The notes under the pieces: model-generated
Seen by the model: the letters and a program-made list of their open reading frames with translations, nothing else
The model's database searches: none
What the model was told of the DNA's origin: nothing
Program-made: the position numbers and the translations under genes
Shown: positions 1-64,000 of the stretch, piece by piece
Numbering within the stretch: the first letter of the stretch is position 1
Layout: every line of letters begins with the position of its first letter
NCBI GenBank assembly: GCA_965237525.1
Contig: CBDEFO010000008.1
Location: 384,001-448,000 of the forward strand
Reading direction: 5' to 3'
DNA from: Candidatus Latescibacterota bacterium
Lineage (GTDB): Bacteria > Latescibacterota > CBDEFO01
DNA length: 64,000 nucleotides

Positions 1-26
1 ACACTGATGAAGCGCTGAAGGCCTGC

Positions 27-227
27 ATGAAAACCTTCATCGGTCACCACTGGGTAACTCACGGACTTTTAGTCCTGACGCTATTTATAGTGTTAGGTCT
101 TGTACTTTCTAACATTAAGGCCGAGGGAAAGTTAGCGTTGGACGCCAAGAAGATGCCCATAGCCATCACAGCGGCGACGCTCATCGGCGGGATAATAATC
201 GTAGGGTTCTACTTGACGCGTTTATGA
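27..227 (+). CDS. Small two-TM membrane protein, probably 5'-truncated by the window edge
   Basis: Two hydrophobic stretches in a 66-aa ORF at the window start. Confidence 0.5.
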   Translation: MKTFIGHHWVTHGLLVLTLFIVLGLVLSNIKAEGKLALDAKKMPIAITAATLIGGIIIVGFYLTRL

Positions 228-320
228 CATGAATAGCCATTCCAAATCCAGAATGTCTTTATTTTCATATAGGAGGTTGCTATCGATACGCCACCCATTG
301 ATGATCGCGACTGGTCGGCA

Positions 321-1127
321 TTGACCCCCGGAGAGCGTATTCGCCAGATTGAAGTCGAGGGTTATCTTGCACTGCCTGATCTGCTAACAGCCGAGCATAT
401 CTCCCGGCTTAAGGCCGAAACCGCTAAATTGGAAACCCAACCTGTGGATTACAGTGTCTACCAGCGGGGATGCCCAAACATTCAGTTTGTGGGCGGTGCC
501 ATTACAGAGTTAACTGCCCACCCACCGACAATATCCTTTCTACGGGAGCTCTTCGGCGATGAAATTATCACTATGTCCTACGGCTACGCCCGTTCCGAAC
601 CCGGTCATCCCGGCATCAGTCTGCATGCAGATGGACAACCTTACGGTACGAAGATCTTCGGCTACGAGGGCAGTGTACCCTATATGGTAAGGGTGCTGTA
701 CTATCTTGAGGACCTCACGCCAGAAGTATCCCCGTTTCGAGTAGTGCCCCGATCTCACCTCTGCATGCACGCCGATGCAAACCCGTACAAACGGTACGAG
801 TCACACCCTGAGGAGGTTATGGTTCCGTTGAAAGCTGGTTCGGCGATGCTTATTAACCATCGGGTTTTTCACGGCAACTACCCCAATACCGGGGATTGGG
901 CACGTGAGATGCTGGCAATTGCCTATCGTCCAGCGTGGGCAGGTCCGATTGAGGAGGTATCTACTTGGGATCCGGACGATCTGGCCAAGTTGCCAGATGC
1001 CCTGCGTCAGTTGTATGCCGATCCCAATACTCGTCATTGGGATTTCTACGGTGGCAACAAACCTCCCAATATGGCGAGCCAAGCTCCGGGTATGAACCCC
1101 AGCCGTTGGCAAGACGACACGGATTAG
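321..1127 (+). CDS. Phytanoyl-CoA dioxygenase (PhyH) family Fe(II)/2OG oxygenase
   Basis: EGYLALPDLL N-terminus, HxD (LHADG), VVPRSH, distal His (VFHGN). The frame is open back to an ATC at 282 behind AGGAGG (271-276). Confidence 0.85.
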   Translation: MTPGERIRQIEVEGYLALPDLLTAEHISRLKAETAKLETQPVDYSVYQRGCPNIQFVGGAITELTAHPPTISFLRELFGDEIITMSYGYARSEPGHPGISLHADGQPYGTKIFGYEGSVPYMVRVLYYLEDLTPEVSPFRVVPRSHLCMHADANPYKRYESHPEEVMVPLKAGSAMLINHRVFHGNYPNTGDWAREMLAIAYRPAWAGPIEEVSTWDPDDLAKLPDALRQLYADPNTRHWDFYGGNKPPNMASQAPGMNPSRWQDDTD

Positions 1128-1345
1128 CAATTGGGCTACTTCATCTTACAGTAGAAGGAAGAATAAGACTTATCCTAGTCGGATGCGGGTATGCAGGTAA
1201 GACGACCTTAGTCAGCCAGATTTAAATGAGAATAGAGAACTATATTGATATCTTTTCATCTTTTGTTCCTTAAGATTCTGACACATGTTTCCACAAGCAA
1301 ATAATATTAGAAAGGACGCAACCTGAGCAGATTGGAGATTAAGCT

Positions 1346-2107
1346 ATGGCCCGTAAGAAAGTCCTGATCACCGGCATGAGTGGCCTGATCGGCGGCGTTG
1401 TACGCCAGCATTTAGAGGGTCAATATGAGATGAGCGCGCTGAACCGAAGCGATGTGCCGGGGGTGGCATGCCATCGGGCAGACATCGCCGATCTGGAGGC
1501 GATTTTGCCCGCGTTTGAAGGGAAGGATACAGTCGTACACCTGGCGGCGTTCGCACAGGACAATGCATCCTGGGATGAGGTTCTTCCCCACAATGTGATT
1601 GGAACCTACAATGTCTTTGAGGCATCCCGCCGGTCAGGAGTTAAACGGATCATCTTCGCCAGCAGCGGAGCCGCCACATCGGGATGCGAGCAGGAGATGC
1701 CCTACAGGGCACTGGTCGAGGGGCTCTACGACGAGGTGCCGGAGACCTGGGAGAAGATGATGACCCATCAGTCGCTGACCCGGCCGAACGGTCTCTACGG
1801 CTGCAGCAAGGTCTGGGGGGAGACTCTGGCCAGACACTTCACGGACACCTCCGATCTTTCTATCATCTGCCTGCGCATCGGCGCTGTCAACAGTGTAGAC
1901 CGCCCATTTGAGCCCCGACACTTTTCGGTCTGGTGCAGCCAGCGCGACATCAGCCAACTGGTGGAACGGTGTATCGAGGCACCAGACAGCCTCCGCTTCG
2001 ATATCTTTTACGCTGTGTCGAACAACAAGTGGAGCTACCGCGATGTGGAACACGCCCGCAAGGTGCTCGGCTTTGTGCCTCAGGATGCGGCTGAGGATCA
2101 TCGCTAA
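1346..2107 (+). CDS. NAD-dependent epimerase/dehydratase (extended SDR, uronate dehydrogenase-like)
   Basis: ITGMSGLIG Rossmann motif, VHLAA, YGCSK catalytic YxxxK, CLRIG. Confidence 0.88.
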   Translation: MARKKVLITGMSGLIGGVVRQHLEGQYEMSALNRSDVPGVACHRADIADLEAILPAFEGKDTVVHLAAFAQDNASWDEVLPHNVIGTYNVFEASRRSGVKRIIFASSGAATSGCEQEMPYRALVEGLYDEVPETWEKMMTHQSLTRPNGLYGCSKVWGETLARHFTDTSDLSIICLRIGAVNSVDRPFEPRHFSVWCSQRDISQLVERCIEAPDSLRFDIFYAVSNNKWSYRDVEHARKVLGFVPQDAAEDHR

Positions 2108-2337
2108 GAGCCCATTGCGAAAAATCCATTGGCCATTTTGGCAATCCTTGAACTTAGCCGAAATCTCGGCGAACAGCAAGTGGAGAAGAACAGTTAGCTG
2201 CCAGGAAAGTGAGGGCATCCTCTCGGGAACTGCTCACCGACCAGGAAAATCCGGGCATTCTACCAGAAGACGAGGGAGCTGGGGATGACCATCTTCTTCA
2301 TCGGCACAAGTAGCATCACCTGAAGGATTCCGTTGAT

Positions 2338-2358
2338 CTCCGATTGAACCTATCGGGG
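2338..2358. repeat. 21-bp palindromic repeat, copy 1 of 4 (consensus CCCCGATAGATTCAATCGGGG)
   Basis: CTCCGATTGAACCTATCGGGG; related copies at 3267, 4397 and 5231. Confidence 0.75.
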
Positions 2359-2471
2359 GGATCGAGTGCTGAATCTGACTCGACACTATTTGGACACCAA
2401 GAAGAAAAAGAGAAGCACTTAGCGAGGAAGTGAGCTCTTCTAAGTGCTTTATTTCAGCGAAGATATAGGGA

Positions 2472-2544
2472 AGCCGGCGATCGGACTCGAACCGATGACC
2501 TGCTCATTACGAGTGAGCTGCTCTCCCAGCTGAGCTACGCCGGC
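2472..2544 (-). tRNA. tRNA-Thr(CGT)
   Basis: Reverse complement GCCGGCGTAGCTCAGCTGGGAGAGCAGCTCACTCGTAATGAGCAGGTCATCGGTTCGAGTCCGATCGCCGGCT: acceptor stem, D arm, anticodon arm GCTCA-CT-CGT-AA-TGAGC, TTCGA T-loop. Confidence 0.96.
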
Positions 2545-2567
2545 CTTATCTTACCAAACAATAGGTA

Positions 2568-2603
2568 GTACACAGGACACCTCCTCCCCTGCACGCTGTC
2601 TAC
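2568..2603. repeat. GTAGACAG...CTGTCTAC REP-like element
   Basis: Closely matches the reverse complement of 53948-53985; a related copy lies at 34918-34974. Confidence 0.65.
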
Positions 2604-2901
2604 CTGTTGTGCACCTCATCCGCACTCAATGATTATGACCATAGCAATCAATGCCCCCGTGATCACAGAGAAGATAGTGCGATTCTTCCAGTTAGGCTCA
2701 GCGGTTTCCACGATCAAGTGCATCAGATAGTCTATTAAGCGTACCAGAATGTGGTGGCGGGCTCCAAAAGATTTCATCACGTCTTTTCCCCAGAAAGCTC
2801 TTCGACCACTGGAGAAAGGGCTGGCAGAAATGCACACAGTGCCCACAAGACCTTTTTGGGGGGGCCATCCGGCTTGAAGACTCTCCAACGATCATAGATG
2901 T

Positions 2902-3231
2902 TCAGTCATCTGTCCCTCGGTGGAGGTGACCTTTTCGCTTTTTACCGTTGAGTTCGTCTTCTAAGTAGATTCCCCTGAATTCCTCGTTATAGATCTCGAG
3001 GATCGTATGTTCGTCACCCATTTTGGTGCACACAAGGTCGCCAGGGCCCACATCATATTCGACTCCTTCTGTTACAATGCGGGCTCGACCGTCTATGATC
3101 AGCCAACATTCGTTGCAGTCGTGATAGTGTAGTTCTATGTTCTGACCCTTCTTGAGAGTGAATACACCGTAGGAACTTAATGACACCCAGTCGGGTTTAG
3201 AATCTGTATCCCCTCGTTTGACAACAGGCAT
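2902..3231 (-). CDS. Cupin domain protein
   Basis: LHYHDCNECW and GDEH cupin metal motifs; ATG at 3231 behind a G-rich RBS. Confidence 0.85.
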   Translation of the reverse strand: MPVVKRGDTDSKPDWVSLSSYGVFTLKKGQNIELHYHDCNECWLIIDGRARIVTEGVEYDVGPGDLVCTKMGDEHTILEIYNEEFRGIYLEDELNGKKRKGHLHRGTDD

Positions 3232-3266
3232 TTTACCCCCTTTGCATCTTTTCCCAGAGAGTTCTT

Positions 3267-3287
3267 CCCCGATAGATTCAATCGGGG
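3267..3287. repeat. 21-bp palindromic repeat, copy 2
   Basis: CCCCGATAGATTCAATCGGGG. Confidence 0.8.
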
Positions 3288-3581
3288 ATGGCCCATAAGC
3301 GTCAAAAAATACGTTCACTTCTATGTCTGTTGTTCATTATTAAAGTACTATATTGAGAAGACAAAATCAAGTTAAAACTTAGATGCGACCAAAACTGTTT
3401 ACAAATAACAGCTATTAGCATTTTTCTTGACAGATCCTATCGATTTTCTTATCATGTCCTGAGCGGGCTCAACATCTTATGCGTCATCACGAAGCATATC
3501 GTTGATCTTATTTCCCCCACGCGGCCCGCAAGGAAAAAGTTTTTCAATACTTCTTGCGGAACCTCAACAAAGGAACATCTA

Positions 3582-3809
3582 ATGGCAAAGTCCCTTTGGG
3601 ATAAATTTATGGAAAGCCTTACAGAGGAAGAAAAAGCTATATGGGAAAGGTGGGAGGAAGCTACACAAGAGACACCTGATGAGTTGTCGAAAGACGAGAG
3701 GAGAGCGGCAGCAAGTGGCGGGATTACGTCAGAGGATATGAAAGTGCTGGACAGATTGAGAGAAAGATGGGAAGAGTTGATGTGGGAGGATCTCGAGGAT
3801 GAAGATTAG
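3582..3809 (+). CDS. Small acidic hypothetical protein
   Basis: AAGGA RBS, 75-aa Glu/Trp-rich helical ORF. Confidence 0.6.
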   Translation: MAKSLWDKFMESLTEEEKAIWERWEEATQETPDELSKDERRAAASGGITSEDMKVLDRLRERWEELMWEDLEDED

Positions 3810-3871
3810 TCAAGTCAAACACATTTCATGTTGCGATTTTACAAAGAGTCGTGTGCAGAAGATAGGAGGAG

Positions 3872-5213
3872 ATGATGAACGTTATTTTCATCGCTGTAGA
3901 CTCGTTACGGCAGGATCATGTAAGTTTCTACGGCTGGGACAATTGCCCTGTGGAGACACCTAACTTCGACAGGTTTGCAAGAGAGAGCATCGTCTTTGAA
4001 AACTGCTATCCTGAAGCGCTGCCCACCATCCCAGTTCGCACACAGTGGAAGACGGGACAGTTGCCACTATACTTTCAGACGAGGGCTATCTAACCGCCCT
4101 TTTTACCGATTGCTACCACTATTTTAAACCGAACTGTAATTTCCACCGGGATTTTAGGGTGTGGAGATGGATTCGAGGGCAGGAGTATGATCCCTATCGT
4201 TCAGGACCTTTGAAAAAATTCAAGCTCCAAGACTTCATCAACGACAAATTCCCTGACCGCGCCAAAGGCGGAATCATCTGGAGAAATCTGGTGGAGACGT
4301 GTTTGATTAACATCGAACCTTCGAGACGGGTGATGATCACTTCTGCGCTCAGTTGGTCTCTCAAGCCTCCGAGTGGCTTGAGGGTAATGAGTTGACCCTC
4401 GATAGATTCAATCGGGGGAACGATAGAGAGATATTTATGTGGGTCGACTCTTTCGATCCGCATGAACCCTGGACGCCGCCGCCAGAATTCGATAAATATA
4501 CCGACCCGGATTACAAAGGGAAACGATACATTTTGCCGCCTGGTGGTCCTTCTTCGGATTACTTCACAGAAGAGGAGATAAACTGCATACGCGGTTTATA
4601 CGCAGGAGAGGTAGCCTACGTGGATCATTATATAGGCAAACTGTTATACAAACTCGAGGAGTTGGGCTATTTCGATAACTCCCTCATAATCCTTATTTCA
4701 GATCATGGACATCCGCTCTCAGATCACGGTAAATTCCTCAAGGGTCCAGACAGGATGTACAACGAATTGTTGAAAGTGATGTTTATGATCCGCTTTCCGA
4801 AGGCAGAGTACGGTGGACAGAGATTGGACGCACTATCTCAGTTCCACGACATCCTCCCTACAATCCTGGATGCGATAGGGCTTAGGAATAACCTTGAGAC
4901 ACTTCAGGGACGGAGTCTGATGCCCCTGATAAAAGGCGAGACAAAAGAGTTCAGAGAGGCGATCGTTACGGGTTATCACGACGCTGCTGACCGCTGTATC
5001 AGAGACAAGGTATGGAGCTATATCCGCCGCCCCGATCCTGACGAGTTGTACAACCTCATAGACGACCCTCTCGAAAGGGTGAATCTCATAGACGATTATC
5101 CTCAGGAGGCTGTCAAATTGGCGTCGCTATTCGGATCGTCGTATGCCATAAGTGGAGAGCCAATTAAGGGAATCCAGGGACGCTACGAGATAGAAGGATC
5201 GGCAGCTGAATAA
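3872..5213 (+). pseudogene. Sulfatase-like hydrolase, split across three frames
   Basis: IAVDSLRQDH, TPNFD, FDPHEPW, YAGEV, ISDHG and ELYNL motifs lie in three ORFs; breaks near 4060 (apparent deletion) and 4320. Confidence 0.85.
4397..4417. repeat. 21-bp palindromic repeat, copy 3 (inside sulfatase coding sequence)
   Basis: CCTCGATAGATTCAATCGGGG, read in frame as part of TLDRFNRG. Confidence 0.75.
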
Positions 5214-5230
5214 AAGAGGGATCGGTCAAT

Positions 5231-5251
5231 CCCCGATTGAATCTATCGGGG
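5231..5251. repeat. 21-bp palindromic repeat, copy 4
   Basis: CCCCGATTGAATCTATCGGGG, the exact reverse complement of copy 2. Confidence 0.8.
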
Positions 5252-5350
5252 ATCAATTAGAAAACCAAGGTTATTTCAAAGATGAAACGATTGCTAACTT
5301 TCCTGAGCACGGTGTTTATTCCGCTTTCGTTTAGTTGAGGAAGGACGCAT

Positions 5351-6319
5351 ATGTATGCCCATCTAAAAGAAGACAACGTAATTCTCGATGATCCCGAGCA
5401 GCTGCGCTCGACCATAAACGAGCGCGGTTATCTCTTCTTCCGCCGGCTGTTCGACCCGGTGAGGGCGCTCCAACTAAAGAGTGATATGATGTCTCAATTG
5501 CGGTCCCACTTTTTCATCGAGGATGATGGATCGACCGACCCGATGTGGAGCGGGGGGCCACATCCTACCGAAGAGGAGTGGATGGTGATCTATGGCAAGC
5601 TGGTAGAGCTTCCATCTTTGCGAGTTCTGGCCTACACCCCCGATGTGATCCAGGTGATGCAGCACTTGGTAGGTGGGCCGGTAAGGGTATGGAAACAAAG
5701 GATAACCCGGTGCATCTATCCCGACCCCAACAGCACAGTCGCTCGCGGCGCCGGCGCTCATCAGGATGCTAACCCCGCTTTTGGTTACCATGCGGATGAC
5801 TTTTATACTTGCTGGTACCCGCTAATGGACATCGACCGGTCGATTGGCGGTCTGGCAGTCGCGCCCAACTCAAACAAGTACGGCCTGATCGAGCACAAGG
5901 GAATCGTTGCCAGCTCGCAGAATCTGGAAAAGAAGCGCGTGGCGGCGGTGGTCGTCCCCGAAGATCTTACCTGGGCGACGAGTGAATACCATCCCGGCGA
6001 TGCAGTCATCTTCTACTGCCGGACCGTGCATCAGGGTATGCCCAACCACTCCGATCGAATCCGGCTCTCGGTTGATTGTCGCTACCAACAGAAAGGCCTC
6101 CATGTCACCTGGTTGGCCCGGGCTACGGCGAAACAGACCAGGCGGATGGGCCAGCGTATCGATGCTACTCTGTCCAGTCGGGCCTATTGGATCCGGACGA
6201 GGGCCGGGGATGATGTGCTCGAGGCAGTCCGCACCCGTATGATGGAAGAGGGAAATCCGAGTCTAGATCGAGCCGTCGAGTTGGTGACCGAGATACGGAA
6301 TCAAGAGTCACATAGCTAG
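5351..6319 (+). CDS. PhyH family Fe(II)/2OG dioxygenase
   Basis: ERGYLFFR, HxD (AHQDA), WYPLMD, GGLAVAPNS, TVHQG, RLSVDCRY. Confidence 0.85.
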   Translation: MYAHLKEDNVILDDPEQLRSTINERGYLFFRRLFDPVRALQLKSDMMSQLRSHFFIEDDGSTDPMWSGGPHPTEEEWMVIYGKLVELPSLRVLAYTPDVIQVMQHLVGGPVRVWKQRITRCIYPDPNSTVARGAGAHQDANPAFGYHADDFYTCWYPLMDIDRSIGGLAVAPNSNKYGLIEHKGIVASSQNLEKKRVAAVVVPEDLTWATSEYHPGDAVIFYCRTVHQGMPNHSDRIRLSVDCRYQQKGLHVTWLARATAKQTRRMGQRIDATLSSRAYWIRTRAGDDVLEAVRTRMMEEGNPSLDRAVELVTEIRNQESHS

Positions 6320-6352
6320 CGCTGTGTCAAAGGCGCCTTGACGGACAAATCC

Positions 6353-6376
6353 GTAGGGGCTGGGCAAGCCCAGCCC
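6353..6376. repeat. GTAG-type REP hairpin at a duplication junction
   Basis: GTAG-GGGCTGGGC-AA-GCCCAGCCC, directly before the duplicated sulfatase segment. Confidence 0.6.
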
Positions 6377-6378
6377 AG

Positions 6379-6990
6379 GAGGTAGCCTACGTGGATCATT
6401 ATATAGGCAAACTGTTGTACAAACTCGAGGAGTTGGGCTATTTCGATAACTCCCTCATAATCTTTGTCTTAGATCATGAACATCCTCTTTCAGATCACGG
6501 CAAATTCCTCAAGGGTCCGGACAGGATGTATAACGAATTGTTGAAAGTGATGTTTATGATCCGCTTTCCGCAGGCAGAGTACGGTGGACAGAGATTGGAC
6601 GCACTATCTCAGTTCCGCGACATCCTCCCTACAATCCTGGACGCGATAGGGCTTAAGAACAACCTTGAGACACTTCAGGGACGGAGTCTGATGCCCCCTG
6701 ATAAAAGGCGAGACAAAAGAATTCAGAGAGGCGATCGTTACGGGTCATCACGACGCTGCTGACCGCTGTATCAGAGACAAGGTAGGGAGCTATATTCTCC
6801 GCCCTGATCCCGATCGCGACGAGTTGTACAACCTCATAGACGACCCTGGCGAAAGGGTGAATCTCATAGACGATTATCCGCAGGAGGCTGTCAAATTGCG
6901 TCGCAGTTCGGATCGTCGTATGCCATAAGTGGAAAGCCAATTAAGGGAATTCAGGGACGCTACGAGATAGAAGGGGCGGCGCCTGAATAA
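6379..6990 (+). pseudogene. Partial duplicate of the sulfatase 3' half (copy of about 4608-5213)
   Basis: Near-identical nucleotide sequence with no 5' half, an extra C at about 6697 and further indels. Confidence 0.9.
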
Positions 6991-7059
6991 AACGGTCAAG
7001 TTTAGAATATCAAGGACCGTTATACAAAATCGCATTGAAGCGATATGGGCTTGACGACC

Positions 7060-8500
7060 TCAGACGGGCAACTGCATCTGCGGTTCGCGCCGCAAGCCCG
7101 CCACGCTCGGCGTATTGAACCGCTTGCCTTCGACGATCTCTGCAACGGTGAGCATCTGCATCCTGGGGTAAGGAATGCCCAACACCTCAAGATCGCCCGC
7201 CTCGGCCATGAAGCGGTTGAAGTTCCGCGCCTTTGTCTCGCCTAGCGGCTCCATAATGATGAGCCCGGCCATGAGCGCGTCGTTGTTATCGAGTACGCCC
7301 AGGAGCGAGCGAAGGACGATGATTCCCACGTTCTTTCCGCCCTTGACCTCTATCACAAGGCTTTGCAAGTCTCGCTCGCCTAGGGCAGGCACGGCGAAGT
7401 AAAGGCGGCCGTCGATCCCCTCCGTCACCCGTAGGCCGCGACGTCACGAACCCATCCACCTGTTCGACGACCCACTTCTGAAACTGATACTTGTCGCGCT
7501 TCCATAGATCGCGTGCACCCTCCAGGTTGCGCGGTATGCCTTCGATAACGTAGTCCTTGCCAGCCTCCAGGCCGCAACGCTCCTGCAAGCGCTTTTGCGC
7601 GACTCGCTTGACGGCGTGAATGGCGATGTCAATGCCGATCCATCGCCGCCCAAGATGGTGCGCTGCTTCGAGCGTAGTGGCGCATCCGCAGAATGGGTCT
7701 AACACAAGGTCGCCTGGGTTGCTAGAAGCCTTGATAATGCGCTCTAACAAGGCTACTGGCTTCTGGGTGGCATAACCCATGCGCTCTTTGGATTGCGAGT
7801 GTAGATAGGGCAAATCCCACACATCATCCATTTTGGTGCCGCGCGCAGTATCTCGGCCTCCACGCAAATCCGTCTTGCCGTCAACACTCATAGAACGGTG
7901 GATCGTTTTTTCGCTGTAGGGTTGAAACTGGGTATTGAATACGGCCTGTTTCCCACTGCCATAACGCAATACAGTATCATGCATTCGTTGGAAATGTCTG
8001 TGGCCGGAAGGCCATCTCTTGTAATGCCAGATAATCTCGTTCCCAAAGTTCCGGTGTCCAAATATCGCGTCCATAAACACCTTGATGTAATGGCTGGCCG
8101 TCGGGTCGCAGTGCAGATAAATACTCCCCGTCGGTTTCAAGATTGACTTCATATAGAGCAGGCGTTCAGTCATGTATGATAGATAAGCCAAGAGGCGCGG
8201 CTGTGTGTTGCGCAGCGCAGTCATCCATAACCGCCAGAAATCCACAGTCGCATCGTCAATACCCGCCTCGCGCATCAAAACCGGCATGGTACGTATGGCG
8301 CGTTCGCGGTCGTCATCTAGCTCCCAGGTGTCGCAAAACGCCTCTACCTGATCGGGTAGCGGGCGTCCGGTTTCGTCCTTGTAGATGGCGTTGTAAGATC
8401 GGTTGGAGTTGAACGGCGGATCAAGGTAAATCAGATCCACGCTTGAAAATGGCATGTTCTGCATGATGGCAAGGCAATCGCCGTAGTAAAGCCGGTTCAT
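7060..8500 (-). pseudogene. Beta-class amino-methyltransferase fused to a C-terminal PD-(D/E)XK (Mrr-like) nuclease domain; +1 frameshift at about 7417-7420
   Basis: LIYLDPPF (motif IV), TQKP and LDPFCGCAT (motif I), then GIDG...IEVKGG in another frame; ATG overlaps the transposase TGA. Confidence 0.85.
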
Positions 8501-9372
8501 GCGAAGCACCCGCGCACGAAGGAGCCGAAGGCGTTGTCGTTCTCGCGCTGATTGTACTTGTAGCACGCCTCGGCAATGTAGAGGGGCATGTAGCGAGTGG
8601 AGTAATGATGATGCGACCCGTGCCACGCCCGCTTGATGAGCGACAATACGCCTTCTATCGTGCTCGTGTGGGCGAGACGTTGCGCGTAAGCCTTGCTATG
8701 GTCGATGACCAAGTGCCTAAACGCCCTCTCGATTGCGCGATAGCCCCTGTATTCGTCTGTGAGATCAGAAGGGAACCATCGGGGGTCCACAGTGCTCTTG
8801 ATGAACCGCAGGAGAGCCTTGCCCGTGAGGCCTTTGGCAACCTGCGCAACAACCCGCCCGCCGCGTTCTACAACGCCGACCACCGGGGTCTTACGCGTTC
8901 CGCGTCCGCGCGGGTTATTCCGAGGGGAAGTAGGTGAAACGTGGCGGGGGCGTCCGCCCACATAGGTCTCATCAACTTCGACGATGCCTCGAAGCAGGCC
9001 AGCTTGCGCAGAACCCATCTGCGCTCGGATGCGCACTTGCATGTAAAGAGCGGTGGACTGCACCAAGTTGAGGTCGCGGGCCAGTTGATGACTTGACAGG
9101 CTTTTTTTGGCGTTTACCATGAGGCCAATGCACAGGAACCACTTTTGGAGCGGTATCTTGGTGCCGCAAAAGACGGTGTTAGCTAGAACATTGTAGCTGC
9201 GATGGCAAGCGTGGCAGTTCCACCGGCCTATACGCTCTCCGTCTATCTTGCGCGCCACGCGGACGCTATCACAGTGCGGACAGTGCGGTTCGCTGTGCCA
9301 GCGCACCTTCTCAAGGTGCTCGATGCAGGCTTCCTGATTGGGGTAGCGGCTGAAGATGGTGAGTAAGTTCAT
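8497..9372 (-). CDS. IS1595-family DDE transposase
   Basis: Zn ribbon CPHC...CHAC, SSHQLARDL HTH, EVDETYVGG, TDEY, HTSTIEG, YIAEACYKYN; GGAGGA RBS. Confidence 0.92.
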   Translation of the reverse strand: MNLLTIFSRYPNQEACIEHLEKVRWHSEPHCPHCDSVRVARKIDGERIGRWNCHACHRSYNVLANTVFCGTKIPLQKWFLCIGLMVNAKKSLSSHQLARDLNLVQSTALYMQVRIRAQMGSAQAGLLRGIVEVDETYVGGRPRHVSPTSPRNNPRGRGTRKTPVVGVVERGGRVVAQVAKGLTGKALLRFIKSTVDPRWFPSDLTDEYRGYRAIERAFRHLVIDHSKAYAQRLAHTSTIEGVLSLIKRAWHGSHHHYSTRYMPLYIAEACYKYNQRENDNAFGSFVRGCFA

Positions 9373-9391
9373 GGCTTGTCCTCCTGCATCT

Positions 9392-9420
9392 AATATAGCA
9401 CGCGCCCTACAGAAAGTCAA
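9392..9420 (-). promoter_or_regulatory. Sigma70-type promoter for the element A operon, -35 overlapping the TIR
   Basis: TTGACT-17 bp-TATATT with an extended -10 TG. Confidence 0.65.
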
Positions 9421-9603
9421 GCCCATATCGCTTCAATGCGTAGTATCTAGAAGGACATACGAAGAACTCATACGGTCTGTCAGTCATTATCCTAATCATT
9501 TATGCTTACCCAGATGCAGAAGTATACCTTATTCATGTGTTTAACATCAGAAACAATCAGTCTAGGGAAATACTAGTATCCCTTATAAACGGAGGATAAC
9601 GCC

Positions 9604-9867
9604 ATGATATATGATGACCTTTTAGCCTTATTAGTTAGAATATCCTGTCACTTCCAGTATACTAAGATGAAACTGAGCGAGCTGTATTGCCCAGATGAAC
9701 TGCATGACGCAGATGCACTATTTGCCGATCTCAAACTCAGTGAGAGTATAGCTAACGATATTAAACATAAGCAGGCCGTGTTAGAGGAGGTTGTAAACCA
9801 GTATATAAACGGCATGCGTCTCTCCAAATCTATAATAGACAACGAAGCCAGCGACCCTACTGTCTAA
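9604..9867 (+). CDS. Hypothetical protein
   Basis: GGAGGA RBS, 87-aa ORF in an AT-rich segment. Confidence 0.5.
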   Translation: MIYDDLLALLVRISCHFQYTKMKLSELYCPDELHDADALFADLKLSESIANDIKHKQAVLEEVVNQYINGMRLSKSIIDNEASDPTV

Positions 9868-10122
9868 GATAGATATGGATTCTCCGATAGAAAGGGTAAG
9901 GACACAGACAACTGCCGCCTAGACCTACATGTAGCAACGCTGTTAATCCAGGACCGTCGCCTGATCCTCGATCTGCGGCTGTGCATATGTCAGTCCGAAG
10001 ACGGTATTTCAACACCAATCTGGTCGCTACCCTTAATGCGTGGCATCTATCGCACCGAGGTTCCGTCCCCGTCCCACCAAGTAATCAGACTGCGTTACGC
10101 CTCCTCCCGACTGTTCCCGGTT

Positions 10123-10629
10123 CTATTCCGAACCCCCGCACGGAGGTGATGCAGGCAACACGCCGTTCTTCAGCCATCGCACGAGCGCCTTGCCGGGATC
10201 GGCGATCTCCTCAACCGAGCCGTACCAGTAGGCTTCCCAACCCGTCTCCGGCAGACCCGTAAACAACATCAGATTGAGGGGATAGACCTCGCTATCGGTG
10301 CAGCGGCGAAAGTCGTCCCGGAACAGGAACACCGGCTTGTCCCAAGCAATCGCCATGCCCAGTTCCACCATCACTCCCTCGTCCGGGGGGCAACCGTTGA
10401 CCACCGCGAACAACCCCTCGGCCTGCCGCACATCCCGGAGATCGGCCTGGCCGATTTCATAGACCCAGCCCGGACTGGCACGGGCGATCTGGTTGTTACG
10501 CGCGAACGGCTCCCAGACTTCGGCCCCCAGCGCCTCCAGAGCCGCTACAATCTCTCCCAACGGCCCAGCGCACTGCTGCAGGGAGAAACCATAGGGGTTG
10601 GCCAGATAAAGAGTCTTTTTCGATGTCAT
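10123..10629 (-). CDS. Nucleoside 2-deoxyribosyltransferase family protein
   Basis: LYLANPYGFS, WEPF, DLRDV, PPDEGVMVELGMAIAWDKPVF, NLML motifs. Confidence 0.88.
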   Translation of the reverse strand: MTSKKTLYLANPYGFSLQQCAGPLGEIVAALEALGAEVWEPFARNNQIARASPGWVYEIGQADLRDVRQAEGLFAVVNGCPPDEGVMVELGMAIAWDKPVFLFRDDFRRCTDSEVYPLNLMLFTGLPETGWEAYWYGSVEEIADPGKALVRWLKNGVLPASPPCGGSE

Positions 10630-10736
10630 GTTCGAGTCCCTGGACTTAAGCATCCGCGAATTCATCAGCCAAGCACAACGGGTAAATTGCGGGTAGCGGC
10701 ATTCCGAGATCGGCGAAACAAGGATAGCAAGCAGAA

Positions 10737-12359
10737 CGCATTGAAGCGATATGAGCTTGACGACCTCAGACGGGCAACTGCGTCTGTGGTTCGCGTCGCA
10801 AGCTCGCCACGCTCGGCGTATTGAACCGCTTGCCTTCGACAATCTCTGCAACGGTGAGCATCTGCATCCTGGGGTAAGGAATGCCCAACACCTCAAGATC
10901 GCCCACCTCGGCCATGAAGCGGTTGAAGTTGTGCGCTTTCGTTTCCCCCAACGGCTCCATGACGATGAGCCCAGCCATGAGCGCGTCGTCATTGTCGAGC
11001 ACGCAACGCAACGCGCGAAGGTCGTGGATGCTGACGTTCTTGCCGCCCTTGACTTCGATGACCATGCTTTGTAGCTCGCGTTCTCCTGGCACGTCGCAGT
11101 AAACACGCCCGTCAATACCGCCGTCGCCCGTGCGCCGCGATGTTACAAAGCCGTCTACCTGTTCGACGGCCCACTTTTGGAAGTGATACTTGTCTCGCTC
11201 CCATAGGTCGCGCGGTATGCCTTCGATAACGTAGTCCTTGCCAGCCTCCAGGCCGCAACGCTCCTGCAAGCGCTTTTGCGCGACTCGCTTGACGGCGTGA
11301 ATGGCGATGTCAATGCCGATCCATCGCCGCCCAAGATGGTGCGCTGCTTCGAGCGTAGTGGCGCATCCGCAGAATGGGTCTAACACAAGGTCGCCTGGGT
11401 TGCTAGAAGCCTTGATAATGCGCTCTAACAAGGCTACTGGCTTCTGGGTGGCATAACCCATGCGCTCTGAGCCTAGCGCGGGGCCGATGTCATGCCAAAT
11501 GTCATTCGGGGCTATTCCCTTGCCGGGCCTCTGCTTTCTCCAAACCACATCGTCTATAAACTCTAATTCGCCTTCTTCGTCTAAGGTAATAAGGCGGTCT
11601 TTGCTTGTAGTCCATCCCGATTTGTGAGGTGGGTATATCCCTTTGTATTCATAGCAAAGATTGGGGCGCTCACCTAGTCCGGGTGGACGAAATGGGCTCC
11701 TTCGCTTGTAGGGGCCTTTCTCATCGAGGCAAGGAAAGTCTGTCTCTATGTTTTTGTATGGGGTCATGATTTCAGTCCTTGTAACTCTATGCCCCCCCCG
11801 ACTTTGAGTAGAAAAGAACCCTATCGCTTGACCGCCCAAAGCCCTTTGCCTTGTGTTGGCTCCCTTTTCCAGCGCCTTTAATTCGCTCCCATGCGATTTC
11901 GTTCCTGAAGTTGTCATGCCCGAATATCGCATCCATTAGCACCTTGATGTAATGGCTGGCCGTCGGGTCGCAGTGCAGATAAATACTCCCCGTCGGTTTC
12001 AAGATTGACTTCATATAGAGCAAGCGTTCAGTCATGTATGATAGATAAGCCAAGAGGCGCGGCTGTGTGTTACGCAGCGCAGTCATCCATAACCGCCAGA
12101 AATCCACAGTCGCATCGTCAATACCCGCCTCGCGCATCAAAACCGGCATGGTACGTATGGCGCGTTCGCGGTCGTCATCTAGCTCCCAGGTGTCGCAAAA
12201 TGCCTCTATCTGATCGGGTAGCGGGCGTCCGGTTTCGTCCTTGTAGATGGCGTTGTAATATCGATTGGAGTTGAAGGGCGGATCAAGATAGATCAGATCC
12301 ACGCTCATCAACGGCATGCTTTGCATGATAGTAAGGCAGTCGCCGTAGTAGAGCCGGTT
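10737..12359 (-). mobile_element. One-ended relative of element A (element A')
   Basis: TIR at 10737-10761 matches element A at 24/25 positions, followed by a paralogous methyltransferase-nuclease gene; no transposase or second TIR seen. Confidence 0.8.
10766..12359 (-). pseudogene. Paralogous methyltransferase-PD-(D/E)XK fusion with a different target-recognition region; frameshift at a G8 tract (11792-11799)
   Basis: N- and C-terminal blocks are near-identical to 7060-8500 while the centre is unrelated; the ATG of MNRLYYGD is missing. Confidence 0.85.
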
Positions 12360-12848
12360 GCCACCGGAGCTTCCGCGCCTGCTTGATTTTCTTCCGACAA
12401 TCCTTACGTGCTTCGTCAACGATCTCGTTGCGGGTACCGCGAAATGTCCTCTCTGTGGCTTGGCAATCCCATCGAGCCTTCCGATAGGCTTCCTCCAATC
12501 GCTTCACCTTGCCAGTTGCGGATAGCCGTAGATCGCGGGCCTCGCGAGCCTCCCGGTTTCTTTCGATCTGGGCGGCGTCGGCGTCAATAAAATACTGTGC
12601 TATAGAGGTGCCAGACCTAGTGATATCCTCAGCAGTAAATCGAGGGTTGCGCCACGAAGTTCTGGCTGTGGCCCATGCCTTCTCTTGATTGACGAATGAA
12701 GAGAGAGCGGATGCATTGATATTCGGGCCGCGTCCGCCCGCTGCGATCACGCCAGCTTCCACCAGCTTCGCGCTACCGACGGCCTGAATCTGACTTGCGG
12801 CTTGGTTCCAATTAAAAGTTCCTTCTGGTATTTGTTCTTCTGGCATTG
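12283..12848 (-). CDS. Hypothetical protein (coiled, basic C-terminus); the 3' end runs into element A'
   Basis: GGAG RBS before MPEEQ; no recognised family. Confidence 0.45.
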
Positions 12849-12974
12849 GTGTCTCCTCCGGTAGGACTTCTTTGTCAAGCACTTTGCTCAGTTTCAATAT
12901 AAGCTCTTTGTCGAAATTGAGCTTTTTTCTCTTTCTCCTGTCGCTGCAGGTTTTCCCGCATAGCCCTTAAAAAC

Positions 12975-13898
12975 TCAGGAGTCTTCAGCAACTCCTTCGT
13001 CTTCGTCGCGTTCTGGGTTTTCTGTACTTGTTCGTTCGCCTTCGTTGTCTGTTGCATTTTCTTCTCCTTTACTCCCGTCCAATCTTGCGGAATAATTGTC
13101 GTCCTGGTGAGGATCGATAAACTTTCTAATCGCATTCCACAGGGACCTTATGTTATCCGAGGGGTCTTCGACTCTTGAAAAAAGTTTTTTTGCCTCAATT
13201 CTGTCGATTACAAATCCATGGGCAGGATAACCTTCTACTAACGAATTAACCGTACTAAGACTTGCATTTCCCCCTCGTTCCACCAGTCTTTGCCCGTATG
13301 CCTTGGCAACATTCAGATCCCTTAAGTCGCTTCCTAAAGCCTCTGGATCGATTTGCGCATAGACAGGCTGCATAACCGCTGTAGCAATATTTGACGCAAT
13401 TTTAGATGCGACCTCAAAGCTGACCGAGTGTCGGCTTTGGGTCGTTATAGCCCACCTCACCTGTTCATATATGGTTAACGTTTCATCCGCTAATCCTGCA
13501 AGTGCCGTCCGAACTATCAGGCCTGATCTTCTTTGCCCAATTTCATCTCGTTTTACGAGTTGCACATCGAGCGGGCCAAGTTCAGCTAATTCGTCCATCA
13601 TAATTATATTGGCACCTAATGCGATAATTGTTCCCGCACTTTTACATCTGGTTGGGACAAATAGGTAAAAGGTTTTAAAGGTAGTCTGGAACAGCCTTGC
13701 TATTTTATAAGCAATATGCGCACTTCCTCCATTTGTTGCCAGAATTAGAAAGACATTATCTTTAGGCTCATCAGATGAATATATGGATTCCATTAGACGC
13801 AGCATGCTGTCCTCATCAATGGGGCCTGTATATACAGCAACATGGGCGTCGAGATCGGCGGAAACTACGTTAGCAGCTTCTCTGATTTTAGGGTGCAT
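12975..13898 (-). CDS. SDH-family ClpP/SppA-fold serine protease
   Basis: LILATNGGS, CKSAGTIIALGA, ELGPLDVQ, YPAHGFVID. Confidence 0.85.
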   Translation of the reverse strand: MHPKIREAANVVSADLDAHVAVYTGPIDEDSMLRLMESIYSSDEPKDNVFLILATNGGSAHIAYKIARLFQTTFKTFYLFVPTRCKSAGTIIALGANIIMMDELAELGPLDVQLVKRDEIGQRRSGLIVRTALAGLADETLTIYEQVRWAITTQSRHSVSFEVASKIASNIATAVMQPVYAQIDPEALGSDLRDLNVAKAYGQRLVERGGNASLSTVNSLVEGYPAHGFVIDRIEAKKLFSRVEDPSDNIRSLWNAIRKFIDPHQDDNYSARLDGSKGEENATDNEGERTSTENPERDEDEGVAEDS

Positions 13899-14133
13899 TT
13901 TGTTTGTCCTGTTGTGCATGCCACCTGGCGCTGGCAGCCGTCTGTGCAATCTCAGTGCGCCTTTCGTCCGTTATTTTGCCATGCAGAGCCGCAGCACCAG
14001 CCTTACCGCCCTTGACCTTGTTCGGCTGCTTGTACCCCTCATCTTCAACCTCACCCGTGGCTATCTTAGCTACCTTTACTGCACAGCCGACCGCGTCCGC
14101 AGGCCGACGCACTCCTCTTGGTCCTTTAGGCAT
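13888..14133 (-). CDS. Small basic protein of the type often found beside IS1-like transposases
   Basis: MPKGPRG..RPAD..G.AVKV..IATGE...GGKA.A....ERR.EIA..AA.ARW pattern, recognised from memory. Confidence 0.7.
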   Translation of the reverse strand: MPKGPRGVRRPADAVGCAVKVAKIATGEVEDEGYKQPNKVKGGKAGAAALHGKITDERRTEIAQTAASARWHAQQDKQNAP

Positions 14134-14312
14134 CCGGAGCAACCTCCCTTGAAGTTTGGGGAGCCAATAATATCAGGGCCATCATTCTCAATGACAAGCT
14201 AAATCTAACCTGGTTCCCCATTTCAACCGAAAGGTGGGTGGTAAATGGTTTACTTAATAAACCTTTTCTTGTCAAGGGCAAAAAAAGTGTAGGTGAATTC
14301 CCCCTAGGCCAA

Positions 14313-14331
14313 TTCAAACTGAGACACTACC
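14313..14331 (-). mobile_element. Isolated IS1-like terminal repeat
   Basis: Reverse complement GGTAGTGTCTCAGTTTGAA; it marks the compositional junction next to the terminase 3' end. Confidence 0.5.
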
Positions 14332-14366
14332 GGCTTGTCTAATGTAAGTGAAACGGTGTAAGCCCC

Positions 14367-15290
14367 TTATATTGTCATCCAGTTATAGTTATCTTCTTTT
14401 TTCTGGTGAGTGCTTAAAGATTCCCAATTAACGGTTTTATCGTAGGGAGAACTTATGTTAGTAAGTGCCTTCTCACAAGCATCCCATACGTCGTAGTGAT
14501 GACCTCCGCGTGGTCTCTCAACAGGGAAATCATACGCCTCATCCTTAAGTATCTCAGCACTGGAGGGCTTGACAAGAACCTGTTCCTCTCTAAAGAACGG
14601 CATGATAGACCTTATACGCGCTATCTTGTCAGTAGATTCAACTATGATCTTCTTGTCAATATATATCTCCCTCTTAAGCTCCTCTACTCTTAACCACTGC
14701 AAGACAGCATCCATAGCGTTCTTCTCAAAGATAAACCTCGGTCTATTAAACTTCTCCCTAAGGACAAAAATAAGCTCTATAGCATCGACAACATCTATCC
14801 TGACCTTTGTTATATCATCGAGGTACTTCTGTCCGTTCCACTGCATATGAAGAGGAACAAACGCCGAGAAGTTTGATCTCTTGTTCTTGGTGAATCCCAG
14901 GTCTACACCTATTGTCGTAGCAACGGGTATCCGAGTATCTCCTGTTTCATCTACTTTCGATAAGTAGCCATTCCCACCAGACGTAGGATGCTTCTCAAAG
15001 TCAAGATCGTGATAGTGAGATAGATAGCTCTCTGGAATCTCTATATCGTCAGACCCCCTTGACCTATTTTCATACTCCCTGTAATAAGTCTTGAGATTGT
15101 TTCGAAGTTCATAGTCCTTCTTGATCTGAGCTATCCGCGCATTGCTAAATTTCTTAGGCCAGATACTCTGTCCATTCTCATCAATATTCCTGTAGAATAG
15201 ACCCTGCCACATCATTCCAGGTTTAGACTTAGGCAAATCATCAGCATATCTTTGACCTACCTGTCTGCCAGTGGCAGCCTTCCAAAGATT
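14367..15290 (-). pseudogene. terL: Phage terminase large subunit, C-terminal (nuclease) part
   Basis: IWPKKF, YYREYEN, IGVDLG, IFEKN and HYDVWDA motifs; in frame with 17810-18465 once the IS is removed. Confidence 0.88.
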
Positions 15291-15312
15291 GGGAATAATA
15301 TACTTAACGCCA

Positions 15313-15993
15313 CTAAATGATTCTCGTGCGTTTCTCGTATAGTCGGCCTATCTCATCTGATTTGACCCTGAACTTAACCCCGTGATCTCTCACCGCGCCT
15401 GATTCCTTGATGTATGCATCGAAGTCCACTATCACGAGGCCCCTTTCAATCGACCGCATGAGGCCCGACAGCTTGATTTGTTCGTAGGCCGTGGCGTGTT
15501 CGTATTTCACTTGACGTGGATTCCGCTTTATTTGCCCCGTTACAAGAATCAGACGGCTCAACTTCCTGCCCGCCGCGTTCAGTAGATCGTCTTCCGTCCA
15601 GCAGACCTCCGGATTCATCCCTTCTTCATGGCGCACCCAAATAGACCCGGCATCGTAGGCGATGTTGAAGCCCCTGTCTGATTCGCCCTCGATTGTATGT
15701 CGAAAGGATGGGCGTCCGTTCCTTCCCTTCCAGCCGAATTTGTTGATGATGAACTTCATCGAGCCTTTGGGCCTTGGCGTCTTGTGAAATAGCGTAATGA
15801 GCGCGGTGCCGCTTGAGTATTTCAACTCGAAGGTTCCGGCGTCGGGAATGTCCACGTTTGAGGTTTCGAGGCCCAGGAGACTTTCGAGAAGACGACCTGG
15901 TGCGCCGGAGCCTTGATAGTCGCTCGGTAAATCCCGCCATCCGCTCTTGCACAATTCCCGCACTTGGTCGAACAGGGCCGTTCTCGAGGTCAT
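15313..15993 (-). CDS. MvaI/BcnI-family restriction endonuclease
   Basis: G..G.LLESLLGL...N..IPD...FELK, LITLFHK.P and RDHG.KFR signature. Confidence 0.85.
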   Translation of the reverse strand: MTSRTALFDQVRELCKSGWRDLPSDYQGSGAPGRLLESLLGLETSNVDIPDAGTFELKYSSGTALITLFHKTPRPKGSMKFIINKFGWKGRNGRPSFRHTIEGESDRGFNIAYDAGSIWVRHEEGMNPEVCWTEDDLLNAAGRKLSRLILVTGQIKRNPRQVKYEHATAYEQIKLSGLMRSIERGLVIVDFDAYIKESGAVRDHGVKFRVKSDEIGRLYEKRTRII

Positions 15994-16802
15994 TTCAGTT
16001 TCCGATACGCCGCCAGCCTCTCATCCGCTAGGCGACAATATCTTTTGCTCTTTTCGATACCGATCCATTCCCTTCCCTCAGATTCCGCCGCGATCGCGGT
16101 CGTGCCGCTTCCCATGAAGGGGTCAAGCACGATTTTCCCCGTGGTGGAGCCGATGCACCTTTGAGCTAACTCCGTAGGGAATGGGGCAGGATGGGGGTTG
16201 TTGGATTCTTGGGGGATTTCCCAGATGTCGCCGACGGCGTTCGCCTTGGGAGCAAGCTGAAACTCCGGCTTGGCGATAAGGTAAATGACTTCGTAGGTGG
16301 GGAGAAAATAGCCTTTGTTGAAATTGATGCCGCCCTTGCGTCGCCAGATGATGATCTGGCGGACGGGGAAGTCCTCAACGATATCGCTCCGGTCTTGGAG
16401 AAAGCCGCCTTGGACGCGCCACTTGTGGTTGTAGAAAATAGCCCCGCTCTCCTTGATTAGTCGCATCATGGCCTTGAGGCCTTTCCTTTGCCACTTCACG
16501 TACTCATCATGCGGCATACAATCTTCGTGTTCCTCGTAGCCCTTAATGAGCGCGGCATTCGGCCACTTGCCACCGCTCCCGTTCTTCATGCCGTTTCCAG
16601 TGGATTGCTTGAGGTTGTAGGGTGGAGAGGTAACGATCAAGTCGATGGAAAGCGCGGGGATTTTGTTCATCAATTCGACAGTATCCCCTTCATGCACCTT
16701 GCCGAGCCATCGGCTCATCGCGTTTTCGGAAAGGGTCTGCGCTCCGGCTTTCAGCAATCCATCGAACGACAAGGGGATTTGTACCCTTTGCGCGTTGGTC
16801 AT
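15990..16802 (-). CDS. Beta-class N4-cytosine/N6-adenine DNA methyltransferase
   Basis: IVTSPPY, HPAPFP, VLDPFMGSGTT; ATGA overlaps with both neighbouring genes. Confidence 0.92.
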   Translation of the reverse strand: MTNAQRVQIPLSFDGLLKAGAQTLSENAMSRWLGKVHEGDTVELMNKIPALSIDLIVTSPPYNLKQSTGNGMKNGSGGKWPNAALIKGYEEHEDCMPHDEYVKWQRKGLKAMMRLIKESGAIFYNHKWRVQGGFLQDRSDIVEDFPVRQIIIWRRKGGINFNKGYFLPTYEVIYLIAKPEFQLAPKANAVGDIWEIPQESNNPHPAPFPTELAQRCIGSTTGKIVLDPFMGSGTTAIAAESEGREWIGIEKSKRYCRLADERLAAYRKLK

Positions 16803-17716
16803 GTAATCAAAGCCTTGTAGGTCAAGCGGGAGCCAAAGCCGCTTTCGAGCATAGAATCCATGCGCTGGCCGCCAGCGGAGCCATTCAGGTTCCATCGGAA
16901 GGCAAACTCTGAGAGGTAGCGGTTCAGGTGCTTCCATGAGAACTGGTGAAACACGCCATTGTAGCCGCGCTTGAGCATTGACCAGAAGCTCTCGATTCCG
17001 TTCGTATGGGCCTTGTCCCGCACATATTCGCCCATGATGTGAACAACGAACTCATGGTCATAGAACTCACCCAAGCCCCTGTAACTTCGATGATCGTCCG
17101 TGTAAACCGTGGAGCCTAGCAACACGTTATCTTCGATGAATCCGACCATCGTGTTCCTGTCTGTCATGGAAATCTTCTGCGCGAACACATTACCTTCACG
17201 CGAGCGCACGCCGATAGCGACATCCTTGCCCGCAGGCCCGCGTCCGGCCTTGGCCTTCTTGGAGTTGTGCTTGTTCTTCTCTTTGCCGCCCAAATAAGTT
17301 TCGTCCGCTTCCACTTCCCCGTTCATGGGCGGGGAGTTTTCGAGCGCGGTTTCAGCCGCCTTGCGGAGACGCCCGAGCATGAACCACGCCGTCTTTTGAC
17401 TCACGCCCACTTCCCGCGCTAGTTGATAGCTACTGATTCCCTTGCGGTTCGAGGTAACGAGCCAAGCGGCCATAAACCACTTGCGGAGAGGAAGTCTTGA
17501 TTCCTCATAGATCGTGCCCTTGCGGATACTGAACTCATCCCCGCAATCTGAGCACTTGTAGACGCCTACACGCTTGCGGCTGTAGATTTTCCCAGCGCAT
17601 CCGCACAAGGGACATATCTTTCCGGCGGGCCAGCGAAGTTCTTCAAGGTGGGCCACGCAAGCGGCCTCATCTGGGAAGGCTTCTAGCATTTGAAGCAGTG
17701 TGTCATAATTCTTCAT
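16799..17716 (-). CDS. IS1595-family DDE transposase (intact)
   Basis: CPLC...CSDC, GISSYQLAREVGVSQKTAWFML, EADETYLGG, YTDD, HTNGIESFW, YLSEFAFRWN. Confidence 0.95.
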   Translation of the reverse strand: MKNYDTLLQMLEAFPDEAACVAHLEELRWPAGKICPLCGCAGKIYSRKRVGVYKCSDCGDEFSIRKGTIYEESRLPLRKWFMAAWLVTSNRKGISSYQLAREVGVSQKTAWFMLGRLRKAAETALENSPPMNGEVEADETYLGGKEKNKHNSKKAKAGRGPAGKDVAIGVRSREGNVFAQKISMTDRNTMVGFIEDNVLLGSTVYTDDHRSYRGLGEFYDHEFVVHIMGEYVRDKAHTNGIESFWSMLKRGYNGVFHQFSWKHLNRYLSEFAFRWNLNGSAGGQRMDSMLESGFGSRLTYKALIT

Positions 17717-17809
17717 GTCTTGATTCTCCGCAATTTAGTGGTGTTCTGTCAAGCAACCCTATACCACTAATATATTGCATTATGCGGTGGTGTCAAGTAT
17801 ATTATTCCC

Positions 17810-18465
17810 CAAAGATTAGATAATAAAGATTCCTCATGTAGAACGGTCCCTCCTATAACTATTTTACCCTCATAGGAAGGCAATACAGTTCCATCAAGCC
17901 AGTCAGATAACTTAGCTCTTGAGTCAGCAGTTCCAGTATTAGCCTCATTTTCCAGATCGTCACATATTATAAGATCAGGTCTCTTTCCTAACTTTAGAGA
18001 CCCTCTCACTTGTTGACCAGCACCTTTAGCCCTAATAGTAATCCCATTAGAAGTTACTATTTCCTTCTCAGTCCACTTGCCAACCCCTAAGCCATCCCAA
18101 TTCCTCTTAGCTACAAAATTACCAAAGAGTTTGATTACGAGCTTATTAGTCTCCATCTCATTTTTAGCAGCCTCTAGAAAGTCAACAGAAGCTGGCAGGG
18201 TATCAGATATTATCATGATAAACTCACGCTCTTCAAAGAGAGCCTGATGTAAGATATAGACAAAGCTGAGTATTGTAGACTTGGCACGTGCTCGCGGGGC
18301 TACATAGATAGACCTCTCGTGATTTTCGAGTATATGACTATATATTTCCTTGTGGAAGTTAGGCACACCATATTTCTTCTGTATCCTATGAGGGAATAGA
18401 ATCATAGAGAACAGTGCAAGATCATCGTGCAGTTTCTTGAGATTGGTGTTCCCTATTGCTGTCAA
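17810..18465 (-). pseudogene. terL: Phage terminase large subunit, N-terminal ATPase part
   Basis: Walker A-like APRARAKST, GAGQQVRG, Walker B RPDLIICDDLE, GTVLH. Confidence 0.9.
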
Positions 18466-18881
18466 GGCACCTTCCTGTCGGTAAAAGTGATATTTCCCTG
18501 ATCTGCCCTGCGATCCAGAATCTTAACTTTCTTTTTTACTTCGTCACGCCATCCCTTATATGGACCTGGATTATCAATCAAGATTAGATTCAGGATTATG
18601 TCGCTCGCTACATGTATGGATTCAGGGTAGTCTATCTTGTATGTAACCTCGTTATTGGCTACTAACTTATTGAATACTATGTCTAAGGGTGAGGACTCCT
18701 GATCCTTATCACACACATTTACAGTCAGACGAAAAGCACCATTGTCACCATCCCTAAGTTTGTAGGATATCCTCACTTCCCTTGCCTGTGTTATCCGGTG
18801 TATCAAGTTCTTTAGCTGGAGGGGAGTCAGGGAATTCATCTTCTTTGCCATCATCTTCCTCGTGAAGTACGAACTCTGCAT
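18462..18881 (-). CDS. Phage hypothetical protein between putative terS and terL (start uncertain)
   Basis: Stop overlaps the terL start (TTGA); same AT-rich composition. Confidence 0.55.
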   Translation of the reverse strand: MQSSYFTRKMMAKKMNSLTPLQLKNLIHRITQAREVRISYKLRDGDNGAFRLTVNVCDKDQESSPLDIVFNKLVANNEVTYKIDYPESIHVASDIILNLILIDNPGPYKGWRDEVKKKVKILDRRADQGNITFTDRKVP

Positions 18882-19497
18882 CTTCTATCCTATCCCCAAG
18901 TCCTCGTAAAAGGCTATCCCTATCCTCATTTGTCTTAAGAACATCTTCTCTATAAGACTTGAGAGCTCTAAGAGCTTCCAGTTGACTAGGCTTATTACCT
19001 TCTTCTACCATACGTTTTAAATTAGTGAGGAAATACTTATCATCAATATTTAGCTCGCTCAGCATTCCCTTCATTCTTTTTTCTATTTCAGACTGCACAT
19101 CCGGTTGATTAAACACTCGCCTAGCCCTCTTTTTCCAAGAGTCAGTATTAGTGGTATATACCCTAGAAAACGCCTTATAAACGTCGAAGAAAATAGTATA
19201 CTGACGAGCAAATTCTTTGCGCTTGATAGTAGTGTGGATTTGTTTGGGATCGGATTTAGGCTCATGGGTCTTATCAATATACATTCCCTTTCTGGCCCTT
19301 ACCATATACTGACCCGTAATGGTACACACAAAACCTGGGGCAATCTTAAGTACCTCAAGAACTTTGCCACAGTCAGAGATAACCCAATCACCTGGCTGGC
19401 CAAGCCTCCAGTCTCTCTTTACATCAAGTTGATTGTCATGAGTGGCTTCTATCAGGTTCTCGTAAACCTTGCGCCCTTTTACCAGTTTCATATCCAT
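18754..19497 (-). CDS. Putative phage terminase small subunit
   Basis: Upstream of terL; HTH-like KRKEFARQY...KAFSRVY...VFNQPDVQSEI followed by a helical oligomerisation-like region. Confidence 0.55.
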   Translation of the reverse strand: MDMKLVKGRKVYENLIEATHDNQLDVKRDWRLGQPGDWVISDCGKVLEVLKIAPGFVCTITGQYMVRARKGMYIDKTHEPKSDPKQIHTTIKRKEFARQYTIFFDVYKAFSRVYTTNTDSWKKRARRVFNQPDVQSEIEKRMKGMLSELNIDDKYFLTNLKRMVEEGNKPSQLEALRALKSYREDVLKTNEDRDSLLRGLGDRIEDAEFVLHEEDDGKEDEFPDSPPAKELDTPDNTGKGSEDILQT

Positions 19498-19636
19498 AAT
19501 ATAATACTTTTACGAGAATTGTGCAAGGCCCTTGACAATTTGCCAAGTCATATGTACATAAAGAAAGTCCTTAGACAATGTTATGAGATATTATTTATAC
19601 TATATATATATAGTATAAATAGTCAGAAAGGACTTT

Positions 19637-20184
19637 ATGGAAATATCAGCTAATATTTTATGTGGAGACTGCACTCGAACAGTTAAAAGAGCTTAATGAT
19701 AATTCGATAGACCTCATCATTACATCTCCACCCTACACTGATCAGCGGAAAAATACTTATGGCGGTATACATCCAGATAAGTATGTTGAGTGGTTTTTGC
19801 CAATATCAAAAGAGTTGCTCAGAGTTATGAAGCCAACAGGTTCATTGATTCTGAATATAAAGGAACTTGCAGTAACAGGAGTCTAAGAGTGGAAGTGGCT
19901 TTGGAAGGAACAGGTCTAGTTGGTTAAAAAGAGATATGGTTTATCCAACAAATGTGCTGCATATGGCAGTAGAAACTCATAATAAGAATCATAGTGCTGC
20001 TTTTCCTGAATCGCTTCCTGAATGGGTTATTAAGCTTCTTACCGAAGAGAACGATGTTGTTTTAGATCCGTTTATGGGGTCTGGAACAACTATTAAAGTG
20101 GCTCAACGTCTTAAACGAAATTCAATAGGAATTGACATTCAAAAATCCTATTGCGATATGGTTTCTGAAAGTATCAAACAGTGA
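19637..20184 (+). pseudogene. Degenerate beta-class DNA methyltransferase
   Basis: IITSPPY and HSAAFP/VLDPFMGSGTT lie in separate ORFs; 5' frameshift and missing central region. Confidence 0.8.
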
Positions 20185-20217
20185 AAAAACTTTACATAAT
20201 AAAAGGGAATTATATAC

Positions 20218-20246
20218 TTGACTCCACCTAATTCTTTCAGTATCTT
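20218..20246 (+). promoter_or_regulatory. Sigma70-type promoter with -35 inside the element C TIR
   Basis: TTGACT-17 bp-TATCTT, then a GAGGGGG RBS. Confidence 0.6.
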
Positions 20247-20269
20247 TACTCGGTAACGAGGGGGTGTAT

Positions 20270-21198
20270 ATGTCAAGTAAGACTCTGAGTTTATTTGAGT
20301 TAATGCAGATTTCCCCAGATGCCAAAAGCGCGAGAGAATATCTCGAATCAAGAGGATGGAAGGAACATACCATTTGCCCGCTCTGCGGTGATTATGAGCG
20401 CATCACCGCGAGAGGCGGGAAGCGCACTGGATATTATCGCTGTCGCGACTGTAACGAAGAGTTCACTGTGCGCACCAAAACCATCTTTGAGCGTTCCCAT
20501 GTTCCTCTTCATAAGTGGATATACACCATGTACATGGTGGTTACGGCTCGGAAAGGCGTCTCTTCCCTTCAGATGTCCAAAGAGATTGGCGTCACTCAGA
20601 AGACGGCGTGGTTCATGTTGCAGCGCCTCCGGGAAGCATGTGGCGACGATCTCTCGAAGCTGAATGGCATCGTTGAAATAGACGAACCCTATGTTGGCGG
20701 CAAGGAGGCCAACAAGCACGCATCGAAGAAGCTCCGAGCGGGGCGGGGAACAGTGGGGAAACAGGCCGTCTTGGGTTTTCGCGAGCGTGATGGCAAGTCA
20801 GTGGCGCGTCCGATTGCAGGCACGAACAGTGCCGTTCTTCATCGAGAAGTCGCCAAGACGGTTGAGTTGAGTTAGGCTCTGCGATTCATACTGACGACCA
20901 TCTCGGCTATCAGGCGCTTCTCGGCTATATTCACAAGCACATCCGTCACGGTGCAGGGGAGTATGTAGGCTCTGGCGATGTTACAACCAACAGCGTCGAG
21001 AGCATGTGGGCACTTTTCAAGCGCGGACTCTATGGCACATGGCATCAGGTCAGCCGGAAACATCTGGCGCGATATGTGAACGAATGCACGTTCCGCCTGA
21101 ATGAGGGCAATGTCAGATTCGATACCAAGGATCGACTGAACAGCTTCGCTGATCGCGCCTTTGGCCGTCGTCTCACCTATGCAAGGTTGACTGCGTGA
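20270..21198 (+). pseudogene. IS1595-family transposase, frameshifted by a 5-bp tandem duplication
   Basis: CPLC...CRDC, GVTQKTAWFML, EIDEPYVGG; GTTGA-GTTGA at 20861-20870; continues HTDD...TNSVESMW...YVNECTFRLN. Confidence 0.9.
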
Positions 21199-22274
21199 GC
21201 CCTCTACGAAAGCAAGTTCCAAAGGAGCTTGATCGAATTGTCGATCAAGTGCTTACCTACAACTGTCCAGCAGACAGGTCGGAAGACTTCCGCTTCATCG
21301 ACCTGTTCGCCGGGATCGGCGGAATGCGCCGCCCGTTTGAGGAAATCGGCGGGCGTTGCGTGTTCACGTCAGAGTGGGATCGGTTCTGCAAGGAAACCTA
21401 CACCGCGAACTTCCCGGAGCCAGCAGACAGCGATCACGAGTTCATTGGTGACATACGGCCTTGTGCGGTGAATCCGGAAACCGTGCCGACACATGATGTT
21501 GTGTTGGCCGGGTTCCCGTGCCAACCGTTTTCGATAGCCGGTGTGTCGAAAAAGAATTCGCTCGGTCATCCTCACGGCTTCCTGTGCGATACGCAGGGAA
21601 CGCTCTTCTACGATCTGGCAAAGATCATCGACTACCATCGGCCCTCGGCCTTTCTCCTTGAGAATGTGAAGAACCTTGCCCGGCATGACGGTGGTCGGAC
21701 ATTCACAACAATCATGCAGGTTCTTGAAAGTGAGCTTGGCTACAATGTGAGCACCCGAATCGTGAATTCCTCTCCGTGGGTCCCACAGAAGCGCGAACGG
21801 ATTTTCATGGTAGGGTTCAGGCAAAAGACGGCCTTTGATTTCGACGAACTGGCAATACCGACAGGTTGTGCACCGACTCTCGGAGCCATCCTCGATACGG
21901 ATGTTGACCCCAAGTACACACTCACCAAGCACATGTGGAATTACCTTCAGGGCTACAAGAAAAAGCATCGGGACGCAGGCAACGGGTTCGGCTATTCGCT
22001 GTTCGGCCCTGATGATGTTGCCCGCACTCTCTCTGCCCGCTACCATAAGGACGGATCGGAGATACTCATCAGACACAGGGGCAGGCGTCCCCGCCGCCTG
22101 ACCCCGCGAGAATGCGCACGTCTGATGGGATTCGAGAAACCCGGCAAGGCTGAGTTCAGGATTCCGGTGTCCGACACCCAAGCCTATCGACAGTTCGGCA
22201 ACGCCGTGGTTGTTCCCACTGTGCGGGCCGTGGCCCGACTCATGAGGCCCCACATTTCCATGAACCAGGCGTGA
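21195..22274 (+). CDS. dcm: DNA (cytosine-5) methyltransferase, Dcm/M.EcoRII-like
   Basis: FIDLFAGIGG, GFPCQPFS, LLENVKN, PQKRERIF, RTLSARYHKDGSEIL, QAYRQFGNAV. Confidence 0.95.
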   Translation: MSPLRKQVPKELDRIVDQVLTYNCPADRSEDFRFIDLFAGIGGMRRPFEEIGGRCVFTSEWDRFCKETYTANFPEPADSDHEFIGDIRPCAVNPETVPTHDVVLAGFPCQPFSIAGVSKKNSLGHPHGFLCDTQGTLFYDLAKIIDYHRPSAFLLENVKNLARHDGGRTFTTIMQVLESELGYNVSTRIVNSSPWVPQKRERIFMVGFRQKTAFDFDELAIPTGCAPTLGAILDTDVDPKYTLTKHMWNYLQGYKKKHRDAGNGFGYSLFGPDDVARTLSARYHKDGSEILIRHRGRRPRRLTPRECARLMGFEKPGKAEFRIPVSDTQAYRQFGNAVVVPTVRAVARLMRPHISMNQA

Positions 22275-22285
22275 CCAACTGATTC

Positions 22286-22759
22286 ATGGCTGCCGATAGT
22301 GTGACGCCGGATGTTCGCAGTCGGATGATGGCCGGGATCAGGGGCAAGAATACGAAACCGGAGTTGGCAATCCGGTCTGCATTGCATTGCCTCGGTTTCC
22401 GGTTTCGCCTACACCGCAAGGATCTGCCGGGAAAGCCCGACCTAGTGTTCGCGAAGCACAAGGCGGTGATTTTCGTTCACGGGTGTTTCTGGCACGGCCA
22501 TGACTGCCACCTGTTTAAATGGCCGAAGACCAAGGGTGAATTTTGGAAACAGAAGATCAATTCAAACATCGCGCGGGATCGCAAGCAGCTATTGGCCCTC
22601 GCGGACAGCGGATGGCGTGTGGCGGCGATCTGGGAATGCGCTCTCAAAGGCCGGACGCGCCTTCCGATTGAGGTAATCGCAGAGCGTTGCGCGATTTGGC
22701 TGGAATCGAACGAAAACGAACTGAGGTTGAGCGGTGATGAAACGTGGACAGCTGCGTGA
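22286..22759 (+). CDS. vsr: Very short patch repair endonuclease
   Basis: RSRMMAGIRGKNTKPE, LPGKPD, FVHGCFWHGH, IWEC. Confidence 0.95.
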   Translation: MAADSVTPDVRSRMMAGIRGKNTKPELAIRSALHCLGFRFRLHRKDLPGKPDLVFAKHKAVIFVHGCFWHGHDCHLFKWPKTKGEFWKQKINSNIARDRKQLLALADSGWRVAAIWECALKGRTRLPIEVIAERCAIWLESNENELRLSGDETWTAA

Positions 22760-23967
22760 CTATTTTGCTGGGGTGGGCGTAAAGAGGCTGTCTGCCGTGG
22801 ATGCCGACTCTACAAGATCAAGATCAAACCAGCACGAGGTGGGTACCACGTTAGACATGCGACGTCAGTTTCTTGGCGAGGATGATAAAACCCGATTTCC
22901 GGTGGTTTATGTCTGGCTGGGTCAGGAGCAGGACGGCTTTACAGCCCAAGGCGATGCGACTCATTACGATGCACGGGCAATGAAGACCGACCGGGGACCG
23001 GAGTGGCGTCTCTACTATTCTTCCAATCCGGTCACGGAAGCCATGCAGAAAGGCGACACGCTGTTTCTGGCGTTGACAACCGACCGGGTTCTCTACTTTG
23101 TCGTCGCGCCGGCAGGCTCGACCAGCGAACGGGAACTCTCCTGGCTCTTTAGTTTACACCCCGCTGGGATATCCTTCGTGTCGCGCGAGTTCGACGACGA
23201 CGAGCGGGAACTGGACTTTGCAGCCCGTTTCCTATTTGACGAGATTGGAATGGAGTTCGAGGAGCGGGACGCGGACAGACTTGACAGCATCATCGACAGG
23301 TTCGGCACGGCGTTTCCGAAAACTGTGGAGTTCTCGGATCTTGCCCGCCGTACCCTGTCTGAGGTTAGGGCCGAGGACGATCCCGATATAGCGCTTGTGG
23401 CTTGGATAGACCACGAGGAAGCGCTGTTTCGGCGTCTTGAACGACGGATTGTAGCGACACGTCTTGAGGAAGGATTTATCGATGGGAACGGGACCGATGT
23501 GGACGGTTTCATGCGGTTCTCGCTGAGTGTCCAGAACAGAAGAAAGTCGCGCATGGGTCATTCTCTGGAGCATCATCTGGAGGAGGTATTTCGAGCCTAC
23601 GACATTACGCATGTTCGTGGTGCCGTGACTGAGAACAACCAAAAGCCGGATTTTCTGTTTCCCAGCAAGGAAGCCTATCGGGCCGCTCCGGAAACCGGCG
23701 ATGCATGCCTGACCATGTTGGGGGCCAAATCCACCTGCAAGGATCGCTGGAGGCAGGTCCTAGCCGAAGCGGCGAAGATACCGAGAAAGCATCTTCTGAC
23801 GCTTGAACGAGGCATTTCCGAGCCGCAGACAACCCAGATGGCGAATTCAAGACCTGCAACTCGTTGTACCGCAATCGCGTCAGGGTAGCTATACGGACGA
23901 CCAACGGGCTTGGCTTTGGAATCTTGCGGAGTTCATTCGAGACGTAGAGGCTCGCGCGTGCAAGTAG
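22737..23967 (+). pseudogene. EcoRII-like type II restriction endonuclease, +1 frameshift at about 23850
   Basis: SNQHE, QNRRKSRMGHSLE, KPDFLFP, GAKSTCKDRWRQVL; the alternative frame gives DLQLVVP...WNLAEFI ending at TAG 23967. Confidence 0.88.
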
Positions 23968-24317
23968 ATGCATGTTCGTACATGTTGTATTCGTGCCCCT
24001 GAACATTGTCTTGTCCTCCGTCTTTTCAAGCCATTCGTTTGGGAGTCAACTATATAATTCCCTATTAATTGAAGGAAGAGGAAGGAAGATGATTTATGGG
24101 CATATTTCTAATCACCATTTCCTTAATACTGATTTACATAACAAGGTACGCATGGAACCATCCGCTGAATAGACCTCAAGCATTTCGATTTATGAGAAAG
24201 GTTTCTCTTCTTTCCATTGGGTTATTAATTGTCGGAATTTATGTAGCATTTAAGTGATTTTATGCATGGAATTAGTGAAATCCGGTTTGGATAAGCTATC
24301 CCAAGAGAGGGATAACA

Positions 24318-24698
24318 ATGTTAAGCAAGTGGGTTCCAATACGTTTCATAATAACGCAGTGGATACCGCTAATATTTATATTCGAGTTACCCAACAATTC
24401 GTGGGGTCTGTTAATAAAAATAGTGCTCGGATTGTGGCTTTTACAGACTCTCAAATCGGCGTTCTCACCTATGTTTGATAAACGAGTGTCTGGCTTTGGA
24501 GCAGGTATATTCTTGAAATCCCTTTGGTTTTCACTGATTTGGCTTTTAGCACCGCACTGGTCTATTTATATCTTCTTGTTTCTCCTTGTTAGCTCTTTCG
24601 ATACAATGTTTTGGATGATAGATAAACATAATAAAGAATATATGAGTGCTCTATACGATGAACTTAAAAAGAACGTAGAGGGCGAGGATGATAGATAA
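24318..24698 (+). CDS. Hypothetical membrane protein
   Basis: GAGG RBS, several hydrophobic segments, AT-rich. Confidence 0.55.
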   Translation: MLSKWVPIRFIITQWIPLIFIFELPNNSWGLLIKIVLGLWLLQTLKSAFSPMFDKRVSGFGAGIFLKSLWFSLIWLLAPHWSIYIFLFLLVSSFDTMFWMIDKHNKEYMSALYDELKKNVEGEDDR

Positions 24699-24752
24699 AC
24701 GTAATGAAGAATATATAAGTGCAGGAGAGTGAGATTTTAAAAGAGCTTGCCA

Positions 24753-26906
24753 CTAATTCACGGTGTTCTTGAAGTCCACAGTCCTGCCCTGACCGTCAGT
24801 CAGTCGCCCATCGTCCAGGACCTGGAGCAGGACGTTAAAGACATCTTGGTGCGCCTTTTCTATCTCATCCAACAATATGAGCTGATATGGACGCCTGCGC
24901 ACAGCTTCGGTCAACTGTCCGCCCTCTTCGTAGCTGACGTACCCCGGAGGCGCGCCGATCATCCTGGACACAGAGTGCTTCTCCATATATTCGGACATGT
25001 CAATCCTGACCATAGCCCCCTCATCGTCGAAGAGGAACTCGGCTAAAGCCCTTGCAAGCTCCGTCTTGCCCACGCCCGTAGGTCCCAAGAACAGGAACGA
25101 ACCTATGGGCCTCTTCTGGTCTCCCAATCCGACTCTGTTCCTGCGAACGGCGTTGGACACTGCCTCGACGGATTCGTCCTGCCCGATGACCCTTTTGTGG
25201 AGTCTGCCCTCCATATGAGTCAGCTTTTCTACCTCGCCCTCCAAGAGCCTGGAGAGGGGGATCCCCGTCCACTTGGCGACGACCTCGGCAACTTCCTCAT
25301 CGCTTACCTCCTCCCTTATTAAGGGCTTATGCTCCTGAATCTTTAGAAGCTTGTTATTTTCCGCCCCTAATTGTTCTCCAAGCTCGATCTGTTCTCCGTA
25401 TTTTAACCTTGCCGCCCGTTCGTAGTCACCTTCCCTTTCCGCTTCAGCCTCCTGGATCTTGACCTGTTCTATGCGCTCCTTGATCTGGCGTATCCTGGCC
25501 ACGACCTCCTTTTCCCGCTCCCACTGGCTCTTCAGAACACTTCTCTCCTCGTTCAGATCGGCCAATTCCTTCTCGATAGGCTTCAACCTCTCCGCAGCAT
25601 CCTTTTCCCTCTTTACGGCCTCGCGCTCGATCTCAAGCTGTCTCAACTTCTTTTCGATGACGTCCAACTCTTCGGGCATGCTGTCTATCTCGATCCTCAG
25701 TTCAGCCGCCGCCTCGTCGATCAGATCTATCGCCTTATCTGGCAGAAAACGATCCGTGATATACCTCTCCGAGAGGAGAGCCGCGGCCACCAGCGCCGAG
25801 TCCTCAACCCTCACGCCGTGATGAATCTCGTACCTCTCCTTAAGACCCCTTAAGATAGATACCGTATCCTCAACCGAAGGCTCGCTTACCAGTACGGGCT
25901 GAAATCTCCTCTCCAGTGCGGCGTCCTTCTCCACGTTCTCACGATATTCATCCAGCGTAGTCGCCCCGATGCACCTTAATTCCCCCCTTGCAAGGGCCGG
26001 CTTGAGCATGTTGGAGGCATCCATCGACCCCTCTGCTGCTCCCGCACCCACTATGGTGTGCAGCTCATCTATAAACAGGATGATGCTCCCACCGGCCTTC
26101 TCAACTTCCTTTAGAACGGCCTTTAACCTATCCTCAAATTCGCCCCTGAACTTTGAACCAGCGATCATAGATCCGAAGTCCAAGGCCACGACCTTCCTGT
26201 CCTTCAATGACTCAGGCACGTCCCCTGAAACGATCTTCTGAGCAAGACCCTCAGCTATAGCCGACTTGCCCACGCCCGGCTCTCCTATCAGTACAGGATT
26301 ATTCTTTTTCCTCCTGCTTAGTACCTTAATCACGCGTCTTATCTCATCCTCACGCCCTATAACGGGATCGAGTTCCCCCTGCCTTGCCAGCTCGGTTAAG
26401 TCCCGGCTGTATCTTTCTAGCGCCTGGTACTTCGACTCAGGATCGGGATCTGTCACCCTTTGACCTCCTCTTATCTTGGTCAACACATCAAATATCTTGT
26501 CTTTACTTACACCCAGCGACCTCAATATCCTTCCGCCCGGCCCATCATAGCCCTCGTCAGCGATAGCGATTAAAAGATGCTCTGTGGATATGAACTCATC
26601 CTTTATCCTGTCTGCCTCTTTCTCCGCAGCTCTCAATACTCTATTTAAGCCCTGACTCAGATAGGCCTGTCCCGTCCCGCCGTACATCCTCGGCAGGCGG
26701 TCCAGCTCGTCCACAACCTGTGACTTTACGACTGCCGGGTCTATATTCAACTTGCTCAAGATCTGCGGCGCAACACCGTCCGATTGATCCAACAGGGCAT
26801 ATAATAAATGTTCAGCTTCAATTTGACTTTGATTTCGATCCTCCGCATCCCTCTCTGCCGCAACGACAGCCTCCCGGGCTTTTTCTGTGAACTTATCGAT
26901 GTTCAT
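24753..26906 (-). pseudogene. clpB: Chaperone ClpB, C-terminally truncated (717 aa)
   Basis: Clp-N domain, GEPGVGKS, coiled M domain, GPTGVGKT; ends abruptly at [11 protein letters not shown] at the island junction. Confidence 0.9.
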
Positions 26907-26935
26907 GGGATAGATACCTTTTTTCCTTACACATG

Positions 26936-27059
26936 GGAAATTGCTTCGGGGCTTCGCCCCTTGCAATGACTAAGGGTGAAAGCCAAGCGATGTCATTGCG
27001 AGGCGGCGTGGCCGCTTTGCTGGCGAGGCAACAAGCCACGAAGTGCGAGAAGCAATCTC
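26936..27059. repeat. Inverted pair of GATTGCTTC...GCAATGAC palindromic repeats (BIME-like)
   Basis: ATTGCTTCGGGGCTTCGCCCCTTGCAATGAC and GTCATTGCGAG...GAAGCAATCTC; degenerate copies at 33918-33988 and 59983-60064. Confidence 0.7.
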
Positions 27060-27095
27060 AAGGATGCGCGACAGTGCCGCTGTGTACTGTCTACC

Positions 27096-29015
27096 TCACT
27101 CTACAACCTCGAAGTCCGCATCCACAGCGCCTTCGTCGTCTTTCTTCTTGCCGGCCGGCTCTTGCTGCTGCGGTTGTTCCTCTTGGCCGTCGCCTCCGGG
27201 CTGGCTCTGATCGGCTGCGGTCTCCTTGTACATCTCACCTGCCACCTGATGCCAGACCTGATTCAGCGCCTCACTGGCGGAGTTAATCTCGTTTACGTCA
27301 GATCCCTTGAGAGCCTCCTTAACCCGGCCGATAGCGGCTTCGAGCTTCGACTTCGAGTCGGGGCTGATCTTATCCTGCATCTCCTTTAGGTTCTTTTCCG
27401 TCTGATAGACCTGCTGATCGGCCTGATTTCTGGCGTTGATTTCCTCCCTATGTATTTTATCCTCAGACTCGTGCACTTTGGCATCTTTGACCATCCTTTC
27501 GACCTCAACCTCCGAAAGCCCTGAGGACGCCTCTATCCTTATGCTCTGCTCCCTTTCCGTGGCTTTATCCTTGGCAGACACGTTCAGAATGCCGTTCGCA
27601 TCTATGTCAAAGGTGACCTCGATCTGAGGCATGCCCCTTGGGGCGGGAGGCATGCCGTCCAGATGAAATCTGCCCAGCGTCCTGTTATCGACCGACATCT
27701 CGCGCTCACCTTGGAGCACGTGTATCTCCACCGATGTCTGGTTGTCATCTGCTGTGCTGAATATCTGGCTCTTCTTTGTGGGTATCGTCGTATTGCGCTC
27801 GATTAGCTTTGTAGTAACGCGCCCTAACGTCTCGATGCCAAGTGAAAGAGGAATCACATCCAAAAGCAGAACGTCCGTAACGTCTCCAGTGAGCACGCCG
27901 CCCTGAATGGCAGCCCCTAAGGCTACCACCTCGTCAGGATTGACGCCCTTGTGGGGTTCCTTTGCGAAAAGCTCCTTTACAAGTTGCTGTACCCTCGGCA
28001 TTCTGGTCTGTCCGCCCACTAATATGACCTCATCTATATCGGAGGGCGAAATTTCGGCATCTTTGAGCGCCTGTTGGCAGGGACCCATCGTCCTTTCTAC
28101 AAGATCGTCCACCAACTGTTCTAATTTAGCCCTCGTCAAATTTATGTTTAGGTGCTTAGGGCCAGTCTGGTCAGCTGTTATGAACGGCAGATTAATGTCT
28201 GTCTGTGTTGAGCTGGAGAGCTCACATTTTGCCTTCTCCACCGCCTCTTTGAGCCTCTGAAGCGCCATGGGGTCTTTTCTGAGGTCGATGCCCTCCTGCT
28301 TCTTAAACTCGTCAGCTAACCAGTTCATGATCTTTTCGTCAAAGTCGTCCCCACCCAGGTGTGTATCTCCGTTTGTAGCTTTGACCTCAAATACGCCATC
28401 GCCTAATTCCAGTATAGAAATATCGAACGTCCCACCCCCAAGGTCATAGACAGCTATCTTCTCATCCTTTTTCTTATCCAGACCGTAAGCTAAAGAAGCC
28501 GCTGTCGGCTCGTTGATAATCCTTAAGACTTCCAGCCCGGCGACCTTTCCGGAGTCCTTGGTCGCCTGCCTTTGACTGTCGTTGAAATACGCTGGAACCG
28601 TGATTACTGCCTGAGTCACCTTCTCTCCGAGATAGTCCTCAGCCGTCTGCTTCATCTTCTGGAGCACCATAGCCGAAATCTCAGGAGGCGTGTACTCTCC
28701 GCCTTCAACTTCCACAACCGCTAAATCGTTAGTCCCGCTTTCGACTTTGTAGGGAACCTCCTCTATCTCTGTACCAACTTCGTTATATCTGCGCCCCATA
28801 AAACGCTTTATGGAGTAGATAGTGTTCTTGGGGTTTGTGATAGACTGTCTTTTTGCGACCTGTCCGACAAGGCGTTCTCCCTCCTTTGTGAACGCCACCA
28901 CAGAGGGCGTTGTCCTTCCGCCCTCAGAGTTGGGTATCACAACCGGATCTCCGCCCTCCATCACGGCCACACACGAATTGGTCGTCCCTAAATCGATTCC
29001 TATTACCTTTCCCAT
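27096..29015 (-). CDS. dnaK: Molecular chaperone DnaK
   Basis: [25 protein letters not shown]; full-length Hsp70. Confidence 0.99.
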
Positions 29016-29038
29016 TTTGCTATCCTCCTTTTAAACTG

Positions 29039-29311
29039 CTAAGCTGCGTTCTTAGACAAAGATTCATCCTTTTTGGACGATGTGGATTCTGAATTTTCCT
29101 TATCCGCCTTTTCCGCTTTCCTATAACTTTGGCTGCGATAGTCGGTGCAGTAAAAACCTGACCCTTTGAACAAAAATCCCGCGCCTGCGCCGATTAAGCG
29201 CTTGACCTTTTTGTCGCAAACCGGACATTCCTTAATAGGTTCTTCTGTAATACTCTGAAACCTTTCAAATCTCTTCCCACAGCTTTGACATTCGTACTCG
29301 TAAGTCGGCAT
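29039..29311 (-). CDS. FmdB-family zinc ribbon protein
   Basis: MPTYEYECQSCG...CPVC...FKGSGFY.TDY. Confidence 0.92.
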   Translation of the reverse strand: MPTYEYECQSCGKRFERFQSITEEPIKECPVCDKKVKRLIGAGAGFLFKGSGFYCTDYRSQSYRKAEKADKENSESTSSKKDESLSKNAA

Positions 29312-29741
29312 ATTTTGAACCTCCTTTAAGAATTCAGATTTGAGAATACGCACGTATAATACGTATACATAATACTATATACACGTAATACACGCATAAT
29401 ACGTGCCATTAGAGTAAAAATACCATTTACTTGCTTTATATCATTTATTTTAAGCACCTTATGTAACAGTGTAAGAAAAAGTTCTGACGTCGCCCTGTAA
29501 CTTTCTATCTGCCTATACGACAGATCCACTGTCATGATGACATATACATTACGTCAGACTATGGCATTTATGTCAAGTCTGAGGGAAGTGGTAGACAGGA
29601 GAGACTCGACGCTTGCCGTTAAGATGGAGAAGGTGTATTCATCATGGATTAACTATAGGAATATTAGTTCATCAGTGATGAAAAGATTTGACTCTGCAGA
29701 ATCCCCATTTATATTTATGCATATCAAAAGGAGGATCCACC

Positions 29742-30212
29742 ATGGGATTTGTGAACATAAACACACAGAGGAAGATATTAGATTCAATTCAGTCAGTTTT
29801 GAAGCAGAAACGATGGTCATGGGGTCAATTGGCAAGTGAAGTCGGGATCGCTAAATCGTATATCAGTCAGATCAAGACAGAGACAAATCGTTTGAACGTA
29901 GAAGTCCTTGAGAAGATAGCAAACGCATTGGAGATTCCTGTAGTCTATCTCCTGCCGAAAGCTCCCCTGACCTCTGAAAACCGGAAGCTCATCCTTTCTC
30001 TTTTACAGCTTCCAGACGACATCAGTGATGAGAAACTTCTGAAGATAGCTGAGATAACCAGATTTCTCTCCACCAGGTCACTCCAGCAATTAGATGCGCT
30101 CCTTGCGTTTCTCTCTCCATCGGCATACTCAGAAGGCATTTCTGCAGAGGCTGCCGGTTATGCGAAGGTTGCTGATCAACCTGGAAAATACAACAAGTCC
30201 CAGGACTCATAG
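29742..30212 (+). CDS. XRE-family HTH transcriptional regulator
   Basis: SWGQLASEVGIAKSYISQI...LEKIANALEIPV; AGGAGG RBS. Confidence 0.85.
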   Translation: MGFVNINTQRKILDSIQSVLKQKRWSWGQLASEVGIAKSYISQIKTETNRLNVEVLEKIANALEIPVVYLLPKAPLTSENRKLILSLLQLPDDISDEKLLKIAEITRFLSTRSLQQLDALLAFLSPSAYSEGISAEAAGYAKVADQPGKYNKSQDS

Positions 30213-30695
30213 ACCCACAACGGCCTTATGATCCACAGGGCTAAACGTACTGGTTCTACAGGACCCCCGCTCTGAAGTCCTCCGCATTCATCGGCAGAAG
30301 CAGTTACTCCTACGTAATAAGTAAACTTTGATAACTCCTTCATAGGATATCTATTTTTAGCCACCGCTTTCAGCCCCGCTTAACACAGACACTCCGCAGG
30401 CGGGGCTTCAAAACGCGCCCTGGGCCAAAGGGGAACAAATCGCCTTTGGAGACCCCACAGTAGAAGCGGATGGCATTCATCCAAACTCACCAGTGTTGGT
30501 ATTCTCCAATTATGTTTATAAAGGAGGCAGTTAATTTTTGCTTATATCTACATCAGCAACTAATTCATGTAATACGAAACTTATTCTTGATATTTCATTA
30601 CTCATGAACTATATTTATCAACGAGACAGGCTGAAATGAAGAGTTCAAACTGAGGTTCGCTACTGCAAAGATAAAAGATCCTTGAGATAAGGTTA

Positions 30696-30905
30696 GTGCT
30701 GTTGAGAAAGATTACAAAACACCAGTTAGAGGCACTGGAACTGAGAGTCCAGGGTCTTACGTACAAAGAGATAGCCGAGAGAATGGGAACCCGTCGAGAC
30801 AGCGCCCGGCAGTCGGTCGCATCCGCTATGATCAGGATTCGAAGTTGGTATGCGTCCGATCGTAACTGCGGTATATCGCTTGTTAAAGAGTCGAGAAAAC
30901 GTTAA
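30696..30905 (+). CDS. Small LuxR/sigma70-r4-like HTH protein
   Basis: ALELRVQGLTYKEIAERMG. Confidence 0.65.
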   Translation: MLLRKITKHQLEALELRVQGLTYKEIAERMGTRRDSARQSVASAMIRIRSWYASDRNCGISLVKESRKR

Positions 30906-31014
30906 GCCTAGAAAAAGATATTGATTTATTTGGTTAAATGTCTTAAATTATTTATGTCTATGACATTGCGATCCAGTTTGCTGTAAGAATAGCATCATTT
31001 AAGGAGAATCAAAG

Positions 31015-32838
31015 ATGTTAAACACTATGCGCCAAAAGGGGTTCATTAAGGTCACAATTTGGATCACGGCAGTGGGCTTTGTAGCCCTTATGGTAGCAGG
31101 ATGGGCTGCCAATGTGAACGTCTGGCTCAGCCAAAAGCTCGGACCACAGTTCGGAAGAGTTAATGACTACAAGGTAACCTACGAGGAATTCAGGGGCTCC
31201 CTCGGACACCTCTATAACCACGAGAAAGCTCAATTGGGGAACGCAGAGCCCGATATGAAAAGACTCATTAACCAGGCCTGGGATACTTTCATAGGACAGG
31301 CTATAATCTCCCAGCAGATTAAAAAGAGGAACATCAAAGTCTCAGACAGCGAGCTTGCTTATTACAACCGCATAGCACCGCCTCAGCTTGTCCGGAGTCT
31401 GGAAGTCTTCCAGACGGAGGGAGAGTTCGATCCTGTAAAGTACAGCCAGTTTCTGGATGATCCTGCAAACTACGAGGATCCGAGCAACAGACAGTTTATA
31501 CTCGTGGCCGAGAACCGAGTTAGGAACACACTCTTGACCCAGAAGCTCCAAAACAGAGTAATAGGAGCTGTCAAAGTCACCGACCCTGAGGTCAGGAAAG
31601 CCTACATAGACGACAACGAAAAGGTAAAAGTCAAATATGTCTTCGCGGCGATAGGCTCGTTTCCCGATTCCCTGGTATCTGTCTCCAAGGAGGAGATAGG
31701 GGCATATTACCGGGATCACCAGGATGATTTCAAAGAAGAGGCCCAGGCACAATGCCAATACGTCGTGTTCGATAAGAAACCGAGTCACTCGGATTCGCTT
31801 AGGACGGAAAAACGCATAAGGGATCTTTTTAACGAGGCTAAATCAGGAGCTGATTTTGCAGAGTTAGCTGAGGAAAACTCGGAAGACCCAGGATCGGCAC
31901 AAAAGGGAGGGGATCTGGGCTTTTTCGCCAGAGGATGGATGGACAAAACTTTTGAGGATGCCGCTTTTGCCCTCGATGTAGGCGAGGTCAGTGAGCCTGT
32001 CAAGAGCTTCCGCGGATGGCATATAATCAAGCTCGAAGAGAAAAAGACGGAAAATGGCCAAGCGAAAGTCAGAGCCCGGCATATACTCCTACAGGTGGAG
32101 GTCAGCAGAGGCGCTATGGAAGAACTTGCCCGAAAAGCCGACAGGCTAATCGAAAACGCTCAGCAAATCGGCTTCGATGCGGCCGCAAAAGCCGAAGGTT
32201 TGGAAATCAAAGATACAGGATTCTTCAAAAAGGGACCCTTTATCCCCGGAATCGGAATCTCCCAGTCTCTCGTAAACCAAGCATTCGCAGCGGATATAGG
32301 AGAGATCCTAAGACTCTACGAGGACGACAGAGGATTCTTTATCATTTCAGTCTCAGACAGAAAAAAGGAAGGTATAAGTCCTTTAAGCCAAGCAAGAGAG
32401 AAGATTAGATGGGATCTAACAAGAGACAAGAAGAGAGACTTGGCGGCAGAAAAGCTCCAACCCATCGCTTCGGCTATATCTCAAGGCGCCTCAATGGAAG
32501 ATGCAGCAGAATCTACATCTCTTCCGGTTAAAGAAACAGATGAGTTTGCCCGCACAGATTTTGTCCCGGATATAGGAGTAAGGAACGAATTTATAGCCGC
32601 GGCTTTTAAACTTCAGGAGGGACAAGTAAGTCCCGTAGTGTCGTCCGACAGAGGTGCCTATTTAATGCAGTTGGTTAAGAAAGAGCCTATTGCTGAGGAG
32701 GAGTTCCAAAAAGAGAAGGATGCACTCAAAGAGCGCCTCCGTCAGGAGAAAGAAACCCAGATATTCAACAGTTGGTACGCCCATCAGAGGCGAAGTGCCG
32801 AGATTATAGACAACAGGCACCTTTACTACAACTTCTGA
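31015..32838 (+). CDS. PpiD/SurA-type peptidyl-prolyl isomerase
   Basis: N-terminal TM, SurA-N region, parvulin motifs FAELAEENSEDPGSAQKGGDLG and GWHII. Confidence 0.92.
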   Translation: MLNTMRQKGFIKVTIWITAVGFVALMVAGWAANVNVWLSQKLGPQFGRVNDYKVTYEEFRGSLGHLYNHEKAQLGNAEPDMKRLINQAWDTFIGQAIISQQIKKRNIKVSDSELAYYNRIAPPQLVRSLEVFQTEGEFDPVKYSQFLDDPANYEDPSNRQFILVAENRVRNTLLTQKLQNRVIGAVKVTDPEVRKAYIDDNEKVKVKYVFAAIGSFPDSLVSVSKEEIGAYYRDHQDDFKEEAQAQCQYVVFDKKPSHSDSLRTEKRIRDLFNEAKSGADFAELAEENSEDPGSAQKGGDLGFFARGWMDKTFEDAAFALDVGEVSEPVKSFRGWHIIKLEEKKTENGQAKVRARHILLQVEVSRGAMEELARKADRLIENAQQIGFDAAAKAEGLEIKDTGFFKKGPFIPGIGISQSLVNQAFAADIGEILRLYEDDRGFFIISVSDRKKEGISPLSQAREKIRWDLTRDKKRDLAAEKLQPIASAISQGASMEDAAESTSLPVKETDEFARTDFVPDIGVRNEFIAAAFKLQEGQVSPVVSSDRGAYLMQLVKKEPIAEEEFQKEKDALKERLRQEKETQIFNSWYAHQRRSAEIIDNRHLYYNF

Positions 32839-33828
32839 TCCGGCAAAAGATGCCCTCGCAGGGGCCATAATCCTGCGGGGCGGAAGCGCATTATCAATAC
32901 CATAATAAGTCCGAAAAATAAAAACCGCGCGCTTTCAAGGATGCCCAATTTCGGCAGAATTCCTCTTAAGATCTCACTTAAAGATCCTAATATGATAGAC
33001 CCAATCACGGTCCCCGGGACACTACCCATCCCTCCTAATACTACCATACATAGAATCATAACCGATTCCCAGAACTTTAGCATATTGGGACTTATAAATG
33101 TTATCCATCTTGCAAAGAAAGCTCCACCTACCGCTGCAAACGCAGCGCTGACCGCAAAAGCCGCCAGTTTAAATCTCATCACATTTACCCCGCAGCTTTG
33201 CGCCGCGATCTCGTCCTCTCGTATAGCAGACCAAGCCCACCCGACGCGGGAGTTTTGAAGCCGTGACATTACGATCACCGTCAGGATTACCAAAGTCAGT
33301 GCAAGGTAGTAGAAACTCATATCCTCACTAAACTCCTGCCCAAATAGGGAAGGGGGAGCTATCGCCGGAAGTCCCATAGGTCCCCTTGTAAGCCAAGTCT
33401 CGTTTATAATAGTAAGCACCACAAGCTCTGAAAACCCGAACGTCACAATCGCAAAACAGTCTCCGCTGAGCCTTAAAGTCGGCGCTCCTCTCAAGACACC
33501 CCAGAGAGCGCCGTTTGAAGCAGCGATGGGCAGAATTATCCAAAAGCTCAGATTGGAGTTGAGCGTCAACAGTCCACAGATGTGGGGCCCTATCCCGTAA
33601 TAACCCTACGTATCCGAGATCTAAAAGCCCCGTAAATCCCGGAACCACGTTCAGCCCCAAAGCCAGAAGTATATAGAGCACAACCAGCACCCCTATATGC
33701 GTTATGTATCCCTCAAAGCCCGGCACAAAAGCGAATAAGAGTGCAAACGCTAAAGGGACCACTATTAACAACTTCTTGCGCCGCTTTATGGGATCTGATA
33801 CATCCTTAAGAAAGCTCAGTAATTCCAT
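32826..33828 (-). pseudogene. livM: Branched-chain amino acid ABC permease LivM, frameshifted
   Basis: GLNVV.GFTGLLDLGYVG, then LRL.GD.FAIVT.GF.E and AIREDEIAA in a second frame. Confidence 0.85.
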
Positions 33829-34046
33829 CGTGTAATTCCTGTGGGACGAAAGGTCAAAACAAATGACTTCATCACAAGCAATAGCAAAGCAATGTAGCCT
33901 CTGTCAACGAGTTTCTTGAGATTGCTGGCGGGTTGCACTCTTGGCAATGACTAAAGAGCCAAGCAACGTCAATGCCAGCCTAGCAATATGGATTAGAGTG
34001 CCTCGTTCCTCAGGGGAAGAGTAAAGCGTCCTGTTTACTGTCTACG

Positions 34047-34888
34047 TCAAACGCGTTCGACTTCTCCCTTCCCCATACTTCCCAACGGCCTGAAGATTAT
34101 GAAAAGTATCATTATGGCGTAGGCTATCCCGTCTCGATACTGTGAAGAGATGTAAGCCGCTCCGAATATCTCGCCCATGCCCAGGATCATCGCACCGATC
34201 ATAGCCCCCGGGACACTCCCGCCAGATAGCCCTTAGTAGGATAGCGGCGTTTTAGTACATAGCTACCAATATCCCCGCCACGTCAGCGAGACTCGATCCG
34301 ATAGCAAAGGTAAAGGAAACCACTCTATTTACATCGACTCCCATCAGCTTAGCTGCTATCTGATCCTGCGCCCACGCCCTCATGGCCCTCCCTATCTTCG
34401 TCTTCTTAATTATTAGATGGAGCCCCAGCATCAAGATGAAAGCTGTAGCAAATATGAATATTTGCAGATTTATAATAGTGACACCGCCGACTGCGGAAGC
34501 TCCCTGAAGAAATCGGGGACATATCCGGATGGGAAAGGCTTGGTCCATGCTCCCAATATCGCTCTCGCCAGCTTCTGGAGAAAGAGAGAGACATCTATCG
34601 CCGTGATCTGAGCCGAAAGCCTCGGCGCACCTCTCAGCGGACGATACGCCCCCATGTCTATTAAGACCCCTAATAGCCCAGAGCAAGCGACAGATAGAAG
34701 GAAGGCTACGGGAAAGGGAATATGACCTGCAGAAAGGAAGGTTAAAGCAAAAAACGCCCCCATCATATATATTTCCCCGTGAGCAAAATTGATGAGCTTG
34801 ATGATCCCATAGACCATCGGGTAGCCCACGGCGATGAGAGCCTATATGCCTCCCAGAGTCAGACATTTAGCAACTGTTGGGAAAACAT
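34047..34888 (-). pseudogene. livH: ABC permease LivH with multiple frameshifts, a stop and a deletion
   Basis: VYGIIKLINFAHGE, GRAMRA..QD..AA.LMG and RPLG fragments in different frames. Confidence 0.85.
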
Positions 34889-34917
34889 AGAGTCATTTAA
34901 GTATTGAATCAAAAAGA

Positions 34918-34974
34918 GTAGACAGCTACGAAAACACGGGGTGATGGGAGGATGTGCCCCTGTCTACTGTCTAC
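34918..34974. repeat. GTAGACAG...CTGTCTAC REP-like element
   Basis: Terminal 8-bp inverted repeat plus an extra TGTCTAC heptamer. Confidence 0.6.
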
Positions 34975-36122
34975 TTGCCCAGTCCAGCATCTGTTCAGGG
35001 GCAGCGACAACTTACCGTCTTTGACGATGCTCACGTAAGCTGGCTTTTGACAGTCGCCGTTTTGGTCGAAGAACGTCAGCCCGGTGACGCCGGCATAACT
35101 ATCTTCTGCAGTAGTCATTCCAGCAAGATAATCCCTTATAGCTTTTCGGTCGGGTCCTACCGCCTTTATAGCCTCAATAGCTATCCCCGCTGCGTCGTAC
35201 GCTAAGGCGGTCCAGCAGTCAGGTTCGTCATTGTACTTCTTCTTAAAACTTTCTAAGAGCTTCAAAGCTTTTGGTCCTGCTGCGTCGAACAAAAAGGGCG
35301 TCGTCAGGATCGTTCCTTCGGCTGCATCGCCCGCTATCTTGATATATTCAGGAGAGAATATCCCGTCCGCACCAGAAGCTGTGTCATGATCCCCTGTCTC
35401 TTCGCCTGAGAAGCTATCAACGCCGCCTCGTTATAAAGACCCGATATGAGGATCGCATCGGGATTTAGGGTCTTAAACTTGGCAAGCTGAGGCGTGAAAT
35501 CTATCGACTCTCCGGTATATGGTTCTCGTCCAACAATTTCGACCCCCAATTTTTCTGCCTCTTTGACAAAGGCATCTTTTAAACCGATCCCGCAATCGTC
35601 GTTGTCGTAGAAGACAGCGAGCCTTTTGAACCCCAATTTCCTTGCACAGTAGCTCGCCAGAAACTATCCCTGAAAATCGTCCCGGTACAGATTTCTAAAC
35701 GTCCAAGGGCTCCCTTCGCACACCCTCACGTTGGTAGGGCCAGGAGAAAGTTGGACTACCCCTCCCCTTTTGTATATCGGTTTCCCAGCCAGGGAGCAGG
35801 AGCTGTTGAAGTGACCTATCACAATCAAAATAGACTTATCGTAGGCAAACTTGGTCGCCACATTTGACGCCTCCTTAGGGTCTCCGGCGTCGTCTCCGAA
35901 GACAGCTTCTACCCTCTTTCTGTCTACCCCACCTGAGGCGTTCACCTCGTCAACCTTGAGGAAGGCACCCTTTTTGATCATCTCTCCGTAGGCCGCCGCG
36001 TTGCCCGTAAATGGACTGGCGATCCCGATCCTTATCACATCGGAGGTATCCTCTCTTTTCGCGCAGCCCCAAGAGGCAAATATAAGCGCAGCCGACACTA
36101 TAAAATTCAAAACGATTCTCAT
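34964..36122 (-). pseudogene. livK: LivK/LivJ-type substrate-binding lipoprotein, at least three frameshifts
   Basis: Lipobox WGC, IGHFNSSCS, DFTPQL and AYDA motifs spread over several ORFs. Confidence 0.85.
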
Positions 36123-36160
36123 CAGTTCTTCCTAGGTGATATAATGTGCTCTCACTTCAG

Positions 36161-36853
36161 TTACCCTGAACCTCTTTTTGACTTGCCGATTACCTTTTGA
36201 GTCGTCTTAAAATGCACTTTAGCCACCTTTTTCAATATGCCCTCGCCGTACTTTTCCACTAATTCTTGTGCTAATTCTTCCACAGCCCCAGATGCGCCCT
36301 TTATAAGCTCCTCTCCTATCTGGTCGGACAAACCCTCCAATCTGCTTACAAATTCAGCCCTTGCGATCACAGAAGCCGCAGCTACCGCGAGGTCGTCTTC
36401 CGCCTTTGGCCTCTGCTGGATCTTTATCTGTTTACCCCTTTTTAAGAGGGCGTTTATCACGAACCTTTCATCTCCGAACTGATCCGTTACAGCCCTTGGG
36501 CAGTCCTCCTTTTCCAGAAGATTTTCTATAGCCCTTGCATGCCCCCACGCCAACATTCTGTTTAGATTTTGCATCCGACCGTAGAGCTCGTTGTATCTTT
36601 CAGGACCTATTGCCACTGTTGTCCAAACGCATATAGATTTTATCCTCTCATCCAATTTTTTTATAACGTTATCGGAAATGCGCTTGCTGTCTCTAACGTT
36701 CAATTGAAAAAGCTTTTCCAGAACAGAATCGTTCACACAGACACCGGCTATGACCAAAGGCCCGAAATAGTCCCCCTTTCCCGATTCATCGGTGCCGATC
36801 CATGAGCAAGTTTGTGACAATTTGTCCCCTGCAGGTTCAATCGCTCTTGACAA
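36161..36853 (-). CDS. rnhC: Ribonuclease HIII (catalytic domain only)
   Basis: IGTDESGKGDYFGPLV, VRDSK, YNELY, DQF, VAAASVIAR, AKVHFKT. Confidence 0.9.
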   Translation of the reverse strand: MSRAIEPAGDKLSQTCSWIGTDESGKGDYFGPLVIAGVCVNDSVLEKLFQLNVRDSKRISDNVIKKLDERIKSICVWTTVAIGPERYNELYGRMQNLNRMLAWGHARAIENLLEKEDCPRAVTDQFGDERFVINALLKRGKQIKIQQRPKAEDDLAVAAASVIARAEFVSRLEGLSDQIGEELIKGASGAVEELAQELVEKYGEGILKKVAKVHFKTTQKVIGKSKRGSG

Positions 36854-37015
36854 TATCAGCGCTATATACTATATTTTTGTAGTAAAATACAGGTACAAGT
36901 GCGTGAGTTTGCTATCCTCTAGGTTTGTCACTGACTACTTCAGAATAATTTTAGCCTATAAAATAGAATATGTCAAGACCTTTGATCTTCTCTCACACAG
37001 ACCAGGAGAACTATA

Positions 37016-38611
37016 TTGAGCGAGGATGAATACATACAGACTATCTCTGATCTTGAGGCCAAGACACGAAAACTTGAGATCATAAATGAAATATCTGACT
37101 TGATCAACTCCACTTTTAACTTCGACGATATATTCCGAACCGCAGTCCAGGAGACGAAAAAGATAGTCGCTTTTGACGGAGCCAGCATCTCCCTTCTGGA
37201 CGAAACCGGCCAGAAGCTCATCACCTACGCCCTTGTGACAGATAAAAAGACCAAGCTCGGGGTGGGCTATATTTATAAGAAAGAGACCGGAGTTGAACAG
37301 GTTATAGACCACAAAGTTCCCAACATCGCCGAGGACCTAAGCTTGGAAATGAAAACTCCCATACATGAAGCCCTTTTGAAAGAGGGAATAAGGTCTTACA
37401 TCTCCATACCCTTGACATACAGAGGGACATCCATAGGAACGTTCGATCTGTGCAGAAGAAAGCCCAGCCACTACGCCGACTGCGACCTTGAGACTTTACA
37501 GCAAATAGCCAATAGAATCGCTGTGGCTATCCAAAATGCTCAGCTATTCAAGGAAGTTCAAAAGTCAGAGGAGAAATATCGCTCCCTTATAAATAAAGCC
37601 AACGACGCTATATTCATAATAAATGCCGACAACGGAGAGATAATAGAAGCCAACCCGAAGGCAGAGGAACTTACAGGCTACAAAAACAGCGAACTTGCGG
37701 GGAAAAAGATATGGGAGATACACCCGCAGGAGGAGATGGAATCCGCCAAAGGGCTCTTCCAACTTGTCTCCTCTCAAGGCTCAGGCGTATACGACGATAT
37801 GTCCTTCACAAGGAAGGACAAAAGCAGGGTCTTTGTAGATGTGAGTGCAGCCGTCATAGAATATGGAGACACTAAGGTCATCCAGAGGATCTGCAGAGAC
37901 GTTACGGAAAGAAAGGAATTGCAAAGACAACTGACTCAATCCAACAAACTCGCCGCAGTCGGTGAACTCTCCGCAGCTATTGCCCATGAAATAAGAAACC
38001 CCCTGGGAGGCATAAGCACCTCCGTCGGCATACTTAAGGACAGCCTCGATTTGGACGGAGAAGAAAAGGAACTTCTGGACATTATCTCCAACGAGTCCGA
38101 AAGGCTTAACTCTGTTATTTCAGACTTTCTCAAGTTCGCAAGGCCTCAAGAGCCCCACTTAGAGGAAGTTGACGGAAACGAATTGCTCAAGGAGACCATG
38201 CTCCTTCTCAAAGAGAAGATACAAAAGAGCGTGGAGCTTGGTATGAAACTCTGCGAGGATCTGCCCTCTATAGATGCCGATCTATCCCAACTTAAGCAGG
38301 TCTTCATAAACATAGTCCTAAACGCCCTTGAGAGCATGGAAGCGAGTGGGCGATTGGAAATATCGTCTGAGATCAAAGGTAAGATACACAAGAGAAAGTG
38401 TATTTCAATTTCTTTTAGCGATACAGGAAAAGGGATAGACCAAGATAAGCTCGAAAAGATATTCCAGCCCTTCTACTCCGACAAAGAAAACGGCACCGGT
38501 TTAGGACTTTCTATCTGCCACAGAATCATCCAAAACCACAGGGGAGATATAATAGCAGAAAGCAAGCCCGGCGTCGGAAGCAAATTTACAATCTTACTGC
38601 CAATACCTTAG
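37016..38611 (+). CDS. Cytoplasmic GAF-PAS sensor histidine kinase
   Basis: GAF, PAS, H-box AHEIRNPL, N/G1/F/G2 boxes. Confidence 0.93.
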   Translation: MSEDEYIQTISDLEAKTRKLEIINEISDLINSTFNFDDIFRTAVQETKKIVAFDGASISLLDETGQKLITYALVTDKKTKLGVGYIYKKETGVEQVIDHKVPNIAEDLSLEMKTPIHEALLKEGIRSYISIPLTYRGTSIGTFDLCRRKPSHYADCDLETLQQIANRIAVAIQNAQLFKEVQKSEEKYRSLINKANDAIFIINADNGEIIEANPKAEELTGYKNSELAGKKIWEIHPQEEMESAKGLFQLVSSQGSGVYDDMSFTRKDKSRVFVDVSAAVIEYGDTKVIQRICRDVTERKELQRQLTQSNKLAAVGELSAAIAHEIRNPLGGISTSVGILKDSLDLDGEEKELLDIISNESERLNSVISDFLKFARPQEPHLEEVDGNELLKETMLLLKEKIQKSVELGMKLCEDLPSIDADLSQLKQVFINIVLNALESMEASGRLEISSEIKGKIHKRKCISISFSDTGKGIDQDKLEKIFQPFYSDKENGTGLGLSICHRIIQNHRGDIIAESKPGVGSKFTILLPIP

Positions 38612-38622
38612 GTAGGTTGCAC

Positions 38623-40020
38623 ATGCCCCGAATTTTGATAGTTGATGATGAACTCAGTATAAGAAAGAGCCTGTCTATCCTTTTGGGCAAGGAAGGATAC
38701 CAGACAGATGAAGGCTCAAACGGAAAAGAGGCTATAAAAAAGATCAATGCGGAAACCTATGACATGGTCATCACCGACCTGAAGATGGAACCTGTAGATG
38801 GTATTGATGTCCTCAAAAAATCCAAAGCTCTCTCCCAAGCCACAGAAGTTATGGTCATGACAGGATACGGGACTATCGAAAGCGGTGTGGAAGCTATGAA
38901 GTTAGGGGCGTACGATTATATTACAAAACCCTTCCAAAACAATGACATAATCCAAAAAGTAAACAGAGCCTTGGAGCGCAAGGAACTATCTGATAAGGTC
39001 AAATTGCTCGAATCCCAATTGAGAGAAAAATACAAGTTCGAAAACATAATCTCCAGCACCAACCAGATGATAGAGGTTTTGAAGATGGTCTCCAAGGTCT
39101 CCAGGACCGACAGCACAGTTCTCATAACCGGCGAAAGCGGAACCGGAAAGGAACTCGTACCAAGAGCGCTACACAACAACAGCCCCCGAAAGTACAAGGC
39201 GTTTGTACCCATAAACTGCGGCGCACTTCCCCATGACCTTCAGGAAAGCGAACTCTTCGGTCACGTCAAGGGATCTTTCACCGGGGCATCGTACGACAAA
39301 AAGGGGCTCCTTGAAGAGGCAGATGGAGGCACAACCTTTTTAGATGAAATAGGAGAGGCGACCCCTCAGGTTCAGGTAAAGCTTTTGAGATTCTCTCAAG
39401 ATGGAGAAATAAGGAGAGTCGGAGACAATAAGCCCACTTACACGGACGTCAGACTCATTGCCGCGACTAACAAAAACCTGGAACAGGCGATAGAGAATAA
39501 CAAGTTCCGCGAGGACCTCTACTATCGCCTGAACGTAATACCCATACATCTTCCGCCCTTAAGAGAAAGAAAAGACGATATCCCTCTTTTGGCCAAACAT
39601 TTCCTCAAGAAGCACACCGGGCGGCTCAAAATAGACATTGAATCTATATCTAAAAGGGCCTTGAGTCTCTTTATGAGCTACGACTGGCCGGGAAACGTCA
39701 GAGAATTAGAAAACGTCATCGAACGCTCGATAATACTTGCGTCGGGCGAGACTATCACCCCTGAGGACCTTCCGCAGACCCTCGGAGGCGGCGTCCAGAT
39801 GGAGTCCAAAAGAAGACACAGAAGCGGGATGGCGCTATCCGATGTTGAAAGGCTCCACATACTCGACATATTGGAGGAGTGCTCATGGAACCGCAAAAAA
39901 GCCTCTGAAAGACTCGACATCTCGACAACTACGCTGTGGAGAAAGCTGAAGGAGTACAATATCTCTCTAAAAGAATCTCCACAGGACCTTTACGACAATA
40001 CAGAAGGTGAAAAGTCCTGA
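38623..40020 (+). CDS. Sigma54-dependent NtrC-family response regulator
   Basis: Receiver domain, GESGTGKE, ESELFGHVKGSFTGA, WPGNVRELEN, Fis-type HTH. Confidence 0.95.
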   Translation: MPRILIVDDELSIRKSLSILLGKEGYQTDEGSNGKEAIKKINAETYDMVITDLKMEPVDGIDVLKKSKALSQATEVMVMTGYGTIESGVEAMKLGAYDYITKPFQNNDIIQKVNRALERKELSDKVKLLESQLREKYKFENIISSTNQMIEVLKMVSKVSRTDSTVLITGESGTGKELVPRALHNNSPRKYKAFVPINCGALPHDLQESELFGHVKGSFTGASYDKKGLLEEADGGTTFLDEIGEATPQVQVKLLRFSQDGEIRRVGDNKPTYTDVRLIAATNKNLEQAIENNKFREDLYYRLNVIPIHLPPLRERKDDIPLLAKHFLKKHTGRLKIDIESISKRALSLFMSYDWPGNVRELENVIERSIILASGETITPEDLPQTLGGGVQMESKRRHRSGMALSDVERLHILDILEECSWNRKKASERLDISTTTLWRKLKEYNISLKESPQDLYDNTEGEKS

Positions 40021-40299
40021 CCTGAACAACGCCGGCAGAACCAGAAAGAGACTGAGAATTTATCTGGATAACCGCTCACAATATCCCACTGCCGATTTTG
40101 CTCCCCAGCCTTCAAGATCTAACTTGCCCGGTACCTGTCGTATTTCAAACTGAAACGCCTGACCATTTCCATTTTATAACTTCTGCGCACAATTCATACT
40201 CTACATTATCTTTATATCGTGAGATAATACTCCCCAAGTTCATTTATTTCCAAACACTTATTTAAATGACACAACTTTACTTCTTAATCCTAAAGTTGT

Positions 40300-40315
40300 T
40301 GGCACCCTATTTGCA
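40300..40315 (+). promoter_or_regulatory. Sigma54 (-24/-12) promoter
   Basis: TGGCACCCTATTTGCA (GG-N10-GC); candidate upstream activator site TTTCA-AAC-TGAAA at 40143-40155. Confidence 0.8.
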
Positions 40316-40426
40316 CCTAATATCAGCACAGTATGTATCTCAAGTCTTTGTCGCGACAGACAGCTTCAAACCGAATTCGGAATAACAACAACAAGAGGAA
40401 GCAGGAAAAACCAAGGAGGAAAGACA

Positions 40427-40873
40427 ATGTTTGAGCAGAAGACTCGAGGAAACCTAATTGAGAAGATCAGCAGTAATGTAAAGATCGTAAAGCCAAAGAG
40501 CATTTCTTTGAGCAACTGGTATGGAAAAGCCTTACTGGCAGTGTTTGTCGGACTCGTTATGATTGGCGCCTCTCTGAACGCAGAAGCACAATTTCGCTAC
40601 GGTTATGGATCTACCCATTCTTACCGGCACCGTTATCATCAATCGCGCGGCAATTACTATGACTACCGGTATGACTATGGTAGGCGATATCAGCACGGTA
40701 GCCATCACTACGGCAGAATCTATTCAGGGTACGGATATTACCCAATATATTCAGATGGCAGCGATCCCTTCATTGAAAGCGTAGAGGATGGGGATATTCT
40801 TGCAGTAAGATCGTTTGTAAAAAACGGCGCAAACGTCAATGCAAAAGATGACGACGACGCCGGAGCTGAATGA
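40427..40873 (+). CDS. Exported His/Tyr/Gly-rich protein with truncated ankyrin repeat (copy 1)
   Basis: Signal-like segment ending AEA, YxH-rich tract, GANVNAKDD, then an early stop. Confidence 0.6.
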   Translation: MFEQKTRGNLIEKISSNVKIVKPKSISLSNWYGKALLAVFVGLVMIGASLNAEAQFRYGYGSTHSYRHRYHQSRGNYYDYRYDYGRRYQHGSHHYGRIYSGYGYYPIYSDGSDPFIESVEDGDILAVRSFVKNGANVNAKDDDDAGAE

Positions 40874-40898
40874 TGAAAGAGGGCAGCCAAAGTAGCTA

Positions 40899-41237
40899 CG
40901 GCAAACGTCAACGCACCCTCCCAGCGTGTGTTGGAAGTCATCTCGAACTTCGGCAATGTGCATGCGATGATCGCGAAACGCTGATGAAGGCCATACAGCA
41001 GTAGCCCGGATACTGCTGGACAAAGGCGCAAACATCAATGCAAAAGATGATGACGGCGAGACAGCCCTGATGATCGCAGCTGATGAAGGCCATACAGTAG
41101 TAGCCCGCATACTGCTGGACAGAGGCGCAAACATCAATGCCAAAAATGACGACGGCGAGACCGCCCTGATGATTGCTGCAGATGAAGGCCATACAGTAAT
41201 AGCCCAATTACTCAGGGATGCCGGAGCAACTGAATGA
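40899..41237 (+). pseudogene. Mosaic of an SRPBCC 5' fragment and ankyrin repeats
   Basis: 40899-40968 copies about 41343-41411, followed by GETALMIAADEGH ankyrin units without a start. Confidence 0.7.
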
Positions 41238-41324
41238 TGCAAACGGAATATCAATACTCTATTCCACAGGCAAGTGGTAAGGGCTTGAGCCTGCCACTTG
41301 CCTGTTCAAGAAGGGAGTAAGAAA

Positions 41325-41585
41325 ATGAACAAAGTAGCAGTTACGGCAAACGTCAACGCACCCTCCCAGCGTGTGTTGGAAGTCATCTCGAACTTCGGCA
41401 ATGTGCATGCGTTCCATCCGATGGTAGACAGAGGTGACATGCTCAATGGGAAAGATCGAGGCTTCCGTGCGAAACGTCGCTGTAATTTCTACGACAACAC
41501 CTCCGTTGTGGAAGAAATAACTGAATGGATCGACGGCATCGAAATAACAATAATAGGAAGAAGCAGGAAAAACCAAGGAGGAAAG
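41325..41585 (+). pseudogene. SRPBCC/polyketide cyclase-like 5' fragment fused in frame to the next gene
   Basis: VNAPSQRVLEVISNFGNVHAFHP...RRCNFYD...EEITEW; switches to duplicated upstream sequence at about 41541. Confidence 0.6.
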
Positions 41586-41588
41586 ACA

Positions 41589-42128
41589 ATGTTTGAGCAG
41601 AAGACTCGAGGAAACTTAATTGAGAAGACCAGCAGTAATGTAAAGATCGTAAAGCCAAAGAGCATTTCTTTGAGCAACTGGTGTGGAAAAGCCTTAGTGG
41701 CAGCGTTTGTCGGACTCGTTATGATTGGCGCCTCTCTGAACGCAGAAGCATACTATGGTCACGGGTACCGCTCGGGTCACGGGTACCGTTCTGGTCACGG
41801 GTATCACTCTGGCTACGGGTATCACTCTGGCTACGGGTATCGTTCTGGTCACAGGTATCGCTCTGGTCACAGGTATCGCTCTGGTTACCCGTACCACTAC
41901 GGCAGAAGCTATTCAGGGTACGGAAATTACCCAATATACTCAGATGACAGCGATCCCTTCATTAAAAGCGTAGGGGATGGGGATATTCTTGCAGTAAGAT
42001 CGTTTGTAAAAAAGGGCGCAAACGTCAATGCCAAAAATGATGAAGGCGAGACCGCCCTGATGATTGCAGCAGATGAAGGCCATACAGTAATAGCCCAATT
42101 ACTCAGGGATGCCGGAGCAACTGAATGA
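41589..42128 (+). CDS. Exported GHGYRS-repeat ankyrin protein (copy 2)
   Basis: AGGAGG RBS, signal-like segment, hexapeptide repeats, ankyrin GETALMIAADEGH. Confidence 0.75.
   Translation: MFEQKTRGNLIEKTSSNVKIVKPKSISLSNWCGKALVAAFVGLVMIGASLNAEAYYGHGYRSGHGYRSGHGYHSGYGYHSGYGYRSGHRYRSGHRYRSGYPYHYGRSYSGYGNYPIYSDDSDPFIKSVGDGDILAVRSFVKKGANVNAKNDEGETALMIAADEGHTVIAQLLRDAGATE
41757..41900 (+). repeat. Coding 18-bp tandem repeat (7 copies plus 1 degenerate)
   Basis: GGTCACGGGTATCGCTCT-like units encoding G(H/Y)(G/R)Y(R/H)S. Confidence 0.9.
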
Positions 42129-42221
42129 TGCAAACGGAAGATCAATACTCTATTCCACAGGCAAGTGGTAAGGGCTTGAGCCTGCCACTTGCCTGTTCAA
42201 GAAGGGAGTGCGAGAGAGAAA

Positions 42222-42614
42222 ATGACAAAACTGCTGATTGTAGATGATGATAAAAGCTTGCTAAGGTCGCTATCTATAGGACTTAAAAGACGCGGCTATG
42301 AAGTGAACACAGCCTCCTGCGCTGAGGAGGCTCTTTCCAAGATCAAAGAATATGAATATCGCGCCGTTTTGACGGACATAAGAATGCCGGAGATGGACGG
42401 CATAGAACTTACTATCAGGATAAATCGGTCGAAGCCCAATACGGTTGTCATATTAATGTCAGCTTATGGAGATGAGTACGTGAACCCTGACATCCAGAAG
42501 ACCAAGGTTCTAAACTATTTAACCAAACCTTTTTCTCTTCCCGAACTGATCGAGATATTGGAAAAAATAGACGACAATTGTCATAAGGACAAATTCAGCA
42601 CTGAGGCGAACTGA
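42222..42614 (+). CDS. Single-domain response regulator
   Basis: LLIVDDD, TDIRMPEMDG, MSAY, KPF. Confidence 0.92.
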   Translation: MTKLLIVDDDKSLLRSLSIGLKRRGYEVNTASCAEEALSKIKEYEYRAVLTDIRMPEMDGIELTIRINRSKPNTVVILMSAYGDEYVNPDIQKTKVLNYLTKPFSLPELIEILEKIDDNCHKDKFSTEAN

Positions 42615-42625
42615 GCCCCTCCAAG

Positions 42626-43585
42626 ATGAAAATGTTTTCAAGATATCTAAAGATAACGATAGTGACAACCTTTTTACTCGCTTTTGCCTTACCCAGGGAA
42701 GCTATAGCCGGAGCGTGGACGCTCCCCAAGGGCAGGCTCTGGGGCAAGGCTACAACTTTTATTCAAACTACTGATGAAGAATTTCTGGCTCCAGGCAGAT
42801 TAAGATCCCTGCCGATAGATGGGAAAATAGTGAACTTCTCCCCCGGAGATAAAACTCCGTTCGCCTTCAACGGAGAAAGCCAACTTAGGGCTGTCTTCTT
42901 TGAGGTCTTCTACGGCGTCACAGACGCTTTCGATGTGGGGGCACAACTTCCCTTTTTTGATCAGAGTTTTACAGATGACGCCTTCGCAGAGGAAAGATCC
43001 GAATCGGGTTTCAGCGATCTACGGTTTATAGGGAAATATCGCTATCTATCTAAACCCGTCGTAGCCTCACTACAATTGGGCATTAAAGCTCCTACAGCAG
43101 AATTCAAGATAGACCAGACAAAAGAAGGCATAATCTCTGTGGGAGAGGGACAGTGGGATTTTGACATAACAGCCAGCTTTGGGAGATCGTTCTGGCCCTT
43201 TCCAGCCTACGTCAACGCAGAGATAGGATATAAATTGCGCACCGAAAACTCTAAGGAGGTGGAGATACTTGGCGGGAGAACAACTAGCGCCGACAGAGAC
43301 CCAGGAGATGAGCTCTTCTTTTCAGGGGAATTCGGCTACAGTCGTCTTAATAAAATCACAGTAGGCGCAAAATTGGAAGGCATACACGGCGATCCCGCAA
43401 CAATCATCGGCCAAGTAATAGAAAGCGATGTAAAACGGATAACCTATCTGTCTCCTACTCTCACACTTGGACCCTTTATGGGAGTGACTCTCGAAAGTGC
43501 AGTGCGATTCGGTCTAAAAGGCAAAAACTACCCCGCAGGGGAGCAGTTTGTCACAGGATTGTCTTATTCGTACGATCTTTTCTAA
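42626..43585 (+). CDS. Putative outer-membrane beta-barrel transporter
   Basis: Signal peptide then AWTLPKG, GFSDL, GIKAPT, amphipathic strands, terminal Phe. Confidence 0.7.
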   Translation: MKMFSRYLKITIVTTFLLAFALPREAIAGAWTLPKGRLWGKATTFIQTTDEEFLAPGRLRSLPIDGKIVNFSPGDKTPFAFNGESQLRAVFFEVFYGVTDAFDVGAQLPFFDQSFTDDAFAEERSESGFSDLRFIGKYRYLSKPVVASLQLGIKAPTAEFKIDQTKEGIISVGEGQWDFDITASFGRSFWPFPAYVNAEIGYKLRTENSKEVEILGGRTTSADRDPGDELFFSGEFGYSRLNKITVGAKLEGIHGDPATIIGQVIESDVKRITYLSPTLTLGPFMGVTLESAVRFGLKGKNYPAGEQFVTGLSYSYDLF

Positions 43586-43644
43586 AATAAAGATGAAACA
43601 AAATTCCAACTTCATTGTCATCTAAGCATAAGGAGGTTACAACC

Positions 43645-44973
43645 ATGACTAAAATAAAATTTGTTTTTCCGATTCTTCTGGTCGCATTTCTTTTAGCCTC
43701 GTGCGGCGGAAGTGACACACCTACAACCTTTTCAGGAGGTCCCAATCAACCTAGCGATGACCAGACTGGTGATACAGGCGGCGGAGGTGATGATCCGCCT
43801 GGTGATGTAGGCGGTGAAGTCCCCGGCGATGACCAGACTGGTGATACAGGTGGAGGAGATGTCCCTGATATTCCCGATGAACCCATACCAGTAGATCCTA
43901 ACTTAGGTCCCCTTCCCGGCATTTCCGACTTTCTGGACGGCGGCAGCACAGGAGGAGACTTCCTCGATGTAGAGGACTTCCCGAGAAGTCAGATATTCTC
44001 AGGGGGTCCCCCCAAAGACGGAATACCTGCGCTGAACAATCCGGATTTCGTCTCCGCAACCGATGCGTTCTTCCTATCTGATTTTGATTTCGTCTTCGGC
44101 GTCTTTATTAACGGAGAAGCCAAGGCTTATCCTCACGCCGCCGGCTGGTGGCACGAGATTGTCAACGATGTGGTCGGAGGTGTACCTATATCTCAGACGC
44201 TCTGTCCCCTTACCGGCACAGGTCTCGTCTTTAGGACGGCAGATGACGACGGGAGCCAGTTCGAACTTGGCGTATCTGGCCTCCTGTTCAACAGCAACCT
44301 GATTATGTACGACCGCAGAGACAATACAACCCTCTACCCCCAGATGAGCTTTACAGGCATAGACGGAAATTTCTTCGGAGAGAGCCTGGAGTTGATGCCC
44401 GTAGTCGAGACGACCTGGGGAATGTGGAAAAAGCTCTATCCATCCACGAGCGTCTTAGACCTGAGCAGCACAGGCGTCTACGGCCTGAGCAGGTACGGCT
44501 CGTATCCCTACGGCTCCTATAGAGAGGCTGGATGGTTCCTCTTCGAACCGCGCACCTTAAGTAGCAACCCTCTAAGAAATCTCTTCTCTGTCAAGGACAG
44601 AGTTCTGGGAATCAGGAGCGGAGGCGTACCCAAAGCGTATCCCTTCGCCAGCTTAGGAGATAAAAACGTCATAAACGACACGGTCGAAGGGAAAGATCTT
44701 GTCGTGGTGTGGGATAACGATGCCAGATTAGCTATCCCCTACGAAAGGGACGTCGAGGGTCGGACATTGACTTTCCAGATCGATCTTGAAAGCAACAGTG
44801 GAAAGCTTCCCTTCAATATGACAGATCAAGAGACCGGAACTATATGGAACATAAAAGGCGTGGCTATAGACGGCGAACTTTCCGGATCCAGACTCAAACA
44901 GATTCCCGCTTACAACTCCATGTGGTTCGCCTGGATAACCTTCTGGCAGAACACGGAAATCTGGGAGAATTAA
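43645..44973 (+). CDS. DUF3179-family lipoprotein
   Basis: Lipobox LASC, Gly/Asp/Pro linker, GGPPKDGIPAL, HEIVND, CPLTG, GVSGLLFNSNLIMYDR, WFAW. Confidence 0.88.
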   Translation: MTKIKFVFPILLVAFLLASCGGSDTPTTFSGGPNQPSDDQTGDTGGGGDDPPGDVGGEVPGDDQTGDTGGGDVPDIPDEPIPVDPNLGPLPGISDFLDGGSTGGDFLDVEDFPRSQIFSGGPPKDGIPALNNPDFVSATDAFFLSDFDFVFGVFINGEAKAYPHAAGWWHEIVNDVVGGVPISQTLCPLTGTGLVFRTADDDGSQFELGVSGLLFNSNLIMYDRRDNTTLYPQMSFTGIDGNFFGESLELMPVVETTWGMWKKLYPSTSVLDLSSTGVYGLSRYGSYPYGSYREAGWFLFEPRTLSSNPLRNLFSVKDRVLGIRSGGVPKAYPFASLGDKNVINDTVEGKDLVVVWDNDARLAIPYERDVEGRTLTFQIDLESNSGKLPFNMTDQETGTIWNIKGVAIDGELSGSRLKQIPAYNSMWFAWITFWQNTEIWEN

Positions 44974-45009
44974 CCTCACCCACGCTTTAAGTCACAAATC
45001 CAATAACAA

Positions 45010-45053
45010 AAAATAAGGGGGCCTTGCAGCATCTTCGAGGCCCCTTATTTTTA
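45010..45053 (+). terminator. Intrinsic terminator (possibly bidirectional)
   Basis: AAAATAAGGGG(G)CC...GGCCCCTTATTTTT hairpin after the DUF3179 gene. Confidence 0.7.
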
Positions 45054-45119
45054 ATTAAAACACAGCTTGATTTGCGACTCGTATTTACTTATTATTAGAC
45101 AGATAAATGATCCCAAGAG

Positions 45120-45854
45120 GTGATAGACGTGCTTACCCTGAGAAAAGCGATCTTGTCAAGGGCGTTTGGGATACTCCTTGTGTTCTTCCTCACAGCTTGT
45201 ATGAATACTATTTCGAGAGCCAGTGACCCAGGAGAAATCCCAAAGACTGTCCAAACGGATAGTCTCGTCGGCTTAAATCTGCCGATTGCGGATACAGATA
45301 AGGAGAAAGGCGTTCAACTGTATAAGTCCGTAGAAAAGCTCAAATTAAGCAAAATCAGGTTTCATCCTAACACCTGCTATCTATGCCTTATAGAAAATCA
45401 TCTGCTCCATTCTGAGAGCTTGATTATAAGCCCCAAAAGCTATAAGGAGACATCCAAGAAGTATAGTTCTGCCTCAAAGGATTACAAGATATTTAGAATT
45501 GCATCTTCCACCTCTGGGGATGGCAGAGAAGAGTCTCTCCTTTTGCCCAATTTAGATGTGGAACTTTTCAGAATCTCAACAAAAGGGAAGAGAACGAATT
45601 ACAGCATTCCGGCCTTGGGATTAGGGTTTACTGAGACTCGATACGAATTTGGGAAAATATACGATATGGGCGGACTTAACATCCGTAAAACCAATTACGG
45701 ATATTCTCTCTTGCACTCGCTCCACCACTCTGACAAAGCCTTCTATCAATATTCGTTCAACGTGAACGATCATGGAGATGTTATTGTATCTCTGGACTAC
45801 GAGTTTAACTCCTTAAGGGAAATGTTGCCGTTTCGCTTCTTGAAAGGATTTTGA
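45120..45854 (+). CDS. Hypothetical exported protein or lipoprotein
   Basis: Hydrophobic N-terminus ending LTAC. Confidence 0.6.
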   Translation: MIDVLTLRKAILSRAFGILLVFFLTACMNTISRASDPGEIPKTVQTDSLVGLNLPIADTDKEKGVQLYKSVEKLKLSKIRFHPNTCYLCLIENHLLHSESLIISPKSYKETSKKYSSASKDYKIFRIASSTSGDGREESLLLPNLDVELFRISTKGKRTNYSIPALGLGFTETRYEFGKIYDMGGLNIRKTNYGYSLLHSLHHSDKAFYQYSFNVNDHGDVIVSLDYEFNSLREMLPFRFLKGF

Positions 45855-45951
45855 CAGTAGGCTCAATTGAAAGTCACCTTCATCATAAATCCAACAGCCG
45901 GAAGTCGAAAACGGCGCAATCGCGGGCTATCCTCAATAAAACAATTCCTCA
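45827..45951 (+). repeat. Direct repeat (about 125 bp) of 49571-49696, including the lipid kinase 5' end
   Basis: TTGAAAGGATTTTGA...TTGAAAGTCAC.TTCATCATAAATCCAACAGCCGG...CGCAATCGCGGGCT present at both sites. Confidence 0.9.
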
Positions 45952-46096
45952 CTGTGTGCTCAAGTTAGATAAGAAGAAGACAGCGGGGTGTTGGTGTTGA
46001 CTCCAATCGTGCTCGTCTACTTGATTCTGAGTTTTTTAAACTCGCTTTCTAAGCTGAAATGAGCTGGGACATAGCAGGAGACCGATTTACCTGTCT

Positions 46097-47045
46097 TTGC
46101 CCAACCAAAGGCGATCCGAGTCACCATACCGGAAGGGGCACAGATTGTCTAAGCACAGGGTAGATGGTCACTGGGACGTGATCTTTCTGATCGCCTGCGG
46201 TTTTGTTGCCGCATGTCTCCTGTCCGCGCAGGTCCGTACTGCACAAGCGGCGTCCTCCTGGGAAAATCGGCAGGTGAGCCAGCAGGACCTCCTGGAGGCG
46301 ATGAGGCAACACAAATGCTACGATCCGACCGCGACGACGAATGGGGCGCGGTTTCAGGCGGAGGCTCTGTTAAGCCTGGCCCGGAAGGCAAGGGCACATG
46401 ACCCGGAAGGTCTTCCCCTCTTTGTAGAGCCTGAGGACTGGTTCCAGGCATTCTTGAAGGTGACCGGTCTGACCGACCAAGAGGCACCCATATACGCCCT
46501 CCTTGCGTATCAGCACGGGCAGCGAATGGAGATCGACTACCGGACCGACCGCGTCCATCCGGAAGGTGAAAAAGGGGCCCTGGCCCGAGCTGGCCGTGAA
46601 CGTAATGATCTGGTGGCCGAAGACGAAGGGTGGTCCGACCAAATATTCCTATCAAGACACGCTGTCAACACCGCACCTGAAGGTGACGAACAAGCGGATG
46701 ATCACGTACCGGCTGCTTGATTTCGGGGATATGGTTGTCTACGATAAGATCAAAGGCCTTACAGGGAGACCCACGTCCGGTGTCCTGGGGTTCCTGTTTC
46801 GGATCATCGGGGAGGGCCGTGTAGTAGAGTCCCGGATGGCAATCTCCCAGGACGGGCTGCAGGTGACACGAGCCAAGGCGAAGAAGATGTTTATGAGGGT
46901 CACGACAATCGTGACAGTTTGCCCTGACGGACACACCGAGAAGGATGTGCCGACTAACCGACCAGATCTGATGGCACTGGAAGCACGGCTCAAGCAGCCG
47001 TTGAAGATAGACTACGCGCCGTTCAAATGGTCACGGGACAGGTAA
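46097..47045 (+). pseudogene. Hypothetical exported protein, frameshifted near 46555
   Basis: Two overlapping ORFs (46097-46720 and 46503-47045) that appear to join at YRTDRV/IRKVKKGP. Confidence 0.55.
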
Positions 47046-47215
47046 TACGCATCACAGAGAAGTTGATGGAAGCTTGGAGAAAGATCGATGAGATCCAACA
47101 GTGCGAGTGATCGTCTCGGCTCGTTTTCCCCATGGGATCCTTTTTCTACACAGAATACCTCGGACTTTGACGATCTCCTTTGATGCCGACGTAAACCACA
47201 GATGAGACGCATATC

Positions 47216-48235
47216 ATGCTGAAACCTCCGTTTCTGATCCAACTTTTATCTGTCATCATCCTCGTGTACCTGAGCGCGCGGATGGCCCTGCATCGGTTCC
47301 AGTGGACAATGGCTATTGCATGGATCTATGGTGCAGCAGTTCTGGGGGTCTACTTGTCCCTGAGCTATCTGCTTCAGGAAGGAACGTGGGTTCGCGCCTA
47401 CTTGATCCCGGCAGCGGTGGTTCTGGTGGGCGTGGGCTTCACGATGGCACTCGCCGAGAAGTTCTGGCGGCAGTATAGAGCGGTGCAAACACAACTGATC
47501 CAGGCAGAAAAGATGGCCTCTTTGGGACAACTGGTGGCTGGTGTCGCACACGAGTTGAACACGCCTCTGGGTGCCGTAAAGAGCAATCAGGATCTGCTCG
47601 TTCGTGTCATCGAGAAACTCAGAAAGCAGACCGATGAGCAAACGGTGAATCAGGAGACGGAGAAACTCTTTCACAGACTGGAAGAGTTGAACTGGGTGAA
47701 CCAGATGGCCTGCGATCGGATGAGTACAATCGTCAGTAGCCTGCGTAGCTTCGCCAGACTCGACCAAGCAGAACGTCAGGAGGTAGATCTCCACGAGTGC
47801 ATCGAGACGACTCTGACCTTGATCAACCATCGGCTCAAAGATCGTATCCAGGTGGTGCAGGATTTCGGAGAGATTCCGGCGATTGTTTGTTATCCCAGCC
47901 GGTTGAACCAGGTGTTTATGAACGTGCTGGTGAACGCCGCTCAGGCTATCGAGGAAAGAGGGGAGATCCGGATTCGAACGTACCTGGCGCAGGAATGGGT
48001 GGTAGTTCAGATCGCTGACACTGGGGTCGGCATCCCATCGAAGGATCTGAGACGGATCTTCGATCCGGGGTTCACGACGAAGAGGGTAAAGGTGGGTACC
48101 GGGCTTGGGCTATCAATTTGCTATCAGATCGTCCAGGAACACGGGGGGAAGATGGAAGTGGAGAGCCAAGTAGGGGCAGGAACAACAGTTACGATCTCGC
48201 TTCCGATTAAGGGGGAACAGGGTGAAGAGTCGTAA
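47216..48235 (+). CDS. Membrane histidine kinase (NtrB-like)
   Basis: TM helices, EKMASLGQLVAGVAHELNTP, NAAQAI, DTGVG, FDPGFTTK, GTGLGL. Confidence 0.9.
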   Translation: MLKPPFLIQLLSVIILVYLSARMALHRFQWTMAIAWIYGAAVLGVYLSLSYLLQEGTWVRAYLIPAAVVLVGVGFTMALAEKFWRQYRAVQTQLIQAEKMASLGQLVAGVAHELNTPLGAVKSNQDLLVRVIEKLRKQTDEQTVNQETEKLFHRLEELNWVNQMACDRMSTIVSSLRSFARLDQAERQEVDLHECIETTLTLINHRLKDRIQVVQDFGEIPAIVCYPSRLNQVFMNVLVNAAQAIEERGEIRIRTYLAQEWVVVQIADTGVGIPSKDLRRIFDPGFTTKRVKVGTGLGLSICYQIVQEHGGKMEVESQVGAGTTVTISLPIKGEQGEES

Positions 48236-48274
48236 TGGGCTCCAGGAACTCTTGTGATTCATGGGAGGAAATTA

Positions 48275-48912
48275 ATGGAAGCCAATATTATTACGTTGTT
48301 TCGGATATGCCTTGTTTTGGTGGCTGTCGGTCTGTTTGAAGTCGGATCGGTCTATGGGAATGCAATAGCAACCCATCCTTGTGGTTCTTGTCCTCTATCT
48401 GGATGCCTTTGATGGCTACGTGGCACGAAAACTCAAGGTAGCGTCTGATTTCGGCGCACTCTTTGATATTGTTGGAGCGGTTCTGTGGATCTACTTTGCA
48501 GTTGTCGGACTTATCTCCTTTTGGATACCGATGGTTATTGTGACGCGGGGGATTACTCTCCGACAACGCCAGAACAGCGGCATTCAAAGAGGGCAAAACA
48601 CCCTTCGGTGAAAAGACCATGATGAAAACATCGATAACACGTTTTCTTGTCGCATCACGATTCAGCAGGGGACTTTACGGCGTAATGAAGGCGGCTCTGT
48701 TTGTCTATCTCGGTTTTCTGATATTTTTTGCTAAAGCCATATCCACGTACAGCTGGCCGATTAGTGACAACACGACCACTATTTTAGGGCTGATAAGTCA
48801 GATTATCGCCTACCTGACTCTGCTCATGTGTATTTTGAGGGGACTCCCGGTTTTATGGGATGGGAAAGAAATTCTCTTTTCAAAAATGTATCCAAAGGAT
48901 ATAACCGACTAG
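48275..48912 (+). pseudogene. CDP-alcohol phosphatidyltransferase, frameshifted
   Basis: ANIITLFR and LDAFDGYVARK...SDFGALFDI motifs in separate frames; end of the motif deleted. Confidence 0.8.
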
Positions 48913-48921
48913 TCGGCACCG

Positions 48922-49569
48922 ATGATACAAGCCGCGCTGTTTGATCTGGACGGTACACTCATACCGAACACAAGTGCCGAACGACTTTTACTGCGCTATC
49001 TTCTTAAAAGGAAAGAGATAGGGTTTGTCAATTTGGGAAGGGCATTGCGATCTCTTCTATTTCATATCGGCTCGTGGGAACGAATGGTATATATGAATAA
49101 ATATTATCTCGCTGGTTTAACCGATGCACACCTGAAGAAGATTATCCAACACTATTTTTCTGGAAGAATAAATATACTCATACCACAAGCCATGCGTGAT
49201 ATTATCACATCTCATCGACAAAATGATACTACGATGATTCTTCTTTCGGGAACTCTTTCCTGCATTCTGGAGGTTTTTGCAGAGACACTCTTATTTGATG
49301 ATTACCGGGGAACTGATCTGAAGGTGGAAGGCGGAATACTCACCGGGAACATCAGCGGTCTGCATCCTTATGGTCTGCAAAAAGTGACAATTCTTGACCA
49401 ATTGCAGAAAAAACACAATTTTGACCTTAAGCATTCATTCTTTTATGCCAATCACTTCTCCGACCGATTTGCCATGGAAAAGGTGGGACACCCTGTAGCG
49501 TTAAATCCCGATAAGAGGCTAAGACGATATGCAGAAGCCAAAGGGTGGGATATTTTGGACATAGGATGA
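48922..49569 (+). CDS. HAD-IB family hydrolase
   Basis: FDLDGTL, LLSG, K, SD..AMEKVGHPVALNPD. Confidence 0.9.
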   Translation: MIQAALFDLDGTLIPNTSAERLLLRYLLKRKEIGFVNLGRALRSLLFHIGSWERMVYMNKYYLAGLTDAHLKKIIQHYFSGRINILIPQAMRDIITSHRQNDTTMILLSGTLSCILEVFAETLLFDDYRGTDLKVEGGILTGNISGLHPYGLQKVTILDQLQKKHNFDLKHSFFYANHFSDRFAMEKVGHPVALNPDKRLRRYAEAKGWDILDIG

Positions 49570-49610
49570 TGCCGCTTCATCTCTTGAAAGGATTTTGAAA
49601 GCAGACTCGA

Positions 49611-50534
49611 TTGAAAGTCACATTCATCATAAATCCAACAGCCGGGAGCCGAAAACGGCGCAATCGCGGGCTGTCCTCGATAGAACGATTCCTCTCAAAG
49701 TCCTTACAGCCCCACTCGGGGATCGACTGCGATTTAAAAACGATAAAGACGAAGGGAGGAGGAACCCAGTTATCCGCCGAGGCTCTATCTGACGGAAGCA
49801 ACGTCGTCGTGGCAGTCGGAGGCGACGGCACAGTCAACGAAGTCGCATCGGCACTTGTAAATACCGATATACCTTTGGGTGTGATACCCCTGGGATCTGG
49901 CAACGGCTTTTCCCGGAGCTTGAGGATTCCTCTAAATCCGAAGATTGCCTGTCAAACAATTATAGAAGGCCGAGATGAAAAAATAGACGTAGGACAGGTG
50001 GAAGGTGGAACGTCCACTCCGTGTGCAACGTGCAGATATTTCTTTGCCACAGCCGGAGTCGGACTCGACGCCCTTATCAGCTGGGAGTACAATCGTGAGT
50101 TCAACAAATGGCGCGGTATGCTCCCTTATATCTATCTGACCGTAAAAAATACCTTCTCTTTCGAACCTGAAGAGATAACGCTGAAGATGGGCAAAAAGAG
50201 TGTGTCCACCAGCCCCCTCATTGTGACTGTAGCCAATACCTGCCAATATGGCGGCGGTGCGATAATTGCTCCCGATGCCTCCCCTTTTGACGGACTCTTC
50301 GATATATGCATCCTCGGTAAGATCAGCCCCGCCGCCGCACTTCTCCACTGGCACAAACTCTTTTCAGGAGAAATAAAAAAGATGCCCCATTATCATACAC
50401 ACCAATCAGAGAAACTTACGATCATACGCAAAAAGCCGGGGCCCTTCCATATCGATGGAGAGCCCCAAGACGGCCCTGAGGAACTGAGCTTAAGGATAAT
50501 CCCTAAAGCGCTTAAAGTTAGAATTCCAGCATAG
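49611..50534 (+). CDS. Diacylglycerol/lipid kinase family protein
   Basis: IINPTAG, VGGDGTVNEV, IPLGSGNGF, YGGG, HIDGE. Confidence 0.93.
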   Translation: MKVTFIINPTAGSRKRRNRGLSSIERFLSKSLQPHSGIDCDLKTIKTKGGGTQLSAEALSDGSNVVVAVGGDGTVNEVASALVNTDIPLGVIPLGSGNGFSRSLRIPLNPKIACQTIIEGRDEKIDVGQVEGGTSTPCATCRYFFATAGVGLDALISWEYNREFNKWRGMLPYIYLTVKNTFSFEPEEITLKMGKKSVSTSPLIVTVANTCQYGGGAIIAPDASPFDGLFDICILGKISPAAALLHWHKLFSGEIKKMPHYHTHQSEKLTIIRKKPGPFHIDGEPQDGPEELSLRIIPKALKVRIPA

Positions 50535-50563
50535 CAACAGGATCTTCCAAAGGGTACTTTAGT

Positions 50564-52681
50564 ATGTTTAATATCTCATTTCTCAATAGTACATTCCTTG
50601 CAGGTCTTCTTGCCGCTTCGATCCCTATCCTCATTCACCTTTTCAACCGCCGAAGGCCCCAGACAGTCAGATTCAGCAACGTAGAATTCTTGAGGAAACT
50701 CCAAAAGGACACGTTACGAAAGTTTAAGATAAGACGCATCCTTCTACTTATCCTCCGGACCCTCATAATAGCCCTGCTTGTCTTGGCTTTCTCCCGTCCC
50801 ACGCTCAAAGAGGCAAATCCCACCTCAGCATCTTCTGTCGCTGCTGTCATTTTCCTCGATAACTCCTACAGTATGGGAAAAAGGACAGCAGGAGAGCGCG
50901 CATTGGATTTTTCAAAGACGAAAGCCCTCGAACTTGTGAATATGCTTGATAAAGAAAGCCGCATCGCCTTTTTGACGTTCTCCGACCGAATAGGCCCCAA
51001 TCACTTGGACCTTACGCAAGATATAGCCGCCCTTAAGGACGCCCTTACTGAATCACAGATAACCTACCGTTCCACAGACATAACTGCTGCTTTGAAGGAA
51101 GCCAAAAAGATCCTTAAACAATCCACTGATGTCAACAAAGAAGTCTACATCTTCACCGATCTGGCACGAAACGCATGGTCGGAGATACTATCGGGAACGG
51201 AGGCACTTTCAACAGAGTCCTTACACACTGACTTTGCAGGCATCTCCTTTTACATCGTTCCAACACCTGATCTGCACTGCGATAACGTAAGTATAGATAG
51301 AATTGAACCGGAGCAGGAGCTCCTATCCGTCGGAAAACCTATTACTATTAAGGCCCAGATTACTAACTACGGGGAAAAGCCTATCTCTGCTTTTCCGGTT
51401 CACCTCTATATAGACGGAAAACGCAGGGACCAGGCCTTGATAGACCTTGAGAGTGGAAAGTCAGGGGCTGTCTTTCTCAGATTTGTGCCTCAAAAGGGCG
51501 GCCAGATAGAGGGATATGTGCAGATAGGAGACGACGCTCTATCCAGCGACAACAGACGCTTTTTCGTTATCGCCGTTCCCCAGAAAATAGATGTCCTCCT
51601 GGTAGGAGGAGATCAGCAGGATACCTATTTTATCGGCAAAGCGTTCTCTTCCATTCAGAAGAACGGCTCGATAAGGATGTCCCAGATCACTTATGATCGC
51701 CTGTCCGATAAAACTGTACAGGAAAACGACGTAATAGTCCTCTCCAACGTCCCTCAGTTGCCCTCTTATCAACTTGGCCTTCTGCGTTCACACCTCAAAA
51801 GCGGAAAGGGGCTTTTGATCTCACTTGGTGACAAGGTAAACCCCAGATTCTACAACCAGAAACTCCTTACAGACTTATCAGACATAAGGCTCAAATCCCC
51901 CATCGGAATCGCCGGAGTTGGGGCATCCTACTACTCCCTGGGGAAAATAGACCTGGATCACCCGCTCTTTAGAAATATTACAGAAGAAAACTCCATTATT
52001 TCTCCTAAATTCTATGTACTGTACAGCACCCTTGCATCGCCCGAAGTCCGAACCGTCGCCCGCTACAAAAACGGCCTTCCGGCTATCTGCGACATAGGAG
52101 ATAAAAGAGCCAAAGTTATCCTCTACACCAGTTCGCTGGACTTAAAGTGGGCGGACTTGCCCCTGAGAGGTATATTCCTCCCTCTCTTCAGCAGAATTGT
52201 CCAGTACCTTTCGGCTCCATCGGTCGAAAAGAGCCACCATCTGGTCGGAGAAGATGTAAAAAGACAGATCCCCCACATAGATAGCCAAGCTCAGGTCATT
52301 GCCGAAAACCCTGTCGGTGAAAGATCAATAATTTGGCCTCAAAAAAAAGACGGAGTCCGCGAGCGACTCGGAAGTATATGGAAGGTCGGAAACGTGGAAT
52401 ATCCCGGGATATGGCGCATTCGCTCAGAAGGCAAAGAGCTCGAAAGATTTTCTGTAAACGTCGTCGCATCTGAATCGAACCCCAGAAGGATAGACGACGC
52501 AAAGTTGAACCGCATCTTCGAAGGACTACAGTTTAGGATCATACGTCCTGACGAGTCCATAGTGGACGCTGTTGTGCAATTTAGATACGGTAGGGAACTT
52601 TGGAGAAAGTTTCTTATCGCCGCCCTGCTCTTTATGGTCATGGAAATTGCACTGTCAAGAGTCACGAGCAGGGATCTATAG
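50564..52681 (+). CDS. BatA N-terminal double-TM plus VWA domain protein
   Basis: IPILIHLFNRRRP..VRFS...FL, MIDAS DNSYSM, C-terminal TM. Confidence 0.88.
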   Translation: MFNISFLNSTFLAGLLAASIPILIHLFNRRRPQTVRFSNVEFLRKLQKDTLRKFKIRRILLLILRTLIIALLVLAFSRPTLKEANPTSASSVAAVIFLDNSYSMGKRTAGERALDFSKTKALELVNMLDKESRIAFLTFSDRIGPNHLDLTQDIAALKDALTESQITYRSTDITAALKEAKKILKQSTDVNKEVYIFTDLARNAWSEILSGTEALSTESLHTDFAGISFYIVPTPDLHCDNVSIDRIEPEQELLSVGKPITIKAQITNYGEKPISAFPVHLYIDGKRRDQALIDLESGKSGAVFLRFVPQKGGQIEGYVQIGDDALSSDNRRFFVIAVPQKIDVLLVGGDQQDTYFIGKAFSSIQKNGSIRMSQITYDRLSDKTVQENDVIVLSNVPQLPSYQLGLLRSHLKSGKGLLISLGDKVNPRFYNQKLLTDLSDIRLKSPIGIAGVGASYYSLGKIDLDHPLFRNITEENSIISPKFYVLYSTLASPEVRTVARYKNGLPAICDIGDKRAKVILYTSSLDLKWADLPLRGIFLPLFSRIVQYLSAPSVEKSHHLVGEDVKRQIPHIDSQAQVIAENPVGERSIIWPQKKDGVRERLGSIWKVGNVEYPGIWRIRSEGKELERFSVNVVASESNPRRIDDAKLNRIFEGLQFRIIRPDESIVDAVVQFRYGRELWRKFLIAALLFMVMEIALSRVTSRDL

Positions 52682-52732
52682 ACAAGTAGGCAGGGCGGCG
52701 GTGGCGATGTCTGCTGTTATATGACTTTACGT

Positions 52733-53899
52733 CTATACCATTTTTTTCCTCATAAATGTGGGGTAATCTAATTTATCTAAATCCAAGTCGTTTGCTGCTT
52801 CTTCCTCTACCACCTTCTCATTTTCCTGTTCTAATTCCAAGGCCTGCCGGCTCTTTCTTATATAAGTCGGAAGTTCCATAGAACGAGATCTTTGATGCGG
52901 GAGGTCACCTATCTGTACTTCTGCCGACCTATCCTTGTTTTCTGTCTTGTTGAATCCCGTGGCGATGACCGTGACTCTTACCTCATCCCCAAGGGCCTCA
53001 TCTATTACCGCCCCCAGGATGATCTCAGCGTCATCCCCGACCGCCTCGTTAATTACCATTGTAGCGGCGGTAGTCTCGTGCAAAGTTAAATTGCTGCTGC
53101 CCGAAATATTAACAAGGACAGCCTTTGCCCCCTCAATCGAAACATCTTCCAAAAGCGGGTTCTTTATAGCCCTTTCCGCTGCTTCTTCAGCCCTTGTTTC
53201 TCCACCCGCGCACCCTGTCCCCATCAAAGCATCCCCTCCTTCAGACATAACCGTCTTCACATCCGAAAAATCCAGGTTGATGATCCCTGAATAAGCGATC
53301 AGATCCGAAATGCCCTTGGTAGCCTGAAGCAACACGTCATCCGCCATCCTGAAGGCTTCCTGAAGAGGCGTATCCTTAGCCGTTATAGACAGGAGCTTCT
53401 CATTGGGTATAGCTATCAGAGTATCCACCTTTTCCTTTAAATTGGCGATCCCATCATGAGCGTATCTCATCCTCGTCTTTCCCTCGCACACAAACGGCAA
53501 TGTCACAATCCCAATCGTTAGAGCCCCTAAATGCCTGGCTATCTCGGCCACCACAGGAGACGCCCCTGTCCCTGTTCCACCCCCCATCCCAGCTGTCACA
53601 AAGACCAGGTCCGCGTCGGCAAGCCCATCGGCTACCTGATCCCTGTCTTCCTCTATTGCCTGTCTCCCCACGTCCGGCTTTGCTCCCACCCCTAGCCCCC
53701 TTGTCACATTGTTCCCGATCTGCACCTTCTTGTCTGCCAGGGACGGCTCCAAGACCTGATGATCTGTGTTGATAGCTATAAATTCAACTCCTTTAAGCCC
53801 GGCTGTTACCATCCTATTTACAGCGTTTCCGCCCGCTCCCCCCACCCCCACCACTTTCATCTTAGCCCGCACGCCGCTATCTGCGATTACAAAATTCAT
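52733..53899 (-). CDS. ftsZ: Cell division protein FtsZ
   Basis: [32 protein letters not shown]-terminal PTFMRK. Confidence 0.98.
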
Positions 53900-53933
53900 A
53901 GAATTTAGCGCAGGCGACTCCCACATTAAATAA

Positions 53934-53985
53934 GTAGACAGTGTACAGTAGACAGCACAGGTAGCGGAGGAGGTGTCCTGTCTAC
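53934..53985. repeat. GTAGACA heptamers plus GTAGACAG...CTGTCTAC element between ftsA and ftsZ
   Basis: Homologous to 2568-2603 in the opposite orientation. Confidence 0.65.
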
Positions 53986-54115
53986 GCCCGACCCCCAATA
54001 GATTCAGTTGGGAGTTCAATCGCGAGATGCTATCTACTTCATTTATGCGGGAGAGGAATGCGCCTTCCCCCTTTCTGAAGTTAGATTCCCCTTGACTATT
54101 AACCTTACTGAAAAC

Positions 54116-55360
54116 TTAGAAAAACTCTTTCAACCATTCTTTCATCCTAACAAATATCGCATCAAATAGTCTATCTCCCCTGACGCCCACCATTGCTCCC
54201 TCTCTCCCTAAGTTCTCAAACCCGTACAACACAAGTCCGACCCCGGTCGAGTACATAGGACTCTTAACCTCATCCACTAACCCGGTTATCCTTTGGGGAG
54301 CTCCCTGCCTTGTCGGCATATCGAACACCTTGCTTGCAAGCTCTAAAGAACCCTTGAGCATAGAACCTCCGCCCGTAAGCACGATCCCTGAAGCCAGAAC
54401 ATTCGTGTAATTCCAATTCTTCTTTATGTCTTCCAGAGCAAGAGTGAATATCTCCTGCATCCTCGGTTCAATTATAGACACTAATTCCACCCCGGGAACC
54501 TCGTGCGGCGGACGACCTCCGATGCCAGGGACGTTTATAGTCTCACCGTTTTCCACCTCGTCCAAAGAAGCGCATCCATATTCCCGCTTGATCTCCTCCG
54601 CCTGACCCCAGGCGGTTCTCAAGCCTATAGCTATGTCGTTCGTAACGTTCTGTCCACCCAAGCCTATCACGCTAGTATGCCGTATGCCACCGTCAAAAAA
54701 TATGGCTATATCCGTGGTACCTCCTCCCACGTCCAAAACCCCAACGCCGATCTCTTTCTCATCTTCGGACAGTACTGCACAGCTCGAAGCTAAGGGCTCT
54801 AATACCACGTCCATAACCTCTATCCCCGCCCTCCTTACGCTCTTAACGATATTCTGCGCCGAAGCCACAGCACCTGTCACAATGTGCACTTCCGCCTCGA
54901 GCCTTATACCCGATATCCCCACAGGATCTTTCACCCCTGACTGATCATCTACTATGAACTCCTGAGGAACAACGTGTATGATCTCCCTGTCTATCGGTAT
55001 CGCTATAGCCTTGGCATGATCTATCACCCGGTTCACGTCTGTCTGTGTGATCTCATTGTCGTTCCCAGTCACAGCCACCACACCCCTGCTGTTAAAACTG
55101 CGAATGTGATCTCCCGCTATCCCCACATAAGCAGAAGACACCTTCACCCCAGCCATCAATTCAGCTTCCCTTACTGCCTTTTCAATCGAATGAACCGTCT
55201 TGTCCACATTTACTACTACGCCGCGCCTCAAGCCGTCCGAGGAGCTATTCCCCACCCCGATTATTTTCAGATCGCCTCCCCCCTGATCCACCTCGGCTAT
55301 TATACCACATATCTTCGTCGTGCCTATGTCAAGACCGACGATCATCTCACCCTTCGCCAT
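54116..55360 (-). CDS. ftsA: Cell division protein FtsA
   Basis: GLDIGTTKI, DVGGGTTD, VLTGGG. Confidence 0.98.
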   Translation of the reverse strand: MAKGEMIVGLDIGTTKICGIIAEVDQGGGDLKIIGVGNSSSDGLRRGVVVNVDKTVHSIEKAVREAELMAGVKVSSAYVGIAGDHIRSFNSRGVVAVTGNDNEITQTDVNRVIDHAKAIAIPIDREIIHVVPQEFIVDDQSGVKDPVGISGIRLEAEVHIVTGAVASAQNIVKSVRRAGIEVMDVVLEPLASSCAVLSEDEKEIGVGVLDVGGGTTDIAIFFDGGIRHTSVIGLGGQNVTNDIAIGLRTAWGQAEEIKREYGCASLDEVENGETINVPGIGGRPPHEVPGVELVSIIEPRMQEIFTLALEDIKKNWNYTNVLASGIVLTGGGSMLKGSLELASKVFDMPTRQGAPQRITGLVDEVKSPMYSTGVGLVLYGFENLGREGAMVGVRGDRLFDAIFVRMKEWLKEFF

Positions 55361-55384
55361 TCTTCTTCCCCCTCTCCTTTAGAA

Positions 55385-56245
55385 CTATGATCTCCATCCT
55401 GCGACAATCCGTCCTTTAAATGTCAAATCTACATAGACAGGTCTCTCTATATAGTCAATCTGTAGATATTCGAGTAGAGCCCTTAAACTCTTAGCCTGTC
55501 TTTCCACATCATCCCATTTTCCCCTCACCTCAATCTCGTCTCCCACAAGGTAAAACACAACTCTCTGGGGGCTGTCCACCCTTATCTTTGAAATCTGACT
55601 TAGCATCAGCGGGTCTGCCCTTTTGAGCTCCTCAACAAACTTTATACCCTGCACAAGCTTTGCAGAGGAAAGCCGTTCACTAACCCTGTAGTTCTTGTCT
55701 TTTATCCCTGTAAGTATTGGGATATCAGGGAGATCTAAAATGTCCATCTCTGGAAGTAGCACTCCTTCTGCGTCCACCGGATAGAGCCCGTCTAAATCCA
55801 AAAACGCTATCGTCTCCCGCTCCTCCAACGATATTACGACAGTGCTGGGAAGCTTAACAGATACCTCCGCCCTTTTTACCATCGAATGACTCTCTACTTT
55901 GGCCGCCGCTTCCTCAAGATCAATATCGAAGATATTTTCCCCCTCCTCTATCCCTGCACACAAGATAACTTCATAATCTGTCAAAAGCCGATTTCTCTCG
56001 ACTTTGATCGTGTCCACCTTGAAAAAGGACGATTTCAACACATAGGATTTCAGCCTCAAAATCCCGCTTATGCCAATAAAAGCCGCAAAGAGAATCAAAA
56101 TGAGCTTCCTACGGGCATGCCGCCGCCGCATACTATATATAGCAGAGTCCTTCCTGCCTATCCCCGGCTTCGGGATCTTGTACCCCTTCTTATCCCGACG
56201 CGCCATCGTCTGTCTCTTTGTATATATCCTTTGACCAAGATTCAT
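55385..56245 (-). CDS. ftsQ: Cell division protein FtsQ/DivIB
   Basis: Basic N-terminus, TM, POTRA-like region (LPSTVVISLEER), position before ftsA. Confidence 0.88.
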   Translation of the reverse strand: MNLGQRIYTKRQTMARRDKKGYKIPKPGIGRKDSAIYSMRRRHARRKLILILFAAFIGISGILRLKSYVLKSSFFKVDTIKVERNRLLTDYEVILCAGIEEGENIFDIDLEEAAAKVESHSMVKRAEVSVKLPSTVVISLEERETIAFLDLDGLYPVDAEGVLLPEMDILDLPDIPILTGIKDKNYRVSERLSSAKLVQGIKFVEELKRADPLMLSQISKIRVDSPQRVVFYLVGDEIEVRGKWDDVERQAKSLRALLEYLQIDYIERPVYVDLTFKGRIVAGWRS

Positions 56246-56267
56246 AAACCTAAAGTCCCCGGGGCTT

Positions 56268-57662
56268 CTATGCCTTATTGCTCAGTAAATCCAACAGTCC
56301 CTCCGCTACTGAACCGATGTCTCCTGCACCCAAGGTTATGACAAGGTCCCCCGGCCTTACAATCTCCATCAACCTATATGGTATCTCGTCCTTATCGTTA
56401 ATGTACATAACTGAAGGATGACCGGAAGACCTTGCATAATCAACTATCAGTTCCCCGTTTACTCCTTCTATCGGCTCCTCTCTTGCCGTGTATATGTCAG
56501 TTATAACCGCTATATTGGCATCCTGGAAAGCCCGTCCGAAGTCCTGGCACAGCTTCAAAGTCCTGCTGTAGAGGTGAGGTTGAAAAACAGCTACCACCCT
56601 TGCTGCCCCCGTGTCTTTAGCGCACCCTAATGCAGCTTTTATCTCTGTGGGATGATGAGCATAGTCATCCACTACTGTTATCCCTGCTATTTGCCCTTTA
56701 TGTTCAAATCTCCGACTGACTCCTTGAAAACCCTCAAGCGATCCTCTTATCGTATCGAAGTCTATCTTCACCTCAAAACCTACAGCTATAGCTCCCAGAG
56801 CGTTTCTTACATTGTGAACCCCCGGATGACCTATATGAATATCTCCCATATCCGCACCCCGCACCTCCAGACCGAAATCAGCCTCAAATCCACGCACTCG
56901 GACATTCTTCGCCCGAAAGTCATTCCCCTCTGATATGCCGTACGTCACGATCCTGCTTCCGATCTGGGATGCAATATCCAATAGATTCTTATCATCTGCG
57001 CAAAGGATTACCCAACCATCTTTAGAGATCCTCCTGGTGTACTCCAAAAAAGCCGATTTGATCTGGCCTATGTCCCGGTAAGAGTCAAGATGCTCTAAAT
57101 CTATCGAAGTCAAGACGCAAAAAGTCGGATAAAGCTTCAAGAATGACCTGTCGAACTCATCTGCCTCGACCACCATCCATTCTCCAGACGGCTTCGGTGT
57201 TCGACTTCCAAGCCACGCGTTTGTTCCGAGATTCTGGATCTGTCCTCCAACTACCACAGTCGGATCAAATCCGCCCTCCAACAGTATAAGAGCTATCATG
57301 GCCGACACAGTAGTCTTTCCGTGTGTCCCCGCTATCCCTATACTTTTTTTGCCCTCCATCAGCCAATTCAACATCTCAGCTCTATGCAGGATCTGTATTG
57401 CCCTTTTTTGCGCCTCCTCTATTTCAGCATTGCAAAGCGGCACCGCGGACGAAAAGACAACAACATCGGCATCTCCTATGTTGGAAGCCCTGTGTCCCTC
57501 AAAGACTGTAGCCCCCTGTGATTCCAACCTATCCGTTATCTCTGTTCTTTTCAGATCCGACCCCGAAACAGCGCATCCCATCTCCAAGATCACCTGTGCA
57601 ATCCCACTCATTCCCGCTCCGCCGATGCCCACAAAATGGACCCTCTTAATTGCCCAGAGCAT
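56268..57662 (-). CDS. murC: UDP-N-acetylmuramate--L-alanine ligase
   Basis: GIGGAGMSG, GTHGKTT, EADEFD, DDYAHHPTEI. Confidence 0.97.
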   Translation of the reverse strand: MLWAIKRVHFVGIGGAGMSGIAQVILEMGCAVSGSDLKRTEITDRLESQGATVFEGHRASNIGDADVVVFSSAVPLCNAEIEEAQKRAIQILHRAEMLNWLMEGKKSIGIAGTHGKTTVSAMIALILLEGGFDPTVVVGGQIQNLGTNAWLGSRTPKPSGEWMVVEADEFDRSFLKLYPTFCVLTSIDLEHLDSYRDIGQIKSAFLEYTRRISKDGWVILCADDKNLLDIASQIGSRIVTYGISEGNDFRAKNVRVRGFEADFGLEVRGADMGDIHIGHPGVHNVRNALGAIAVGFEVKIDFDTIRGSLEGFQGVSRRFEHKGQIAGITVVDDYAHHPTEIKAALGCAKDTGAARVVAVFQPHLYSRTLKLCQDFGRAFQDANIAVITDIYTAREEPIEGVNGELIVDYARSSGHPSVMYINDKDEIPYRLMEIVRPGDLVITLGAGDIGSVAEGLLDLLSNKA

Positions 57663-57694
57663 TGCTCTACAAGTCCCGCTTTTGATGCAAGATC

Positions 57695-58825
57695 TTAATC
57701 CTGCGTTTGAATATGATCATGTTGCTTTATCAACCCCGCCTCGTATATCGAATCCACGATCTTACGTGCCGCCTCCGGCTCTGCCAACATCTTGCTTTTT
57801 TTTCCCATGCCCTCCAAAGAACTTCTATCGCTCAAGAGATACAAAATCTCCTTTTCGAGCCTCTCTCCGCTAAGATCCTCGTCCAGGATAAGGCTCGCCG
57901 CACCGAACCTGACCATGGACTCAGCGTTCTTCTGCTGATGATTTGCCGCAGCGGACGGAAGAGGTATAAGTATGGCCGGTAGTCCACACCGATTAAGATC
58001 TGCTATGGTCATCCCACCTGCGCGAGTCACTGCAAGATCTGCAGCCCCTAAGGCCTCAACCATGTTGTGTATAAAGTACCTAACCACTACCGGCACTTTT
58101 CTTGAAGTCACTTCTCTCTTCACGTGGCTGTAGTCTTTCTTCCCCGTCTGCCATATTATCTGGAGGTCCTCCACTTCGGAGAGCCTGTCTAGAGCCTCTA
58201 TCAAAGCCACATTGATACTGTGCGCTCCCTGGCTCCCCCCGAAGACTATGACCGTCCTCTTCTCCTCATCCAGACCCAGAGTCCTCCTCGCCTCTTCCTT
58301 ATCTATCGAGTTCAATTCCTGCCGTGTCGGATTTCCGCTTAGAATAAGGTTGTCCGTTCTCTTGAAATATTCCGCGGACTTCAGATACGAAAGATGCACC
58401 TGCCGCGCTATCCTCGAAAGGAGCCTTGTTGTGAGGCCAGGATAGATATTCTGCTCGTGAATTACACAGGGCAGTCTCAACAGATAAGCCGCCAAGATCA
58501 CCGGACCGCTCACATATCCTCCTGTGCCCACAGCTAAGGATGGCCTGAATCGCCTCAGAATCGCTATAGCCTCCAAAAGTCCTGTAAAGACTACGAACGG
58601 GAACTTGATTGTATCAAGAGAAGCCTGTCTTCTGAAGCCCATAGCCGATATAGTCACTATCCGATAGCCCGCCAGCGGAACCGTCCCCATCTCCACACCC
58701 CTTTTTGTGCCCACAAATAGAATTTCGGTCTCGGGCTCTCTCCTTTTTATCTCATCAGCGATAGCTATAGCGGGAAAGACATGTCCCCCTGTACCACCCC
58801 CTGCGATAGCGACCCTCACCACCAT
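57695..58825 (-). CDS. murG: Lipid II GlcNAc transferase
   Basis: GGGTGGH, GGYVS, HEQN, GGSQGA, HQQKNA. Confidence 0.97.
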   Translation of the reverse strand: MVVRVAIAGGGTGGHVFPAIAIADEIKRREPETEILFVGTKRGVEMGTVPLAGYRIVTISAMGFRRQASLDTIKFPFVVFTGLLEAIAILRRFRPSLAVGTGGYVSGPVILAAYLLRLPCVIHEQNIYPGLTTRLLSRIARQVHLSYLKSAEYFKRTDNLILSGNPTRQELNSIDKEEARRTLGLDEEKRTVIVFGGSQGAHSINVALIEALDRLSEVEDLQIIWQTGKKDYSHVKREVTSRKVPVVVRYFIHNMVEALGAADLAVTRAGGMTIADLNRCGLPAILIPLPSAAANHQQKNAESMVRFGAASLILDEDLSGERLEKEILYLLSDRSSLEGMGKKSKMLAEPEAARKIVDSIYEAGLIKQHDHIQTQD

Positions 58826-59970
58826 CTTGGACCCGACTTTCGAAGATCCATTCGCATGTCTTCTACACTGTGGCTCTGTCTGTATATATTAAGCAGAATC
58901 CCTGTGCCTATCATCATCGAGATTAAGGAAGAGCCCCCATAGCTGACGAACGGCAGAGGCAGTCCCGTAGTAGGAAGAAGATTTGTGACTACTCCCATAT
59001 TGATGGCCGCGTACACCCCTACTACAGCTGTTATCCCCACAGCCAGGAGAAATCCCTCAAGGTCCAGAGCGTTTCTAGCGATCCGGATGCCTTTTATCAC
59101 AAAAACTCCGAATAAACACAACACGAACATTGTCCCCACAAGCCCTAACTCCTCGCCCACGACAGAAAACACAAAATCAGTGTGCGGCTCCGGCAGAAAC
59201 AACAACTTCTGCTTGCTATTTCCGAAGCCCTGTCCAAATATCCCACCACTTCCCAATCCCAGAAGTGACTGATCAATCTGATAACTTACTCCTTTTGTAT
59301 CGTGAGTAATGTTTAAAAACGCCTGCATCCTGTCTCTCCTGTAATCCACCTGAAATATCAGCAGATACAAAACAGGTAAGATCACCAACCCCACACCCAA
59401 CAGATGTGAAAGCCTTGCGCCTCCTACGAACAGTAGAATAGAGACCACTATGCCAATAGCCACAGCCGTCCCCAAATTCGGCTGAATTACAATCAATCCC
59501 AAAGCAAAAGTCACAACTATAAGATAGGGCAAGAGTCCCTTGAAAAAGTGCCCCATATATCTTCGGCGTCGGACTAGAACATCTGCTGTATATATAACAA
59601 GTATGATCTTAATAAACTCTGAAGGCTGAAAAGAGCCCCACGAAGACACCCTTATCCACCGGCTGGCTCCATTTATCTCCCCTCCCACAAAAAATTTATA
59701 GATACAGAGCGCGAAAAGTGCCAATAATCCAAATGAAAGCGCAACTTTCGAATTCCTCAGCCAGAACCTGTAATCTATCCTCCTTACTATCAACAGAAAA
59801 GCTATCCCGACTACTGTCCTTATTACCTGCCTTTCCAGAAAAAAGCTGCTGCTTTCAAACCTCTCCATTGCCAGAGCCGCGCTCGAACTATAGACAAACA
59901 CCTGTCCCAATCCCACCAAAATCAACGTCAGAGACATCAAAAGTTTGTCGGTCCTGTCTTCCTTTTCCAT
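58816..59970 (-). CDS. ftsW: SEDS protein FtsW
   Basis: GASRWI, FQPSEF, LPEPHTDFVF, LPFVSYGGSS. Confidence 0.96.
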   Translation of the reverse strand: MEKEDRTDKLLMSLTLILVGLGQVFVYSSSAALAMERFESSSFFLERQVIRTVVGIAFLLIVRRIDYRFWLRNSKVALSFGLLALFALCIYKFFVGGEINGASRWIRVSSWGSFQPSEFIKIILVIYTADVLVRRRRYMGHFFKGLLPYLIVVTFALGLIVIQPNLGTAVAIGIVVSILLFVGGARLSHLLGVGLVILPVLYLLIFQVDYRRDRMQAFLNITHDTKGVSYQIDQSLLGLGSGGIFGQGFGNSKQKLLFLPEPHTDFVFSVVGEELGLVGTMFVLCLFGVFVIKGIRIARNALDLEGFLLAVGITAVVGVYAAINMGVVTNLLPTTGLPLPFVSYGGSSLISMMIGTGILLNIYRQSHSVEDMRMDLRKSGPRWW

Positions 59971-60076
59971 CCGCCTAACTGAAAGATTACTTCGTGCTGT
60001 TCCATTGACATTGCTCGGCTTCGACCTTCATTCATTCCGAGGGGCAAAACGCCGAAGCAATCCCCGACTATTGTTC

Positions 60077-61198
60077 TTATCGTATCTTCAAGGTGCTCAA
60101 ACCCACCAGCGCAAGAAGGATGCCTATTATCCAGAATCTGACGATGACCTGAGACTCAGTCCAGCCTTTTAATTCGAAGTGATGATGTATCGGAGCCATA
60201 AGAAAGACGCGCTTGCCTCGCCTTTTGAACGAAATCACCTGAAGCATGACTGACACCACCTCCGCCACAAAGATACCCCCTATCACAGGTAAAAGGAGCT
60301 CCTTTTTTATCAAGATAGCCACTGTCCCCAAGGAACCTCCCAAAGATAGAGCCCCCGTGTCCCCCATCCAGATCTTGGCAGGCGGAGAATTATACCATAA
60401 AAAACCCAAGGCTCCTCCCACTGCGCTCAGACAGAATACGCTCAACTCTCCGCTGCCCGGAAGGTATAATATATTCAAATATCCTGTAAAATCAACGCGT
60501 CCTGCTATGTATCCTATAACCGCAAAGGCGCTGAACGCTATCCCCACAAGCCCTGCAGCAAGGCCATCCAGTCCGTCTGTCAAATTCACAGCGTTGGAGG
60601 TCCCTGTGATCACCAAAGCTACAAACAAAATGTATATCCACCCGAAGGAGAGGCCAAAAAGTTCAAAGTCGAAGTTTATGATATGATTTTTGAAGAAGGG
60701 GAGCTCAGTTGTAGTCGCCAGTCTTGCTTCTTCGGGGGAAATGGACACCGCATATAGAAATACCCCTATAGATAAGCCTAAAATCATCTGACCTGCCAGT
60801 TTATATCTTCCGATCAAGCCCTTAGGAACCTTCTTTACCGCCCCCAGATAATCGTCAATAAAGCCGATTGCACCGAGCCACAGGGTAGAGAAAAGAACTA
60901 TGAGGATATAGGTGTTATTCAAACGTGCCCAAAGGAGCGTGGATATAGTTATCGCCAAAAGGATAATTATCCCGCCCATCGTAGGAGTCCCCTCTTTAGC
61001 AAGGTGCCCGGGAGGACCATCTTCCCTTACTTTCGGCTGCACCTTAAAGCTCTTCAACTTTCTTATGACATAAGGAGCTACAACAAGACTGATCAAAAGA
61101 GCAGTTATCGTCGCTCCGGCCGCCCTGAAGCTAATAAACCTAAATATCCCGAATCCCGGTAAAGTATCTCTTAAGGGATAAAACAGATGATAGAACAA
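60077..61198 (-). CDS. mraY: Phospho-MurNAc-pentapeptide transferase
   Basis: KEGTPTMGG, DDY, NAVNLTDGLDGL, MGDTG, MAPIHHHFE. Confidence 0.98.
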   Translation of the reverse strand: MFYHLFYPLRDTLPGFGIFRFISFRAAGATITALLISLVVAPYVIRKLKSFKVQPKVREDGPPGHLAKEGTPTMGGIIILLAITISTLLWARLNNTYILIVLFSTLWLGAIGFIDDYLGAVKKVPKGLIGRYKLAGQMILGLSIGVFLYAVSISPEEARLATTTELPFFKNHIINFDFELFGLSFGWIYILFVALVITGTSNAVNLTDGLDGLAAGLVGIAFSAFAVIGYIAGRVDFTGYLNILYLPGSGELSVFCLSAVGGALGFLWYNSPPAKIWMGDTGALSLGGSLGTVAILIKKELLLPVIGGIFVAEVVSVMLQVISFKRRGKRVFLMAPIHHHFELKGWTESQVIVRFWIIGILLALVGLSTLKIR

Positions 61199-61216
61199 CC
61201 TTCCTCCTTCGAAAAA

Positions 61217-62611
61217 CTACAGATCCAGTTCCTCCACAATCTCCTCCATCTTCATCCCTCTTGATCCCTTTATCAACACGACATCTCCTTTTTTGAGGAT
61301 GTTCTTTAGATACAAACTTAAGGCCTCTTTAACCTCAAAATGCTGGACATTCTCCTTGCTCATCCCTTCCTCCAGAGTTCCGACGCACATCTCCAGAGAA
61401 AGAGGTCCGAGCGCCAAAAGACGATCTATCTTGGATAGCCCGGCGTACCTGCCCACTTCCCTGTGAAGGTCTGGGCCCCTTTCCCCCATCTCCAACATGT
61501 CCCCCAAAACAGCTATCCTTCGCCCTCCCACACCAACTTCCATCCGGGAGAGTGTATCCAGTGCCGCCTTGCACGAGAGAGGATTGGAGTTGTAGGCATC
61601 GTCAATGACTTTCACGCCCTTCTTATGTATCAGTTTCATCCTCATAGGTGAAGGGCGGCAATTCTCCAGAGCCATCTTAATAGTCCCCATATCGAGCCCG
61701 AAATAGTCTCCCACAGCGGCGGCAGCCAGGGCGTTATAGACACTGTGTTTTCCAGGCAGGGCCAACCCAATCTGTGTTCCCAGAAGTGAAAATTGCGCGC
61801 ACCCGTTCCGGTCAAATCTGAGTTCTCTGCATCGAAAGTGGCTTTCCCTTTCGATGCTGAAACCAAGGAGTCTCCCCTTTATCGTATCTCTCTCCTTGTC
61901 CAAAATATCATCATCGAAGTTCAAGATAGCAGTTGACGATTTGTCCAGATATTCTAAAAGTTCCCATTTAGTGGCTGCGACATTCTCCAGCGATCCGAAG
62001 AACTCCAGATGAGCTGGCCCTATGTTTGTTATCATTCCTATGTTCGGATCAGCTATTCGGCAGAGATTAGTTATCCCGCCGGGCTCAGTTGCACCTAACT
62101 CCAAAACAGCAACTTCGTGCTCATCCGAAAGATTGAAGATAGTAAGAGGCAAACCGATTTTTGTGTTCAAATTCCCCTGTGTTTTTAAAACCCTGTATTT
62201 CGACGATAGGACATCGGCCGTCATTTCCTTCGTGGTCGTCTTGCCAGCGGTCCCCGTCACGGCTACCGTGGGGATCGAAAATCGCTTTCGACAGCTCTTT
62301 CCCAACAACCCCAAAGCTGAGATTGTATCTGCAACCCCGATTATGAACCTATCGCCTATCTTTGAACGATTGGCGTCCACCCAGGACCGAGAAGCCACGA
62401 CTCCACAGGCGTCCTTTTTGAAAGCATCAGCGATAAAGTCGTGCCCGTCGAACCTATTCCCCTTGATAGCGAAGAAAATCTCCCCTTCCTTTGAAGTCCG
62501 GGAATCTATCGAGACGCCCTTGGGTATCTTTCTTAAAAAAGATACATCCACTCCCTCTGCCGTTTCGCCATCTACTTCCTTACAGATGTCCTCTAAGCTT
62601 ATCTCTAACAT
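61217..62611 (-). CDS. murF: UDP-MurNAc-tripeptide--D-Ala-D-Ala ligase
   Basis: SIDSR, VTGTAGKTTTK, DDAYNSNP, LGDMLEMG, KGSRGM. Confidence 0.96.
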   Translation of the reverse strand: MLEISLEDICKEVDGETAEGVDVSFLRKIPKGVSIDSRTSKEGEIFFAIKGNRFDGHDFIADAFKKDACGVVASRSWVDANRSKIGDRFIIGVADTISALGLLGKSCRKRFSIPTVAVTGTAGKTTTKEMTADVLSSKYRVLKTQGNLNTKIGLPLTIFNLSDEHEVAVLELGATEPGGITNLCRIADPNIGMITNIGPAHLEFFGSLENVAATKWELLEYLDKSSTAILNFDDDILDKERDTIKGRLLGFSIERESHFRCRELRFDRNGCAQFSLLGTQIGLALPGKHSVYNALAAAAVGDYFGLDMGTIKMALENCRPSPMRMKLIHKKGVKVIDDAYNSNPLSCKAALDTLSRMEVGVGGRRIAVLGDMLEMGERGPDLHREVGRYAGLSKIDRLLALGPLSLEMCVGTLEEGMSKENVQHFEVKEALSLYLKNILKKGDVVLIKGSRGMKMEEIVEELDL

Positions 62612-62795
62612 CTCCAGAGTTGATCTTAAACGTGGTAATAATGTCCTTGCAAACATCGCAAATTGACCGAGTCACGCTTTTCGCGTCGATCTTATTGCCC
62701 TTGTAATAGGGATTATCAGGATCGATCTTATGGGGATATGACTCCCATTTGCCCTCTCTTGCTACTGCATTGCACCATTGGCACTGAATGATCAT
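62580..62795 (-). CDS. Small putative Zn-binding protein (CxxC...CxxC)
   Basis: IQCQWC...SICDVC; GAGGGAGG RBS-like sequence upstream; overlaps the murF start. Confidence 0.55.
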   Translation of the reverse strand: MIIQCQWCNAVAREGKWESYPHKIDPDNPYYKGNKIDAKSVTRSICDVCKDIITTFKINSGDVRDKLRGHL

Positions 62796-62908
62796 CTTTC
62801 TTAGAATCCCTCCCTCAAGGGCTCCCCTTTTCACTCATTCAAGCGCAAGGTAAAGCTTCAGCTCTCAAAGCAGCAAGATTTGGTAATCCCATCAAGTTTC
62901 CTGAGTTC

Positions 62909-62935
62909 GTAAGGGTGGGACAGTCCCGCCCTTAC
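62909..62935. repeat. REP-like palindrome
   Basis: GTAAGGGTGGGAC-A-GTCCCGCCCTTAC. Confidence 0.6.
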
Positions 62936-62983
62936 ATCTATGGTAAGTAGTAGTAGATAGCTCGTGGGGATGTTTTCAACTGC

Positions 62984-64000
62984 CTATTGTCCACTATCTA
63001 CTGTCCACTTACTTAATATTTCCCTTATAACCTCCCTGTCGTCAAAGTGCATCCTTTTTGTTCCTATTATCTGATAATTTTCGTGCCCTTTCCCCGCGAT
63101 AACCACTACATCCCCACTTTCTGCCTTTCTCAACACCTCCTCTATGGCTTCTCTCCTATCAGTTATGGTCTTATAAACGCCGTTCGGCCTCACCCCCGCA
63201 ATAACATCCCCAATTATGACCTCCGGATCCTCCGTCCTCGGGTTGTCAGATGTAATGTAAGTCACGTCGCATATCGTAGTAGAGATACGAGCCATCTGGG
63301 GACGCTTGCCCCTGTCCCTGTCTCCCCCACACCCGAACAGGGATATAAGCCTGCCCGATGTGATTTTCCTTGCAGCCTTGAGAACGTTTTCCAGAGCGTC
63401 AGGCGTATGCGCATAATCCACGATGACCGTGAAATCCTGACCGCAATCTACAGCTTCAAACCTTCCCGGAATACCCTCTATCGACTCCAAACCGGCTTTT
63501 ATCTGCCCCATATCGAGCTCTTCGGATATTCCAGCCCCTATAGCCGCAAGCGTATTCATCACGTTGAATCTGCTCCTCAACTTCATCCTGAGATCCACTG
63601 GTCCGATAGGAGTACAAACTCCAAGTTCGATGCCCCGAGAGTCCATCCTGACATTCTGCCCCCACACTTGTGTCTTCTTTGAGAGACCGTAAGTAATAGC
63701 CGGAACATCCATACGATCTAAAATCTTTTCTCCCATCGGATCGTCCATATTTATCACAGCCCTGCCCTCTTTATATCTCCCCAAGCTTTCAAACAGTGAG
63801 ACCTTAGCCTCGAAATAGTCCTCAAAGCTCTTGTGAAAATCCAGATGATCCCTGCTGAAATTCGTAAAGATCGCTGTGTCAAACCCCACACCTTCTGTTT
63901 TGCCTAAAGCCAGCCCGTGCGACGACACCTCCAACGAAACAGCCCTCTGTCCGCTTTCGACCATCTGTCCCAACATCCTTTGAAGATCCAAAGACTCAGG
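62984..64000 (-). CDS. murE: UDP-MurNAc-dipeptide--mDAP ligase (5' partial)
   Basis: EVSSHG, DHLDFH, DYAHTPD, FGCGGDRD, DNPR, AGKGHE. Confidence 0.96.
   Translation of the reverse strand, partial: PESLDLQRMLGQMVESGQRAVSLEVSSHGLALGKTEGVGFDTAIFTNFSRDHLDFHKSFEDYFEAKVSLFESLGRYKEGRAVINMDDPMGEKILDRMDVPAITYGLSKKTQVWGQNVRMDSRGIELGVCTPIGPVDLRMKLRSRFNVMNTLAAIGAGISEELDMGQIKAGLESIEGIPGRFEAVDCGQDFTVIVDYAHTPDALENVLKAARKITSGRLISLFGCGGDRDRGKRPQMARISTTICDVTYITSDNPRTEDPEVIIGDVIAGVRPNGVYKTITDRREAIEEVLRKAESGDVVVIAGKGHENYQIIGTKRMHFDDREVIREILSKWTVDSGQ

Follow-up and report, generated by a model that had tools for sequence, protein, structure and literature searches.

What carries three unrelated restriction-modification (RM) systems into one short interval of a bacterial chromosome? 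The question is raised by a window of 64,000 nucleotides from Candidatus Latescibacterota (genome G000), in which 7-24.7 kb forms a variable island flanked by a sulfatase gene and by clpB, an interval that holds other genes in the congener G001. A first-pass annotation had described there three elements bounded by terminal inverted repeats (TIRs), A, B and C, with a one-ended copy, A', and had taken them for a recurring class of single-transposase IS1595 transposons that spread RM systems and persist by post-segregational killing. We favor a broader reading and regard it as probably correct: the three elements are cargo transposons of the IS1595 family, the RM systems in their passenger slot are likely exchanged by recombination, and a small open reading frame (ORF) is likely a partner of the transposase.

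Table 1. Features of the variable island (window coordinates).
Feature	Position	Strand	Remarks
Element A, IS1595, degraded	7031..9440	-	perfect 25-bp TIRs 7031-7055/9416-9440; no target duplication
A transposase	8497..9372	-	frame open; TS replaces conserved TN ahead of catalytic E
A cargo: beta-class N6-adenine methyltransferase (DPPF) + Mrr-like PD-(D/E)XK fusion	7060..8500	-	frameshift near 7417
A', one-ended copy	10737..12359	-	96.7% identical to full element G000:C8:357668-360222
Phage terminase large subunit, C-terminal part, severed by B	14367..15282	-	phrog_38
B 8-bp target duplication	15283..15290	+	CAAAGATT; second copy 17810-17817
Element B, intact	15291..17809	-	TIRs 15291-15313/17787-17809; position varies between samples
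B MvaI/BcnI-family endonuclease	15313..15993	-	PF15515; PADLOC REase_II
B beta-class methyltransferase (SPPY, likely N4-cytosine)	15990..16802	-	PF01555; PADLOC MTase_II
B transposase	16799..17716	-	D138/D207/E242 present
Promoter-like site beginning in B left TIR	17769..17796	-	11/12 match
Phage terminase large subunit, N-terminal part	17810..18465	-	profile matches
Element C, degraded	20205..24062	+	TIRs 20205-20225/24042-24062; no target duplication
C transposase	20270..21198	+	frameshift near 20870
T1 partner peptide fused to C Dcm N-terminus	21195..21270	+	partner-model match
C C5-cytosine methyltransferase (Dcm-like)	21195..22274	+	family models
C Vsr endonuclease	22286..22759	+	family models
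C EcoRII-C-type endonuclease	22734..23967	+	frameshift ~40 codons short of its end

Much of the structural description stood. The TIRs match at 25/25 (A), 21/23 (B) and 20/21 (C) positions, and A' keeps a single TIR (10737-10761). The transposases of A and B and the N-terminal piece of that of C score above the cut-offs of PF12760, PF12762 and NF033547, in agreement with the proposed family, and the elements have the zinc-ribbon plus DDE transposase and the TIRs of about 20-26 bp of IS1595. They also conform to the transporter IS (tIS) type: each TIR pair encloses passengers along with one transposase, and B and a sister element have moved as a unit. Compound transposons were rejected because each TIR pair holds one transposase, as were A and A' as the ends of one, since no duplication is common to both. 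What did not hold was the placing of A in one lineage with B and C: its transposase is about 30% identical to theirs and its TIRs are of a different type, marking a separate lineage. The transposase stop overlaps the first cargo start in every element, as first described (ATGA at 8497-8500 in A, ATGA at 16799-16802 before the B methyltransferase, GTGA at 21195-21198 before the C Dcm), but the last stop, said to abut the far TIR in A and B, touches it in B and lies 4 nt away in A; in C the distance is 74 nt. The promoter proposed at the TIR has a candidate in the inward-facing sigma-70-like site that begins in each left TIR, although such sites are weak alone because the region holds 28 of them and shuffled sequence 17. 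Together with the gene overlaps, the consensus match suggests that this promoter may drive transposase and cargo as a single, translationally coupled message.

Of the three elements, B alone is intact, and neither A nor C shares its target duplication. It inserts as a unit with its 8-bp duplication, and its position differs between samples. The empty site is seen in two other studies, in runs X2 and X3 (the same sample) and X7 (another study), as a junction from which 2527 nt (2519 + 8) are missing and in which one target copy is retained, and B has foreign flanks in X3 and X6 (two samples), placing it at other loci. One X3 contig (15291-17290) spans both gene junctions, in keeping with the unit first drawn, whose methyltransferase and endonuclease genes are adjacent and intact in a Type II RM layout. 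The B transposase has its best plasmid match at 43% identity and its best phage match at 36%. Across 82 elements, insertion targets are AT-rich (80% versus 45% in the flanks); prophage targeting as a rule was rejected, the ORFs at 305-385 kb of contig C8 being mostly host-like as judged by eye. B does interrupt a terminase gene, and a capsid gene fragment adjoins one of its sister elements.

A and C have decayed. The A transposase differs from its version in run X2 by compensating indels across one short stretch. The nuclease half of the A cargo matches no family model itself but aligns at 31% identity (E 2e-10) with the Mrr_cat region from a relative; A' carries an A-type fusion with a different target-recognition region and a frameshift near 11791. 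That frameshift is also present in short-read contigs of runs X1 and X5, the C transposase frameshift recurs in X1, X2 and X3, and the C nuclease frameshift is seen in X1 only, a run that may be the source sample. Because the same breaks occur in short-read contigs, assembly error was rejected for A' and the C transposase, and for the C nuclease on X1 only. The cargoes are as first described; those of C and B belong to the EcoRII/Dcm-Vsr and MvaI/BcnI Type II families, respectively (PF09019, PF03852, PF15515), and the C nuclease is broken in the assembly. The genome avoids neither CCWGG nor CCSGG (observed/expected 0.92 and 1.03).

G000 has 14 TIR-bounded cargo elements, 6 of them (B and 5 others) with a perfect 8-bp duplication, and 13 carry a methyltransferase, with cargo of ten kinds. 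These RM elements hold 13 of the 27 methyltransferase loci of G000 in 1% of its DNA, and they account for much of the strain-level rise over G001, which has about 6. In G001 an empty site exists for a 3142-bp sister element that carries a methyltransferase and an EcoO109I-type nuclease. No non-autonomous RM cassettes were found beside other methyltransferases in a TIR scan allowing up to 2 mismatches, and no clear RM cargo or tag at 8 transposase loci of G003, G012 and G027 or at 1 of G001, loci with unmapped TIRs.

Shells and cargoes are variously combined. In three elements the first 1012-1027 nt are 97% identical and the last 235-247 nt 89-94%, and these near-identical shells enclose three unrelated RM systems. 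The C cargo is found again, at 78-80% nucleotide identity, beside a transposase only about 42% identical, and at one junction a 36-residue remnant from the end of a foreign transposase persists, 72% identical to the foreign clade and 37% to the element's own. RM cargo has thus likely been traded between elements by recombination. The cargo-transposon reading also has support from gene order in relatives: a methyltransferase lies within 3 kb downstream at 27 of 74 genome loci and upstream at 3 of 70, the downstream and upstream counts being 15/62 and 1/68 for viral loci and 3/21 and 0/21 for metagenome loci (all from the best 80 of about 500 matches per scan).

A dedicated, RM-specific transposon family held in place by post-segregational killing, which is closest to the original proposal, would account for the 13 of 14 cargo elements with a methyltransferase in G000, for the recurrence of the B layout within a single transposase clade from Omnitrophota, Chloroflexota and viral contigs, and for the finding that none of the 13 RM elements has an intact separate nuclease gene beside a broken methyltransferase. 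Relatives elsewhere, taken as the best 80 of about 500 matches per scan in a sample that leans to the B clade, make it unlikely. Of the genome relatives with TIRs plus duplication (from the best 80 of about 500 matches), 14 of 36, from 8 phyla, carry a methyltransferase, so homologous transposases do enclose RM genes elsewhere and RM is the commonest named cargo, but the other 22 carry P63C-domain, toxin-antitoxin or unknown genes. With the 13 RM elements of G000 and the empty sites, the recurring single-transposase class survives; because of those 22 relatives, its RM specificity does not. In the three sets of relatives with TIRs plus duplication, the RM share is 14/36, 1/23 and 5/23 (all from the best 80 of about 500 matches per scan). 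Moreover, transposases bearing RM cargo are 28-47% identical to one another, and thus the RM elements are not one lineage. Maintenance by killing fares no better: 7 of the 13 RM cargoes are broken, a count that speaks against an addiction both strong and lasting, B is missing from its site in other samples, and decay that begins with the nuclease is explained by self-cutting alone and therefore does not demonstrate addiction.

The small ORF points to a further component. Models built from stand-alone ORFs match 37 of the 91 long N-termini of first cargo proteins but none of 2718 N-termini from the host and none of 1820 shuffles, and all 46 tag matches lie on the transposase strand. Partner peptide type tracks the transposase, not the cargo: on quick trees of the transposase, tag type needs a single change across 81 rows (no fewer than 18 in shuffles), whereas methyltransferase family needs 18 across 55 rows (no fewer than 19 in shuffles). 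Judging from sequence, the small ORF probably partners the transposase and is part of the transposon itself. Types T2 and T3 are related (profile probability 68-85%), while a single family of T1 with T2/T3 is unsupported (below 1%); the T1 peptide has no match in NCBIfam or PHROGs and falls only in unnamed clusters of a protein atlas. The 30-residue N-terminal extension of the B methyltransferase shows a weak likeness to T2 (2.4 and 1.6 bits on T2 models; profile-profile probability 52%), and the partner models found no tag in A. At 10 bits, a partner match is absent from 15/36 genome and 22/23 metagenome relatives (best 80 of about 500 matches) and from 8/14 elements of G000.

Such fusions could also mean that the cargo mainly serves the element, with a peptide-tethered methyltransferase controlling transposition or shielding the element or its carrier (a phage or plasmid) and host defence secondary. 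The tag's fidelity to the transposase is consistent with this, as are the 19 tree rows in which it is fused to a C5, N4/N6 or Dam-type methyltransferase, the downstream methyltransferases at viral loci (15/62 among the best 80 of about 500 matches) and relatives with a methyltransferase but no nuclease (L031, L047, L220). However, in 17 rows the fusion partner of the tag is not a methyltransferase and in 45 the tag has no fusion partner, the C Dcm scores 25.9 bits on the partner model where its homologue on another shell gives no score, and a nuclease gene is also present in most elements of G000, so that we consider this reading quite improbable. A chance pile-up of IS1595 copies beside RM genes, or mis-assembly, would suit a variable island in which A and C lack target duplications, but it is scarcely credible given RM genes within paired TIRs with exact duplications, a nearly empty upstream control, short-read contigs from other studies that cross the junctions, and empty sites, that of B ruling it out for this element.

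Returning to the cargo transposon with an exchangeable slot, one DDE transposase and a passenger slot probably lie between the terminal repeats, and the likely partner ORF adjoins the cargo, follows it or is joined to it as a fusion. New cargo may often enter by fusing in frame with the small ORF already in place, through which it would gain an overlapping start. RM cargo would be favored through phage protection and brief addictiveness, the host escaping by losing the nuclease first.

The tIS were reportedly defined by Siguier, Gagnevin and Chandler in 2009, ISfinder records methyltransferase passengers for some IS1595 members, and COG3677 is a group that we take to be IS1595-like. In the available portions of two accounts (10.1101/2021.05.26.445724, PMC3129680), tIS of the IS1595 family hold a single transposase and passenger genes within TIRs; the elements here share that layout, the family and the 8-bp duplication, and those portions name neither RM cargo nor the small ORF. 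Ours differ in carrying whole RM systems, ten kinds in one genome and swapped between shells, and in the conserved small ORF able to fuse to cargo. MTnSag1/tISSag10 and tISCpe8 likewise have an IS1595 transposase, TIRs of about 25 bp, an 8-bp duplication and internal cargo, but that cargo is lincomycin resistance (for tISCpe8 per a cited title), with Tn916 mobilisation (PMC5704250). In Neisseria gonorrhoeae NCCP11945, an RM unit of Type IIG and S genes is bounded by 26-bp inverted repeats, shows an 8-bp duplication and an empty site, and comes with a COG3677 transposase-like gene; this is a single, likely inactivated case with no IS family assignment, for which Furuta, Abe and Kobayashi (2010) left open whether the transposase or the RM enzymes were the mover (PMC2853133). 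The present elements, in contrast, bring together intact transposases, many cargoes and movement at the level of strains. We found no literature description of an RM-carrying IS1595 class or of the small ORF, and the 2010 table of 24 inverted-repeat-flanked RM systems may add cases. The first-pass reading was to fall if the architecture were already catalogued, and this is half the case: the tIS frame is in the catalogues and one RM case has been published.

How RM systems pass so quickly from one chromosome to another has long been asked, and a vehicle has now been named and caught moving; RM-carrying IS1595 elements thereby address what mobilises inverted-repeat-flanked RM units, as asked in 2010. 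Element B is an intact 2.5-kb test object, and because TIR pairs delimit unknown cargo, the shells can guide the search for novel defence genes and nucleases. To judge from the small partner ORF, a supposedly one-gene IS family may have a second part. A bolder possibility, in our view a rather unlikely one, is that a large IS1595 branch is two-component, with the peptide regulating the transposase and methyltransferase fusion tying jumping to methylation, and that it is a main engine of RM turnover. If so, the partner peptide would bind the transposase and double as a fusion handle, an RM system would move only after its methyltransferase is made, and such elements would supply half of a genome's methyltransferases while shuffling systems and specificity regions between shells.

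Insertion elements of the IS1595 family that carry restriction-modification (RM) genes are real. The first-pass annotation had placed three of them (A, B and C) and a one-ended copy (A') in the window, and these positions were borne out: matches between terminal inverted repeats (TIRs) are 25/25 in A, 21/23 in B and 20/21 in C, the claimed four-base overlaps of transposase stop and cargo start are present in all three, and the transposases score above IS1595 family models. Of the four, B alone is whole: its DDE transposase is intact and is accompanied by a methyltransferase of SPPY type and a nuclease of the MvaI/BcnI family, and the element sits in a phage terminase gene with a flanking 8-bp duplication. 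C has two frameshifts, one in the transposase and one near the end of the nuclease. In A a frameshift separates the methyltransferase half from the nuclease half, and in A' one lies within the methyltransferase; the breaks of C and A' also appear in short-read contigs. A is remote from B and C (~30% transposase identity, different TIR type).

Coordinates of the elements and neighboring features (unprefixed, window; G000, genome of the window, contigs C7 and C8; L, fetched relative loci)
Location	Feature	Observation
2330-5256	~27-nt palindromic repeat	between genes; dozens of copies in the congener G001
4353-5215, 6379-6992	duplicated sulfatase gene	second copy frameshifted, abuts A
7031-9440	element A	
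10737-12359	A'	
12975-14142	SDH-type Clp-fold protease gene; ORF of 84 residues	between A' and the terminase remnant
15291-17809	element B	
19637-20184	broken methyltransferase	just outside left TIR of C; 51-59% identity to the methyltransferase of an EcoO109I-type sister element
20205-24062	element C	
40377-42220	duplicated block with 99-nt repeats	from their period, presumably ankyrin-like
41752-41913	18-nt tandem array	
G000:C8:336391-340527	own element	extra inner right TIR; two putative partner ORFs
G000:C7:175441-179341	own element	extra inner right TIR
L168:2633-3886	TnpB (Cas12f-like) gene	overlaps transposase stop; inside IS1595 TIRs with 8-bp duplication
L210:6977-8002	transposase and T1 peptide in one open frame	single viral contig

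The genome of the window holds 21 transposase loci, 14 of them TIR-bounded with cargo. A DNA methyltransferase lies inside 13 of these 14, and six have a perfect 8-bp duplication; the remaining seven loci, two of which adjoin a methyltransferase, consist of short elements lacking cargo and of fragments. There are ten kinds of cargo, including Type IIG, methyltransferase-HNH, Dam-type plus nuclease and EcoO109I-type. Family searches, with split hits merged and three weak motif-only hits excluded, gave 27 distinct methyltransferase loci (13 within TIR pairs, which account for 45.5 kb, 1% of the genome) versus ~6 in the congener. Judged by open frames, RM cargo is apparently whole in 6/13 elements, and in none of the 13 does a whole separate nuclease stand beside a broken methyltransferase.

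The elements move as units. When short-read contigs from two sets of four runs were compared with the window, a joint omitting exactly 2527 nt (B plus one target copy) was found in X2 and X3, two runs of one sample, and again in X7, from another study (depth 2.5, short side 35 letters). Foreign sequence adjoins the right end of B in X3 (668 nt) and also in X6. A contig of X3 spans the nuclease and the methyltransferase and enters the transposase. A 3142-bp sister element is cleanly missing at the orthologous site in the congener.

We fetched 238 related loci (79 genome, 80 metagenome and 79 viral, each the best of ~500 hits) and, where a locus had 3 kb of flank, scanned it with models derived from the methyltransferases of the window's genome. 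Among these best hits, a methyltransferase lay within 3 kb downstream versus upstream at 27/74 versus 3/70 genome, 3/21 versus 0/21 metagenome and 15/62 versus 1/68 viral loci. TIRs with an exact duplication bound 82 elements, 80 of them longer than 1.3 kb, and enclose a methyltransferase in 14/36 genome, 1/23 metagenome and 5/23 viral cases; the 14 span eight phyla as labelled in the records. The gene pair of B recurs in Omnitrophota, Chloroflexota, Bacteroidota and one viral contig. Named non-RM cargo includes P63C-domain proteins, toxin-antitoxin genes and one TnpB; the family scan covered 113/169 cargo ORFs, about half without a family.

Shells (transposase and element ends) and cargoes occur mixed. 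In three elements of the window's genome the opening ~1020 nt agree at 97% and the closing 240 nt at 89-94%, and the RM systems enclosed are unrelated to one another. The Dcm-Vsr-nuclease block of C (73-84% protein identity) is also present in one of these shells, and the transposase type of that shell shares ~42% identity with the transposase of C. One junction retains the final 36 residues of an other-clade transposase and a second a 17-residue transposase scrap, suggesting that elements have recombined with one another. Between A and a full A'-type element the middle of the methyltransferase, likely the target-recognition region, has been replaced, and the flanking sequences are 89% identical on one side and 87% on the other.

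A small peptide, the putative partner of the transposase, is tied to the transposase lineage. Many first ORFs behind transposases encode basic peptides of 40-70 residues, of two types (T1 and T2). At 8 bits, 37/91 long cargo N-termini match models built from 24 and 11 stand-alone copies that were chosen by eye; 2718 host N-termini and 1820 shuffles gave no match. The Dcm of C bears a T1 tag; A and an untagged homologue of that Dcm do not score, B falls below threshold, and the clade of B aligns to T2 with a profile probability of 52%. In five elements of the window's genome a related peptide is encoded separately after the cargo, and such peptides persist through cargo swaps. Across 40 distinct T1 cores, single-base codon changes number 3353 synonymous versus 537 non-synonymous, a ratio inflated by anchoring on a conserved motif. 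A quick tree covered 156 transposases and excluded metagenome rows along with broken and short transposases. It calls for one change of tag type over 81 rows, 13 changes between the stand-alone and fused states, and 18 changes of methyltransferase family over 55 rows; near-copies inflate clustering. The 43 T1 rows and the C transposase form a single branch (SH-aLRT 100).

T2-tagged P63C-domain proteins (320-340 residues) are a recurrent first cargo (L042, L045, L065, L066, L081, L093, L251, L253), and in some cases MazF or SocA/Panacea genes come next. The single frame at L210 may be either a natural fusion or a one-base error. The extra inner right TIRs of the two own elements, and the two putative partner ORFs of the one on C8, suggest nested or extended elements.

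Transporter IS are defined for the IS1595 and IS66 families (10.1101/2021.05.26.445724; PMC3129680), MTnSag1 and tISCpe8 are tested cases (PMC5704250), and Furuta 2010 (PMC2853133) describes a single RM unit in which a transposase-like gene accompanies 26-bp repeats and an 8-bp duplication. Our literature search, which lay outside the defining reviews, ISfinder and REBASE, found no description of RM-carrying IS1595 elements as a class. What is new is their scale within one genome, the exchange footprints, the jump in methyltransferase number at strain level and the test of the tag against the transposase tree. As read from sequence, a single message would start at a putative promoter in the left TIR, cargo would be captured either by becoming fused into the small ORF or by inserting next to it, and RM cargo may be selected for defence and short-lived addiction.

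Follow-up and report, generated by a model that had tools for sequence, protein, structure and literature searches.

A predicted base-reading cassette likely exchanged by recombination among methyltransferase-nuclease genes of an IS1595 transposon family

In a few pathogens, chromosomal genes of Type I, IIG and III are known to swap their recognition domains. The available parts of two papers describe the movement of target recognition domains (TRDs) in the Type III mod genes of H. pylori (Furuta & Kobayashi 2012, PMC3467074) and DRD exchange in the modA alleles of Neisseria and Haemophilus (PMC3311624), and a third, also available in part, places restriction-modification (R-M) genes inside inverted repeats with an 8-bp duplication (PMC2853133). 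The swap mechanism discussed here is thus already known from TRD exchange in Type III mod/modA genes, and the transposon-borne setting is what is added; our literature search, which left most subscription papers outside, found no paper on the transposon-borne family or its cassette exchange.

The window, i.e. the whole stretch of DNA that was analysed, is 64,000 nucleotides long. It contains two genes, copy A (7060-8500) and copy B (10766-12362), that encode beta-class methyltransferases with a C-terminal Mrr-type nuclease fold, and a third copy lies at G000 C8:357668-360222. In our reading, to which we assign a probability of about three in four, the three copies belong to a widespread IS1595 family with a methyltransferase-Mrr passenger, in which a base-reading cassette is likely exchanged by homologous recombination, which would give the enzyme a new target. 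The features of the two copies in the window are the following.

9416..9440, minus strand: left terminal inverted repeat of element A, 25 bp, a perfect inverted repeat with 7031-7055; the third copy has the same ends
8497..9372, minus strand: IS1595-family DDE transposase, 291 aa (PF12762, PF12760; NF033547 above cut-off)
8061..8500, minus strand: N-terminal methyltransferase part of copy A (PF01555; 93% identical to B)
8422-8411 and 8122-8105, minus strand: motif IV DPPF and IYLHCD of copy A
7788..8060, minus strand: variable cassette of copy A, class a, defined by its borders and by alignment to M.BceJIV and its DNA contacts
within the class a cassette, minus strand: NEIIW, loop-45 equivalent (8020-7985), motif VIII strand, TRD, loop-6F equivalent (7807-7793)
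7524..7787, minus strand: 264-bp block of copy A with ERMGYATQKP, motif I DPFCGCA and motifs II-III
7060..7523, minus strand: C-terminal Mrr-type nuclease domain of copy A (predicted), with a one-base frameshift near 7417
7031..7055, minus strand: right terminal inverted repeat of element A
11923..12362, minus strand: N-terminal methyltransferase part of copy B, start codon uncertain; upstream lie unrelated genes, not a transposase
11469..11922, minus strand: variable cassette of copy B, class b, identical in the third copy
11792..11799, minus strand: G8 tract inside copy B, which frameshifts B and the third copy
11205..11468, minus strand: 264-bp block of copy B, identical to that of A
10766..11204, minus strand: C-terminal Mrr-type nuclease domain of copy B (predicted), GGIDG...EVKGG intact
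10736..10761, minus strand: right terminal inverted repeat after copy B, one mismatch

In element A and in the third copy an IS1595 DDE transposase and terminal inverted repeats enclose the passenger. The transposase stop codon overlaps the methyltransferase start of copy A, the element ends 5 nt past the methylase-nuclease stop codon, and there is no res gene inside the repeats of element A. The earlier note had regarded both methyltransferases as borne by an insertion sequence, which holds for A, a complete element, and not for B: no transposase was found upstream of B within 10600-15400, and no left repeat either there or in a genome-wide repeat search, i.e. copy B is an element remnant. 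In the family a transposase ends at most 60 nt upstream in 126 out of 156 loci (107 out of 137 after collapsing a multi-copy genome). An 8-bp target duplication is missing at A and at the third copy, also when the flanks are swapped among the three copies. Such duplications were found at 25 out of 36 other loci, as opposed to 5 out of 24 loci of multi-copy genomes, a deficit that is expected if copies recombine.

The comparison of copies A and B by pairwise alignment gives a conserved body and an unrelated middle. The 5' parts are 93.1% identical over 464 bp, and downstream of the middle there is a perfect 264-bp repeat (7524-7787 and 11205-11468), starting at ERMGYATQKP and common to A, B and the third copy, so the near-identity of the flanking DNA claimed earlier is borne out on both sides. 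The blocks in between (7788-8060 in A, 11469-11922 in B) are unrelated: their DNA alignment score of 19 compares with a shuffle mean of 17.9 (101 of 300 shuffles scored as high), and the protein score of 29 with a mean of 26.0 (107 of 500). Block A is 17% identical to block B, while their bodies are 93-100% identical, and all that the blocks have in common is the skeleton HD/SD-x-VL-x-Y ... PY ... D-x-W. The borders are sharp, with the 5' crossover placed between 8069 and 8060 (DAIF|G) and the 3' border at 7788/7787. The proposed difference in length is also real (273 nt in A, 454 nt in B, the excess being 60 codons plus one extra G), although two limits had to be moved, since the A segment does not extend to 8078 and block B ends at 11922 instead of 11939. 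The GC content is 49% in block A and about 50% in block B.

Both blocks recur elsewhere, each with partners 65-74% identical in other bodies, i.e. each block belongs, as judged from sequence, to an older class that is present in other bodies. Block A is 70-74% identical to the cassettes of P0001, P0002, P0003, P0005 and P0006, proteins with bodies about 80% identical, and block B is 52-65% identical to cassettes in methylase-Mrr as well as methylase-HNH proteins; the N-terminal parts of class-b-bearing proteins are mostly 29-66% identical. The collection of further alleles from relatives yielded at least 43 block classes among the 124 loci listed, scattered over the flank tree, and the genomes of the family span at least seven named phyla. 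Matches were present in 8 out of 61 genomes, G000 included, and absent at E 1e-40 from G001, a genome of the same genus; in PLSDB one plasmid record matched, at 48%.

A different history, which we consider unlikely, is that the block diverged fast in place under diversifying selection and that the flanks of two old paralogues were homogenised later, with no cassette traffic. The perfect 264-bp block does resemble a recent conversion tract, the nuclease domains of A and B differ too (their C-terminal part has 78% amino-acid identity), and the flank segments are of different ages, the share of same-residue codons that differ being 0.13, 0.0 and 0.30. Homogenisation of flanks, however, is recombination itself and leaves the same product, and the partners in other bodies speak against divergence in place, as do blocks that stay 65-90% identical within a class at saturated synonymous sites, a partly circular comparison as the pairs were chosen by block identity. 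Among 258 close, non-independent pairs the block identity is bimodal (157 below 50%, 8 at 50-80%, 93 above 80%). Blocks 90-94% identical occur in methylase-HNH (P0151, P0157) and methylase-Mrr proteins (P0145, P0154, P0155, P0158) whose flanks are 48-52% identical. At the family level divergence in place is largely refuted by tree incongruence: in AU tests on 26 rows a flank clade was rejected for class a (p 0.003) and for class b (p 0.014), and A plus B as a block clade was rejected as well (p 0.0002). Mapped on the flank tree of 69 rows, the block classes require 49 changes (shuffled mean 53.2, minimum 13); this tree is weakly resolved, with 31 of 66 branches open and near-copies thinned beforehand.

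Cassette exchange by recombination in the conserved flanks, the preferred reading and a point on which the earlier note stands, is well supported by the sequence comparisons, given the sharp borders, the incongruent trees, the presence of both blocks in unrelated bodies and two further, independent swaps of recent date in other loci (L167/L195, in one genome, and L027/L030). Most exchanges are old: among 37 DNA pairs that combine close flanks with unrelated blocks, synonymous sites are almost saturated in 33 (0.41-0.65), and only 3 pairs are clearly recent. Copy number alone does not shuffle the block, since in one genome, which has 22 matches, all 20 loci examined share a single block class with no swap. 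For the A/B pair itself, flanks overwritten by conversion fit equally well as a cassette dropped in; the pair is ambiguous between both histories because the nuclease domains differ as well.

The third copy consists of A's IS1595 element joined to B's block, and the transposase is mosaic against it over about 8890-8545. Crossovers were located in the transposase, the N-terminus and the nuclease domain, so the block swap is one of several mosaic blocks and a dedicated shuffling device is not indicated. All three local copies are frameshifted in the G000 assembly, i.e. they are decaying, while family genes are mostly intact (113 out of 123). The nuclease of copy A is cut off near 7417 by an extra base that is absent in runs X4 and X9, and with this frame lost copy A may, as far as its sequence goes, be reduced to a solitary methylase. 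In B and the third copy the reading frame closes directly after the G tract, which has 8 G in the assembly and 9 G in X4 and X8, both out of frame; seven G at 11792..11799 would bring the gene to the length that intact relatives have, and the runs examined, where contigs drop rare variants, showed no tract in frame.

A programmed switch, in which site-specific recombination between copies or slipped-strand ON/OFF changes at the G tract toggle specificity, is in our view improbable. The tract does vary in length, an X7 contig ends at it, and other samples show other combinations of element parts (in X4 the upstream DNA of B is joined to an A-type start, X7 has the transposase type of the third copy); poly-G near recombination sites and repeat-driven truncation are also described for H. 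pylori mod genes in the part of PMC3467074 available. Against this, the DNA around B (10600-15400) yielded neither a shufflon nor a dedicated recombinase nor a spare cassette in inverted orientation, neither tract length is in frame, and crossovers lie elsewhere in the element too. A family-wide phase switch at the G tract is not supported, as G/C runs of at least 7 occur in just 5 out of 123 family genes.

The methyltransferase part has the beta-class motif order IV-VIII, TRD, X, I-III (DPPF at residue 27, TQKP at 245, DPFCGCA at 268; PF01555), and its top fold match is M.BceJIV (Z 25.8, rmsd 2.7, 239 aligned). According to the accessible part of PMC11380664, M.BceJIV contacts bases through loop-45 (M136-G138), the TRD (167-194) and loop-6F (R203, H205, Q207). 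These align to A residues of about 161-171, 194-222 and 232-236, and block A, ending at residue 238, hence encloses all three. The earlier note had assigned the TRD to the variable region, which is right as far as it goes; the unit also has loop-45, motif VIII and loop-6F, and from the alignment to M.BceJIV we predict a cassette with all base-reading parts. By analogy with these contacts and with the precedent described in the part of PMC3983042 available, the block classes probably specify different target motifs. Of 271 proteins, 190 have FCGCA as motif I and 64 have FCGCG; the motif is conserved, although FCGCA departs from the canonical SAM-binding form FxGxG. With the whole class-b model Foldseek returned only beta-class methylases, led by EcoP15I Mod (rmsd 16 for the chain as a whole).

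It is very improbable that the pattern is a neutral patchwork among decaying copies, the region being a tolerant loop in which blocks differ in sequence and not in function. The broken state of all three local copies and the mosaic blocks all along the element would agree with it, but the block coincides with the base-reading elements of a DNA complex of known structure, class b is predicted with high confidence to fold into a subdomain (block means of pLDDT 89-96 for residues 181-280), and block classes are conserved across phyla. Moreover, lineages with an unrelated block far outnumber those in which the nuclease domain is unrelated: among 31 lineages with at least 90% N-terminal identity, blocks are unrelated in 22, as opposed to 5 with a nuclease part less than 75% identical.

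Both blocks are supported by sequencing runs. Gap-free X1 contigs have depths of 9.6 for block A, 16.6 for block B and 27.3 for the shared 264 bp, about 1:2:3 as in the assembly, and contigs of X2, X4, X7 and X8 cover both blocks or parts of them; X1 and X2 are possibly the source sample, X4 and X8 come from another study. Among the records listed, none covers the stretch from end to end. An assembly artefact, two strains or repeats merged into chimeric genes, is hardly credible in spite of homopolymer frameshifts and of nearly identical repeats that lie 3.7 kb from each other in a genome assembled from a metagenome, being ruled out by the gap-free contigs and the blocks in further runs, and the same pattern is seen in other genomes. 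In the RNA run X13, a sponge metatranscriptome, listed contigs cover the transposase, flanks and the 3' end of A, but neither block A nor block B; transcription cannot be read from contigs.

The nuclease assignment of copy A follows from the fold of its intact relative P0003 and from motifs, the isolated domain of A having no Pfam, PADLOC or NCBIfam match. The C-terminal part of P0003 has a PD-(D/E)xK fold that matches the nuclease domains of AspBHI (Z 9.4, rmsd 3.0, 120 aligned), LlaBIII (Z 8.2) and MspJI; the nuclease motif is present in 236 of 238 family proteins, and some members match PF04471. A methyltransferase and a predicted nuclease domain are joined in one polypeptide.

Under the preferred reading, pairing would occur in the conserved DNA on either side of the block (HCDPTASHYIK..DAIFG..NEI.W and ER.GY.TQKP..DPFCGC), the block would be too divergent to pair, and crossovers would therefore fall outside it and move it whole. 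Loop-45, TRD and loop-6F would travel together, giving a matched reading set in one step. Should the nuclease domain be active and take its direction from this module as well, marking and cutting would change together, a swap need not be lethal, and new specificities would be selectable, as for Type III mod alleles. The role of the transposon would be to multiply the copies and carry them between phyla, not to perform the swap.

A broader view, which we hold tentatively and with more doubt than confidence, is that IS1595 transposons found across phyla carry an undescribed one-chain R-M enzyme, a beta-class methylase with a C-terminal Mrr or HNH nuclease, that works as a socket: two conserved motifs would receive the entire DNA-reading module between them, and dozens of modules would circulate among the transposon copies, even between Mrr and HNH types. 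If this is true, one recombination event would reprogramme marking and cutting, the elements would generate new methylomes in symbiont communities while spreading by themselves, and enzyme engineering could draw on them as a natural collection of exchangeable specificities. The exchanged unit corresponds to the full base-reading loop set of a solved beta-class DNA complex, and with one body and many natural cassettes it would be easy to test directly whether specificity is modular in small beta-class methylases. It would also help to explain differences in methylomes and restriction barriers between close strains in dense communities, e.g. sponge microbiomes.

Finally, we compare the general features of these elements to known systems. 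Type IIG/IIL enzymes such as MmeI and BpuSI have gamma- or alpha-class methylases, whereas the present family is beta-class. They too, in the part of PMC2853133 available, join methyltransferase and nuclease in one chain with diversity confined to the recognition region. BpuSI has an N-terminal nuclease and C-terminal recognition, while here the nuclease is C-terminal and recognition central. M.BceJIV, CcrM and M.RsrI (PDB 8URK, 6PBD, 1EG2), orphan or Type II beta-class adenine methyltransferases, share the fold, the motif order and the positions of loop-45, TRD and loop-6F, but they are without an Mrr-type domain or transposon, and the present family differs from them by an additional helical insertion at about residues 60-120 and by FCGCA or FCGCG as motif I. 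The IS1595 tIS elements MTnSag1 and tISCpe8, as far as the accessible text of PMC5704250 describes them, similarly have a DDE transposase, terminal inverted repeats of about 25 bp, one passenger gene and an 8-bp target duplication (here in the relatives of element A); the passenger here, unlike theirs, is a methyltransferase-nuclease fusion with a hypervariable cassette. The resemblance to Type III mod/modA genes, judged from the available parts of the papers, extends to the beta class, a central variable block in conserved flanks, en-bloc replacement via flanking motifs, incongruent block and flank trees, conservation within classes, lower GC of the block and truncations at mononucleotide runs. 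In contrast to Type III mod, the gene travels as a passenger in an IS1595 transposon present in several copies, encodes a shorter protein (about 480-560 aa), lies beside no res gene and carries its own C-terminal Mrr-type nuclease fold (HNH in sister proteins), and exchange reaches across phyla and fusion types.

The two paralogous methylase-nuclease genes of the window, copies A and B, and a third copy elsewhere in the same genome (G000) are arranged as follows.

Features of the three copies (window coordinates unless a contig is named)
7060-8500, minus strand: copy A methylase gene
10766 to about 12362, minus strand: copy B methylase gene
7031-7055 and 9416-9440: 25-bp inverted repeats bounding element A (2.4 kb)
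8497-9372: IS1595 transposase of element A, its stop overlapping the methylase start
G000 C8:357668-360222: third copy, with the same ends as element A and a broken transposase

In pairwise alignment A and B are 93.1% identical over their first 464 bp (5' part) and share a perfect 264-bp repeat (7524-7787 and 11205-11468) that begins with ERMGYATQKP. The block between these flanks (A, 273 nt; B, 454 nt) is no more alike in the two copies than shuffled sequences are. The earlier note's picture of near-identical flanks around unrelated middles of different size is therefore confirmed; in a three-way alignment with the third copy the 5' crossover falls between 8069 and 8060, and the block ends on its 3' side at 7788/7787. 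The note's description of the block holds; its left-hand coordinates were about 18 nt too wide.

Element A carries the IS1595 transposase followed by the methylase between its inverted repeats. The block of the third copy is that of B, letter for letter. Copy B has the right terminal repeat only, with unrelated genes upstream, where a search found neither a left end nor a transposase; only A and the third copy are thus truly IS-borne, as had been claimed for both window copies, and B is a remnant. Upstream of B (12283-14142) are an unknown ORF that overlaps the start of B, an SDH/Clp-like serine protease (PF01972) and also a small MPKGPRG ORF, relatives of which also lie beside some copies in another genome, G061. 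The transposase of element A differs from that of the third copy by small indels that keep the frame overall, with an odd stretch before TDEY (8761-8785); two runs, X4 and the sponge metatranscriptome X13, have a form 2 nt shorter at 8761. A sulfatase-like gene has its 3' part repeated in degenerate form just outside the right end of element A (4608-5215, 6379-6992).

The named hosts of the element family belong to seven phyla. In 126 of 156 loci with sufficient sequence (107 of 137 when a multi-copy genome is collapsed) an IS1595 transposase ends at most 60 nt upstream of the methylase; the C-terminal domain was found in 143/160 loci and terminal repeats in 58 of the 83 tested. Target duplications of 8 bp occur at 25/36 loci versus only 5/24 from multi-copy genomes (most of these 24 from a single genome), and neither A nor the third copy has one, a pattern that recombination among copies would account for. 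In two inverted copies in one chromosome (L104/L106), the 8 bp to the right of one copy recur to the left of the other, as they would after such recombination.

The gene product combines a beta-class methyltransferase (PF01555; DPPF at 27, motif I at 268) with a C-terminal domain, on which PF04471 is recorded in some family members. In a model of the intact relative P0003 (pLDDT 83.8) this domain resembles the nuclease domains of AspBHI (Z 9.4, rmsd 3.0, 120 residues), LlaBIII (Z 8.2) and MspJI (Z 7.7), which we take to be of Mrr type. In the family 113 of 123 distinct complete genes are intact and the nuclease motif is retained in 236/238. The three local copies are all broken. In A an additional base near 7417, missing in X4 and X9, spares the methylase motifs but puts the nuclease out of frame. 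The frame of B and of the third copy shifts at a run of eight G (11792-11799); seven would fit the length of intact relatives, and X4 and X8 have nine.

The nearest solved protein, by sequence and by fold (Z 25.8), is DNA-bound M.BceJIV. The available part of its description (PMC11380664) lists base contacts in loop-45 (M136-G138), the TRD (167-194) and loop-6F (R203, H205, Q207), which align to residues of about 161-171, 194-222 and 232-236 of A, respectively. Since the A block covers about residues 148 to 238, ending two residues past the last of these, what is exchanged is predicted to comprise the complete base-reading module together with the motif VIII strand; on that prediction the proposal that the block holds the TRD was too narrow. 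In the M.BceJIV structure a single site is read jointly by the TRD from one subunit and the loops from its partner, an arrangement that would favour moving TRD and loops together. A model of an intact relative with a B-type block (L160) keeps the scaffold, and its longer block forms a confident subdomain, with the two base-reading loops disordered without DNA.

The A block is 70-74% identical to the blocks of five proteins whose flanks are about 80% identical, and only 17% identical to the B block despite flanks of 93% and 100%. Blocks 52-65% identical to that of B occur in proteins whose N-termini are mostly 29-66% identical, and many of these end in HNH in place of Mrr. Conversely, blocks 90-94% identical sit within flanks 48-52% identical in HNH versus Mrr fusions. 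The 271 parsed proteins (of 280 distinct, 9 unparsed) fall into 56 block classes at 50% identity; the 124 loci picked by N-terminus alone represent 43 of these. Unrelated blocks occur in 22 of 31 lineages with at least 90% N-terminal identity and nuclease parts below 75% identity in 5; the borders fell at NEI.W and ER.GY in 15 inspected pairs with close N-termini and unrelated blocks. A flank tree of 69 rows, restricted to classes of at least three with the largest capped at 8 after thinning of near-copies from 188 to 161, is poorly supported on 31/66 branches; on it the block classes need 49 changes (shuffled mean 53.2, minimum 13; 7/200 shuffles as low). AU tests on 26 rows reject a flank clade for the A class (p 0.003) and for the B class (p 0.014), and a block clade of A+B (p 0.0002); these used quick trees with no mixture model, and block-tree monophyly follows by construction from classes defined on block identity.

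These borders, identities and incongruent trees argue for exchange, and divergence of the block in place while the flanks were homogenised appears unlikely to us. For the A/B pair itself, a cassette dropped in and flanks overwritten fit alike and cannot be told apart. A programmed or phase-variable switch we regard as quite unlikely. Among 37 DNA pairs with close flanks and unrelated blocks, only three are clearly recent (A/B, L027/L030 and L167/L195, differing in 0.11-0.15 of same-residue codons); 33 are close to saturation and the remaining one is intermediate. In L167/L195, a second swap within one genome, flanks and nuclease part are both 96% identical and blocks 28%. That genome (G064) has five family copies, including two tandem pairs, one with a common first block half and a differing second half, and one copy with a B-type block; no IS1595 transposase was detected adjoining L167 and L169. 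G061 (22 matches) has one block class in all 20 loci examined, in a 2.4-kb element 99.4-100% identical where intact; amplification alone thus leaves the block undiversified and a donor is needed.

In the source genome the block is one among several mosaic tracts. Partners also change in the transposase (about 8890-8545), at two patches in the N-terminal part and in the nuclease domain (7508-7199). Neutral patchwork seems very unlikely. An assembly artefact can be rejected with near certainty, as X1 has gap-free contigs of both blocks and both recur, with at most one differing letter, in X4 and X8 from another study. In the X1 contigs the depth is 9.6 over block A (7758-8107), 16.6 over block B (11439-11969) and 27.3 over the shared stretch 7529-7787, near the 1:2:3 expected for three copies, contig depth being a rough guide only; the source sample may be X1 or X2. 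No single record spanning the whole stretch was found among the run contigs, and the further block and flank combinations seen in other samples come from contigs, which do not phase them.

Other elements with related cargo are present. A second IS1595 element (15291-17809, 23-bp inverted repeats) carries a two-gene R-M system in which an MvaI/BcnI restriction endonuclease (15313-15993) accompanies a beta-class methyltransferase (15990-16937). Terminase-like ORFs flank the element on both sides (14367-19497; the Terminase_2 match at 18754-19497 is weak and below cut-off), possibly an IS-interrupted prophage remnant. A third element (20200-24067, 26-bp inverted repeats) combines a C5 cytosine methyltransferase (21195-22274) with a transposase ORF that is IS1595-like and truncated. 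Among further IS1595 elements with DNA-modification cargo elsewhere in G000 (C7:176.8-179.3 kb, C3:255-258.5 kb, C4:59.1-61.1 kb, C4:173.9 kb) are a broken member of the family, which is 55% identical to A and has a central block of its own, two methylase-HNH genes lying close to IS1595 transposases, and a long fusion of methylase type. The window also has nested direct repeats (40377-42220), which include 99-nt ankyrin-like units and an 18-nt tandem repeat (41752-41913), and a partly palindromic 29-nt repeat in four copies (2330, 3259, 4389, 5223).

We put at about three in four the probability that ordinary homologous recombination, between copies or with incoming relatives, moves the reading module whole. 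Crossovers would resolve in the conserved DNA flanking the block, which is presumably too divergent to pair, and the enzyme would gain a new target sequence; should the nuclease be active and directed by that module, a swap would alter marking and cutting jointly, and selection may act on such changes. The anatomy, the block borders and the incongruence of the trees are observed; the manner of pairing, the new specificity, the nuclease activity and the selection are inferred. The reading first proposed, specificity shuffled by flank recombination, is thus real and largely as stated as regards exchange, with new specificity the probable consequence; the cassette is wider, the mosaic messier and the local copies broken.

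A literature search that covered few subscription journals turned up nothing on this family of fusions or on exchange of its cassettes. A Type III system was rejected, there being no res. The cassette swap works like the TRD exchange in Type III mod genes of H. pylori (PMC3467074) and in modA (PMC3311624), as far as the portions available describe them; motifs of TRD groups have been assigned by SMRT (PMC3983042), and TRD alleles of Type IIG genes and R-M genes within inverted repeats have been reported (PMC2853133). BpuSI differs in domain order, and the carrier of the methylase-nuclease gene corresponds to an IS1595 transporter IS, as outlined in the accessible part of PMC5704250.

Follow-up and report, generated by a model that had tools for sequence, protein, structure and literature searches.

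We estimate a probability of roughly 0.85 that the disrupted terminase gene of this window (the whole 64,000-nt stretch analysed, whose positions serve as coordinates) was split by an IS1595 transposon with a predicted type II restriction-modification (RM) pair, which likely moves into A/T-rich 8-bp sites by means of its own transposase and here hit the terL gene of a phage remnant, itself likely defective by then. Coordinates prefixed C8 refer to contig C8 of this genome (G000).

The element and its predicted restriction-modification pair

The initial annotation had described an RM transposon in a terminase gene with an exact 8-bp duplication, and the inverted ends, the duplication and the encoded domains confirm that description. 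The components are as follows.

15291..17809, minus strand: IS1595-family transporter IS, 2519 bp, 54% GC, gene order transposase, methyltransferase, endonuclease
17787..17809, minus strand: left terminal inverted repeat, 23 nt, overlapping the -35 box of the predicted inward promoter
15291..15313, plus strand: right terminal inverted repeat, its inner edge adjoining the endonuclease stop codon
15283..15290, plus strand: 8-bp target-site duplication, copy 1, CAAAGATT
17810..17817, plus strand: 8-bp target-site duplication, copy 2, CAAAGATT
17769..17796, minus strand: predicted sigma70-type promoter into the three genes, 11/12 consensus bases, consensus match only
16799..17716, minus strand: IS1595 DDE transposase, 305 aa, N-terminal zinc ribbon, open frame (PF12760, PF12762, NF033547)
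15990..16802, minus strand: N4/N6 DNA methyltransferase, likely 270 aa (PF01555, PADLOC MTase_II, motifs)
15313..15993, minus strand: MvaI/BcnI-family restriction endonuclease, 226 aa (PF15515)

The ends form a 23-nt inverted repeat with 21/23 complementary positions, and the duplication copies are identical, a match expected by chance for a given 8-mer at about 1.4e-5 under local composition. Both passenger ORFs lie wholly inside the repeats, between the single transposase gene and the right end. All three reading frames inside the element are open and score above cut-off with their profiles (PF12762 with PF12760/NF033547, PF01555 and PF15515), in keeping with the earlier statement that they are intact; only the methyltransferase start was revised, most likely to 16802 (270 aa) instead of 16937, with an ATGA overlap with the transposase stop. 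ATGA overlaps join the methyltransferase-endonuclease pair to the transposase gene.

The transposase scores 142 bits against PF12762 (cut-off 27) and 192 bits against NF033547 (cut-off 75), and displays the motifs VEADETY (135), TDD..SY (206), NGIESFW (239) and YLSEFAFRWN (267) as well as two CxxC pairs from position 35. The DDE transposase, this motif series, the zinc ribbon, the inverted repeats of ~25 bp and the A/T-rich 8-bp duplication are all as in the IS1595 family, within which we take the element to be a candidate member of the ISPna2-like subgroup. Siguier, Gagnevin and Chandler (2009) reportedly dealt with the transporter IS (tIS) of this family.

In the methyltransferase, the SPPY motif precedes the DPFxGSGT motif. 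The endonuclease harbours E37, D51, E56 and K58, which are invariant in 29 homologues, and its profile matches R.MvaI and R.BcnI (PDB 2oa9 and 2odh; E-values 2.7e-29 and 1.3e-15), a distant relationship in which the acidic and lysine catalytic positions align, presumably with D50, E55 and K57 of MvaI. R.MvaI and R.BcnI are specific for CCWGG and CCSGG, respectively; observed/expected ratios of these sites are 0.83 and 0.75 in 78 RM regions, a mild depletion that is exceeded by other palindromes. With adjacent methyltransferase and endonuclease genes and intact catalytic motifs, the element is predicted to carry a type II RM pair.

A single promoter at the left end would drive the three genes as a coupled operon. 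By analogy with IS1595 relatives, the transposase would cut with an 8-bp stagger and probably act through a circular copy; the end-to-end joint of such a circle was not among the joints listed from assembled contigs. If the pair behaves like established type II RM systems, it would restrict unmethylated incoming DNA and penalise loss of the element, such that at least one copy would be kept per lineage.

Insertion into terL and alternative locations

The interrupted gene and its neighbours are the following.

17818..18465, minus strand: terL N-terminal part, residues 1-216 (phrog_38; alignment)
14367..15290, minus strand: terL C-terminal part, residues 217-523 (phrog_38; alignment)
18462..18881, minus strand: 139-aa ORF between terS and terL, with no Pfam or PHROG match
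18754..19497, minus strand: terminase small subunit (phrog_51; PF03592 below cut-off)

Removing the element and one duplication copy leaves a single open frame of 523 codons with one terminal stop, and the continuous 523-aa terL proposed in the initial annotation is indeed restored. The two halves match consecutive stretches of phrog_38 (terminase large subunit), at profile positions 270-458 and 468-718. Colinearity of the rejoined protein with single homologues, suggested as a check, was also found, as the halves tile three natural 523-aa terminases with neither gap nor overlap (C-terminal half 81-83% identical), and the junction is uninterrupted in the homologue P0122 (97%).

The exact empty site, which the initial annotation had proposed to seek in sequencing data, is present in contigs of three public runs from two studies (X4 and X5, which are one sample, and X1, from another study), with a joint from 15281 to 17809 that skips 2527 nt, i.e. 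2519+8. The filled left junction occurs in contigs of X3 and X6, and the right one in X3; coverage is missing over 17612-19315 in X6 and fragmentary in X7, and such holes prove nothing. It is most improbable that a repeat was chimerically joined into terL during assembly. The genome does contain many frameshifted genes and ~20 related transposase loci, which might favour such an error, but the element is single-copy in this assembly, an exact 8-bp duplication is not produced by a chimera, and the junction-bridging contigs refute an artefact: those of X3 span both junctions without a difference, and the left junction is also bridged in X6, from a separate study.

In X4/X5 and in X8, an element that is 99.6% identical lies between other flanks. 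The X4 copy shows 8 differences over 2000 nt, and its flank matches G000:C8:455665-455694 at 30/30 positions, within a spoVR-like host gene that is split; the flank of the X8 copy matches an intergenic site at C8:383652 at 28/30 positions. Both are non-phage sites without the element in G000, and their placement depends on 30-letter flanks in contigs assembled from mixed samples. Identities of 97-99.6% suggest that the samples with other flanks belong to the same species. In the X4/X5/X8 copies, transposase residues 20-85 are deleted with the reading frame preserved. Since an empty site exists and a near-identical element has other flanks, we concur with the proposal that transposase, methyltransferase and endonuclease moved as one unit and did so recently, on firmer grounds than the sequence alone could offer.

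Relatives, phage relic and target preference

Relatives were taken from the best 80 of 195 endonuclease loci. Among these 80, a methyltransferase gene is adjacent in 78 and a transposase gene upstream in 36; the other 44 lack an upstream transposase match, and 6/80 have less than 2.2 kb of upstream sequence. Both ends with the same consensus were found in 28/80, 23 of which show an exact 8-bp duplication (88% A/T), so that the three-gene unit with both ends and exact duplication occurs in 23/80 loci, across about ten phyla. Distance correlations among the three genes range from 0.51 to 0.59 (34 elements), and of the 16 transposase splits with good support, 5 contradict the endonuclease tree. 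A constant association of this transposase lineage with RM genes was rejected, as 10 of the 12 copies taken from genome G027 are cargo-free, 1.2-1.3 kb long and bounded by the same ends. Transposase copies of G003 and G012 carry other ORFs, with no PADLOC match in the 8/17 scanned.

The window also contains two further RM transposons bounded by TIRs, plus a third one in truncated form.

7031..9440, minus strand: IS1595 element with the other end type and a methyltransferase passenger, no target duplication
10737..12359, minus strand: truncated sister element with one end and a split methyltransferase, 96.7% identical to G000:C8:357668-360222
20205..24062, plus strand: IS1595 element with a broken transposase, C5 methyltransferase, Vsr and EcoRII-C endonuclease, no target duplication

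Genome-wide, there are 15 cargo-carrying IS1595 elements, 14 of them with methyltransferases. GC skew revealed no clear replication landmark at this hotspot.

In viral contigs, the three-gene family was found at 12 loci, with both ends in 7/12 and an exact duplication in 2/12; several lie near packaging genes, and the two with exact duplications are near, not in, terminase genes. A 91%-identical endonuclease is encoded on a 44.9-kb contig, and GenBank phages gave one weak endonuclease match. These viral loci and the 44.9-kb contig would agree with an insertion that took place before the phage reached this host, either in a free phage or in a different host, after which the element was carried in and the phage decayed around it. 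We regard that order of events as very unlikely: in X4, the depth of the empty terL contig (13.3) equals that of the element at its host site (13.4), fitting one chromosome that carries both, and hence a resident relic need not contain the element. The corresponding depths in X5 differ (6.9 and 11.4).

Several observations bear on the state of the phage before insertion. Pfam and PHROG searches detected neither portal, head or tail genes nor an integrase gene beside the terS-orf-terL stretch, whereas in the related phage L136 portal and head genes directly follow terL. The only matching head gene, a split copy, lies at a distance of 42 kb; an inversion joining it to the terL relic was not supported, as both island flanks are colinear with the one-contig same-genus genome G001, in which the relic stretch has no match. 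In X4/X5, the empty terL allele has a frameshift at codon 275; intact empty alleles exist, as X1 and X8 have no terL frameshift where covered. The X4 sequence beyond terL was found in neither G000 nor G001. No intact phage around terL was matched among viral contigs (C-terminal half as query) or metagenome contigs. The P0118 search returned nine distant phages at 26-35%, and the 50% library a single close relative, P0123. The C6 phage cluster is a different element, whose terminase does not match P0118 significantly. The phage was thus likely already defective when the element inserted.

The initial annotation had instead proposed that the insertion blocks packaging by the resident phage and turns its remnant into a defence locus. 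Selection for such an insertion in a functional prophage would be compatible with a break inside terL whose rejoined frame has no stop, with close terL homologues on contigs of phage-like size (45, 46, 45 and 28 kb), and with the several RM systems of the island. We consider it unlikely, a grade chosen because the order of events is not fully fixable. Only terS-orf-terL is left, with nothing to package, the X4/X5 empty allele is frameshifted, RM transposons were already nearby, and the same element occupies non-phage sites in other samples. Moreover, head, tail and terminase PHROGs are absent from 73 flank ORFs of 26 TSD-bearing elements (73 of 85 ORFs, the 12 running off locus ends having been dropped; 26 of 29 elements represented). 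Likewise, tblastn with relatives of three terminase types gave no terminase match in any of the best 80 loci. The suggestion that related elements might be enriched in phage genes was therefore not borne out by flank ORFs or tblastn, and terminase is most likely an incidental target.

With an already defective phage as the preferred reading, the insertion may persist in terL because A/T-rich dead phage DNA would be an easy, cost-free target, terL itself not being selected; the frequency of A/T-rich 8-mers is 1.7-fold higher in the relic than across the contig. More tentatively, and with less than even odds in our view, the element may represent an old autonomous family of RM transposons, a co-descending three-gene operon spread across about ten phyla that rides phage genomes between hosts and relocates a single addictive copy among nearby sites within a species, IS1595 elements being a main delivery route for an array of different RM systems in this genome.

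Comparison with known systems

How RM systems without an obvious vehicle move is an old question. Furuta, Abe and Kobayashi (2010; PMC2853133) describe transposon-like units in which inverted repeats enclose RM genes, with an 8-bp duplication at the insertion and the empty site preserved in a relative. In Neisseria, the repeats of the unit measure 26 bp and its COG3677 transposase is likely inactivated. The transposase of such units was absent or dead, and the authors could name no mover and left open how the units move. A full-text search, covering listings and abstract openings, found no published description of an IS1595 RM-transposon family; the supplementary tables of Furuta et al. may list such elements. 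In contrast with those units (PMC2853133), the transposase is intact here, and the element was found with three different flanks and its family in about ten phyla. Here, an IS1595 transposase that is intact, an exact empty site and three flanks in likely conspecific samples come together, which makes the mobility step of RM systems testable with a 2.5-kb element. One genome, moreover, holds 14 IS1595 elements with methyltransferases, representing several RM types.

ISApl4, of the IS1016 subgroup of IS1595, is 712 bp long and cargo-free, with a 654-bp transposase gene (PMC12561309). It has A/T-rich 8-bp duplications and the catalytic motif pattern in common with the present element, which differs from it by a zinc ribbon, two passengers and a much longer transposase gene (PMC12561309).

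The transporter IS MTnSag1/tISSag10 and tISCpe8, as portrayed in PMC5704250, combine an IS1595 DDE transposase, ~25-bp inverted repeats, an 8-bp duplication and internal passengers. The element is a transporter IS, a known type, with a precedent for its RM unit in PMC2853133. It shares with MTnSag1/tISSag10 and tISCpe8 the transposase type, the ends, the 8-bp duplication and the location of passengers inside the ends, but differs from them (PMC5704250) in that its passengers are a methyltransferase-endonuclease pair with ATGA overlaps and not a resistance gene.

Structure of the element and of the split terL

The initial annotation had placed an insertion in the phage gene terL, and this is borne out by a 23-nt inverted repeat (21/23 complementary) that borders bases 15291-17809 and by CAAAGATT, found immediately outside both ends as an 8-bp target duplication. 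Removal of the element and of one CAAAGATT copy yields an open frame of 523 codons. The two terL halves align to successive portions of the terminase family phrog_38. A search with the C-terminal half returned seven proteins, three of which have 523 residues and are 81-83% identical; the window's halves tile these 523-aa homologues without gaps, and another homologue (P0122, 97%) is uninterrupted across the junction. The rejoined TerL is thus colinear with single homologues.

The element is single-copy in the assembly, has a GC content of 54% vs 42% in the surrounding phage DNA, and encodes the following proteins:

Minus strand: IS1595 transposase, 305 aa, with zinc ribbon and DDE motifs
Minus strand: N4/N6 methyltransferase (PF01555), with SPPY and DPFxGSGT motifs
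Minus strand: MvaI/BcnI-family endonuclease, 226 aa (PF15515)

Both gene joins, transposase-methyltransferase and methyltransferase-endonuclease, are ATGA overlaps, the endonuclease stop codon, the last in the element, abuts the right inverted repeat, and a near-consensus promoter is predicted to begin within the left end. From this layout, the three genes probably form a coupled operon. Residues E37, D51, E56 and K58 of the endonuclease are retained, invariant across 29 aligned sequences, and map in alignment onto the catalytic region of R.MvaI and R.BcnI. The element displays every feature of IS1595 transporter ISs that was open to testing.

Both cargo methyltransferases have a short additional peptide at their N-terminus (window 16802-16740 and 21195-21270), right behind the transposase stop. 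It resembles the small ORF of cargo-free IS1595 elements, and may represent a slot for cargo fusion.

Empty site and alternative flanks

Part of the window was found in eight public runs from four studies, seven of which were compared; these data are assembled contigs from mixed samples, with 30 flank letters per alternative site. Filled junctions as in the window are present in X3 (both) and X6 (left). X4 and X5, from one sample, and X1, from another study, join 15281 to 17809, skipping 2527 nt, i.e. 2519 + 8, which corresponds to the exact empty site. In addition, X4 and X5 contain the element, with 8 differences in 2000 nt and a different right-end flank, and its left end likewise runs into other DNA; a third flank is found in X8. 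The movement of the three genes as one unit, recently, as initially put forward, is therefore upheld by the exact empty site and the other flanks, and the value of the case lies in this population-level evidence of transposon movement. We infer that the carriers in these runs belong to the same species as the source genome. The element copies of X4, X5 and X8 harbour an in-frame deletion of transposase residues 20-85.

Each alternative flank maps to a single position in the source genome: that of X4/X5 (30/30) at C8:455,665-455,694, inside a split spoVR-like host gene, and that of X8 (28/30) at C8:383,652, an intergenic site shared with the same-genus genome G001. In the source genome both sites are devoid of the element and end in A/T-rich 8-mers. 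The three element sites span at most 72 kb of the 4.58-Mb genome, suggesting local hopping or a hotspot. C8:319-408 kb contains 6 of the 15 cargo elements of the genome, and C8:319-456 kb (about 140 kb) encompasses these six as well as all three sites. Adjoining the X4/X5 site, at C8:455,695-455,711 (L153:1531-1547), 13 of 14 bases match those ending at the terL target, which reflects either chance or a target-recognition motif.

The phage relic as target

The phage DNA at the element comprises terS, a 139-aa ORF and terL. Portal and head genes come after terL in the related phage locus L136, vs an unrelated stretch in the window. We searched the proteins of nine related phage loci against the source genome; they matched only terS, terL, a split head gene 42 kb away, a head gene in the C6 phage cluster, and methyltransferase or host-like proteins. 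The C6 cluster has its own terminase, unrelated to the window's. In G001, a one-contig genome, 5.1 kb of other DNA replaces the window's 17.8 kb between 6919 and 24759, and clpB is intact (881 aa vs 737 aa in the window). The empty terL allele of X4/X5 carries a 1-bp deletion at codon 275, absent from X1 and X8 where covered; of the 20 substitutions listed for this allele, 11 alter a residue, 7 of these in the last 20 codons. The insertion target is a relic of a phage, whose decay probably preceded the insertion. The initial observation is confirmed and its interpretation half right: recent movement as one unit is supported, whereas blocked packaging of a resident phage and conversion of the remnant into a defence locus are not. 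Enrichment of related elements in phage genes, proposed as a check, was not seen among the relatives of the element, and A/T-rich 8-mers are 1.7-fold more frequent in the relic than on the contig; the site is therefore explained by a neutral insertion into dead, A/T-rich DNA.

Several further features were observed. The second phage cluster, at C6:441.6-462 kb (L147, L151), has an intact 520-aa terminase, separated by host genes from the portal, head, tail and amidase genes that follow. The split SU10/phrog_1328 major head gene at C8:355.7-357.7 kb (L008:1738-3700) has an IS1595 fragment on one side and an IS1595-RM element on the other; it belongs to the same head family as that of L136, the phage locus with terS and terL similar to the window's. 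The window's clpB (24753-26966), adjoining dnaK, is truncated at the island edge; its missing C-terminal part had no match elsewhere in the source genome other than a 37%-identical paralogue, on C7. In X5, two copies of the final 66-76 nt of terL (window 14357-14432) are spaced by 2132 letters, and the second is identical to the window's, suggesting that the window's terL end results from a deletion between repeats. Window 13888-14332, single-copy in the genome and without family match, harbours a basic ORF of 84 aa as well as a motif (14305-14330); the two resemble the small ORF and the terminus of a different IS-like element.

Related elements and known systems

The source genome contains 21 transposase loci, 15 of which carry cargo between inverted repeats. 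An exact 8-bp duplication flanks seven of these 15, and 14 encode a DNA methyltransferase, whose partners include EcoRII-C plus Vsr, EcoO109I, HNH, type IIG and two further type II endonucleases. G001 yielded far fewer matches (8 vs 29). RM cargo as a rule of the lineage was rejected, as 10 of the 12 copies fetched from a further genome, G027, have the same ends and are cargo-free. On C7:175441-179341 (L004), an extra right end lies inside an IS1595 element whose outer end has an exact duplication; this element appears to have taken up a gene (325 aa) from its flank. The decayed methyltransferase at window 19637-20184 is 88% identical to an intact one beside an EcoO109I-type endonuclease (C7:845 kb), and X4 has 275 other letters at its break. 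GGWCC, the most depleted 5-base palindrome of the source genome (observed/expected 0.71), is a candidate site for one of its RM systems.

Among the best 80 of the 195 genome loci encoding the endonuclease, the methyltransferase is adjacent in 78, a transposase is upstream in 36 (30 near full length), both ends are present in 28 and an exact 8-bp duplication, 88% A/T, in 23; the end motif occurs in 2 of 56 distal control windows. Grouped by record titles, the 23 duplication-bearing loci fall into about ten phyla. Across 34 complete elements, the three proteins have correlated distance matrices (rho 0.51-0.59, reached by 0/999 permutations), although tests of this kind are inflated by kinship, and the endonuclease tree disagrees with 5 of 16 supported transposase splits. 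The unit is therefore old, and its genes have mostly been inherited together, with some exchange. Viral contigs carry it too, with both ends at 7 of 12 loci and an exact duplication at 2 of 12. The closest endonuclease homologue (P0001, 91%) is encoded on a 44,924-bp contig, the same size as contigs with close terL homologues.

Structure, empty site, other flanks and family form the firm part of this case. Type II RM systems restrict unmethylated DNA, and cells are killed after RM loss; by analogy, restriction and killing after loss of the predicted pair would favour retention of one copy. Known IS1595 elements are described as generating 8-bp A/T-rich duplications, and MTnSag1 as having a circular intermediate (PMC5704250, PMC12561309); the element probably generates such duplications and forms such an intermediate likewise. 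RM units that lie between inverted repeats and have 8-bp duplications are also described, and the COG3677 transposase of one such unit is probably inactive (PMC2853133). No description of the element's family was found in the literature searched. The element is a well-documented transporter IS of the already known IS1595 type.
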